From: Tubiluchus corallicola
Taxonomy: Eukaryota; Animalia; Priapulida
Direction of reading: 5' to 3'
Assembly (NCBI GenBank): GCA_030141605.1
Contig: JAQGDQ010000027.1
Span: 806,001 to 870,000, forward strand
Length of the DNA: 64,000 nucleotides
Shown here piece after piece: positions 1 through 64,000 of this stretch. The position numbers were made by a program, and so were the translations under genes. How positions within the stretch are numbered: position 1 is the stretch's first letter; the number at the start of each line of letters is the position of its first letter. The notes under the pieces were generated by a model. It did no database searches. It worked only from the letters and a program-made list of their open reading frames with translations, and was not told the origin of the DNA.

Positions 1-921
1 CCCATCCCTATATTGTGATGGTTTGATCCATTACGAGGGAATTGCATATCATCATTGCATATCAAGTATAAAACTACCGACATTGAACGGTCTCGTCTAT
101 TCAGCAGGAAAAAGGACAGGTGCGTGTACCGGTAAGCCTGTATTCGAACCGACCAGGAGGACGCGTGGTTTAGGTTTCCTACATGTTACTCGTTATTTTG
201 TGCGTTATATCCTTACTAGTATTGTTGTGACTAATGTGTAAGTCACTAAACAGCCATTAGTGCTAATATCTGTTAAATGAGCAACGGTAAAAAATCTTGT
301 CTTTTGCCTGTCTTTATCCTCGGTGGTTGGGACCTGCCGGCGTTACAATATTTTTTGTTTAAACTAGTTAGTAACAATGACTGATAAATATTAAAGGCTG
401 TGAAAAGCCAGAAGTAGCTTTATTGCATGAATTTATAAAATTTTAAGCCAACTTTACTTTGTTTCACGTTCTGACTCTCTCATTACGGAGGGAAATTGTC
501 CAAAAGTTGTTTTTTGTATTGTACAGGGTGTTCCAAAAGAATAGGTGCAGCAGAAATATGCTGACATTCTGTAACGTGCAGATCATATTACTGTACAATG
601 AAATCCGCTTTTAAGTGTTAAAGTCATAAAATAATTTAGTAATAGATTGCACTGCAATAACTGCTGCAAACGTGAGTCGTTAAAATTAACTTGCAGCATC
701 CTCACGTTCGTCAGGTTGGATGAATAACGTTTATTTGCCCAAAATAAATAAATATGGACTTCAGCGTTATGACATCATAGCGACGTATCAATAGTATTAT
801 ATTTGCATAAGTCCAATTATTCTACCGCGTAATTTGATTTTCTACCGTATTACTATATTTCTGCTCCACTTGTTTTTTCTGAGTACCTTTAGTATATTCA
901 CTAATAAAATTGTTTAACTAA

Positions 922-1300
922 TAGAGGTGACTATCATTCCATGTTTGATTCGATTCGACGAGTTTTTTTTATTTTAATTCGATTCTAAATTTATGGATTC
1001 GAACAATTCATCACTTCAACTGCATACGTTCTTTATCATTAAAACGTTTGAAACATCTTGCAATCAGCACGTTTTAGCTGCGATTTCTCTGCACAATTTT
1101 TAAACAAATTATTAGTGTTTTTACTGCAGAACAAAATCAGGTAATATGTATGATCTTTGTAAGACTGCTTTTTATTTGATTCGAAAATCTTTAAATAAAA
1201 ACTAAATAATTCGAATTCGATTCGGATTCGAAATCTTAATGTTTCGGATTCATAAATTCGATTCGATACGAATTCACTTTCTGATGGAAAATGCTCACTG
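922..1300. repeat. Probable non-autonomous DNA transposon with clustered (GATTC/TTCGA)n subterminal repeats
   Basis: Multiple ttcgattcg arrays at about 945-1005 and 1177-1275; termini not clean. Confidence 0.35.
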
Positions 1301-1355
1301 TTATTAACTAAAGCATATTAATAAACTTAGTCGAGCATATCACACTATCTTGCAG

Positions 1356-3040
1356 CAATGGCAAACAATGGACATTGAGAAATTTAAGGTATCCGTTAAC
1401 CATGGGCCTAAATACTCAGCATCCGAACTAAATGCGGAGGGCAACTACAACCGTTTGTTAGAAAGTTGTCCTTTTTACCAGCAACTTTCCAGAGAAACAT
1501 CTCATACTTTGTTTGAACACGTATTTGGTGATGGATTCGCGTTAGAAGTGCTCGAGGTTTTGGCAGGTAAGCAACAAACGAGTAAAAATTAACGCTTAAA
1601 ATACTTTGGTAAGAAACACATTTATAGAAACTATATTACTGCACACCAGTTTTGACCACAGTTTCTACTCCTTGTCTTTAAAAGCTGCTTTCTGTTTGTA
1701 CTCATTCTTGATACTAATATAACAGGAACTTAGGGTAGCCAGGTTTTGCCATACAAATGAAGCCCATTTTCAAATTCCCAAACTCTAGACTAGCCATTCG
1801 GTGCTTAAGATAGGGGATTACTTTTTTGTGAGTAATGAAACTGGTTTCGTTCATGTGTTCCAATCTTTTACTAGCTTGCTGGCACTGAAAATCTAAATAA
1901 CATACGTGGTGCTTACCAGATAACCCCTAAGAAACTTATCCTTTTTCGATCTTGTCAGGCGTCTTCTTACGATTTTCCAAATGTATCAATTAGATCAAGT
2001 GCCCCAAAGCAGTTAGTAATTAAGTTTGGCATCACATTAATTTTGGTTCGTAACCCTAATAATGGTGTTTGAACAGATCTAGCTAATCTGGAACATATTT
2101 CATGCAGTGTGAGTAGGGTTACAATGTAAGGCTTGCTGTGTTTCAGATTAACACACTAAGTAGAATTCTAAATCGTTGTTTTGCGTTTTAACTACGGGTT
2201 ATGTCCGTCGTTTACACTTTCACCCAGAAACAAAGTGCATGTGTTGAGATTGTAAAACAGTTTCAAATGCAAATTCTTTATTTCTTCATTCTTTTTAAAA
2301 CCTTTTTTTTAATTTAACCGCTGTTTTCACACATTCTTCGTGCCGACATGACTGGCTAGGATAGAAAAATGATTCACGGTGAACGGGATAGCCATCACTT
2401 CTTCAAAAATGATTCATTTTGGGTGCGTTAACTTTCCAGCAGCCATCTCCTAATTAAGCCTGCATTAGAAACATAAAAGCTCATGATAATTTCTTGCAGT
2501 TGGCAGGTAGATGCTGGCGCAGATTGTTTATAACTTCTCCAAATATTCTTCAGTCTCATCATAATAGATGTTCTTCATTTTTAATGAACAGCAATAATAA
2601 TAATAACTACTGGTAAAGTGACGAAGAAACCCACCTCTGACTGAGTGGTGGTAGGTTCGAGGCCAAGCGCAGTTCGCGGCTTTTTGTCAATTTGTTCCTC
2701 CAACAAAGCACTTTGTGCTTTTAATTTTTACTGCAAACATTTCGTTGCCATGTATAGTGTAACTTGTTTCTAGCTTCATTTACCTTGATTCTAGCTACTG
2801 ATGATATTTATTTGAACAGGTCCACCGGCTATCGTTTTTACCTGGAGACATTTCGGAAGATGGACAGGGCAATACGACGAATCTTCTCCTAAACCAACAG
2901 GCGAAATGATAGAGCTGTTCGGTTTGGTAATTGCCAAAGTTTCAGCAGATCTTGTGATCGAAGAATTGGAAGTTTATTATGATCCATGTAATATGGTTGC
3001 TACCCTGAACGGCAACAAACTGTGTCCTCATGTTGTATAA
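1356..3040 (+). CDS. Pathogen-related protein-like (plant PRP / SnoaL-like fold), last two exons 1356-1566 and 2820-3040; 5' exons not seen
   Basis: ttgcag|CAA and G|gtaag...aacag|GT join in phase 1, giving QWQTMDIEKFKVSVNHGP...GNYNRLL...FGDGFALEVLEVLAGPPAIVFTWRHFGRWTGQY...GEMIELFG..IAKV...LVIEELEVYYDP...*. This matches the recalled PRP motifs GFAWEVLxVYSGPPxIxFxFRHWG and EVYYDP. Confidence 0.8.
2606..2720 (+). mobile_element. Degenerate tRNA-derived SINE-like fragment
   Basis: B-box-like GGTTCGAGGCC at about 2654-2664, followed by a ttgttcctc..caaagcacttt core-like segment. Confidence 0.3.
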
Positions 3041-3225
3041 GATATTTAGTAACTGCAAAACAGTTTCTTAAAATCATGTTTTTAATTACGCATTATGCCA
3101 ACATAGAAAAAAGACGTTAAAAAACGTGTTAATAGTGTATGGACTGAAACACAAATTTCTTTGTTCAGTGACACCATCATTCATTTATAATGAGATGAAT
3201 TAGGACACACTGTTATTCGTGAGGA

Positions 3226-4238
3226 GTGGAATCAGGCCTACTAGCCCTTAGGCCAGAAACCAGAATATGTCATATTGGTAACAACCTTAGTCTTATAATA
3301 AAACAGAAAAACAATGTAAGTTTTCTTGGTATCTGTGTAGATAACAAACTTTCTTGGGATAACCACTTCAATAAAATTTACGATAAAATGGCATGCGGAA
3401 CGTCTTACTTACGGCAGGTAAAAGGTCAACTAACTAAACAGACAAACTTGTTAATTTTTAAAACTCTCATTCTACCGCAATTTTTATACGGATGCACACT
3501 TTTTCATGAAGTTTCAAGAGACTGCTATAACAAACTAAATAGTCTTCAAAATTATGCATTAAGATTAGTCGCTGGCTATTCAAATTAATCGTCCCTCATA
3601 ACAAATCAAACCTCTGCAACAGAATTAAGAACAACGTTTAACTCCCAATTTTACAAGCACATAAAGACTTCTACACAATCCTGTTTTTATATAAATACAT
3701 CAACAATATTAACACGCCCTTCATCAAAAATAAGCTTCCACTCCTCTTGGAGCCAATATTAAATCCAAGAACACACAATATTAAACAAATACGCACTAAT
3801 AACAAATACGGCAACAATTCTATCACTAAACAAGGAGTTCAACTTTGGAATACCCTGCCATCAAATTTAAAACAAATCAAGTCTTTCGACGAATTCAAAT
3901 CAAAATTAAAAATACATACATTAAATCGTTTTGAAAACCCAACATACGTAAACGATAATATATATTCATCCACAAATTTTATTTACCCACGTCCATTTTA
4001 AATTACATGTATATATTGTATATAGCCTATTATAATTTCCGTGTAATATTATAATGTATATTTTGTTTTAAGTTGTTTTAAATTTAAATAACTACTGGCA
4101 CAGTAGTTTTTAGTTTGCACTGGACGCATTTGCCTTTAACTGTTGTGTGAATTTTATTCTTATGCTGCGATGTTCTTTTATGCTTTTATAGTTATGAATA
4201 TCGATTTTTATGGCAAATAAAAATTATATATATATATC
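3226..4238 (+). mobile_element. 5'-truncated degenerate non-LTR retrotransposon (L2/CR1-like RT C-terminus plus 3' UTR)
   Basis: FLGICVDNKLSWDNH, LIFKTLILPQFLYG, LQNYALRLV and GVQLWNTLPSNLK...FKSKLK are typical LINE ORF2 C-terminal motifs. The ORF is broken by a stop or frameshift and ends in AATAAA plus (TA)n. Confidence 0.8.
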
Positions 4239-4564
4239 CTATGGTCCCAGCACCTGAAATTTCTTCTGCACCAGAAAAGATGTGAGAATTAACAATAATC
4301 GGGTAATTGTTATAAAACTCACATTACTGCTTATACTTGCTCACTCATTAGAGTTAATTATGATTACTCTTGTCACCTTCAGTGGCATTTGATGCACATT
4401 TGTTCATGGCATACGTTAGAGACTGACGGACAGCTTTGCTAGACTCCGATGGTTCCAGAACTCTTTGAAGTTTCAATTTCAAAAAGTTGATAGTCAAATA
4501 TAACACACTAGAACAACGGCTAGGTTCCAGACCAGGCTCCTCGTGATGACTCTGAGTATGATAG

Positions 4565-4912
4565 TGTTACGGAGACACCTGTGTCGGGTCAGGTGTAGGG
4601 CCCTCTACACGCCCTGCTTCCACGTCAGCAGTGACTCACCCCTTTCTTGTAGGTCCAGACGTCTTGTTTGGGCCTACACGTGGTGTAAGAAGCCAGCTGA
4701 CCTGGAATGCCAGTATAAAAGCGTGTAGAGGTCACTACAGCCTTGATTTCTGACACAGGTGCTCCTCGAGTGTAGTGCTGTTACTGAGTTAGTTAGTTAT
4801 TTTTTGCGCACGTGTATTTTGGTTCCTTATTTTTATTAGTGCTGTTAATAAACTCCGTACAGTGTAGTTTTGTGTATTTTGTTTTATGAGAGTTAGATGA
4901 CAGGCTATAACA
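4565..4912 (+). mobile_element. Solo-LTR-like repeat (related copy at about 35650-35900)
   Basis: TGTTA...TAACA termini with internal TATAAAA and AATAAA. Shares ctgacctggaat.ccag and ggtcactacagc.ttga.ttctgaca blocks with 35760-35825. No clean TSD. Confidence 0.45.
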
Positions 4913-5259
4913 GGTATAAGATACTAGTTTACAGACATTGATTTAGTTAATTAGCATAACATTTGTAATTAAAATTGACATTTGTAGTTAAGTAATCAGT
5001 TACACAACGATAGTAAAATGGATCTTCATGATGCGAAATATAAAGACCGCCATGCCATCTTGGAGTTCGACCCCCTGGGTCGAATTCAGTCCAATAGTAA
5101 TCGACGTCAAGCAAATTTGCCTATCGCTCCGCTTCCATTGTGACGTACGCTCACGGGAAACCGGGACATCTCGTGGGACTCATGCACCACACCTACGTAG
5201 ATTCTACATAGAATCAACACATCCTTGATCGTAGAAGCTACCGCAGGAAGGCTACGCAG

Positions 5260-6027
<768 letters not shown>

Positions 6028-7412
6028 CGTTTCTATCTTTATTCCATTCAAAATTAAATGTCGTTAAGTGGCGCTATTGTCTGGACTGAAACTTGTGTTT
6101 TAACCATCAAAAGGTCGAGTTCGGAGATCGGATCTACCTGTCGCTCCCGTGTCGCAAACGGGCGCATACAAAGTTACAACTGGGTTCATCACAGTGTAGA
6201 TCATAGCTTACCCTCTATTACCTATTCTGTGGTTCTCCAGTTCACAGCTGGCTGCATGGTGCACCTTGTGACTTACAACAGTGAAGGGCTGATCGTTGAA
6301 AGGATAAGCCCTTGCTGAGGCACCATTTGCTTGAATGAAGAAGCAAGGATTTACTCCAACTCTCCCCAATAAACTTAGTCTTATGATAATGTATATATGG
6401 ACAATCAACTTTTATCAAACCTCTCCTGTGGCGTCTTAGTTGCATTGTGCAGGTTCTACTAAACAGCTTGTGGCGTGTTAGCTGCAACGTGTAAGTTATT
6501 TGCTGCGTTGTTATCAAGTTGCTACGAAAGCCAAGCCAGGCCAGAGAACTGTGACATCTATCGGCAAAAATCAGCACTAAACATTTGTTTAAAGTTATCA
6601 GCAATAATGTTATTGTTTTGACCAGTAAAATTTCAAACCCAATCTTGGAATTATGTGTCAGTGTATAGCCTGGATTTTTAAATGCTTGTAGGATTTCAAA
6701 AATGGCAAAAACAAAGACTTTACAAGTCACTGTTTTAATCACTTTTTCATTTCCTCAAGATGACTGTTGCTGTGCAGTGAAAACGTTGATTTTCTTAGTA
6801 AAAAGCTAATAACATTTATTACAGCGGGTTATTTATGAAACGGACATTTTTCTTGTTATAAAGAATCTCAAGTAACTCATGGCGAACATTCGCCGGCTGA
6901 CAGATGAAAATCTACCAGGAGGATGGTGAGAAAGGTGAGATAAAGAATTTAAAAACTATCACTTTTCTAAAACATTTCGGAAGCAGAAGCTCCAAGAGCT
7001 CGTTACTCTCGGAAGAATTTATACAGATACTAGCTCCCAATGTGTGCATTATCTCTCTGTTTTCCCTCCTGAGATCAGTTATGAAGTCAAGAAAGTGCAC
7101 TGTTCCTCTGGATTTAGAAAGTCTTGCCTGTGTATTTCGTTTGACAAACTTAATTGTGCCATCCTGAAAACATGCATCTTTTGAAAACCGTGGATAATGA
7201 AATGACACGTAACTGGGAGGTCTCTGGCGCCTGTCAGCTCTTTCTTGGCAACCAGAATCGCTTGCTCGCTCATCCCTACTTTCATCATCACAACTCAAAC
7301 ATTTTTGCAACTTTGCACGCAAGTCAGTTTTAAATCGATTTTAAATTAGTCTAATTCATCATGCCAGTGAACTGCAACTATTATGCTTATGGATACAGGA
7401 AGTCATTTTTAT

Positions 7413-7830
7413 TAACAAGACTAGAATAAGAGCACCCAGGAAGTGTAGGCTCATACCCGGAAACCACTGTGGGCAAAATTCATTTTGATATTTCAATTTA
7501 ATCTGAATTGCCCTTTGATTTTTTTGAACCAAAAGCAATGATTTATCAACTCTTGTCCAGATGTATGCTCGCGCTAACTTTAATGATTATAGCTTTGTAC
7601 ATTCTCATTTTAATAGCATTTTTGATCTTATGGCCTTGACCTTTTAAACCCAAAATCGACGAGTTTCCAGTTCTGGACCACACACGTTGCCTGTGCCAAG
7701 TTTGGTGATTATAACTTTGTCTGTTTTTATTTTGTTTGGGAAACATACAGATAGACAGACAGACATGACTACATGTTCCCAGGCAGACCCTAACCATGTT
7801 CCCAATACCATCTGCAAGAGTTATTAATAA
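7413..7830 (+). mobile_element. Non-autonomous Helitron/Helentron-like interspersed repeat
   Basis: AACAAGA start, ccttgaccttt.aacccaaaatc and tgtgccaagtttggtga blocks, and an (ACAG)n microsatellite near the 3' end. This pattern is common in marine invertebrate HINE-like repeats. Confidence 0.5.
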
Positions 7831-8836
7831 ACCGTATCGTGCCTTAATGAAAATAATTAACCTAATGAAAAAACTGGGCCCTAATTGACCTCTAAACTTT
7901 TCCAGTCACCATAGACGTTTAATAATATTATAATTCGACTGGTACAAGCTTATGCGAACAATGATGTAAAATTACGACCATTTATAGAAAAAAACTGCGT
8001 AGAAATGTTTTTATTAATATTCACAATTATATTGCATAACGTATACATTGTCAAAATGCATTTACAATGCTATATGTTACATTAGTAAGCTTCTAAGTAG
8101 GCTATGCTAAATTGGAAAATCAAATCTAGCACTTACATCACCTAAATAAAAATTACAATTAATTACGGTAATCTTTAAAATGGACAAAAGTTTACACACA
8201 ACTGCTTTAAAATATTAAGTCATGACATTTCGTTTGTATTATAACAATTACTAACCGAGCTGTTATCCAAGATATTTATCTCCTGTTATAAATTCAGGAA
8301 AGTGGAATTGTTATTAGAATATAACAAAATCACACAGCTTCAGACAACGCTTATTTTTCTGATCTAATAACACCACATTCAATATTACAAGCATCTAATG
8401 CATTACGATATCTAATTACCAACTGCATTTGCATAAAGAGTAATTCATTCATCCCTATTTTTACACAGCTAGAATAATCACTCTCAGGATATTTTACCAA
8501 TTTTACAAAATTAGTGACTAGATATTTAAATATTTAAATAAACTAGCTGAGAGTTCAAATTGCATAAACAAACGGAGCTAATTGTTATTAGTCAGACCTT
8601 TTTGTATAAAAATATAAAAAATTTGTAGTAACAATAAATAAAATGATCAGTTTATTCTGTCATATACAATTACTCAAATATATAATTATGTAACAGTAAA
8701 AAATTCTAAAAACATATTCTCTTGTTTCATTCAATATAGCACATTCATATATTACATTAAAACACAAACGCAGAACATAAATAGACTTTGGTTACTGCAA
8801 AATTGGTGTTTTTTTCACGCATGAAGATTTTCAAGT

Positions 8837-11450
8837 TTAGTATCCTCCTTGGTCACCAAATATTTCCTCTATTCTTTCATTGTAGGGATTTTCTTTTCCA
8901 ACCACGTGTGGAAATTCTTTTATCAATTTTTGCCATAGCACGTCTGCAATTAGAGCATTGCCAATCTGAAAGAAAATCCAGATTTTAATCAGAATTTGTT
9001 TTCATAAACTGCTTCTGCAATTAATAACAGCATGGTGGCATTTCTGTCTATGATACGAGGTACTATAAGACTGTCCTGGTTGCAACAATGCTAGATGATG
9101 TATTTAATAATGATGAAACTTATGAATTATGAATTAAGCACTGGAAGCTGATGGTGCTACTGATTAATTGATTAATTATTCTAATTTATTTTCCAACTGA
9201 AAAAAGCATTTTAATCGGCAAGTTTAACATTGGTACTGAACACTATGAAAGATTTTGATATCCAGTGATTACATTTATGGTCCGTGTTATTAATTCTTGG
9301 GCAATGCTATGCCAGCAATTATAACTTAGAAAGTACTTTGTAACGTAATTATAAAAAACTTTCTAATTACATGGATTATGAGCAAAAATTTGGTTAAATA
9401 CTATCTTCTCTCTATACTGAGCTATATTTGATACTACTACGTTTGTAAATGTGTGGATACATTTGTCTTATTTGGCTGTAAAAACACTGCACCTTCACAT
9501 TAATGTAACATTTATCATGTACTCACCATATAAAGAAAACTGATCTTAACTTTCTGACAGACAGCAACTTGTCACTTGAGGCTGGTCATGTGACTATGCC
9601 ATATACATGTACATTAAACATTTGTACATGATAATGGATGTTTTTGATAAAATAGCCAAGCCAGTAAAATTAATGCTATAAAGACTGTAACTGTGCACCA
9701 GTAGTCCAACCTGGCTCATAAAAGTGATTACCTGATTTGGATGAAACCCATCAGCAGGCTCAATAAGCTCCCAAACTTCTCCGCCTTGCTCCACCCAAAT
9801 ATTAATTGCTGAAAACAAAAGAGCAAAGTAAGTTGAGAGAATAAGGTCCTAACCATATCATTCTAACTGCATTGCTTATTTTAGCAAAAAGAAAAAGCAG
9901 CCGAAATGTACCTTCTTGCATAGGACAACTGACAAAGTTGACGTCAAAATTCTTGAAAAGTGTGTGATATTCTTTTGCTACATCTGACATGACCTTAGAC
10001 AATTCTGCAGCCCTCTGTAATTGTAAAAGAACAGAAACAATTACAAAACCAAGAAGTGGCTTTAACAGAAAATTTTATACAGCCGTACAGATACACATTA
10101 CCAAGATTTTCCTACGTACTTAATGAATTTAATGAGTTTCTAGGTAACATAAAGTAACAAGGAAATTGTGTTAATCATCTCGTTGCGTGTTAAACTGCTT
10201 CCACTCGAAGTTACTAACCTAGCAGGCAAAGGTCATTGGATGCACACTGAATCAACATCATTCATCTACATCGAATCAACATTAAATAAAGGCTGGATTT
10301 TGAAATTTGAAATCAGTGCAGTTTGATTTTGATTTGGCTCATTACAGCTGATTCACCTTTGAAGTTTGTACCACTGCTTATGATGAGCCACTTCAGTCTT
10401 CATTTGTTAATTCCAAAAGGTCAAAAAACAGCTAAACTGGAATGGTGCGCGACGTCAACATTTCTTGCGCATCAACCTACAATATCCACTCGATGTCATA
10501 AAGGAACAAGGTGCTAGATGTGGTCATTAGTGTGCATTTAAAAACGCGTAGTTTTTACAATCTTCCCATATGAGCAGGCGGCTCATGACTCTGATCGCAT
10601 CAATCATCACTTGGGGGAATGTCTCAGTGGAACTACCATTTACTGCTCTAGCTGTAGGTACTGTAATCTTGTGAACTGACTGAAATTTTTTATGGCTTTC
10701 AAGTTGAATCCCCACCACTGTAAGCAATATTATATAAATGGTCGTACTTTTGGTATTTGAAATGGCACCATCTTGTAATGCCTTTATATCTTTCTTTCCA
10801 ATTCTTGCCAAAAGATGGCACTGCAGGTAATCCACAATAAACTCTACCAATACATCTACGGTGCATGTATTGAAAAACCACTAACATTAATATGGATTTA
10901 ATGGAAAACTAAAGTCATATTAGTAATTCAGCCTTCCGAAAATGTACTTTACACAATTTACCTGAGAAGTGAGGTCACGTATAGTTTCGTTTGTGTTCAT
11001 CCAGCCAAGACACGGTGTGACTAACAAACAATTAAACCAATCATACACGTCTCTGTATCTGACATCATTTCGTAACCTCCCGATCGGATGTATTCTGTCG
11101 TGTAGTGACTCGTACAGTAACCTACCATCAGCTAAACCACCCAACATCACATGACTACCATTTGGAAGTTTATCGTCCTGTGGCATACATTAACGTTTCC
11201 AGTTATAGAGAATTGAATAAAATAGTGGTTTAACACTATATAAAGATTAATGTTTTGGTATATACACCTTCCCATTTTCAAAATCCGAATACTGTAATTC
11301 AAAAATGCACAAAGAGCTCTAATAACATTACTTGATAATCAAGAACAAACAAGCATTTTCCACAATCCCAGTCATCCGTTATATGATTTTGAAAAGGTAG
11401 TGCCTACCAAAACCATGACTATAATTTTTATTACCATGCATAATAATTAT

Positions 11451-11483
<33 letters not shown>

Positions 11484-14400
11484 GTGCGTGCGTGCGTGTG
11501 TGAGAGAGAGAGAGAGAGAGAGAAAGCAAAAGAAAAAAGGTCTGAAAAGTGAAGAAAGAAGAGAAAAGATTAACATAAAGAATTTATTCATAATCACTTA
11601 GCGTGTGTCTTATCTTCAAACGATAACGTATGTACACGTGTGACTATGCTATCTCTGATGTCGTGAATAAACCAAGTTGGGAAGGCTTTATCGTGAAACT
11701 ATATGTTTACGCCTCTAGCAAACTTTGCTTGTTTTTCTTTTAAAAAATTAACGAAAAAATGAGATACGAAACAAACATTTTAGAATAAAGTAATAATAAT
11801 AATAATAAAATAAAAAGAACTCGGCAGTATCTACAGAAGTTTTGTCTGCTTTGTGTTCGTTTAAAGGGCCACTCACTAAAGAATACCGCAACTTAATTTC
11901 ACTTGTTCTGCATCATAGTCATTGACCACTATTTAATAAGTTTTTATTTAATTTTGTTGTTTTTTGTTTTGTTACTTTGGCCGCAGAATTTAAGTAGAAT
12001 AACTACATTAATTCCACCGTAGAACTTGCACTAAAGTACTACTCTACTAGTTTTATCGTTAAATCGACCATGCAGCATACACAGAAAAGGCTACGCAGCT
12101 CATTGCAGCATTTGTCACTTGTCAACTTCTTTTTACGTGGAACCTACCACAGAACAAGAGGTACACAGATTGTGTGCACGTGTGGCGTGTGTGTGTGTGT
12201 GTGTGTATTTAAGTATTAAATATTACTATATTAGTAACATAATAATAAAATAATAATAAACTTTACATTTCTGTTACGAATAGTTGCATATCATGTCATT
12301 TTTAATTCAAAAATACCAACTGTAATACATTAGCACATTTAGGGCCTAAATAGCCGCAATCAAAAAAGCAGATGGAATTTCATAAGCTTGCGTCCTTTAT
12401 GCATTCAAAAATTTATATAATAATGAAATTAGTTTAGCTTTCTGAAGTAATTTTAATAAGACAAAAAATGATTTTGTACCAGCCATTGGAGAGTGTCTAG
12501 TAGATTATCCCTCATCTGAGCAGGTGTTGTCATATGTGCTACAGTATCAGCATAACTAAAACACAAAAAATACAGAAATCATACGTATTTTGAAGATAAC
12601 TAAAGTAAGAATACAACATTAGTTAAGAAATGGTTAAATGCACAAAAGACAGATCAATGTGTGAAAATAAAAATTTTCAACAGCACTTACCGATTACACA
12701 CATCATTTCCGACTAAGGCTATGGCTACGAATGCAGGAAAGTCATTTTGTTTATCACGAGCTAAGCTGAAAAGAAATTCTTAAATAAAGAAAATTTCACA
12801 TTCTGTTAATTGTATTGGATATTCTGTATTATGAAAACTGTACAAATACCAAAGCCAAAGTAAATGAGTGAGTGGCAACAAGAGTGCACCTTGTTACAAA
12901 GGTAGATAATGCTGAACTTGACTGTAAACTGGATGGTTGACATGCATAGAAAAACTTTTTCTGTGTGACTACATATGCCATACTTCCTCCAGCCATTTCT
13001 ATTATTGAAAGAACATTTACATGAATTCTGAAAGTGACTGGAAACACCTCTGCTGGTTCAGTATCTCAGTATACAGGATTATTGATTATGGTGAGGTAGG
13101 TTCTCATCTTGCCACAACAGTTAGCATGAGTAAACCCTATTTATTTGCTGGATTTTGGGCAATATCTAAGTTGCAGCATTCCAAACTCCATATAGAAAAC
13201 TTGCTATATAACCATAAAATAATGCTAAAGTTAACAAGCATTTTTATTGTTTAACTATAATTGATAAATCTTATCAATCCATTTAAAAGTCACACCAGGA
13301 GCCATACGAAGGCCTTGAGATTTATATACAAAAGATCATAAAAGTCATAAAACTAGTCACATGAGAAGATAGATAAAAGAGACAAATAGGCTAATGTAAA
13401 ATGTGTGTAAAAAAACTTCCTGAAAAGTAGGCATAGAAAAGAAGATATTATCAATATTTAAGGACCAGATACAGACAAATAAAATAAGTTTGTATATCTG
13501 CAACACAGTGTTCATAAGACAATTACCACAAATTGTGTAAAGATGAAAAATAATAAACGGCACTTTCAAAACAGTAGGTTAGCTACTTCTACTGATAAAA
13601 AGGTTAATAAAACTTACGCATTTCTGTAAGATAGTAAATCATATGAGCTAGCACCTAAAAAATAACATTGAAAAAACTAGAATTTTTTCCAGAAGGCATT
13701 TAAACATTTTGGTGTTTAGAAAACATGGTTACAAGCTATACTGCAACAACAGCTTAGGCAAGCAAAAGACAAGTGAACAGCTATTGAAATTCAAGAAGTA
13801 TCACTTATTCTTCATAGGTTCAGAGAATGTCCATTATCCTGGAATTGCTAAAAAGGCTCTCAGAAAAGATAAAAAATGTGATGGATTCTTCATTAGCCCT
13901 GTTCTCTCAAACAACAAGAAGCTCACATGACGCGAAAAAAAATAAAATATATATATATATATATATATATATACATGAAAACTCTATTCAGATTATTACC
14001 ACATAAATGTGTATGTAATTTTAAGGTAATTAATGCCTGCAAACACAGGTATATATATATATACATATATACCTACCATTAACAGCAAGGTTTTGATAAT
14101 CACGATGTACACAATGATTTCTCTTCCACAATCTACGATAAATAGAGTCAGTGGGACCATGAACTATAGGCCAGGTGCTATTCCTATATCCTAGAAAAAC
14201 AAACAAAAAAATTTAACAACGGTATAATATGAAATCTGTTAACAGTACTACTTTACTTATTTCACAAAATATATGCTCTGCGAAAATATGCAAGACTAGC
14301 TTATGTAAACAAAATAACCAAATTTCATTTGATTACATTGACTGTAGTAGTATTCTTTTGTTAATAACTTCTTATTACAATGCAACCATGACTTTTTTTA

Positions 14401-17400
14401 AAAAAATACGCTCACGCCATATTATCATTGCTAGGCTGCTCGAGAGCCAAGTCAAGACCTGCTTGACCATGCACAGACAAACACGACTAAACTGAGAATT
14501 GTTCTCATTTTTGCATGTTATTGTTATTAAAATGGCAAAGACTAATCTGCAAGGCCAGTGTCCATGTCTACATGGTATTTCAACACACTTGGGTCTGGTT
14601 CACACAGCTCTGGACCTAGTAAGCTAATCGAAAATAGCTTGTAGGAAATGTAAATTGTAAACTAGAAACCAACTAGCCATACCAGTAAAATAAGATAAGT
14701 CAGGCCAGTCTCCCTCATTCTCCACAACATAAGTCAAGTTACTCAAAATTTCCTGAAAATAAACAAAATATTTCAGAAACATGTTACATATAGTATTAAG
14801 TTTAAATGTGCCTACTGAAGTTTGTATCTCATTGTGCTTATAACTACCTTTGTCAGATCTTTAGCTGTAAACCACTCAGCAGGAGCATGAAAATGAGCAC
14901 TAGCCGAATCACCCAATACTATGACGCCTAACTGTCCACTGTCTCCGCACAATTCCTCTTCAAATGGCTTGCCAGTGTCCGGATTCACACCCTACGTATT
15001 AATAGACTTTCACTAAACAGTGATCAGATCCACTTAGTATAAAAAGATAGAGAGCCATTATTTCGGGGAAATGGTAAAACAAACACCTTTTAATAAAGTT
15101 TACCGATTAATTATTGCATTAATTAGCAAAAAGATTGGCAAATAAATTTGCAGAGTCTTTTCTATTTAAAAACCATGATTTCGAATTCTGTTAGTGCATC
15201 GTTTCTGATAATGCAGAATCCTTGCGATGATCAACACATTTAACATGTGTTAGCAGTCGTATCAAAACTTCTTTGTTAAAGCATCAAATTTATACTTACT
15301 GTCTAAATAGCAGCATAGAATGAAATGAGAAGACAAATACAAATTAGGCCCATTATACAATTTCCCATGAATATTATTCAGTTATTTTATGTATCTCAGT
15401 ACTTTGAATTTTTAATATGTTTATTGACATAGTTCTACTTACATGTATGCCATTGCAATTTGAATCAGTTTTAATGTCGTCATCTGTTGGCCTATAAAAA
15501 CAAAAACAAGTATGAAAATCTTACAACTATTAAAATTAATAACAGCAAGTTACAAATAAAATCAAGGAAGTACAAACAAAATTTCACCTTTTACCGGGAT
15601 AAACAAATGCATCATTATCCCTGCAGTCCCTGCCTCTCCATGCTGTACCTCGTAATGCCTACACAAAAATACAATTGTAATACAAGATCAAAACAACAAC
15701 AATACATGTCAACAAATCATTGTTTCATAAATAAGGGAAATAGGCTAATACTTGCACTACAGTGTACCCATCTCACAATATACAGAAGTTTGCAACATCA
15801 TATTATTCAATTCATGTAAACATGTTTTGTTCCATATTTAAGTAATTGAAGTAATTGTATCACCTGATTTCATTCCTATTTGATCGTTACCATACGTCTA
15901 CACTATAAATACTTCTACGCTATAAAAACTTACACTATACTAGCACTCTATTGTACTCCTATTATTATTTATGCAGTTACCAGTAGTGCAATTACAAAAA
16001 CATTCTTGTCTTACCGGCAAAACACTAAAATTGTCTTTATCTTCATCAACACCAGGTTCATGATGACTAAATATGCTGTAACAAAACAAAAGAAATAGTA
16101 TTTCATATTTTACAAAAGAGCAGTACAAAATAACCGAACTTAGCAATGTGTCCAGCACATTTGCACAGATGTGATTTTTTCACATTGGCTACTGCAACAA
16201 GCTATATAGTAATCAACAGAAACCTAATATTTTTCTGTTAAATGAGACAAAATTACCTCCTAAAACCTCCACTGCAATAGAAGCATCACCAGACAAATTT
16301 ACTGACTAGACATACCCAACAACCTCTTTATAAGGCCAGTTTGCAGTTCAGCGGCAACTACAGTACAAGTTCAAGGTGTGCAAACAGCAGGAAAACAAAT
16401 CTTTGTACCTTATACTCAAAAGCAACTGAATGATATTCATAATTATAATATACACCCAGGTGATCTATAAGTACGTAAAAAATTCTGCAAACTATAAATA
16501 AGAAAGAATAAATTCGCTTACTCTATAAGAAACTGACATAGCTCCTTTATTCCAGGCCATGAACAAAGATCAGGCAGTTTAGTCAAGTTTTTCTGCAATA
16601 AAGTAAAATAAAACTTGAAAATCTCTGATTTATTAAAATAATTTCATATTGCTTTGGAATTGAAATAAACACCTAAAAATATTAAAGGAAAGGACAAGTC
16701 ACTTAGCATATTGGATTTACTTTTTTTACTGTTATCACCTAAACTTAGAAAAATGTAACAAAGAAATTTTCAAAAAACTGTCAATAAAGCATAAAGTTCA
16801 TTTATAGTACTGTTGAATTGGAATTTTCAGGCATCGTGGTTGCTGCCATTCACTTGAAAATTATGACATGGTGGACTTCGTGACTTTTCATAAGCGCATA
16901 GTGGCTTTCAGTAAGCACACGCTGCTTAAACTAATTAAAATTTCTGCAGTTCTAATATTCTTACAAAAATATCTTAAAATTAGCTGTCCTTATATTTTTA
17001 TAAAAACTTATTATACTTTTGATAGAAATTGACAGTGTACTGCCTTCTTCAACCGACAAATGACATTATTGGCAGAAAAATGGGCATTAAAAATATGAGC
17101 GCCAAACAGTGAAATGATCGCGACTTACTTTGCTAATTATAGGAGGCACTCATGACACTTTTATTAGCAAACTTTTCTAACATTTTCTGCAAACATTGAA
17201 AAAAGCTTAACTTCCTAAAGGGTCTGCCCTTTCCCTTAAATTACTACAACAAGACTCTAGGCAGCAACTTTTCATGCCAAACACAGCAAAACTGCTAGTA
17301 TTAAAATATCACCTTTTTTAAATGCTGGTTTATCTTTCGTCGAGCTTTCTTCAATGAAGTTCTGAACACAAACTGAAAATATTATTTAATGTTGAGATAA

Positions 17401-20400
17401 CCATTAGACAAAAAACACAAAACAATATCAAATACTAAAGATGTGCTAACCAAACAAAACTTACTAAGCAGAAAACAATTAATATTAGGATGTTAGGAAT
17501 AACTTATAATGCTTATATGGCAGTCTAACTTTACAGTGCAGTTACATTATAATCTAATTATGTTCAATTCTATTGGTGGCAACAAATTATACTAACTAAA
17601 TGATATAACTCACATCGTGTTCAGTCTAGAAAGTTTTCTCTTGCAAGGTAATTAAAACAAGCATTATCCATTCAGAACACTCTCAAAGAGAACTTACGAG
17701 AGCAAAATGTCTAGTCTGAATGTGCCATTATAGGGACTAGTAACAGACTGCATGCTTATAACAAATAAGTAAACAATTAGACATTGATCAACTCTCTTAA
17801 CTCTGTTTATAGTTTCTCTCTTAATCTATTAATGTCGTGAATATACCCAATTTACTTTATCCATGTATATCCTAAATTCTACTTTTTACAGTCACAAAGG
17901 CATAATAATATTTCAAATTTCATCTCTATTATGCTGACAATCATGAAAAATGGTTAGCCAGCCTTAAGTTAGTCTAGTGACACAGAGGCCCAGGCTTATG
18001 CACAGTGACTCTCAGAAATTATTTGTGCAGTTGTGCAAAAAACCTGAAGGCATTGTCATTTAGACAAAAATCGGCAAATTTCAGAATCAGACTAAGCAGA
18101 ATATAGGTTAAACGACAGTGTTGTTATTTCTATGTGTCTATGTTATTTCTAACCTGAGATAATCCACATTGAAGAAGCTAATCCACAAAAAAACAACGGC
18201 AAAATTGCTGCTTCTATAAGATACTATCGGTGTTTGAAAATACAAATGTATTCTACTTCATAATGTAATAGTAAAAAAGACAAGTCTCAAAAATGTTTCT
18301 TTTTCACAGGAGCTCGTCCATGAAGGATAAAAGCTCCCGTGAAACATGAAAATTTTTGAGACTTCATGGGCACTTTGACTTCTTTACGATTATGACCATG
18401 GCAAGTCTCGGAAGAGCACTATCTTATTTTCAAGCATCATAATGTAGTTTTAACTGTGCCAACTTATGGATGGTTTTGGTTTGCAAGCAACTTATAATTT
18501 CTTAGCTCATGTAAGATAATGACACAGTAGTGGCACTTACTTCATCCGGATAAGGAAAAAGATGGCATAGATATTTTCCACCAGAATCACTGTAACAGAC
18601 GCCTAAACTATGGCACACAACATCAGGTGTAACACTAACAGTAAATCTGTAAAAATCAATGAAACAGGAACAATTGTGTTAATGAAATGTGTACTACATG
18701 TACGCACTCAAAGCTCTGATTATTTTTTTGAACTTTACGCAACCTATTTAAAACTTGTTTAAAACGTCTTATCATTAACATGGCTGTGCCTAACAATCAT
18801 TACGGGAGCTTAAAGTCCGGAGTGCAATATATAAGACAACATGTAAATGTTCCAAGACGAACCTTCTAAGTTTTATTTTTGAAGAGTGTTTTCTTGTGCT
18901 TTAAATATACTTTAATGAAAATTCAACACTGTCCATCAAAATTCCAACAAACTACAGACTAATCAAACACTGAATTTGAAATTCAATTCGTTCATTGTGA
19001 CACACATGGAATACACTTAAAGTATCATGTACATAACACAGATGGCATGGATATATAATGTATCCATAAAGACACGAACATATTCCATAATTTCATTATC
19101 ACATTTTGCAATTGCTGCAACCTGCAATAAATCGACAATGTGTCCTATATACCGTGTAGTGCCACTATATTTCAGCCTTGGTGTTCGACAGTGGCGTCGC
19201 TATACGGGGTGTGGGCCGTATTGGATGACGCCATCCTGGGTGTGACACCATAAATATAAGTGTATTTTTTGTGGCATCACTGTGATGTCACATGAAAGAA
19301 GCTTTTCAAAGCTTAAACAAATCAAACACGACTTGCGATTCACAATGGGACAGTCAAGGCAATCTGATCTTTGCTATCTAATGTAATTGATTTTGATGAA
19401 GTAATTGACAAATTTGCAATGGTAAAGTCCAAGAATGATTGTTGCAATAATTAGTAAATACAGAATTGTATGAGTTTTAATGCCAGTTTATTTTGTTATT
19501 TCAACTAAGTAGTGTATTTTCATATGATTAAAAGTGTTGCTTCAACGTATAAATATCTCATATAGAAATTAAAAATATTAAAGTTTCATTTTTAAAATAA
19601 ACATTGTCAATGCACTAACGTGTTCTTAGCACTTTAACTCAGAAGGATGGAAAACAAAATGATGTTGTCTAGATGATGTTTCTCTTATTCGCCATGTAGG
19701 AAGTGCTAGCTACGTACGTAAGATACTACCTAAGGATTTTGTATGATACAGTATATGAGCTTCAACGCATGGGTGACACCATGAGTACCACAGCGGGTGA
19801 CACCAACCCTAGCGGTGCCCCTGGTGCTTGATATAGTTGGAGTAAATTTGATTTTTGGCTGAACGTTTGCTATAAAACCTACTATCTGTTTGATTTTAAT
19901 ATAATAATTAATTTTAATTTAATTATAAGCAAGTTATAATTTGCAAAAAGTGGCTTCTCGGTTATTTTTAAGTATTTTAGCCCTGTGGAACATAAAGTAA
20001 ACACACATACATATCTATAATAATTGGTCCAACAAAATCAACAGCTAATTTACAAGCAACATGAAACTTGTCAGGTAGGTAGTTGCACATTCTCTCCAAT
20101 GAGGTAGCAATGGTCTCATTATGTATTACAGACGTCTGCTCCAGTAAACCCATCACAACAGTGCAAGCTTCAAAAGTAAAACAAAAAGGAAAACATATTA
20201 GGATTTTTTAAACATACTTAGCACATACTAACCCTGACTCAAGCTATGAACTTTCAGTGAACTCAAAATCACGAGACAGTGCTAACAAGGGCAACAAACA
20301 TGCGTCGATTCTGTTTTAAGAACATTAAACTATTAACGAAATTATGGTTTACTTACTTGCACATTTCATCCCTCCATTAATTCCTCTCGCACAAACATTG

Positions 20401-20465
20401 TTTTCCCTGTAAGTGAAAAATGTGAAAAATAACAACAGAAAAAAAGAAAATTTCAAGCAGTTCAT
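8837..20465 (-). CDS. AOAH: Acyloxyacyl hydrolase (saposin-B plus GDSL/SGNH lipase), 18 exons, 574 aa
   Basis: Exons: 20465-20357, 20167-20011, 18646-18541, 17372-17313, 16592-16522, 16075-16015, 15658-15588, 15491-15443, 14991-14848, 14752-14683, 14190-14077, 13654-13618, 12765-12691, 12555-12480, 11177-10962, 10014-9912, 9808-9732, 8965-8837 (1725 nt, in frame). Contains a signal peptide, saposin cysteines, LRGTAWRGRDC, catalytic LGDSASAHF, GNDVCN, EPADGFHPNQ and C-terminal FGDQGGY*. Confidence 0.96.
11457..12171 (-). repeat. Copy B (inverted) of the same repeat, in AOAH intron 14, flanked by (TG)n on both sides
   Basis: Directly alignable to 5260-6025; both give the same spurious ORF MIMNKFFMLIFSLLSSLFR. 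Confidence 0.92.
16682..17239. mobile_element. Kolobok-like MITE (TTAA TSD, AGGAAAG TIR), copy 1
   Basis: TTAA|AGGAAAGGACAAGTC...CTTTCCC|TTAA; homologous along its length to 37476-37957. Confidence 0.7.
19189..19823 (+). mobile_element. hAT deletion derivative / MITE
   Basis: TIRs CAGTGGCGTCGCTA / TAGCGGTGCCCCTG, degenerate 8-bp TSD gtgttcga/gtgcttga, GGGTGACACC subterminal repeats, and an internal ERSFSKLKQIKHDLRFTMGQSR hAT dimerization-domain remnant. Confidence 0.85.
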
Positions 20466-20653
20466 TGCTTCCAACGTTCAGCAGCTGACTGAGCTAAGGA
20501 AATGACGTCAGCGGATGTTGATTTTTGCCACGTGATCCCCGCAAACTTTGAATTTGGAATAACTGACAGGTTGCGTTATATCTACAGGTTTTGTGACTAT
20601 TTTACGGTGGAAGTATTAATTTTGAGATTTTATGAAGCTCGTGTGTGACAAAC
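20466..20653. promoter_or_regulatory. Bidirectional promoter shared by AOAH and anillin: CRE, E-box, CDE/CHR
   Basis: 188 bp between the two ATGs. TGACGTCA at 20503-20510, CACGTG at 20529-20534, CCCGC-N4-TTTGAA at 20538-20552. Confidence 0.7.
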
Positions 20654-23600
20654 ATGAGTACCGATTCAATGATAGACGAGTTTACACTGGTATGTTTATA
20701 AGTTCTTTCTTTTAGCAATATGCATTTACACTTGAAGCAAGTAACCGTCATGCTAGTTTAATAAAGAAAAGAAGACTAGGACTACTGATTACCGGCATTA
20801 TTACATGATTGATAAATTTACTCTGGTGCCATTATAATTACTTCATGGTGAAATTCAAGCTTAAAATGCCCGTAGAAATCGTATCGTTAAACATGATGAC
20901 CATAGACGTAGAACATTCTCCAGTATAGATTACATTTGCACTTAATTTATTTAGCTCCTTATAAAAGATAAATGCAGTAAATATGTAACATGCTTTACAA
21001 TAATTAAATGTGGAGTGGTATAGAAATCCTATTAGATTTCTGGTAATTTCAGAATTGTGGAAAATCTTATTTGAGCGTATTGCAGTGTGTGACACATTAT
21101 TGGTCAGCTACCAGCTACCCTTTAACTATTTGTTATAGAAATTACTAGAAAAGACAAAGGCGCGAAAAGAGTGTCTTAGCAAGATGAACAACGAATCAGC
21201 TAGTCGTTCTAGAAAGCCACTAACAGAAGAATGTACAAATATTGACCACATTGATGGTAAGTGTGAAAGTGTGCATGCTGTTTTTTGTACTGTATCAGTT
21301 ATTGTTATTGTCATAAGTGTTGAAAGTATTGCTGGTGATATCATCAAGTACTTGGTCACAATTTATGGTGGTCAAGTAATTTAGCATTGCATCGTTTGGG
21401 CGTGTACAATATAAATCATTTAGATATTTGTATATATATATGTTGTCGATTGTTTGTAGTGGATAAGCCTACTGTGCGCAAGCACCTAACAAGTATTACT
21501 TCTGGTTCTTGCCAATATTATATGCATGTTGTCATATCAAATCATTAATATTAACTGTATATTTTTTTCTCATTGTTTCCAAATAAATGAAAAAAATAAA
21601 GTATGTGGCTGTTTGACTAAGACTATGTCACCTAAGCTCACATGGCCATTTCTCTATTAATTACAAACTTATCTACTTAAAAGACATTGATCAGCAAATA
21701 TTGATTTTAACTAGATAATCAGTTTATTTTTGATATACATATATATATATATATTGATAGTTTGACATTGTACGTTTTTTTGTATTTATGGCCCCTTACC
21801 TTATATGGTTATATGGTTTGAGGGATATTTATTATCAGAAAAGATATATACAAGATATTAAACCAGTTAAAAATCACCATTCAGTCAAACCAATGGAAGG
21901 CCTGATTCGTCTTATCATAAATACTATTTTGAGATTTGTCTGCCAAGCTTTTCTTTACACTTTTTACTTTACGAGTACTGGTATTTAAATTTGAAATTGA
22001 TTTTGCAACTGTTTAAATTATTAGAATTTATTGACTGACCAAAAGACCATAGATGTTCTCATGCCTATCTATGTCTTTTATATCTTTTTTTATATTAAAA
22101 TGCTATCATTCCTGTTTACAAGTTCCAACTACAATGCATAAAATGAACTCATTTTGCTCTTTTATCGATTACCATTGGTATTTGTAAGATTTCTTCATAT
22201 GTAGCACATAGGCTAAAATTTTTAAAAAAATTCTTCTTTCAGACGATGTTAAGAAGACCACGCAAAAGCCTGACACTCCTGCCATCCAGGGTGTTAGGTC
22301 AAGACTCAAGCAACTTGCTGAACAGAAACCATGGGAAGGAGGAGGTCAGACATTGCTTAATTTAACATACAAGAGTAGAAAATGTTGTAATTGAAAACTC
22401 AAAGCTGTTGTTCTGATAATTGAAAATTTTGGGCAGTCTTTAAATGATTCCTTTGGATTGCATTTGAACTTGTTACCCATAGTAATAGTTGATTGATTAA
22501 TTCGCGTTTTATACTCTTTTGTTAATTGTCGAATTTGTTTTGCTTTTTATTTTCCCTGTATATGACTCGTTTTAATTATAAAATTAAATCTTTACCCAAA
22601 TAAAAATTGACTAACATGCATTTATGTTGAATTTGCTCATCGGTAGTAATCTGATTTCTTTTTACTCTAATTTTTTCTGAAAGGAAGCCACATGTTATTC
22701 CTTTTCTCACGTTCACGGACAAACCTGGCAAGGAATTTTTTTACCGCGTGTGTTCATGCATATTTCACTCACGTTATTACAGTGTGACTTCCTAGTTAAA
22801 TTATAATCTTTAATTGTAAAAAGATCTGGCATAGGTAAGCCAAAAATGTATTTCTTGTGCTGTTTCACTTTTATCATGCATTTTCCACCTGATATTTTGT
22901 TTTTAGTAGCGTGACCTCAGATCTGTTATTGTTATTGTTCTCTCTAGGTGAAAATGTGATCGATGATTTGCCTGGACTTTTTCCTCGTGGAAATAGAAAC
23001 CAAAATGAAATTCTTACTAGTAATACCACTTCAGTAAACACAGGACGACAATTTCGCAGCAGCCGCTTAGCTAATCTCGCATCAACTATTAACAGCTGGG
23101 ATGATGATTACTCATATCACACTGTAGGGTCAGCCAATGCTAATAAGAGTCCCTTTAAGCCATTGAAGCCTGTGGATAATGCTGAAGATGTTTCTAATCC
23201 AGTACCGGAAAAACTGCCTAAGCTTGGTGCTAGTGGTACTTCTTCAAAGTCGCCTAAAATCAGTAAAACTGGGTAAGGTAATATTTAGTATTAATGGAGG
23301 AAATATTTCCCAGATTATATACTAACTGTATGTTTGTTTATCAACTACTAGTCTACTTTTTCTTAATTGAGAGTTTTCGCTACAATCATAGAATGCTTTT
23401 TTGGGATTGTGGGAATGGAACTGACGTCATGCTAACACAATCGCGCTGTTCATTAAATTTTTGATGTTTAGCAGCACCAATAGGATCAAAAGCACTTTTT
23501 AAGGCATTACTTACTCATGTGTAGATGAATGTGTAGTTAAAAGTTTTTTTTTTGCTAGACAGCAAATTGGCAATATTTTGCTGCTTTTTTGTCTGTAGAT

Positions 23601-24726
23601 GTCAAGAACCGTTGCATTGTTTCACGTATGCAAAATTTTTATGAACGACTAGGTTTGGTACTTCAACTAATAGAACCAATAATGAAGCAGTTCCTGCAAA
23701 ACCTCAAAGAACATTTGAAGATGAAAGCAGCGTATTACAAGAAAGAGAAATGAAAGAGCAGAACGAAGATAAGCCATTTTTCCAGGTATTTCATCATTCT
23801 TTACTACTAGTTAACAGTTCATCGACACAAGTGTAATGAAAGTCAAATTTTGTAATCTAAATTAGTCACTGTCTTGCATGAAAAATGTCTGGCACTATGT
23901 GAATGTCTTTACAGCTGTTAACCAACAAATTTCAATAAATACTGCATGTATAATCTACTATCAATTAACTAAGTTCTTGATTTTTCTAATTAAGCGTCCT
24001 TATCCATCTGTTAATTCTCCAATGTTGAAAACTTTTTAATTATACTTCACTGATTAGTTGAATGTATAATAGACTTGGTGGTGGATTTTATATGCTTAAA
24101 ACATTTTTTGCATGTTTAGATATTCCTTATTTCTTTAAACAAATAATGTAAAAAGTGACTGTGAAAACTGCATTGGCTCTATTCGTGGTAGACTGACTGA
24201 CATGAAATGTCAAACTTTAACCAAAGTTCTTGAATTTAATCGGAAATAACAAGGCAGTATGGGTTTGACGGTTTTGCCTTACAAATGAATTTGCATTTTT
24301 TCAGTCTGAAGAAAACATTGATCTTGTTTTAGATGGTAGAGGGAGCCAGGTAAGTGTAGCTGTATGCCTCTTGGATGTTGCTGATTACAATACACGAGTC
24401 GGCTCAGTTGCTTTGGAATTTCATTATGCATTACACAATACAGTCAATGCTTCAATGTGCTACTGATTCACTGTAACTGAAAATATTGTTCACTTGTTCA
24501 TTTTTTTTTAAATACTAAGTATCGTTAATTGTGTTTGCTTAGCAAATAGAGCAGTTTCTAGTGGCGTACATTCACTCTAATAATAACATTAAATAAAATA
24601 TTATCATATTCTTATTATTGTGCATATAAGCTAGTAGTTTAGTTCAACATGATAATGAATTTTGTTTGTTTTTTATTCGTTTTCTATAACTTGAAGGTTC
24701 TGGTTACCAGTCATATGTGAGGATTC

Positions 24727-24761
<35 letters not shown>

Positions 24762-27700
24762 CCCAACAAACTTAGTATTTCCAACCATGCTTTGGATTAC
24801 TGTATTTTCTATTAATCGATGATGCTTAACAGCGAATCAAGAGCAAGAGTTTTTGCATCATGATTTTATTTTCAACAAATATTTCAAATCCTTTTTCACA
24901 AAAGTTACTCAAAATTATGATTGCTTGCCAAATGGAACACTTATAACTTATTATTGTTGTACAACAATAATAATATATTGCTGCAATATTTATAACACTG
25001 TTATGTACGTAACTGCTTATATTGCCTGACATATCAGCACTAGTAACTGCACACATCCTAATCTTTTTTCCTACTTCTTTTTGCATGGCTGTTAATTTGT
25101 GTTATTAGTTTTTCTTAGCCCCATAGACTTTAAAACGTCTGTGTGAATAAAGTAATACTGTTTTCTTTTTATGTGCCTTCTCACTAGGCAAAATTATTAG
25201 GAACATAAATTGCTAATATAATCAAAGTTATATCTTTTGTAAACATACACACAACTTATCCCCTAAAATCTAAAAAACTATAATTTGTCATGAGAAAGGT
25301 CTATAACATTGTGAGGCACTGTGTAACAGGGTTGAACCGTGCCACTTCTTCATTCTACGTGAGGTTTCATTGATGTAGCAAAGATTTTGCTTTATTAATC
25401 TTATCTTCTCAATATTCTTATTTTGCATATGGTTTAGCATTTTTTCTCTTTTTGATAATAAATTTGTTTTTTTTTACTTTAGAAGGTGGATTTATTTATT
25501 ATTTGATCAAATTGTTGAGTTAGAACTTTTTTGTCAGTTTTACTTATTTTCAGTACTTCTATGGCATGCAGTGTCTAATGTAAGGTGTAATACTAACTTT
25601 AGGGAGTGCAACTGTTTTCAAATAATTGCAGGTACGCCTCAGGAAGACCCCATCAAAAGAGAAACAATCACGTGATGATGTAGTTAGCGCCATCACTGTT
25701 TTCGGGTTTGTGGAAGAAGACCAGCAAGTGCGACAAGCTAACGGAGTTCAAAACGAAAAAGTGAAGAACCTTTTACCTAGTACAGTTGAAGGCAAGAAGG
25801 ATACAGCCACTCCAGGAAGAAGAGAAATTGAAGCTGCTAGTAAAAATAACCAGGTAAACTTGCATTATTTTTAATGAATTCTTGTGATTTAACCATCTTC
25901 TTATCCACCTGTTTGCGCGGTTTCGTATAGATAAAAATGACGGCAATTTATAGTAACTAAAGTTTATTCTTTTTTAAACGTATCGTCCCAACTCTGACGT
26001 TGTTTATGCGATATGTGTAAAAATTAATAAATTTTAACTACTGTAAACCGTAAAATTGATGCTTGCTGGAAATGTTTCCAAATTTTGTGGGAACGCCCTG
26101 GCGCAATAATTTCCAGTTGTTTACTGGTTCTGTGTAGCAGAATGTCGGATAATACAGCAGTTAGCTAATCAGCACTGTTCTGTGTGGCAGAATGTCGGAT
26201 AATACAGCAGTTAGCTAATCAGCACTGTTCTGTGCGGCAGAATGTCGGATGAAACAGCAGTTAGATGTGCAGCAGTGTGCTGTGTAGCAGAATGTCGGAT
26301 GATACAGCAGTTAGCTGTGCAGCAGTGTGCTGTGTGGCAGAATGTCGGATGATACAGCAGTTAGCTGTGCAACAGTGTGCTGTGTAGCAGAATGTCGGAT
26401 GATACAGCAGTTAGCTGTGCAGCAGTGTGCTGTGTAGCAGAATGTCGGATGATACAGCAGTTAGCTGTGCAGCAGTGTGCTGTGTAGCAGAATGTCGGAT
26501 GATACAGCAGTTAGCTGTGCAGCAGTGTGCTGTGGGGCAGAATGTCAGATAATACAGCAGTTAGCTAATCAGCAGTGTGCTGTGTAGCAGAATGTCAGAT
26601 GATACAGCAGTTAGCTATGCAGCAGTGTGCTGTGTAGCAGAATGTCGGACGATACAGCAGTTAGCTATGCTGGAGTGCTCTGTGGCAGCACAGGTATTAG
26701 CGATCACCAATAAAAGGTGCCGCCTACATTTGTTGTTTTTCCTTTTTCTGAAAGTGTTGTTTTGATCCATGCCAGTATGTTTTTTAAGTTCGCAATTACA
26801 TAGTTAAGCTAGCGATCAACTACATTAGACAATGCATAATTTTCATTGGAATATTGCCTGGCAAAAATGTCATTTCCCAAACAAGGCTTTGTTTGAAGCG
26901 CAATTCACAATCATTCACGCATTCCGGTTTATAGTGGTTTAAATAAACAAATTTATTGTGCTTGCATTTGCAATATGTGGCAAGCTGTCATTGCAAAATT
27001 GTGTATTAATCATTAACCCAGGAACATTAATTGCTTCTTTTCGGTTTTTTCACATATATGCTGCTATATTATAGTGCACCTTATTTATTTATACAAACAA
27101 AATTACAGCTATCTAAAATCAGATTTCTCAGGGTTTAATTTCCCTTAGTTAGTTACACTCATCTAAATCTAAAATTTTCACTTTCAGAGATTAAAAACAA
27201 CAGTCCCGGGTACCAAAACTCCCGTAAAATTCGACAGGAACAGTGAATCAAGTGACGAAGCAGATTCAGAACATGATGTTTCCTCTAGTGGAATTAATGT
27301 ATCATCAATGTATAGCAAGTGGGAATCAAGATGTCGTCAAAATGCTTCTGGTATGTTTAACTTTAACTACTCTTGCAGTCAACAAATAATGACTTAATGT
27401 TATAGCAAAGTAAATGAAAAAGTAAACTAGACTGACACTCAGTGCAGCTCAGAATTCCAGCGAGGCTTGCAATGTAGCTCTAATTTGTTTAGCTACTCAT
27501 TGACGATGATTATTATGATTATGATGATGATCTGGTTTTCCACATAAACTACACGATTGCTTAAGTGAGACGTCACCATCTCCTTAATGACACACATTCC
27601 CGCTTTTTGAGCACTGTATTATGATGTCACTTGGAATTTTCTCATGAAGCCTATAGTTAACGAATTAAAATCTTAATCTATGTTGTCAAAATTGAAAGCT

Positions 27701-30700
27701 GTCATTTTTATCCCATGTCTGGCCAATCCAAGAATTTTCATTAGACTTGGTTAAGCAATTTTTGTGTATTTTGTTAAGTGATTAAAAAGCCAACGGCAAT
27801 GGCTAAGGTAACAAATTCATTTTTTGTATTATAATTATGCAACAATGTTATTTTTATCAAAACTCCGTTGTTTTGCTTGCGCTTGCTTCAGTGAACACTG
27901 AAATTGTTGTGTTGAAATTTGTGAATTTGTAGTATCTAGTGCATCTCGTAAACTTACAGTAAAAACTTAGTCTATAGTCACTCTTTTTTTCTGTAACTGT
28001 ACTGATGTACTTTTAAGAAGCGATATTAAAAACATGATGATTTGCTTACAGGTGTACCAAGAATGTTTACACCACCAAAACAAACTCAGAAAAAGCCGTC
28101 GATAAAAGGAAATGCAAATGCGTTTGAACAAAGTAAGCACCTGTTTGAAAAAGCTTCAACTCCGGCTCATGATCAAAGTGTTACTGAAAAGCCCAAGCTC
28201 AGGTCTTCTGCTATCGAAAACGAAGCAAAGGTGGTATCAAAGGCTCAGGCAGCAGTTGAGAAAGTACCGAGCTTGAAGCGTAAAAATGACTGTACGGCTA
28301 TTAGCAGCGAAGAGTTAAATGCTAGGCGACAAAGAGTTAACAGCGGTGACAGCAGTAGCGGTATTTCGACCGCATCTTCCCTGTCTGGAAGCAACCCTTG
28401 CCTGGCGCAAAGTAATCCATCTTTGACACAGCAGGATTCGTTTACAGGAACTGGCACAATGACTTTTGTCACTAGGGACCCCGATGTTCTGTCGGCAGAA
28501 ACTGTAAAAGAATTTAAGGATAGAAGTCGTAAGAATCCACCCACCAGTCCGGTTAAGTTTAGCCACACACCGTCTAGAGCAAGGCTGGTTGTGGAATATT
28601 CACCTGATGCAAGTCCTCCCAGTAAACCTACCACTCAGGAAAAGAAGGCAAAGAAGAGAAAAAGTTGCGAGGATGAGGAATTTCCGGAAGGAACAAGTCA
28701 ATTTGCTGCTGCCATGCGAGCATTTGGTGGCGCAGCTGTGCAGACACCTAAAGGACGTCCGCCAAAGTGTCCTACAAGCTCATCCAAATCTACGCTTCAT
28801 GCTAAGAATGAGTGCTCAGTGAAAAATCTTTCCCCAAAGCCGTTTAGAACAACTTCTCCTGCGCCTGTACGTGAGCCGTCGCCGGCTCCATTAAAGGCAC
28901 CGTCACCTGGTGCAGCTACACGCACCAAAGCACCTCCTCAGAAAGTTTCATCTAAGACTGACCTCAGTCCCGGAATGAAACACCGGCATCAGCACTTGAT
29001 GGAATCTGTGGAGACGTGGAAACACACGGAAAACAAAGCCAAGGAAGAACGAATGAATGAAATGTCAACTCTTTTAAGTCAGTGGGAGCAAGTATCCGCT
29101 GCAGCGGAACCTCCCATTCTGGATACACAAGAGCGTGAAAGGGTACGATTTGTGTACTTAACATTTTTCCAGAAATTATTATGTTATCTTAATACAGTTT
29201 GACTTTGTTTGTTATTAGGCTCATAAAAATGCCAAATCCAAGGGAATTGGAATTTTTGTTGCCGTCTCCGGACTAAGATAGCAAGTGTAGTAAAATATCT
29301 CCAGGAATTTTACAGTTCAGTTGTTTTAAGCTTGTAATTGGAAATTACAGTGCACTTTGTAATTAATTTGATTCTATCTTAACCCAGAAATTGGCTCTTT
29401 TTGTAATTTGCATTTCACATTTGCCATGTAGAATTTGTGCTCATTTCTCAAATACTTAAAGTTGAATAAAGTTTGACTGTGATGAAATGCTTGTGATCAC
29501 TTGTTGAAATTTTGTTTTACTGCATTATTTTTGCTACATACTGTAATTGGTTTTTTTGCACTAGAAGTTTGCTATTTTTTAGGAAACAGAACGCCACACC
29601 TATGCCAAAAAAGACACTGGTAATTACTACAGGGGAGCCACGCCTACGAAAATTGCTATACCAAAGACCGATGCCTTCAAATTTATACCTGCACCAGCAA
29701 AACCTCCTCCTGGCCCAGCACCAACAAAATTTGTTGCTGAACAGAAGATGGCAGCACATCCTGCTGCTGCAACAGCATCAAGCTTACCGCCACCTCCCAA
29801 AATTCAAAATGCAGTGTCGCCGAAAAAGTTGCCGCCTTCGGGTAAATTCGTTAATTGAGCTTGACTTTAGATTTGACTAATAATGTTGCATAAATAGATC
29901 GTATAATCTGCTTGTTACTCTTTGTTATTGCATTTGCTAATCAAAGTTTTTTTACTAATTCATTTTTTTCATTTTAGCAAAATTCTGCTTTTTCCTAAAC
30001 TTTGCTTGCCTTGTGTTTCTGACCAAAATACAGAAGTAAGAACTAGTAGTGGTATTGGTAGTGGTAGTAGCAGCAGCAATAGTAATTTCATATCTTGAAA
30101 AGTAAATGGAGTTTTGTGTAAATAGAATTGCAGTCAAATGGAGTTTTATCATGAGGTTATGATTACATCATTTACATGTTATGTTGCATTTTTTATCCTA
30201 GATGCTAAAAAACTATCCAAGTCTTCTCTGTATCCAAGTCTTGAGTCGCTGATGTCGACTGAAGAAGAAGATATGGAGGAAAATTTTCAAACAAAACAAG
30301 TGATTGCAGAGACTGGTACGCTTTCAAGTTTAGGCAAAAAATATGTAATTTACCTTTTGTGGGTTTGTCAGAAAGTGCCACATTTGTTAACACAGTTTTT
30401 AGCAAAACTTGCATAATTTGATGTTGTTCAAGGTACTGGCTGGAAATCCTTTTGCAAGATATAGCACATGAGATATGTTAAATTAATACGTGACTGAATG
30501 GCCACCATCGCAATGGCCTATCTGTGTGTAACATGTGTACTTCATAAATCAGGATCCAGAAATAACATTCGTTATTCAAATAACTCATTCACCAAGTTTA
30601 CATTTTTTCCTGTGATTCTATTTTGTATTGTATTAGACTTAATACTTAACAGTGTAAGTTCATCATTGGAGGAGGGATTTTTTTCCTTTGTGAATACTTA

Positions 30701-33700
30701 AACTATGTTTTTTTTGCATTAGATTCAAGAAAGATATCCAAGTCATCACTGTATCCCAGCCTTGAGAATTCTATGTCTACAGATGATGAAGGAGAGGAGC
30801 CTCCCGCAGAAGACAATGGTAAGATTGTCTTCACTCTTGACAATGCTAAGGATTAAACCAATTTTTAAAAAGCTATTTACAAGTATTTGTATATATTGTA
30901 GGGTACTATAATGTTATTTTTGAATGTGTCATTGTCTCACTCCAGAAAGTAACAGCTCTTCACTTGACTCGTTGGTTAATGATTTGGGGGACAGTGTCGG
31001 AGCAGCTTGCGCAGAACTGGATGATATGCTAGATGAAGCCCTAGACAGCGTGGATGAATTACCTTCACCTCCTAAACCACCAAGCTCAAAGGTCTGTCCT
31101 GCTAGAAACTAAAAAAAAATTGAGAATAAAAATTTAATCAAATTATCTTTCATATTAACAAATAGACTTTGTTATATATCATGCAAGCTTGGTTGGATAG
31201 TAAATAACTGATCTAATAAGTAATTTCATTTCACTAAGCTATTGATTATTGTTCTTAGTTCTTTCTTAGTTTTTACAAATGTAAACATTTAGAACTCTCT
31301 TTTTTCTCAAGGTAGCTAGGCCAAACAGTCAATGCTCCTTTAAGCTAGCATAACATGTTTCATTCTGTTGAACTAAAAGGTCAATGCAATTACATGGTAA
31401 TCATTTGAAAAACAAATTGTGTTAATTTTAGAGAACACCAGCTCCGCAACCACCCAAGAAGGATTACTCGTCACCGATGCCAACTCCGTCATCAAACGAT
31501 ACCCCACTGATGTACAGTGTCAGTTTTTATCGTAATCAGAAAAAGCATGACGTGAGACCACCGGTGCGCGTGGTGCGTCGTGGAGCTGAACAGCATAGGA
31601 GCTCATCGCCAGAAGCAGAAGACATTGATTCTAATGAACCTACAATTCACGAGAAAATGAAGGTAAAACCAGCCTGTTGGTGATGTAGCCAGGAGGTGTT
31701 TCCCTGAAAATGCAATTAGTCTCCATTTTACATTGTTTACGATATTTGCTTGTTTTAGCGCCTGTGCTTAATTGTATAATATAGTAAAATATAGCATGAG
31801 GTATGTTAAATTAACACATGACTGAATGGCTACCATCGGAATGGCCTATCTGTGTGTAACATGTACTTCAAAAATCAAGATCGAGAAATAACATGTGTTA
31901 TTTAAATAACTCATTCACCAAGTTTACATTTTTCCTGTCATAGAATTTCCTGTTAGAATAGCCAATCTAATAAGCGCCTAAGGAAACGGAATGAAAAAAC
32001 AATAAGTGCCCTTATTGTAGATCAATGTTTTGAAGAAAGATGCGTCAGTTTGAGCTCATGTATGAAACTTTACCCTATATCTGCTGATGCTGCTTACCTT
32101 TCCTAACTGTCTTTGCGAAAGTACTTTACTAGCTCATGGATGACCTCTTTAATTTAATAAAATAAATAGTAACATTTCTGCACAGTGAGAGGTTTTTGCT
32201 CAGAATCTTTTTGTGAATTGACATGCTGTACTTTGCAAATGTAATTTATCATTCTGCAGGCTACATATTTCTTTTTACTGGGGAATGTGCACTGTTGAAA
32301 TGAATATTGACAAAATGAAAAAACTCTCAAGATCGATTACATTAATTATTAATGGCAGCATATGGCATTAGCATTATAGTTCTAGCAAAGTGTGCACTGG
32401 CAAAATCTGCAGGAGCTAAAGTATTTACACATGAAATTTGCAATTTGTGAAATGAAAGTATCTTGAATTTGACTGTATTAATCATTAATAGCAGTGTATA
32501 AGAGTGATATTATTTACACTGCCAAAATGCACGCTGGCAAAGTGTATCCAGTAAAATTAAACATTCATAAAAAGCAAATTACATCTTAATTATTGACGGA
32601 AATGTATTTGATTTATTAATATGTTTTTCAGGTACTTGAACAAGAAATAAATCGACAACAGTCTATTATTGGTCAAGCCAGTGCTGCGTTAAATGTTGCT
32701 CGTTCTCGTCAAGAATTCCAAGGTTCGGTGGAACAGGTTGAAGGAGAAAAACTTTTGTTGATTGCATGTATGTATGACATTAAACAAACTGGATTCATAA
32801 TAGATTTTATCAGCTTATAAGCTACCTATTAACTTAGTAATTTTCTTGTAATTAAATTTCATAGCAAAACCCACTTTTGCAGTGAGATGTGCTCATTTTT
32901 CTCTCTCTTTCTCTCCCTCTGCCTTTCTGCCTCTTTTTCTCTCTCTCCTCTCTCTCTCCCCTCTCTTTCTCCTCCCCCTTCGCTCTCTCTCTCTCCCCTC
33001 TTTCTCCTCCCCCTTCTCTATCTCTCTCTCACTCTCTCGCTTTTTTCATTAAAAGCTTTCGTCTTGTTTAAATGCAGTCATTGCTATAGTTGGCATTATG
33101 CTGCTCAAAGACTTGAAATATTCCTTTGAAATAATACATAAGCATTCACAAAACTGTCATATCTTGGACGGAAATAAATTTTTCGAAAAGTGAATGCCCG
33201 ATGGCCATCCTCTAGGGCACAGTGATCAAAATGATATACTAAGCTTGGCTGGGTGTGGTGTGAATCTCATGATCTAACCTTGGACACATATATAACATAC
33301 CTATTGCTTCGCTCTTATACGATGTATGATACTTCATATTATTTATGGTAAAGGATTTAAGCACAAAAACAAACGTACGTCGAAAACTATTTTGTTTATT
33401 TTTTTAGGTCAGAAGAGAACTGCATGCATAACTGAATTAACTAGACTAAAAGCTTTGGTGGCTAAACATGGCAAAGCGGCACAGCAGCTGGTCTCATCGA
33501 ACAAGGGTTCTGTCACATTAAAAAACCTCCGCCTTCCACTGAAGAGAGAATTTTTATCTAGCAGAGGCGGTCCAAATGGTAAGTACCTTATAGTACAGAT
33601 CATTAATTTAGTATTTTAGTAATTTTGTCTTGCATTCAAAGCTATTATATCCGGCATTTCAATGGAAACCAAATGATAGTTTGTTGGATGAGTTTGTGAT

Positions 33701-36700
33701 TTGTGAAAATTTTAATAACATCAAAATTGGCTTCATAAGTCAACTTTTTAATTTACACTTCTATGTCATGCTCTTTTCTACGTACAATATAGCCATAGAG
33801 TGATTTTACACCTCTATTACAGAATCAGCATGGTAGTAAAAAAAATAGCTCAAAACTTCAAATGTAGACTCAAAAAAAAATCTCAGTTGTTGAGTAAAGT
33901 AAGAGTTTTCCACAACATGAACGTTGCTGGTCAATTAGCAGCAAAGGAAATTTGAAATGAAATTAAGGAGGGATTTATGAAACACCATGTATTAAACCAG
34001 TTTTGTTATGTAGTGGTTGTGAAGATGAATCATGGTACTACACAATAACATATATATAAATTCTGGTTTTTGTCAGTTGCTATGGGTTCTGAGTCTGATT
34101 TACGTAAAATCCTTCACGACTGTAGGAATTTACTACATTTTGCATAGGTTCATGAAATCCTGCTTTCACTAAGCAACGATTACATTATATTGGATGATTG
34201 GCAAAAGATTTTCAGCAACTACAGTCTTTGCACCATACAATGTGCAGTATAACTTGTGTGAAATACAGAAAATTTTAACTGTCCAGACACAACCCTCCTA
34301 TACACTTTGACCTCAAGTCTCCTCTATTTTAAGCAGAAATTGTTATTAAAAGATGAGACGAGTGTAATTTGTCCTTGACTGATTGGTTGGCTTTTCTTGG
34401 AATAGCAGCAGAACTCTGCACAGCTTAGGCTGTAGCAAGCAGGTGATCAATAAATTCGTGTGTACAATCGAGCAAGTGTGAATCAGAGTATGCTACTCAA
34501 TAGGCTAAATTTGAGTGGGTGAGAAGGCTTGTTTTAATTTCGTCCAATTAAATCACAATACATGTTTGGATAGACCTATTTTGAGTAGTGCAGTACTGAA
34601 GGAGTTAATGTAGAAAATTGTACTAAAAGGTTGTTGGTGTTTTGCCGGTCGATTTTACGGTAGTAAGTTAATCATAAACATTTTTTCTAGATTTGTTTGT
34701 TCACTACTTTCTCGTGTTGATAAGAAATGGTCCTCAAGTTGTCAACACTCAGATGCTGAGCACGAGAGAGAATGTCACCCGGGACAGCCTATGCTTCAGC
34801 AACTGTATTTGCCTACAAGATCTTGACAGTCACTTCAAAATTGACATAGATGTCTATGGGATGGTAGGTTAAATCAGACTGAGAATTTTTCATTTATTTA
34901 ACTATTCTGATTCGTTTTAGTCTGCTTGATTTTGTTCGTCCTCAACTCACTTGTCATTTCATTTATAGGAGTTCTAAATTTATTATGTAAACTGTATAGT
35001 AACCTATTTCTTTGCGTTATTGCATTTCCTTTTTTCTTTAACATCATTTAAAATTATGCACTTGAGACCATTAAAAGTCTATTATTTAACATACTATTTA
35101 AGTTAAAAGCTATTAACAGTTAAAGGTAAATGTACAGTTATCAACATGAATTAAAAGAATGATTGTGTAAATAAGCAGTCATAATAAACTATGACAGATT
35201 TGATTTTTGTGAGTGAGACAGTACAATTTTCTTTACATTCGCACATGTTTTAAACATACTGTGCACTTTGAAAAATTAATTTATAAATTAATAAAAATAT
35301 ACAAAGAGACATTAGATGTATTGTATTAGATGCAGAAACAGTGAAAAAATACACAAAAAAATCTAGTGTAGCTCATTGAAGGAGTCTTAGGCTCGTTTAT
35401 CGCTTCTGACTTCTAAACAAAAGAAGTGCTCCTCGGGAGGTAAAAAACTGCTAAAGAAGCAGTAAAAACTCAGATTGGTGAAATACGTATCCCTCAATTT
35501 ACCGCAAAATGATTAAATTTTATTGTTTCTACGAACTTGATTTACGGCTGCGATTTGACTTTTCATGCCTTTTCGTTTCAGAACACCTCGAAGGAAAGAT
35601 TAGTAACTGGAAAGAAGGGCAAGGTAATGTCTTGGTAATCTTAGAATATATGTGGTCAGGCTTGGTGTCCTCTGCACATCCTGGTTCCAAGTTTGCAGCA
35701 ACTCGCCACTTTTGTGTAGAGCTAGATGGCTAGTTTGGACTTACACATAGTCTGAGAAGCTAACTGACCTGGAATACCAGTTTGTTAGCATGTGAAGGTC
35801 ACTACAGCTTTGACTTCTGACAGAGATTCTCCTGTGGTGTTGTTACTTAACATTGACTCTTTGTGTTGTGTGGCTCCTTCATTTCATTTATAAATAACTT
35901 AAGAAAAGCTTGCACTGCAGTTATAGTGCTTAACTGTTTCAAGAAGGTTTACTAAATTAATGGGTTAATTATTTAGTTATTAATTAAGTCCTTCTTGGTT
36001 AGCTAAGCATAATTTTTATTATTAGAGCCCAATCCTTAATTCATCTATGAGCATATACCCAGGTTGCTGGACTATTCCATTTCAGGAATAGCAGGTTGCA
36101 GGTTGCATTTGACTTGTTAATTTCCTTTTTGCTCCAGTTTTGTCTTAATGGCCTACTGATACTCATAAGTGCTAAAATGTTGCCAATACCAATAACTGTC
36201 TTTTTGCAGAAAACACCGAAAAAGAACAAGTCGCATTCCGTTTTACAGAATCCAGGTATTTTTATCACAATGGTTTTACAGTCTTGTGCTACCTTTGTTT
36301 AACTGTGTGGAAACCATCTGTTTAATTGTTCCCTTTTTAGTAGATAATTAACAGACTCTTTATTGACTGCTGCATAATAGTTAAGCTCCAGTTTATTTTT
36401 TTCACAACAGGCAAAACTTTTGATCCCATTTCTTCATGTAGTTCATAGTGATATGCCTTTCACATTGCTACATTGTAGATTTCTTAAAATGTTGGTTTCT
36501 TCAGTGAAAAACTTTACTTATATTTCTAGCTTTAACCAGTCCAGGTGGACCGCTAGCAGTGAGGACTAGCAGTTTTACCTTGATAGGTTATACGTCAATT
36601 ACACTGCAAAATGTGCACAAAGGCAAACATACTCTGGAGAAGGTAAGACATGTACTTGTTTAGTTATGTGATTAGTCATGTGGCATACTGTGACAAAGCA

Positions 36701-39700
36701 AAACCTTGTGTGACGATGTGACGCTACTTTGTAATGATTTAATAGGCATGCAGCTCTGCACAGCTTAAGAGGTGGATACGAAATTTAAAAGCATCTACAT
36801 CATTTTACCTGCCTATAAATTTTATGTACTTGTCTTAAATGGTCTATTTGTGTTTAATAATTATGTTTTTCAAAGAAACTTCTTTAGATATGTTTTTGGT
36901 GAAAGAGGCCAATTTGTTACCGAATTTTGCTAGTTTTACATTATTTCTTTGTTTTGCTGCTAGGTCTAATATTTGAAATTGGATTTTCCTAGTACATAAC
37001 ATTTTTTTTCACTTTTATAAATTTTTTTGGGTAACGTGATTTTATGAAATTCGAGAAAACCATGTTTATAAAGTTCTTGATAAACCGACTAACCATACAG
37101 AAGAGGGTATTTGCTTAACCGATGTGTTTAGCGGCAAACATGCTGGGATAATGTATAATAATAACGTTAACCAGTTTCTTTCTTTTCCGGCATGTTTAAG
37201 GTTCCATTCTTATCGCCGCTTGATGGTGTACTGCACGTCGACATCACCTGTCATACTGTAGCCACTTCAACACATAAGAAGGGATTCCTGGTAAATCTTC
37301 GTTTGCTTTGAAGAATTAACACACTTTTGAATGCCAAAAAGTTGTCATACATTATTAAACGCTGACTGGCATAATAGCTAAATGATTTCTGGAATCTTGA
37401 TATTGTTGTGGATGAGAATCAGAAAGCTGCGTTCAGAGTTCAGAGCCAAGGCTATTCTTTTATTTTTCTTGCAGTTTAAAGGAAAGAACAAGTCACTCAG
37501 TATATTGGGTTTATTTTTCTGTTATCACTTAAACTTTGAAAAATATAACAAAGAAATTTGCAAAAAACTATCTGCCATTTATTTGAAAATCATGACGTAA
37601 CTGGCAGATTTCGTGACTTTTCGTAAGCGCGCCCTGCAAAAACTAATTCAAACTTCTGCAGGTTTACCTAAGGTTCACTAAAATATATTACAAAATTAGC
37701 TATCTAATATTTTTGTAAAAACTTGTTATACTTTTGACGACAGTTGACAGTGTGTTACTTTTCTTCAAGACAACTGACGTCATTGGAAGAATGGGCATTG
37801 AAAATGAGAGTGCCCAAGGATAAAGTGATCGCAACTTTAAAGTGATTTAACCAGTTACACAAGGCGCTTATTGCAGTTTTATTAGTAAATCCTTCTAACA
37901 GTTGTCATGAACATTCAAATAAGTTTAACTTCCTAGAAGACTTGGCCTTTCCTTTAACATTGAATTTAGCCGAGACTGCAATTTTAAACTTATTCTAATT
38001 GCTTTGTAAATGTGCTTCTTAACTGAAGCTTGCTGACAATGCCAAAAATGTGACAATTAAAGAACGCATTGATTGTTTTTTACTCTTTAGTTAAATCTGT
38101 GTATTTCAGACCATGTTTGACGATGTCAGTGGTTTTGGCGCTTGGCACCGCAGATGGTGTGTGCTCGGAGAGAGCTTCATGTCTTACTGGAAGTATCCAG
38201 ATGATGAGAAACGAAAGGTGTGTCTTTTATCTTACGTTAAAACTAGGTGTCTATAAATAATGCCTCCGAGAAAAAAGTCTTAATAAGCAGAAAACAATTG
38301 GCAACAGAAATCTATGATTTTGAAAGTTTTACTTGCCCAGCTAATTTAAAAGTCATTCTATAATACCTGTAAAAACTGGCTGATTACTTTACAGACTTTT
38401 ATTTTTCACTCATTGAAAAATGGTGAAACTGCAATACAAACAAGAAAAAAGAACATCAAACAAAAGTAAAGCAACAGTAAATTGGAAATAAATAAGTCAC
38501 AAGCATTAGCAAATTAACAACAAGCATACTGAAGCAGAAAATGACTCAAAATTAAACCACAACATACAGATTGACAGAAAAAAAGCAAAATTTACTAATA
38601 AATAAGCTTTCTAACAGATCACAAATCAGCAGGCACCTGCACGCGCATGCACGCCTACACAAAAACTCGCATATGCTTTCACTTTAAACAGTTGCAAAAA
38701 ATCAATACTTATGCATGATTGTGACAAAAAAAACGCCATCAGAAACTATTAAACAAACAAATGAACTTACAAACAACTGAAATCAAATGAGACATACTAC
38801 AGGCATCAGTATAACTAAAAACAGGATTTTGCACTATTCAAAGGCTGTTATCTTCTCATACTAGAGCACCCAAGCATGTTAAATAATCGCACCTACAGGT
38901 AATACAAAATAACAACACTCCAATCAACACACCTGGCTTCACTATACCCACACTAGCCTGGGAGATAACAATACCTGTTAATAGCCCACCTTCCTCCCTC
39001 GTACAGCCAACAATTTTGTAGGATATGATTGGATCAGTGACCTGAAGACTGGGATTAATGTTTTTGTTGAGTTGAACTGAATGGTATGGAAATTCACTGG
39101 ACTTTAACCACTCAAAATACATACACATAAGCTATCCTGAAAAACACTAAGATTATAAAAAATACCAGTATTCTTTGGATAAGCTTGTGAGATGTCTGCA
39201 ATATATCTATTGGAGGATTTTGAGTCCTTTGAGTCACTATTCCAATATACCCCTCAAGATCCCTGACTGTGCGAGCTGTGTCAGGGGTCTACATCAAATT
39301 TTGAGGGGATGGTAAATTTGGCATTGTTTGAACAATACTCTTATGTATTAAATTATTCTGTACTATTATTTATTGTTTTTGTAATCCCCCAACTCAAGGT
39401 TATGTACCACCTTGTACAACATTGCTACTGATTTAAAATCTTTCATATTTTATTGAAAGATAAATTTTTGAGGCACTAGTGTTATGAGCTAGAATCTTCA
39501 TGTTAAAAATCAGCTATCCATGCAATTAAATGCACAAACGTGAAAAATTACAAATTTTATAAACAGTACTTACTTCACACCAGCGAACTTGTAGAATTTT
39601 TGGTTTATATATATGCTTTTCAAGCATCTTCCCCCAGAATACCCCATTATCAGAGACTGGTCAGATTAATTGGCACTCAAATACTGTTTTTACAGCCACC

Positions 39701-40753
39701 TATTGGCAGCATAGACTTGACATTATGTACTACTGAAAAAGCTAAACAAGTAGCCAGGGATATCTGTGCCAGACAGCATACATTCATGATTGAAACAGTG
39801 AGGCCTAGAGCTGCAGGTGATAGAAACACGCTCATTTCCGAAAGCCATGATGATATGACCGAAATTAGGTAAGAAAATGGTCTCTTTTTATCCATGATCG
39901 ATTTTCTGTTGCAGTATCATCCCACATATAGCAAGCTGTACTTATTTAAACCACAATGAAACACTGTTCATAAATGAAACTTTAAATAATTGCATTGAAA
40001 TTTTATGTCACTTGTTGTCTTGCTATTTACAGAGCTTATATTAACAGCCATTTTTAGAGTCAGTCATTTGAAATAAATTTAGATATCATTGTGTAATGTT
40101 TGGAAAAATAACCTGAGCACTCATAGTGCACTGTTTGCTAACCAAGCAAATTTAAATTACTTTGTATTGTCAATAAGATCTTACTTTATATTCGTAATAA
40201 GATTAATAATGTGTTTTTTGTTGAGTGGTGCACACTGGAATGACGATGAATTTTACCAGGTGCCACAAATATTTTGCATTATTAAGAATTTTCTTTTCTA
40301 ATTACATATAGTCTTTTAAGCAGGTAAGCATAATGCAAAGTAATATAACTTTGTGTGGGAAGTTTTCTGGGAGTTACTTTAACATATCATTTTCCTCCCC
40401 TTTAATGAGGTTCATGATTATCAATTTTAAGCCGACAACAATCCAACCTAAACTTCTTTAATCTAAGCATGAATAGCTGCAACAAGTACTTCATTTGCTG
40501 TGCATTTGTTCCAGCAGCACTGAGACAACTCTTGCATTTTTTCTCAATATTTTCCTTTAGTTGCAAAATAGCTATTGCTAACTGCTTGTATATCTGCTTC
40601 TGGTGAACAATTCCTTTAATTGATTAATATACTTCTAGGTATTTACTATCAGCTGATTCTAAGGAAGAGCGTATCGAGTGGTGTGATCAATTCAACGAAA
40701 CACTAATTAACTTGCGCATGTGGAACCCGGACGTTGCCAGAGTTACGAAATAG
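20654..40753 (+). CDS. ANLN: Anillin (N-terminal motif, long disordered region, RBD/C2 anillin-homology domain, PH), 24 exons, about 1415 aa
   Basis: Exons: 20654-20689, 21139-21256, 22243-22344, 22948-23272, 23653-23785, 24305-24349, 25632-25853, 27188-27350, 28052-29142, 29583-29841, 30202-30315, 30723-30818, 30946-31091, 31432-31662, 32632-32767, 33408-33578, 34691-34863, 35582-35623, 36210-36255, 36530-36642, 37201-37290, 38110-38217, 39696-39868, 40639-40753 (4248 nt, in frame). Motifs: [87 protein letters not shown]. Middle exons are less certain. Confidence 0.95.
26126..26692. repeat. Minisatellite, 50-bp unit, about 11 copies, in an anillin intron
   Basis: Unit TGTGTAGCAGAATGTCGGATGATACAGCAGTTAGCTGTGCAGCAGTGTGC recurs at 26131, 26181, ... 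26631. Confidence 0.95.
30461..30616 (+). repeat. About 150-bp intronic direct repeat, copy 1 (copy 2 at 31791-31941)
   Basis: Shared gactgaatggc.accatcg.aatggcctatctgtgtgtaacatgt...aataactcattcaccaagtttacattttt. Confidence 0.85.
31791..31941 (+). repeat. About 150-bp intronic direct repeat, copy 2
   Basis: Aligns to 30461-30616. Confidence 0.85.
32896..33047. repeat. Polypyrimidine (CT-rich) tract
   Basis: About 150 nt that are almost exclusively C/T on the + strand. Confidence 0.9.
35650..35900 (+). mobile_element. Diverged copy of the solo-LTR-like repeat at 4565-4912
   Basis: Colinear similarity blocks (ctgacctggaatacc, ggtcactacagctttgacttctgaca, tggctcctt, aataa). Confidence 0.5.
37476..37957. 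mobile_element. Kolobok-like MITE, copy 2
   Basis: TTAA|AGGAAAGAACAAGTC...GACTTGGCCTTTCCT|TTAA; homologous to 16682-17239. Confidence 0.75.
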
Positions 40754-42727
40754 TTGCTACATTATGTTTGCTTATTTTTGCTCGTTGTGATTTGTTTAAA
40801 ATGTCTTGTATAGTGTACAAATTACAGGGTAATTATATGACGTAGGCACTGCACTGTTTAGCTTGCTACAGTTGCTGTGTGGAAAAATGCTACTGATTAC
40901 CGATTAATTATGAATTTGAATTGTGCATTGTTAGTGTATGAAGTAATCTTCTCCATTTTTTATTTGTGTAGAGTAGACAGACACATGTACTAGACATGCC
41001 GATATCAATGATTTTATATTCTGTGATTATTGTGGCTTTACTGGTTATGGTTATATCTATGAACTTAGCTACTAAATTAAATGTTTAATATTGGCACAGT
41101 ATTTTATGTGTTGTCACTGTCCAGCAATATCTTGTATTCTTAAGGAAGTCGGTTAGTATTTCTACGTGAAACAACACGTGTTAGTTTTCCACTGAAGATG
41201 ACAATAACTATTAATGACTGATAGTATCTAATAACTAGGATAAGTACTGTATGTGATGCGTTAGTGCTGAATAGTATACCTGCACTTTTTGTTCTCAATT
41301 TTGCTATTATTGGTGTGTGGGTAGTTGAATGACAACTTATTTAAATCTGTCTGATTTTATATTAATAAAAGTGCAAGCAAGTTATCCAGTAAATTGTCAG
41401 ATTGGTGTTAGAATTAGTTAAATAAACACGTTCGCAAACACGAGTGTCTGTGTGATGCTGACGAATCTTGTGAAGACTGGATATTTCTGTTCAATGAATT
41501 AAATTTATTTGAGCCAGCAATAAATTGGCTTCTTATATACAAAATGAAAATGCTTGTAAGTTTTTTAAATTAGGTCGTTATTAGGAGGTGACGTTGTGCA
41601 AAGGCATTACTGCTCGATGGGAACCTCAACAACCACATGGCATTGCATAAAGCTATAAAATATGACAATGAAAAAGCTTTATAAATGTTGTTCATATATT
41701 TTACTTCTTAGGGCTTTTTTCTATCACTGGCACAGTACAGTTTTACAAGCAAACTAGAGCATTCAAATGATAAGATGCGGCACCATTAAACAGCCACTTT
41801 TTAAGACAAGTTTTTAATGATGTCAACATCTAGGTTTTGAATTATTTTGTGCTCTAAGAAATGGTGTAGTTATAATTCAAACAATGAATTTGCTACTGGT
41901 ATGCTTTTATGCTAATGATGTGGACAATCTAGTTATTGGTCAACATTGTCTAGTGTCTACAATGCTCTAATGCTCCCTGCAAAACAAAATATCAAGTTTA
42001 TAAAAAGACCCTCTAAAATTCATAATAAAATAACAGTTCAGTTTGTAATGTAGCACCATTAAAAGGGCACCCCCTTATGAACTTTTAACTTTGTGAACAC
42101 ATGGAACACTATTTATGGCCTTTTTTGTTGTCATCTACTAGCACTATTTCTGAACTAACAGGAACTCGTATTTCTTTAGATGCATTTCAATATGCATAAA
42201 TGATACCAAATGTTTTAATAAACAAAAACTGAATTTATTTAAGAAACTTTTCTACATGGTTTATCATGAAAGAAATTTGTCATAACTGCAAACTAATCAT
42301 AATCATTGTACCACTGAATTTGCTTATACAAAAAATGAAATTTCGTAAATTTTATTGTGCAACCATTAAGTATCGGTCCCAGTAAGTTAAGTTACAATAT
42401 ACATGTCATACAGAAAGGAAATGAACTATAAATTTACACATTCTACGAAACTACAAGTATGTACACATTTAAACAACCGATGTCAATTTAGTATTATTTT
42501 TGGAAGAAAGACGAACAAATGTACCTTTATACCTAACATGAGGCTTCTTTTCTTCAAATTGCAGCTCACACAAAGCATAGTTTTATTCAATTTATTGCAA
42601 CATTAGTATGAAGATAATACAGTCATCGTACTCAAACATTAGCTTCAGAAAAGCACAATCATTTACAATATATTTGTATAGTAATATCTACAATATACAT
42701 TTATAGCATACTGCTTTGCATCTTAGC

Positions 42728-45700
42728 TCAAACAACTGCAGGACAAGAGTCTTCTAAAATACATTTACCACTGTGGAGTATGTAACCGCTGTCACAGAAA
42801 CAGCCAGGTATGCAGCCAAATTCGTAACAGGTGTCTTCAGACTGGGCAGTTTCGCAAGTCCTGCGGCACTCTGGACCACATTCTGTATACACTGCGTTCA
42901 CAGGACAGTGAATTGCTGCAAACAATAAAACAGAACATGTTAACAATAAACCAAGGGTGAATAGACATTAATGCTCCAACTTAAGAGCTACTTAGAACCC
43001 GATCAAAGTTTTCCCTTTAAACACACATCATTTCAATTTTGTCCATTCGAAACACACGAAAAATTTTGATAGTGATCTTTAGCTCATACCCATATATTAC
43101 AGAGGTTATGAAATTGTCCTACAAAAATAATTCTTTCCCACAAAACTCATAACCATACCGAATTTGGTTTAAAAAAGCGATGAATCAATAATGTAAACAA
43201 CCTATATATATATATATACGAATTGTCATGTTGTTACCCGGTACTCTTCGCATGGATTCCTCCACAAATTATGCATTTTTGCCAAGTGTTGTTTGTGTAT
43301 AAATCTTACGTGGTTCTCTGGAGTGAAGTTTGCCATTTGCTCTCTTGCAGCAATAATGTTTTTCTTTTGAACAATTGGACTTTGTAGCACATACAGTTTA
43401 GAGTTATGAAAATTAATCGTCAGTAATTTTGTTCATTGGACGGTATTGTTTGAATTTCTTGTTATTTTGTTGCAAGTAGCCATTTTTAAATTAAATACAT
43501 TTTACTAAAATGCAAAAGTGTATAAAAATAAGTCGTCTGTATGTTTTGCAAGAAACAAGAAAATGACAAACAGCAAGTTTTGCTTGTAAATGCACAAACA
43601 TTGAGTAACATAACTTCGAACAAGTTGGGCTATTACATTTAGATGCCTTTATAATGCCATTACAAAGTTAAAATGCTGACATTTGAGACAACATCTACCA
43701 AGTAGGCATGAGCATCCTCTACCTGAAAGCGAATTCGTTTAAAAATTGTGCACAGAAACCGTGGCTAAATTGTGCTGATTACCTGACATTTCAAATGCTT
43801 TAATGATAAAGAACATAAAGTACGGAATTACTCGAATCTATAATTTTAAGTTTGAATCAAATTCTAACTAAAAAACTCATTCGACGCTCACCCCCCTGTT
43901 ATCTACTTAGATTTAAAAAGGAATGTTTTTCATAGACATACCACAGTTTGTTCGTTCCCGCCACTCTAAAACAAGTCCTTTATTTCTGACAGCACGTGCG
44001 TAAGCGGCCATGACGTCGCACGCACTCTGCATACCATTGCTAGCTACACAGCTGATATACTTGCAAGCGTCCTTGTACGCTGCAGGTGAAATCAGTTCAT
44101 GAGCAGAAATAAATATCAAACCCTGAAATGTGAGATGAATGATAAAACTCTATAGTCCAACAAATTTTAGGCTAAAATAACAAATATTCAAAAAATTTTA
44201 ACCGCCTTTTAGTTTTAAAAACAATTATTCACAAAACTGCAAAAAAAGTTACTACAAATGATGTAAGCAGATTTAGAAATATCTAACAAAACAGCATAAA
44301 ACTTGTATTTTTCTTTATCAAGACACAAGCCCTTCTTCCTGCGATATAAAGGATTTAGCATCAAAATTTCAAACTGCACAATAGCATTGAAATGCCCTTG
44401 CGAAGAAAAACCAAGTGTTTAATTCGGAATAATGGCATATCGCATTCCTGTATGACTAAACACGAATTATTGTCCAATATGTACTCATTGCAGAAAGTTT
44501 GTTTACAAAAGAACAGCAAAAATGTGAACAAAAATTTAGAGTAAGGCACCAGAGTAACTGACAAACAAACAAACTTATTCTTTTCCAATTGCTTAGACGA
44601 AGCTTGACTCGTGAGATGATCCAGTTAATAGCAGTTGTCTACAATTGGTATAGCACAATTTTGCTAGTTTTTGTGGCCATCTTTGGTCAAGTGCAGCAAA
44701 CTTCTTGAAAAACAAGATAGAAAGAAATAAGGCTGCCTCTTTTAATGTTCATTCAACATGCCCGTTGAAGAGCTGTGGCTTCCCGCTTGACCACAAAAGG
44801 ATTTCAGAAAAAGGTGACCTGGGTATAGTATTTCATTCAGAATTGCAGTGTCACTCATATAAACACGTTAACCAATTAATTCAGAATTTTAGAGCTGTCT
44901 AGCCTGGTTGAACATCAGCAAATTCTTGATAAACAATCGAGAGGGAAGGTTTTTTCTAAGCTCCCGCAGGACTGCAATCTCCTCTAATGAGGGGTGTCCC
45001 CAAAAAAGTAACCATTATGCTTGATTTCTTAATACGTATATAAAGGAAATGTTATTGTAAGAAACAGATGTTATATCAAAAAACGTTAAGTTTAAATATA
45101 TTATTAAGGAAACGAGCGATATTATGCAAGTGAAAAGTACAAATCACCTTTTTTAACATATCGCATGCTAATTTGAGTTTCCGCTTAGGTCGACATTTCT
45201 GCATTCCTGCAGGTTCACATTCGCCTAGTGATATCTTCTCTCCTTCCGGAACATACCAACTGTCTGTGTAAATGCTGGAAAACAGAAATAACACCGTAGT
45301 CAAAGTGTGAAGTACAAAAGAAGCAGTCTTGCAGTAAGGTCGCCTATAAAAAAATCTTATTTCTGTCTTACCTCGTGAGCTTAAAAAATGTCAACAGGTA
45401 AGGAGGAAATTTTTTAAAAAAAAGTTTTAAAGCTCTGGGAATGTTTAAAGCTGAATCGTGGAATATTTAAATTCAGTTGAAATCAAAATTTGTTTATTTC
45501 TCACTGATTAGCAGCAATGCTTTAACTTTTTTCAAAGCACATTTTTCGCCCTTTGGTTTTTACTTTTTTATTTCGCATTACTAAATTATCGTATAATTAT
45601 TGATTATCGTATAGTCTCTTTTTGTACTTAATGATTCCACTTTATATGACTGCACTAGGTAAAGTATAAAAAATAAAATCTCCAGCCGGGTACGCGATCA

Positions 45701-48700
45701 ACAAATTGCTCAGGCAATTAGATGGAAACAGAAGTATTTTTATGACAGCCAATGGCAGTTAAGCTTAAAATTATAACTTGATATTTTCAAAACTCATGTA
45801 TCAGTTTGCAGCCAAGTAATATTTCTAACAATTCTTCATACAATGGTACACGTCCAGACTTGTCTTTATGAGAAAAAAATAGCTGAAAGATGATATTTGT
45901 ACGCTGGAGCACAGCATTTCATTTTGAAAGATTACACTTCATAGTAGTTATGTGCCAGTCTTGCCACAAGCACACCCACCTATATTAAGTAGGTAAGCCC
46001 TTGAGTGCTGGATTTTGACTTGCAATGTGCTGAATAAAAATAAGCCAAAACTGCTTAATGTGAATCCTACTGAGCCAACCACCTCTGCAAATAACTGAAC
46101 ATATTTGCATATTCATACCAGAATTAGGAATCTATCGAAAAATAGAAAAATAACTTTAATAAATACACGCTTATATGGCAATTAAAGTTAAAATATACCT
46201 AGTGCCATCATCTTTTTGAAGTCCATTGAAATTTCCGCACAACCCGCACATCTTTCCTTTATAATATCCCTCCACAACTGCATCTAAGTAAACTCTTCCG
46301 TCCCAGTATAGCTTAACTCCAGGATCCATGTATACCACAAACAAAGCACCTTCGCGAAATATTCTCAATCCACCCCCGTTGTAAGGAAGTGGCACTGCCC
46401 ATCCATTTACTAGAACCAGAGAATTCTCCTTTAACAACACAGTGTGATTCGAATAAAATATTCGTATGTTCATTTCTGTAAAGGCAGGCACTGCTTGTAC
46501 CTTCTGTTTCTTCCTTCCCCTCTCTGACCTCCTGAGAACTGCTGAGTCTTTAAAAAATGATCGAAATATATTCTTCTGCGATCCAAACTCAAGCAAAACT
46601 TGAAATCCAGCATAGTTTTCACACGTTTCTGTAAACACTGTAGCACATTTACTGTGTGGCAATGTAGCAAGATGACCATCATAACTTTTGTACTTAAACA
46701 TTCCAAACGTTGAACAATGACCGCTGTTTGGAATACATACATTGCAGCATTCACCAGGTATTTTACCTAATGTTTGACCCTGAAACAAAATTTTAGAAAT
46801 AGCACATAAATAGCTGTCAGTTTCTAAAATTGCACATTCAAATCTCAGATCAGTACTTAGCACACTTGACCAGAAAATGCTTAAAGTAGTCAGTTGCATT
46901 TGGTTATAAGTACTTAACTGGTAATGACTGAAAACTTTTTCTAGTAAAGTCATAATTGCCAAATGTTTGAATACTTCTCATTGTTCTGCATAAGTTTTTT
47001 TGCAGATGCCTGCTTACTTGTCCACTGCATTCCTCTCACAGAACATGTTGCAAAACCTGGTACTAATAATTAAAAGTAAAACATAGCCAAACGGAGCAGC
47101 AACAGCAGCAACAAAAACAACAACAACAACATCAACATCAACTTGTTGATAATAAATGTTAAACACATTTTTATCAATCAACAGTTGTAGGATTGCTAAA
47201 TGCTAAAATAACTCGACAAACTGTTTAATTTTTATTTATTACTTGTGTAATGTGTAGGCTATTGTTTGTGTCATTAGCAATCAAAAAAGTAAAACATTTC
47301 AGTACGTTAGGTTTAAAAGTTGCTTGAGCATTTTCTTGTTCACATCTGACATTTCACAAGTTTATATGCAAAGAACGTAATCAGCCAACTACAGATTAAA
47401 AACCTTGCATTTTCAACTGTTTGGGCTGCTAACAGTGCCTGTATCAAGTCAACTACTGCTCACTGCACTAACTGACAGGTATCTACAGCACACTCTACAG
47501 CTGCAGCTTGAATTACTTCACATTGTTTTTATCAGCATATGGTCAGGTTACCGCTAATTTGTTTAAAATAACTGACTCGTGTTATCATGATATGGGTTTA
47601 CTGTGGCAGATAAAAGATATCACAATGCATGGATGAATTGTTACAGGCCTATTGTACACCTTGATCTTACTCCAGTATTTCTAAGATACTTTACCTCCGG
47701 GCAACTTAATATAGTTGGACAATCGATTGGTTTACACGCTATCTCCTCATTCATGCACTGACAGAAGGAGCATTGATTTCCTGGTGGAACAAACTGTTCT
47801 CCGTGCTCATATATTAGACCCTGGTAAATGCAGCTACCATCTACAAAACATAAACTTTGAGAACGTCTCTCAGAAAATACTTATTTGGCAAAACAGAACC
47901 AAGTTCATAGCATTTACAGGAGAAAGGTGTATGGAAGGTTAATAAATAAGCGAAACAGTGTATTTAATATAGTCATTATAACCAAACATTGGTAAACATG
48001 ATACACAGGTAGTCATCGACTTACGACCACAATCGGTACCATCGGATTGGACGTAAGCTGAATAGGATGCAAGTCGGACCCGTATATTCAAGTGGTGTGC
48101 TCCTTACATGGAAGATATTGTGTGTATACTAAGTATGGCAGTGATAAAGTGAGACATTATCACTTTTATGTAATTAATTAATTAATTTCGTGTCGTAAAA
48201 TCGAACAGTCGTAAGTTGCATAGATCGTAAAGAGGATGGTCTGTAATTATCTTATAGATAACAACCAATGAAATGACAGCAAAGAATTGAAAAACGCCTT
48301 TATCCAACATAAACAGATTCAAAGAAGGAAAACTTGTCAACAATTTCTTCGGTGACAGAATAAGTACGGTATGTCTTGTAATTACAAAGTCCAAATTCAA
48401 AACCTACTCAGTGGTAAAATTTTTCACTACCTATTTACATGCTGTGATAATAGAAATGGTGCACACAAGCTTATAGAAAATTACTCATTTTTGAGTAACG
48501 TAAGTTTCTCACATCCTAATATTCCAAACCTACTGATGCCTGATTAAACACACATTTTGGACGAGTGTCAACAAGCAATAAGAAATATCCTATAGTAATC
48601 AAAATTCAAAAAATGCCAATTTTTGCCTGAATCTTAGTAAAAGTCACTCTCAACCTAAATGTGTTTCCTAAAACACTCACAAATTTGATTTTCAATTAAC

Positions 48701-51700
48701 TGACCAAATGCATTCACCTTTGGCAAGCTCTTGTTTAATAACTGAGAGTTTTTCGAATCTATGTTTGAAATTTTGCATCATTTTATTCTGCCACCATGCT
48801 GACTCTAAACAGGTGTAAAATCGCTGCATCACTATATATAAGAGACTGTAGTACACAGTTATAAATTAAAATTGGTTTAGTAGTCTTATGACGACAAGTC
48901 TGATGCTGCCAAAATTCTGATGAATTGTTGACTTGAGATTTGATAATCAAATTTACAATTGGTTCTTGTCATAATTGCTATTTTTCATTTTAAAAATAAC
49001 TTTTATTAATAATAATTTGTAATAATAAATTAACGAGGAACTTTTGGAACACCCGTATTACTCAACAGTGAATACATACTCAAGCACTCGGAACAACATT
49101 CCTCATGCCAGAGGACCTGCTTCTCCTGAGGACAGTCAAGAGGCGGACATTGAACAGTTTCGCATGTCAATTCACCACCCTTAAAAAACAAAGCAAGCAC
49201 TTCTAGCATTTGTTATAACATGCCCATAACTAAGCAGAATCACCTTAACAGTTTTCTAGAAATAATGTTGCTAGCCAGTGTTTAGTGCACACCTTTATAT
49301 AATTATAGCATTTTTATCTTCAATTATTATAGTGAATGATGATACAAAACTAAGTGCCTAATTGCAACATCACATGCAAAAGAATTCTCAGAATTTATTT
49401 TGGATATACATATTTATTTAAGGATACAGAATTGTCAATAAAGCAGCAAGTTGCTTAACTGAAGATTCTCCTGCATAAGTCTGTTAATAATTATCTGCTT
49501 ATGTTTAAATCACAGAGAAATCATTAGATCCACAAAAGAGGATGTTACATATTTCACTGATGAAGCATAATATATTAAAATTGATGTAAGGTTGAGGTAC
49601 AGAACCTACTTTAGTCAGAAAAGATAAGCCTATACAATTATACACAGAGTATATCAGGAAAAAATGCACACTTACCGAACACAGACATGTTGTACAAGCT
49701 CCTAGCTGAAACTGTGTACCATCACTGTAAATGAAACCTTCGATTGTGCAACTGGAGGCGGCCTCAGCAGAATTAACACAAACAGGGCAGCAAGTACCAT
49801 TCGGTAGGATACGGTTTTCAGCACTACAACTAAGTGCAGGACAATGCACTAAACCACAGTGAAGATACCCGACCTGTGAGGAGTGAAAAACACAGTGCTT
49901 TAAATTACAAGTACCCGTACAGGCTTTTTAATGCAGTCTGGTGCAATGCAAGTTGGAGTATGTGCACACATTGGTGGAGCTACTATTATTGTTGGCTGGT
50001 TGTGGGAAACATAAACCTAGTTGTTACCAAGGATAATTCCCCAAGTTAAAAAGCTGGGTTGGCAGCAGATATCATAGGGTCTATACACACAGAATGCCAA
50101 GACAGAACAATAAAAAGATAGAAAAAAATTCTAGCAATAGGAAAAAAATCTGGCAATCACTCATCTATATACTGACCAAGCCCATCATTGCCAAACAGAT
50201 GCCAAACAGTCATTCTCTTAACTGCAAATTAAAGAAAAAAATGCTAAAACAAGAATAATAAAATTAAACCTTGCATGTGCACTGTGTGCAGTCATCGTCT
50301 GCATGACGAAACGTGGCTTCTTCAAGGTACGTGATGTCCTCATGGCTACAACCTTTACACGATGCACAACAAGTTTGATTTCCACCATCTAGAGGATCTC
50401 TACATTCTGAAGGACAAGACACTGACTTGCACTGTATGGACGTGTCCTACAAATGGAAACAAATTAAAATAACTTATTATACTACAGTAGAGTCTATCAA
50501 TTCAACAGCATGACTGGATAAACCAATAAATTAAATTTGATGCCCACATCTTTAACATTGCAATAATTACTACAGTCAGCTTGGTACTAGTCGGCTATAG
50601 CAGCGATACCCTTAGTTAATTTTTGTAAGCCGTAAATAAAACATGCTTGCAAATAGAGTCGAAGTTGAACAACATTTCCTAGGAAACTACTTACTTTTGA
50701 GAGTTCAATAAACTGGGGGTTCCTACTGCTGAGGTTTAAGCAATCAATCCAGTAAGCAAACAAATACATGAATTAATTACATAACTCATTAATCTAATTT
50801 GTTGCTTAGGAACAAAAATATGCCAAAAAACAAAGAAAAACAGGAACTTCATATCATATTATTATATTTGAAATGTTTCAATAATGGAACATACTTATTC
50901 TTCAAAATGTTCAACTCCACACAGATATACACAAATCACGAATTTAATCAGACAAAATTATCAACACACCCAAGTGGGGAAGAGCTTTATTCCATATTAA
51001 AATAATTTATAATGACGTCATAAAAGTGTACTTGTAAATGCAGTGATTAGTAATCACTGATTACTCAAAACACACAAAACTGAAAAAAAGCAAGTACATT
51101 GCAAACACAGAGCGTGCAATCATCCTCCATTGTCCAAATATCTCCATGTTCATAATGAACTCCATCAAACTCGCACTTTTGACATTGGGGGCAGCACTGT
51201 CCATCTACTGTTTCTGTGACTGAACATGTGACTGCAGGACAGGGCATCATGTCACAAAGTACTGAGCCTTGCTGAAAATTGACAAATAAATTTAAAGTAA
51301 AAAAAAGTTCAAGAAATTTCAACACATAATCACGAACAGCATTCTAACAGGTGGCACAAAAAGAGGTGCTGAACTTTTAATCACGATATTATAAGAAAAT
51401 GACTGAATTACATGAAAATTACCACAATGATGTAACAGTCGTTTATGTACAAACAACAAAAATTTTAGGTCATTCCCTTAGATTTTTCCAAAGATACAGG
51501 AGTTTTTTAAACAAGTCAAAAAAATAAATGCCGGAAAACTTTGTATCAAGAATACTAAAATTTACAGTAAGTGTTCTGTGAGTCTACCATTTTTACTGCA
51601 AACTGACAAAGGCATTTCTTCCAACAGCTGACACAGTTTCTCACTTGTTTAAGGGGTATTTAGTTCCAACACTCAACAATTTTTGCCTTTAATTCCTTTA

Positions 51701-54700
51701 CATCAAACTGCTCTGTGCAGCCACTGTACATTTTCTCTTTATGGGAATTCCAGATAGCATTTAGTCCAAAGGATTCACTCCCATTTCTTCCTTGGTAATA
51801 AATCTCTATCAATGCTTCATCTTTTGTGGCGAACACCATGCAAAGGAACTAGTTGATTGTCAATTTCTTCATTATTTTGCTGCCATTCTACTGAGCTTTT
51901 TATACGGCTGTTTTCAATTATGATTACCTAACAATGTACCGGCATTTAAATTTTTAACATGCAAAAGTTTTTAGGTCATAACTTAAATATCCTGCTGCAA
52001 AATTTCAGCTTTGCAGGGCACTTGCTTCTAATATTATTGTAGTCGAAACCTCGTCACATTTTTTCTGGACCATCTGGTATAAAAAACATGACATCACTGT
52101 CTTTCATAAACTTATGAAATAAGAAGAAATATTTGTACACCACTCTGAACACAGAAAGAAGATGGGTATGATAACAAGTGATAACATCTTTGTTGAATTG
52201 TGCACTTAGTTAAATTTTGACAAGAACGATGGATTTGTAATGATAATAGCTGTAGCAATGTATTTTGCGACAATAACTTATGAAGACAAAAGTAAACGAT
52301 GGACATAAATTCTCTAAATAAATACAAAGTAAGTCCATTATTTACTGAATGAATGAAAGTTAACACATTTATTACACGTCTTCACCGAATGCATTGCAAA
52401 CTAATCGAAAGTTCACTTTCCTAAAACAGAAACAAAACATTCGTTCATTCCTTCATTCATTCATTCACACAACCTCTCTTACCTGACATGTGCAGATATG
52501 GCAGGGATCTGCGTCATTTGGAATAAACGTCGCTCCTTCTTTATGTACCTTCCCATTGAATTCACAGACAGAACAATCCATACAGCACTGACCAGAAACA
52601 GCTAGGCCATGGGTACAAACTGCACCACAGGAACGTGCAGTGCAATTTACCGTGCTGTTCTGAAATTAAAAAACGAATGAAACTTACAAATTACAGATGT
52701 CTGCGCACTACTAATAAGTATGAAACTCCTCAGCCAATTTTGCTATTTTCAAAGTAAACATATCCATCATGCACAAGATATAAATAATAAAACATTATTA
52801 CAATGTCAGGTTTACCATTAAATATTTTTTCCTTTAAGAAATATGTGATCGATCAGCAATTTGGTCAACCGAAAAATTGACTATACAATTTACATGTATA
52901 GTATATTGGGGTAATGTCGGCCATATTTAGGTTTTTTCAATGATATGCATTAATGCTTTATATAATATATATAGATTATATATTCTAAAAAATGCCAGTC
53001 TAGGTCACGTGACCTAATACGTGTACAAAAATATAAAAACCAGATGGCCGAGTTTAATAAACTATACACTAAATGAGAAAAAAATAATTAGGCGAATACG
53101 ATTTGCATCATAAGGCATCCACCTGTTAATGAAGTAAGTCACTGCCACACCATTATTAATAATTCATATTTCTATGTTTGACTTACAATACGCAAAGTAT
53201 GATTGCCAAACTATTGGTAAACATAATAAGACGTGTAACATAATAAACATGTTTGCAAATGTTTCGTGCAGTTTATAATGTTGCGCATAGTTTTAAGTTT
53301 GATACGATTTTTTTCTGTTTGATGACAAGTCTTTATTAAAGATATTTAACTAATAATTTAAAATCAAAATCACATAGAATTGTTACTATGTTAATCTACA
53401 GCAGCTCTATACTATACATTTACCTGACAAGTGCACTCTTGACATTCACTATCAGCTAATGAGAAGTTTTCACCATCCTTGTATATCTCAGCACCTATTA
53501 CACAATCACCAGGACATGCAACTGATTTGCACCTTACCTTAGTCACCTGTAAAAACATACAAACTTTTACCAACTCTGTCAGCTACATAAACTTTTAATA
53601 AGTTCAGTGAACATTCTTACATTATTATACTAAATTCCAAACAGGAGATATTTATGCAGAAACTAATATCATTAAATCTTGTACGGAAGAAAAGTACCCG
53701 GGCCACATTTTAACAACAGATAAAACAGACAATATGGATATTGGCCGCCAGCATCGTTTGTTCTACATTCAATCAAACAAATTAATTCGATATTTTTCTA
53801 ACTGCAGTACAGTTAATTTTGTTCAAAGCATATTGCTTTAACTTTTATTGTGCCGCATTATGGAATAACTATTACGACTACAGCTTAAAGAATTTAAAAG
53901 TTGCTTATAATAAAGGGATCAGAATTTTGTTTAATCTACTTTATGACTGCTCGATTAGACAAATGTGTATAGAACTAAATTTACCATATTTTGATTTTAT
54001 TACTAAAAGATCTATTTATTCACTAAAAATTAGAGCTACTGACACCTACAATGAATTGATAAATAATATATTTAACAGTGACTGTTTATTTATATCTAGG
54101 TTGTATAAGCATTGGAATAAAAGCCTATATACTGTAGCCCAATAAAGCAAGGTTGTAAATATCGTAAATACTTAATTAACTGCATTTAATTGTGAGAAAC
54201 TACTAACTGATAATTGTATATTGATTTATATGTATAATATTTGTTTGTTAACTATAATTTGTATTGTAATATGGACTTTGTTCTGAAATAAAAATATTCA
54301 ATCAATCAATCAATCAATCATTAAATTATTATTCATAAATTAAAACAGGATGATCCAAAAGAACAGTGCACTAAGCTTACCAATATACTACAAATAATAT
54401 TATTTTAACATCATTATGGTAACATGAGGAACAAGTCAAGGTCATTTGATCATACTTGTCATCTTTTTAGGGCATTGTTTCTTTTGGAATACCCCATAAT
54501 ATCAGAATTAAAAAGCAAAGAAAATAAAGTAAAATTTGCCACACCTAACCTGATAATCAACAAAATTTAAAATACCTAAACCTAAGCTTAATTAAAGTAG
54601 GTTTGTAAATGATTTATCTGTAAGTATTTTACTAAACTCAAAACATCAAAAAATGAATACTTTTTATTTAAGATACAATTATATAAGAAAAAATTAATTA

Positions 54701-57700
54701 ATTATTATTTATTTAAAAAGACGACTATAAATATAGTACTGTTTTGAATTACAGAATAAGTGTGAGGCCAGAAACAAACCAGAAAAAACACACTAATAGA
54801 AACATAACATTGATTAAGCACAAAAGTGCAATTCCTTTGCTTATCTAATTTATTTAGATTTTTGCTAAATATATTGTGAACTACTAACATAAACTGCAAG
54901 TACTTTAAATAAAGCAAGAATCCACTTACTAAACATTTGCATTCTTGGCAGAGATCCTGAGTTGAATCCTGCAAGTTAATACTTTCACCATGTTCAATAA
55001 CCCTGTCATTATATATACACTGCATTCCTAACAAAAAAACAATTTCATTAAAAATGGCCAAAAAAGGCAGGCCAAACCATTCTTTTTCTAGAGAAAAATT
55101 ATACAAATATAAATGTATCAGATAACAAGCACCATTAACTATGCCAGTATGCATTACATGCAACACATTATGCAAGTAATAAATAAAACATATGCAGTTT
55201 AACGAAATACGCATTGAATTGTTGGTTTAAAAAACACTAATTTTATTGTACACAATATACCTGTTATAGTCTATAAATAATATGAGTATGCGTAAAATCG
55301 TTTTACATAACTCTAAAGGCACATTCAGATTGGAGTATTTTCTCACAAAGAAATTTCGAATGAATTCACACTAGAGAGTAAAATCTGCTACAAGTTGCTT
55401 TCCGACAGCAAGTATAAACAAATGTCGCAGGAGATCTATCTCTGCAGCAGGTAGAAAAAGATACGAGTTCTCAAGATGAAAAGAGTTTGTCTTCATTTGC
55501 ATAAAAAGTAACAAGGCCTGCTGACAGTAAATTTGTAGAGCAGTTCACACTAGCAAGTTTGCTATCAGACAGAAGTCTCCAGACAAGAACCTCTCCAGTG
55601 TGAACACAGCTTTAATGATAACAGTCATTCGAGTTCTTACCACACAAGACATGGCTGTTGTTTCACTTAGTAATTCCACAAATCCTTAAAAGTGAAATGT
55701 AAAACTCCTACAAATAAGAGTTAGGAGTGATACATTAAAAGCAATTTTACTCACCTTCATACAAATCATCGTGGCTAAAGATATTTGTACAGTCAGCTCC
55801 ATCGCTCTGTAGTGGAAGATTATCGCAATCGGGCAAAGCAATTTGTTTGCGCAATTCAGGCGAATGATGTACCTTGCCATACACAGAACCGCAAGTGTCT
55901 TTCTGCAGTTTCTCACAGTCTTCACGGCAAAGATGCTTTTGGTACACAACATCCACCTCTCCAGAGCAAACCGGAAATGTGTAATAACACAACGCCTGGT
56001 GGAAGTAATTTGAGCACTTGGCATCCATCACGTTACTCAAGTGAGAGATAATCTTTCGCAAATTAGACGCCATCTGGTTTTCAATTTGGACCAATGAATC
56101 GTCGGAAGAATAAACAGCTTCTGTGGACAGGTAACGGTTGCAGATCTCGCCTCTATATTGCACACAGAGTTCGTTATCGCTGTATGGGTTGTTATTAGCA
56201 GGTTTGCTTAGTTCACCTTTAGTGTCCGGGTTAGGTTGAATTTCACCTGTACCTTTATTTTCCATGTGAAAGCCCTTTGAAGGAATCCCGTCAGCTAGAA
56301 AATACAAAAAAATACATACCGGCTTTTTCATTTAAATTCCTTCCTAGAGAAAGAAATTTCAATAAACGTCAACAATGGCAGGAGGAAAATAGATTTATAA
56401 ATTAGTTTAGTAAAAGATACCAAAGCAATACTAAATCAGAGTCTACAAAATTTTGCATCTCCACCAAAACTCGCACCAAACACTGTCATTTTTCCAGGCA
56501 ACTATGCTAACCATTACACTACTTAGGAACTTTGACTTTTCAGAGTCGGATATTTACAATGTAAGCCACTATCAGATAGGAATCACAGTCTACACTGTAT
56601 CAAGACATAACTACGAAATCAATCACATACAGTTTTTAAACACACAAAATAATACAAAAAATTAAAAAGAAACTCAATCAGTTTTCTGAATCAAAATGTC
56701 AAAAAATGCCAAACTCGATTCTCCTTATTCTCAGCGAACTTACAACAGGTAGTCGTCGACTTATAGCCTATGCAACTTACAACTGTTCAACTTTACGACT
56801 CAAGCACAACTTAATTAATTAAACAAAACTAACAATAACTCGTATAACAAATTAACTTTCTCTATCTGTTTCGTCTGTTTAATAAATTCATCGGAAGGCG
56901 CTGCCATACTTAATGCATGTACACATACAACATTTTACTTGTAGGTGCACATCATTTTAATATACTGCATCGAGTTTGCCTTGTGACCAATTGACCAGAA
57001 CTGCAAGCCCTAATTATGTCGATAACTACCTGTATTAGGATGCTGATGCTTTTCATTGAGGTAATTGTTAAACTGCTTTAGATGGACGACACATCAATAT
57101 TAAACGGCAAAAATATGTCACCCAGACATCATCGGTAGAAAGCTGGATTGAATTCAGCTGGGCAATTATACAACCAAACTAGTTCGAAATAAGACAGCAA
57201 AGCACTAGCTAGAGTTGAGTCCAAAAAAAGTAATTAATTTACAAAGTACGATGTACAAAATACCATTAAAGAAAAACACCATATCCTCCATATTTTCTTA
57301 TAATTTCATCAACTCACTCATATTCAAAACTAAAATGGAAGGCACAGGTTCAAAAATACTGTTAACACAAATTTCCAAACTTTCCTTCAAAGGTTAAAAA
57401 GCCAGTGAACAAAGATTACACATCGAAATGAGGTCTAAAAAATTTTCCCTCCATGGGATTCAAATCCAGAACCTTCTGCTTTCTTAGCAGCTATGCTAAC
57501 CATTATAACGATCACTTTTTCCAAAAAATTACCATATGGTACAAAAACTGCCTTTTAACTGACACACGTATGTAATTAAACACAGCAAGACAACCATAAA
57601 ACATAATAAATCACCTGTGTCTTTGTGCACTAGGACATGAGCACTAGTCTCTACATGGTCCCTGCCATTATTAGCAATGCAGGTGTAGAGGCCAGTATCG

Positions 57701-60700
57701 GACTCCCGAGCCTTTTTAATCCTTAACATGCTTGTTTTCTTTGTGTTTTTTACAGAAATCCGCTTAGCTTGTACATCAACAACAACGCCATCTTTTGTCC
57801 ATGAATAATTGGGATGCGGCACACCCACAATGCTGCACTTCAGCCTAAACTTATTTCCAACCAACACGGCAACGTTACGAAGATGCTCTCTTACGGTCAA
57901 AATACCTACAACGATAGAACAAGTAATGTCATAGTTGAATATTAAGGCGCGTTCTGACTACGGAGCTTTGTGTCGCGAGTTTTCTCTTTGACAGCAACCT
58001 CACAAGTGTGAAATGCTTTGGGAATTACTGTTGGAAATGTATAACAAATTTTCCGACAATTGCTGCAAATTGATTTGCATTCTAGCGTGAAAACCTCAGC
58101 ATGTTACTCTCTACACTCCTCACAATGAATAGAGAGTACTTACTGTCGGAGAGTCAACTTGCTGAAAGTTTTGCTCTAGTATGAACATGCTTGAGAGTCA
58201 CTTGGGGAGTTAACTTGGCAAGAAAACTCGCTAGTCTGTATGTGCCATCAGAGACATTAAAATAAGCTCAGCAAAAGGCCACGGCTTGAAAGGTAACATA
58301 CTACATCACCTGTCCAAGCAAAGGCGTGGATCTGCATAAATTCATCACTCCAACTCTGCAAAGGGTCACAGCTGAACAATTAATATACACAGCATATAGT
58401 AATTGCTACATGAAAGAGTTTATACAGCTGTATTTTTATTTATCTATTTCCACATTTGGGCTGCCAATAATTTCAATAATTTTCCTCGAATAGTTAAATA
58501 ATAAATTAGTCACAATTTGTATCCCCCTAGCATGGAGCAATATTTCCAATTTATAATTTCCACAATTAACAAAAAGAAAGATTGTCGCGATTCTAAACCT
58601 AGTTTAAAACTGATGGGTACTAAACAAAAAAGGATGCTTACAAAGAAATTTGTGGTGCCCGTTACAGATTAACAAACTTACCAAAACATATTGGGCAGCA
58701 CTGACCAGGTGGTATGTAGTTACTGACGCATGGAACATCACATTCATTTCGTTTACAGTGAATACTGCCAGACTGGAACAAACCAGAGACTCCATGTATT
58801 TCTCAATGCATCAGTTACAATCTGAAAACTGAGCAAAAGTGGCAGAAAACTAAGAAGTGTGAACCATACAAAAAAAGAAAAGGTAACAGTAACCTATGAT
58901 TATCAGGCCATGTTCAAAAATGCTTTAACAGTGGTTCTTAACCAAAAAACATTTTAAAATAGTGAAAGAAACATCAGAAACTTCACCATATACATAAAAC
59001 ATTATACTTGATAACTGAAAAGCAGATAAAATGACGTATGTTACAGAAATACTAGGGCAGTGACGCAACAAACCCCTAATTAGTAAAAATCAAGTTACAT
59101 CAGTATTTGGCAAAATAGTACCAAATTAAGGCAAATCGAGCAAAAAATGTACCAAACCATTACCAAGTAGAATCGCGGTGGACAGAGACTATATTTCTAT
59201 ATTTTGTTACTCTATTACTGCTGAATTGGACCAAAAATATTCTGTTGTTTGCGAAACAGGCTCAGTCACTAAAGAAACCCATTGCTCATCAGGACACTTT
59301 AAATTTGTCATACAAAAAAGTTTACAGTGTTACTATGAGCACATGTATAGTACCTTGGGCATGTGACATCTCAACTATGGATAGCTCTTGTCCAAGCAAC
59401 AAAAAGCTCAAATAATGCTTGGCTGCATTAATAAGGTAAATTTATGAAGTTTTATTGCTAACTGTCTAGAAAATTTCCAACTTAAGCTCTCAAATCACCA
59501 ATGCATCTTGTGAAGAGAATAACAGCAAGAAGTTTGTCTTACTAAGCGACAATAACAATGTTATTATATCATTGTGAATTTTTCAGTGTATGATATCTTC
59601 AACTTACTGCTGAACTAAATCAAATCGAATGCCGTGGAAAATACAAAGTGAATGGTTTGTTTCATCACTACTAAAGAATGATAACTACACTAGAAACACA
59701 TCCAGAGACAACTAGATAAAAAAAGAATCAAAACTTCCTCAGTACTAAACCAGAAATACTTACCAAACATCTACATTCAGAACACTTGTCTGATGGATCT
59801 TCAAAGATCTCTCCATCAGAGTAAATATGGGCCTCAGAAAAACAAGACACACAGGAAGAACAACATTCTCCATCCAGAAAAACAGGATGAGAGCAAGACT
59901 GAGTGCAAGCTATCCTGGAACAGGATATTGTACCATCATCCTACAATTTAGAAAAATATGTGTAATCAAAATGAATTATTCCAGCAATGCAAACTACTAA
60001 ATATTTCGATTACTGTAATAAATCTACATTGCAGAATACCAGAAACTGCTAAATTCTGGTACTTTTCTTTGTTTTAGATGCCAGAAACCAGTTTTGTTTG
60101 AAATCAGTTTGCAATAAATTCCATTTTGATTCCATTCCTTATCTAAATATGTCATCTAAAAGGTCTGTTTTCAAAATTGTGTACAAAGTTGCAATTATTT
60201 AACAATTAGCAGAAAATTACGATAAGTGACAAATTTTAAACGCTCACACTGAGATAAAGAAAAAGCTGTGCATGAAACATTGCTGCTAAGCTAGAAGAAA
60301 GCAAAAATTGCTTACTGAGCATGTACATGTAGAACAAATAGGTGAAGACTCATTCCACTCACTACCGACATTATGAGCAATCCCACTGCTGTCAAAACAC
60401 TGGTGAATCACTACGATGTTCTCAGCTTCAGTCGTACCAATAGTTACAGCATACGATGCCCGTTCTTCTGTTGTTTCATGCCTGACATAACCATCAGATG
60501 TTGTTTCTATGTCCTCTATAATTACAGTTGTTGGTGACGTCACTATAGTCTCATATGATGCCTGTACATGATCAGTATGATCACTATATTCAACAGAAAA
60601 GTATGTGTCGCTTGTAGAATATTCTTCTAATTCCTTAAAAGAAGTTTTCGTTGTCGCTGTAAATTCCTCTGTATAATTTATAGTCACCATATCATTCATG

Positions 60701-63700
60701 TCACTATTCTCTTCTTCTGATTTATTGGTAACTACGTTTATTTCGGGATGTTGTACCTTTTCTACAGTTGGTTGCTCTTCGTCCGGTTTATGTTTTCCCT
60801 TAGTTTTTGTTTTGCATATAGGGCAGCAATAACCCGTGGGCGAGTACCGCTTTTTCTTCTTGCAGTGCAAGGTAGGGCAAGTAGCATTTCGGCATCTCAC
60901 ATCAGCGTTCTGCAAAGAATGGAATAGCATAATTGAAAAGTAAAACACCCTGCCATTAACTTTATGTTAATTTCAACACAACTGTTAATTTTAAAGGCTA
61001 ATTAACCATAGGCGAGTTGTATACGATGTTTACAGCAAAAATTAAAGATTCTGAAGAAATAACCACTGAAAACAAAGTCCAAACACTTACCAGACAAGCA
61101 CAAATTTGACAAGGATCGTCTAAAGGAGTAAACAGTTCTCCATGTAAATACCAGCCACTATGGTGTTCACAATCTGTTATCAAACATAATGAGCAGAATG
61201 AGTCCAAGAAATAGAATTCAGCTTTTCAGGCTCATAAAGTGCAATATATTTTTAAGCAAAATACAACATACCCTATAATATAAAGCAATAAAGCAAACAT
61301 AATGTTATATTTTATAAAATATATGTTGTACTATGCAGCAAAAAGCTCATAGCAAAAATTTCAACTTAAAAAGGCTAAAGAAAAATTAACACTAACTTAT
61401 CATTCACTACCTATCACTTTTCTTAGCCCGATTTTATAAAACCAATGCCATTCAGTAAATGATTTTAACAAAAAGACACTAAAAACAAAGTTGACAAAAA
61501 ACTAAAACCAGCCTTTATGACAAACCAAAGCAACCACATCATCAAAATAGCTTTGGTGAGAGAAACTATTAAACAATACGTAAGAAAAGCACTTGATCTC
61601 AAACAATAACAATATTACTGGATACTAAACAGGTGATAGTATAGATATGCTGGAAATGGTATTCAGTAAAATCAAATATATTTGTTCCTAATAGGTTGCA
61701 AAACTGTAACAGTTTCAGTCTTATTACAAATAAAATCTATGTCTGATGATTTTATTTTCTGAAACTGAAATAGAAATAAAAAACCCTGTTATTATGGCCA
61801 AAGAACTACATAATTTGAAAAGTAAACAGTAGGCGCCGCTTAATAGACTCACGGTTAATAGACTCAATCGCTTAATTGACTCAAAAACGCCTGGAACGGG
61901 CCGCTTCTATTCAAATACACATAAAAACTATCAGTAATTGACTCAATATTTTTCCTTCACTTAAAATAAGATATTTGTAAGTGCCAAAAGAGCCTTTCCT
62001 ACTTTTATGTCATTTTTACTCCCCTTTTGTGCACTATGTATGCACAAACAATCATGTTAAGTACAATTTTGTTTATAAGCAGGTACGTTTATCATGCATT
62101 AATATATATGCTAACATAGTGGTTTTGCTTCGAATCTGTTACCCATTCGCCCACTGTTACCCAAAGAATTTCTGGAAGCTAAACATTTAATCACTTGCCT
62201 ACAGTTTCTTTTTGATGCTCTGGCTGCAAATTACGCTTTCAAGCTTAATGAGTTAACGGTAAAGATGCAAGTACAGTAGTCAGCGGGTATTCCTCGTGAC
62301 TTACATAAACATTGTACAGCAAATACAGACAACGTAAGTGAGCAGATGATTCAGAACTGTGTTTAGTCACACACAACAACAGATTTTCAACGTTTTTATA
62401 ATTACAACAACTTTGTGCGCCAACTTCTTCGCGAGAAAATGAAGCAGCCGACCTTGAAGGATTTTTGTAATTTTTGCAAATAAACAGACTTATATGATTT
62501 CGAAAAGCATACTTTTAATGTATTGCTAATTCACTTATATAAATTAACATTTTAAGATATTTTTTCTAATTTCTAACTGCACAAAAGAATTTAGGCATTA
62601 CTTCTTTTCTAAAATTCATTAAAAAGCCTTTGCAGTGCATAGCAAGGTGATGACTCATACTTCATTACCAGTAATACTAGACCCATCGGTTAATAGGTTC
62701 AGTCGGTTAATTGGGTCAAAACATGTCGGTCCCAAAGTGAGTCTATTAAGCGCCTACTGCAACACCTATTAAATCTGCCTTGCAAATTGGCATACGAGAA
62801 AATCAGACGTAATGCAAAATACCAATGCATATAAACCCTTTTCTTTCCAATGCGATAAAGCAGACTTACCAGCTTCAGCCAACAGTAGCGCCATGTCATA
62901 TTCACTCACATCAATGGATGACCTTAATCCAACTCGAACTCTCCATTCTTTCCTTTCATTAGCAACATCAGATTGGTACTTTTCATCTCCTAACCCATCA
63001 ACTTCACCAACATCTTTCACAAGATTATCGACATGCCTAGTAACCACATCAACAACACGGGCAGCTCTGTAGTTCATTTTCTTCTTACGGCTGTCATCCG
63101 GTTTACCGATACCATCGACTATTGGAGTTATATCCGGAATGTCTAAGAATTTTTTACCATCAGACAGTTTGTTATCATCGGGTAGGTTGCTTTTGTTATC
63201 ACCTAATTTATTGTCTTCAGTAGTGCCTATCTTTAGCAAAGAGTTTTGGTTTTCTTCATATATCAGTCTTGTAGAAGTGGATGTGCGAGCAATTTCTTCT
63301 GTAGAAATGCTGTCTGTAGCTTGCTCAGTACTATTGTCACTAAAACTTTTACCACTACTGTCATTCGTAATACTTTCTTGAAAGTCACTGTGTACAGGAT
63401 GGGCATGTTTAATGCCATCTGGATAAGCAGGTATCAAGTAAATGCCAGAAGCTAAAACTTCGACATGTTCAAGTATGGAGTCATTGTGCTGAGTGACGGG
63501 AAGTTCACTGCTATTCTTTATTTCCATTGAAAACACATCGTACAATATCTTTAAAATAAATTCTTTAAATTCTTGATCCTTGATGCTAAAAATATAATCG
63601 GCAGAATTTGATTTGTTGATGCTGGAGTTGAAATCGCTAGAAAAAATGCAATTAAGAGGAACAGAGGTGTTCTGATTTAGGGCATCGTTGGAACTTTGAG

Positions 63701-63969
63701 CGACACACTTTACGGCAGATTCAGTGGTTGCATTTATTTCACTGACAGCTACATCGTCCTTCTTAATTTCACCACGAATTTCTTTCTCTTCACTGAGTGG
63801 TAACGTTGTACAAGTCTCCAGATCACTAAAGGCAGAATTTCCCAGTGCATTATGGGAAACCATAAACATCACATACTTTTCATCATAGAGTAAATCATCG
63901 AGAAGATACGATCTAGCATTCCCTTGAATTTTTGTAGTCTTGAAGCGCTTCTGAGACGCACGTCTAAAC
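42728..63969 (-). CDS. BMPER/Crossveinless-2/Kielin-chordin-like protein with extra FN3, mucin-like, Ig and Frizzled-CRD modules (5'-incomplete; 19 exons, >1700 aa in window)
   Basis: Exons: 63969-62870, 61173-61091, 60909-60316, 59940-59764, 58772-58682, 57905-57615, 56294-55755, 55027-54930, 53546-53424, 52659-52483, 51271-51098, 50446-50270, 49873-49676, 49179-49080, 47840-47695, 46779-46199, 45274-45148, 44122-43942, 42915-42728. All GT-AG and phase-compatible. About 10 VWC repeats (CxxCxC...CCxxC), VWD (GKMCGLCGNFNG), C8, and TIL (YTECGPECRRTC...CIPGCFC). Confidence 0.85.
48006..48235. mobile_element. Tigger/pogo-like MITE fragment
   Basis: Starts CAGGTAGTCATCGACTTACGACC, the same family as 56746-57032. 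Confidence 0.5.
51348..52078 (-). mobile_element. Tc1/mariner deletion derivative
   Basis: Imperfect TIRs caggtggcacaaaaa / tttttctggaccatctg and a decayed NPLDY-AIW transposase motif on the minus strand at about 51750-51785. Confidence 0.5.
53620..54320 (+). mobile_element. 5'-truncated LINE 3' end
   Basis: EKYPGHILT.DKTDNMDIGRQ...NKLIRYFSNCS, then a frameshift to LFKAYC..FY..LW...KVAYNKGIRIL; ends in AATAAA plus a (TCAA)n tail. Confidence 0.8.
55312..55615. mobile_element. MITE with imperfect TIRs (Harbinger/Kolobok-like); related copy at about 57943-58247
   Basis: taaaggcacattcagattggag versus ctccagtgtgaacacagctttaa. Confidence 0.4.
55755..56294 (-). CDS. Frizzled-type cysteine-rich domain exon (ROR/MuSK subtype) within the BMPER/KCP-like gene
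   Basis: CVQYRGEICNRYL...IENQM...KCSNYFHQALCYYTFPVC...LCREDCEKLQKDTC...LPDCDNLP...DC; 10 Cys; 540 nt, phase 1-1. Confidence 0.9.
56746..57032. mobile_element. Tigger/pogo-like MITE
   Basis: TIRs CAGGTAGTCGTCGAC / GTCGATAACTACCTG, followed by TA. Confidence 0.65.
57446..57516 (-). mobile_element. tRNA(Gly)-derived SINE head or tRNA pseudogene
   Basis: Minus strand reads ATAATGGTTAGCATAGCTGCTAAGAAAGCAG...GGATTTGAATCCC, resembling tRNA-Gly(TCC) D and anticodon arms plus a B-box, with a damaged anticodon loop. Partial second copy at about 56495-56520. Confidence 0.5.
57615..57905 (-). CDS. I-set Ig domain exon (ROR-like) within the BMPER/KCP-like gene
   Basis: LKCSIVGVPHPNYSWTKDG...LRIKKARESDTGLYTCIANNG; 291 nt, phase 1-1. 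Confidence 0.9.
61827..62759 (+). mobile_element. pogo/Tigger-type deletion derivative
   Basis: TIRs CAGTAGGCG(CCG)CTTAATAGACTCAC / GTGAGTCTATTAAGCGCCTACTG, ttaatagactc subterminal repeats, and an internal KMKQPTLKDF PIP-box-like transposase tail. Confidence 0.8.
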
Positions 63970-64000
63970 CTGTTGAAAAACACACAGAACATGTTAAATA

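Follow-up and report, generated by a model that had tools for sequence, protein, structure and literature searches.

Can one secreted protein carry parts of both the BMP and the Wnt pathway, which pattern two body axes and normally do so through separate extracellular regulators? The question is raised by a 64,000-nucleotide stretch of Tubiluchus corallicola DNA (here called the window), in which an Ig exon and an exon for a Frizzled-type cysteine-rich domain (CRD), together called the cassette, are situated within a gene of the Kielin type. The explanation that we prefer, to which as a whole we assign a probability of about 0.4, is that the cassette is likely spliced in, giving one predicted secreted Kielin-type protein with a probably exon-shuffled ROR module.

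The host gene was modelled on the minus strand, on which all the features described here lie. The model has 19 exons, is open for 1714 amino acids within the 64-kb window and has AG/GT borders at all 18 introns. Its 5' end is beyond base 64000, with any signal peptide outside the window. The exon nearest to the window end, past which the gene continues, is acidic and of low complexity (62870..63969), with an open frame and no Pfam match; it is joined to the following exon in contig 15 of a spliced sequencing run, X2. Four exons (61173-61091, 60909-60316, 59940-59764 and 58772-58682) form an open model in which three VWC modules are accompanied by a spacer rich in Thr and Glu; Pfam finds VWC on three of them, the first being outside the scan. 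The last of the four precedes the cassette and ends in phase 1 at 58682. Beyond the cassette, two exons (55027-54930 and 53546-53424) hold a truncated VWC, straight after the CRD, and the first part of the VWC that follows it. The first of these begins at 55027 in phase 1, and the truncated module has 6 cysteines compared with 10, lacking the CC..C half. The remaining VWC modules occupy six exons (47695..52659), as found by alignment and by Pfam on four of the five scanned, and the alignment places six complete modules after the truncated one. The window holds nine complete VWC modules and one truncated module.

The C-terminus is formed by a VWD exon (46199..46779; Pfam VWD E 9.6e-21), a linker exon with an open model (45274-45148), a C8 exon (44122-43942; Pfam C8 8e-11) and a TIL exon with the stop codon (42915-42728; Pfam TIL 2.3e-13). 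The Pfam scan of the host exons agrees with the VWC(n)-VWD-C8-TIL layout proposed in the first-pass annotation. The cassette had been placed there between a third and a fourth VWC; VWC modules are indeed found on both sides, but the numbers are window-relative because the gene runs past the window edge at 64000, and the following module is the truncated one. A search of the window for tRNA genes found none.

A long VWC array with a single VWD-C8-TIL end is the layout of Kielin/KCP, from which the host differs by the Ig-CRD insert; the comparison with KCP is one of layout. BMPER/Crossveinless-2 also has a VWC array before a C-terminal VWD, C8 and TIL, with five VWC modules and, where the VWD begins, a GDPH motif for self-cleavage (PMC6456722). 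In contrast, the host has at least ten VWC modules (one truncated), low-complexity spacers and the Ig-CRD insert, and the place of GDPH in its VWD exon is taken by FGMFKY. Because GDPH is absent from the whole 1714-residue model, the protein would probably remain uncleaved.

The cassette consists of an Ig I-set exon similar to the ROR Ig (57905-57615, 291 nt; Pfam I-set E 1.4e-19) and an exon for a ROR-type CRD with 10 cysteines (56294-55755, 540 nt; Pfam Fz E 7.8e-14), the latter having a linker of about 40 amino acids in front of the domain. Both exons are bounded by AG/GT, run from phase 1 to phase 1 and sit in frame between the VWC exons on the strand of the host. These coordinates, sizes, borders, phases and the cysteine count were re-derived from the sequence and are the same as those claimed earlier. 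Among AG-started intron stretches of the two exon lengths, 0 of 801 and 0 of 789 were stop-free in phase 1, and the open cassette frames are therefore not the result of chance. The acceptors of the Ig and CRD exons score 11.0 and 10.5, compared with a 99th percentile of 8.9 for 811 intronic AGs. Their donors score 7.3 and 9.0, compared with 95th and 99th percentiles of 5.7 and 7.7 for 1001 intronic GTs. A candidate micro-exon (56343-56320, a 24-nt AG..GT stretch) was rejected, as it would leave a 25-nt intron. The cassette borders were also checked for repeats, and none was informative. Four ROR protein queries match the Ig and CRD exons only, with no kringle or kinase in the window and likewise no match to a membrane segment after the CRD, in agreement with the first-pass annotation.

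Both domains are of the ROR type by sequence, as had been proposed, and the CRD is so also by its predicted fold. The best PDB sequence match of the CRD is the ROR2 CRD (3e-16), although its identity to RORs is at most about one third. The predicted model (pLDDT 90.9) superimposes on ROR2 with a Z score of 18.1 and an rmsd of 2.2, 132 of the 136 residues being aligned. The corresponding Z scores are 14.6-15.5 for MuSK/Nrk and 8-10.6 for the sFRP, Sizzled and Frizzled CRDs (111-116 of 136 residues aligned), which have the Frizzled-type fold in common with the host CRD. Cys8 and Cys9 are spaced by 21, the value seen in vertebrate RORs, and a helix is predicted at positions 109-114 of the model, within this ROR-length segment. 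The Ig exon is 40% identical over 91 amino acids to the Ig preceding the CRD of the ROR-like protein P0033. Among the compared proteins, a pool biased by having been picked for CRD similarity, the best Ig match is an Ig located 20 residues before a ROR CRD (62 bits).

The end of the CRD exon lies 11 codons and one base past Cys10. Single-exon vertebrate ROR fragments diverge from the full-length proteins 12-13 codons past Cys10, with the next cysteine at the spacing of the kringle. The 3' end of the CRD exon coincides with the CRD/kringle intron of ROR, a shared boundary that exon shuffling would be expected to leave and that supports the earlier suggestion of a shuffled ROR module. The CRD of P0014, a Logan record, is 47% identical to that of the window and has the same end point. 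A quick tree without a Frizzled outgroup was calculated from 97 CRDs and 135 columns, its input being 96 CRD stretches that cover at least 105 query positions, taken from the best 150 of 238 matches. In this tree the window CRD, which has a long branch, pairs with P0014 (SH-aLRT 96) away from the main group of RORs, with the deep forks poorly resolved. The host resembles the ectodomain of ROR1/ROR2 (and of Nrk and MuSK) in its Ig followed by a 10-cysteine CRD, in fold, in Cys8-Cys9 spacing and in 3' exon boundary, and differs in having no kringle, membrane segment or kinase and in a long-branched CRD embedded in a VWC protein. An origin of the cassette from a ROR gene is very probable.

According to the preferred explanation, a ROR gene would have supplied copies of its Ig and CRD exons, inserted into a phase-1 intron that separated two VWC modules. 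The kringle, membrane anchor and kinase would have been left behind, with the following VWC taking the place of the kringle. Binding of BMP, chordin or both would fall to the VWC array. In Cv-2, only the first VWC, with its Clip and SD1 segments, binds BMP (PMC2944808), and the first VWC of the host may lie outside the window. The VWD end would keep the protein at the cell surface; in BMPER, the VWD mediates binding to heparan sulphate (PMC6456722).

The earlier proposal that the module binds Wnt is not supported in its simple form. According to PMC11219042, the ROR2 CRD lacks a groove that could take up the Wnt lipid, and its binding to WNT5A is weaker than that of Frizzled CRDs; WNT5A signalling nevertheless requires this CRD, which is also the minimal part sufficient for it. 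The lipid groove of the long-branched window CRD is predicted to be closed by the extra helix shared with ROR2. This predicted closure and the lack of a netrin domain distinguish the host from sFRP, Sizzled and Frizzled. The sFRPs are secreted CRD carriers, and an sFRP-like Wnt trap is not the mode proposed here. The CRD would rather act like that of ROR2, by a weak contact aiding or competing with Wnt-Frizzled complexes. The chance that it still acts on Wnt-Frizzled signalling is somewhat below even, and given the divergence and the long branch its ROR function may be lost. A single-chain, uncleavable priapulid protein that would hold BMP/chordin on its VWC modules and present a ROR CRD to Wnt-Frizzled complexes at the cell surface, thereby physically linking the two principal axis-patterning signals, is unlikely. 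PMC11219042 also describes impaired secretion of ROR2 lacking its kringle; the absence of a kringle from the host protein counts against the preferred explanation.

The best surviving alternative also has the cassette spliced in, but no longer serving Wnt: it would provide an extra contact with the BMP pathway, perhaps by way of the Ig, or else act as a spacer within a scaffold for BMP and chordin. An analogy is provided by Ig3 of MuSK, which lies beside the CRD and binds BMP; MuSK binds BMP2/4/7, and Ig3 is needed for high affinity (PMC10763067). The diverged CRD, deprived of its kringle partner and with its groove predicted closed, is consistent with such a role. However, the Ig is closest to that of ROR among those compared (MuSK Ig3 was outside the domain-by-domain comparison), and all 10 cysteines and the ROR fold have been retained. 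This alternative is only slightly less probable than the preferred explanation.

If the cassette joints are used, one secreted protein would contain parts of two signalling pathways, and the gene would be a clean case of exon shuffling that moved a receptor ectodomain into a secreted modulator of BMP and left the donor intron boundary visible. Such a fusion, occurring naturally in a worm of the Ecdysozoa, would test the abilities of a ROR CRD that has neither membrane anchor nor kringle nor lipid groove. Should the CRD be inert, the fusion would be a lineage-specific domain oddity.

A search of sequencing runs gave two, X1 and X2, with no RNA holder on record. Run X2 is spliced, is approximately 90-93% like the window and contains both cassette exons. 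One contig covers 57687-57852 of the Ig exon (15 of 166 letters differ) and another 55934-56086 of the CRD exon (10 of 153 differ); contigs 12 and 13 account entirely for the X2 depth in the Ig and CRD bins. The X2 joints match five of the 18 introns of the host model, including 60909/61091, 50445/51097, 49178/49675 and 45273/46199. No contig of X1 or X2 crosses 58682^57905, 57615^56294 or 55755^55027. At 85% likeness X2 does not cover the VWC exons on either side of the cassette, and the run is silent both for and against these three joints. Splicing of the cassette into the host mRNA is highly probable.

The cassette exons could instead be alternative, being mostly skipped or serving as a 3' end, and the product would then be either a Kielin-type protein without the cassette or a shorter one that terminates behind the CRD. 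Skipping the Ig exon, the CRD exon or both preserves the reading frame, so that the frame is no proof of inclusion. The CRD frame reaches a stop two codons beyond its donor, AATAAA is present downstream at 55247, and short human ROR1 isoforms occur in its cluster. The presence of both exons in the spliced run and their splice sites, which rank among the strongest of the host gene, make this improbable.

A separate nested gene, a dead ROR copy or a chimeric assembly would account for the missing joint contigs and for the GC3 of the cassette exons, which at 0.44-0.45 exceeds that of all but one of the other 17 exons (0.21-0.48). Nevertheless, the VWC array is correctly continued from one side of the cassette to the other, with matched phases and no stop, the 776-nt intron ahead has no obvious start or signal exon among its eight open stretches inspected by eye, and homologous sequence exists in X2 and P0014. 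Such an origin is very improbable.

The first-pass annotation knew of no protein with this architecture, and the searches agree. Among the best 150 of 238 CRD matches, drawn from 1.84 billion representatives, none has a match to the VWC, VWD, C8 or TIL exons, and the literature searched describes no VWC+Ig+CRD+VWD protein. When proteins of 315-2000 amino acids were searched by words from the CRD exon, 113 candidates emerged, none of which scored; an exact look-up found 0 of 10 window frames in the collection, and a metagenome scan gave 213 pattern matches with none confirmed. The Atlas returned only generic Fz and VWD clusters, with a BMPER cluster no higher than rank 15 (score 0.83). The findings point to a real, apparently undescribed Kielin-type protein, probably shaped by exon shuffling and with a predicted function. 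That the family is already catalogued beyond the reach of these searches is most improbable given the absence of such matches, even though the VWD search had low sensitivity, returning 13 FCGBP/zonadhesin/otogelin-type proteins and neither BMPER nor KCP, and kinase-less proteins with ROR-type CRDs do exist (crinoid P0015 and P0016, with Ig/FN3/3xFz, and skate P0023). The crinoid proteins XP_071952165 and XP_033111178 resemble the host in combining ROR-type CRDs with Ig and no kinase, and differ from it in lacking VWC and VWD and in having three CRDs, six to seven Ig domains and FN3.

The host gene runs from 63969 to 42728 on the minus strand and was modelled as 19 exons with an open reading of 1714 amino acids, all 18 introns having AG/GT borders. 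The modules are, in order, a low-complexity stretch, a VWC, a spacer, two VWCs, an Ig domain, a Frizzled-type cysteine-rich domain (CRD), a truncated VWC, six VWCs, VWD, C8, TIL and a stop, so that the VWC(n)-VWD-C8-TIL layout proposed in the first-pass annotation is found in the model. The 5' part extends past the window edge, placing the start and signal peptide outside the window; the protein is probably secreted. Two departures of the host protein from BMPER, one in a VWC and one in the VWD, do not appear in the first-pass annotation. The VWC directly after the CRD has six cysteines and lacks its second half, because its exon (53424-53546, minus strand) falls 54 nt short of the 177 nt that its sibling exons measure. 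Two marks specific to BMPER, the count of five VWCs and the GDPH motif, are lacking. BMPER carries this self-cleavage motif in its VWD (PMC6456722), whereas the host protein has FGMFKY there. The VWD exon (46199-46779, minus strand) contains no GDPH and has a basic insert of about 25 residues, in which R-x-x-R sites might permit cleavage of another kind. Orthology to BMPER or KCP is putative at most.

The Ig exon (57905-57615, 291 nt; Pfam I-set, E 1.4e-19) and the CRD exon (56294-55755, 540 nt; Pfam Fz, E 7.8e-14) are on the minus strand and run from phase 1 to phase 1 between AG/GT borders. The VWC exon before them ends at 58682, and the one after them starts at 55027. Coordinates, phases, Pfam matches and the ten cysteines of the CRD agree with the initial claim of two in-frame exons within the VWC array. 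Among AG-started intron stretches, none of 801 at the Ig exon length and none of 789 at the CRD exon length was free of stops. With matrices trained on the other splice sites of the same gene, the acceptors of the Ig and CRD exons score 11.0 and 10.5, more than the 8.9 that marks the 99th percentile for AGs within introns, and the donors 7.3 and 9.0 (95th and 99th percentiles, 5.7 and 7.7). The intron between them contains a 26-nt stretch in two copies, 85% alike (56491-56516 and 57480-57505), with a tRNA/SINE-like look as judged by eye; ARAGORN found no tRNA there.

Both domains are ROR-type, as had been proposed. The best PDB sequence match of the CRD is ROR2 (3e-16), followed by fly Nrk and MuSK, with no Frizzled at the E 0.001 threshold. 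Its predicted fold (pLDDT 90.9) superimposes on ROR2 with Z 18.1 and an rmsd of 2.2 over 132 aligned residues, as against Z of at most 10.6 for Frizzleds. The Ig domain scores best, in a pool biased towards RORs, with the Ig immediately preceding a ROR CRD (40% identity). ROR-type domains, a matching CRD exon end and absence of the kringle and kinase are what would be expected if phase-1 exons had been shuffled out of a ROR gene. The exon ends 11 codons and one base past Cys10; vertebrate ROR single-exon fragments diverge from the full-length proteins 12-13 codons past Cys10, just ahead of the kringle, whose first cysteine position is occupied here by that of the following VWC. Neither kringle nor kinase was found in the 64-kb window; the annotation had seen none nearby. 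A ROR receptor has both, and the host protein is not a ROR. In a quick tree with poor resolution of its deep forks, however, the CRD falls outside the main ROR group and has a long branch, which counts against a tidy shuffling story. It pairs there (support 96) with a Logan record, P0014, of 129 residues, 47% identical and with the same end point, which suggests that the exon is present in a second, fairly distant genome.

The best reading, with a probability of about 0.4, is that the host protein would stay uncleaved and surface-held as a BMP/chordin scaffold, its CRD contacting Wnt-Frizzled complexes weakly, in the manner of ROR. The VWD of BMPER binds heparan sulphate and in this way brings the protein to the cell surface (PMC6456722), and in Cv-2 the BMP contacts are limited to Clip-SD1 of VWC1, the chordin site being a composite of VWC1-4 (PMC2944808). 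The claim that the CRD binds Wnt5 was too strong. The CRD of ROR2 lacks a groove for the Wnt lipid, and its binding of WNT5A is weaker than that of Frizzled CRDs (PMC11219042); the CRD here shares its Cys8-Cys9 spacing of 21 and has a helix predicted in that segment. Ranked just behind is a Wnt-independent role for the cassette, somewhat less probable, as a spacer or an added BMP contact; MuSK Ig3 offers a precedent for the latter (PMC10763067). The BMP/Wnt integrator originally proposed appears doubtful.

The cassette is very probably spliced into the host mRNA. Sequencing run X2, whose RNA label is only a guess, behaves as spliced, because its contigs join across 5 of the 18 model introns (three exactly, two within a base). 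Of the differences listed between X2 and the host exons, 19 of 24 are silent and none falls inside the Ig or CRD exon. X2 pieces lie within the Ig exon (166 nt, 15 differences) and the CRD exon (153 nt, 10 differences). No X2 contig crosses 58682^57905, 57615^56294 or 55755^55027, since both pieces stop short of the splice sites and X2 cover of the flanking VWC exons is zero. The reading frame survives skipping of either exon or both. What speaks for inclusion is therefore that the splice sites are strong, the coding is intact, both exons occur in X2 and no obvious start exon was seen. That the exons are mostly skipped or terminal is unlikely, and a nested gene or a chimera is more improbable still.

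A known family is the least probable explanation. A HMMER search of 1.84 billion representatives gave 238 CRD relatives, and none of the best 150 matched the VWC, VWD, C8 or TIL exons; full-text literature searches, judged by title or abstract start, gave no paper on a VWC, Ig/CRD and VWD architecture, in keeping with the suggestion that it is undescribed. The 30 relatives scanned with Pfam were RORs, ROR fragments, CRD-only pieces and kinase-less Ig/Fz proteins, including two uncharacterised crinoid ones (P0015 and P0016, Antedon and Anneissia; six to seven Ig, FN3 and three ROR-type CRDs) and an uncharacterised skate one (P0023, Rhinoraja; a ROR-type CRD and two Ig). ROR-type CRDs have thus been reused outside receptors before, yet without VWCs in the relatives examined. 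The cassette-bearing gene is a real feature and a new variation on Kielin/BMPER proteins.

The first intron contains a very high-copy repeat (61826-62752; X1 depth in thousands) with loose ends at both borders and no inverted arms of at least 18 nt. Plus-strand frames at 53786-54145, within an intron of the VWC gene, and at 3223-4001 resemble the tail ends of non-LTR retrotransposon proteins; neither has a Pfam match. A multi-exon acyloxyacyl hydrolase (AOAH) gene occupies 8840-20408 on the minus strand (15 tblastn pieces to the AOAH protein P0181); the best named match of one exon, among only three hits, is Priapulus caudatus AOAH (76% identical), which points to a priapulid as the likely source. 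An anillin-like plus-strand gene, with one Anillin_N match at 22893-23273 and an extent of about 22900-40000 guessed from frames, shares a head-to-head arrangement with AOAH and a tail-to-tail one with the VWC gene. On human 7p14, BMPER, ANLN and AOAH lie near one another, and the neighbourhood may, as a lead only, be an old linkage.
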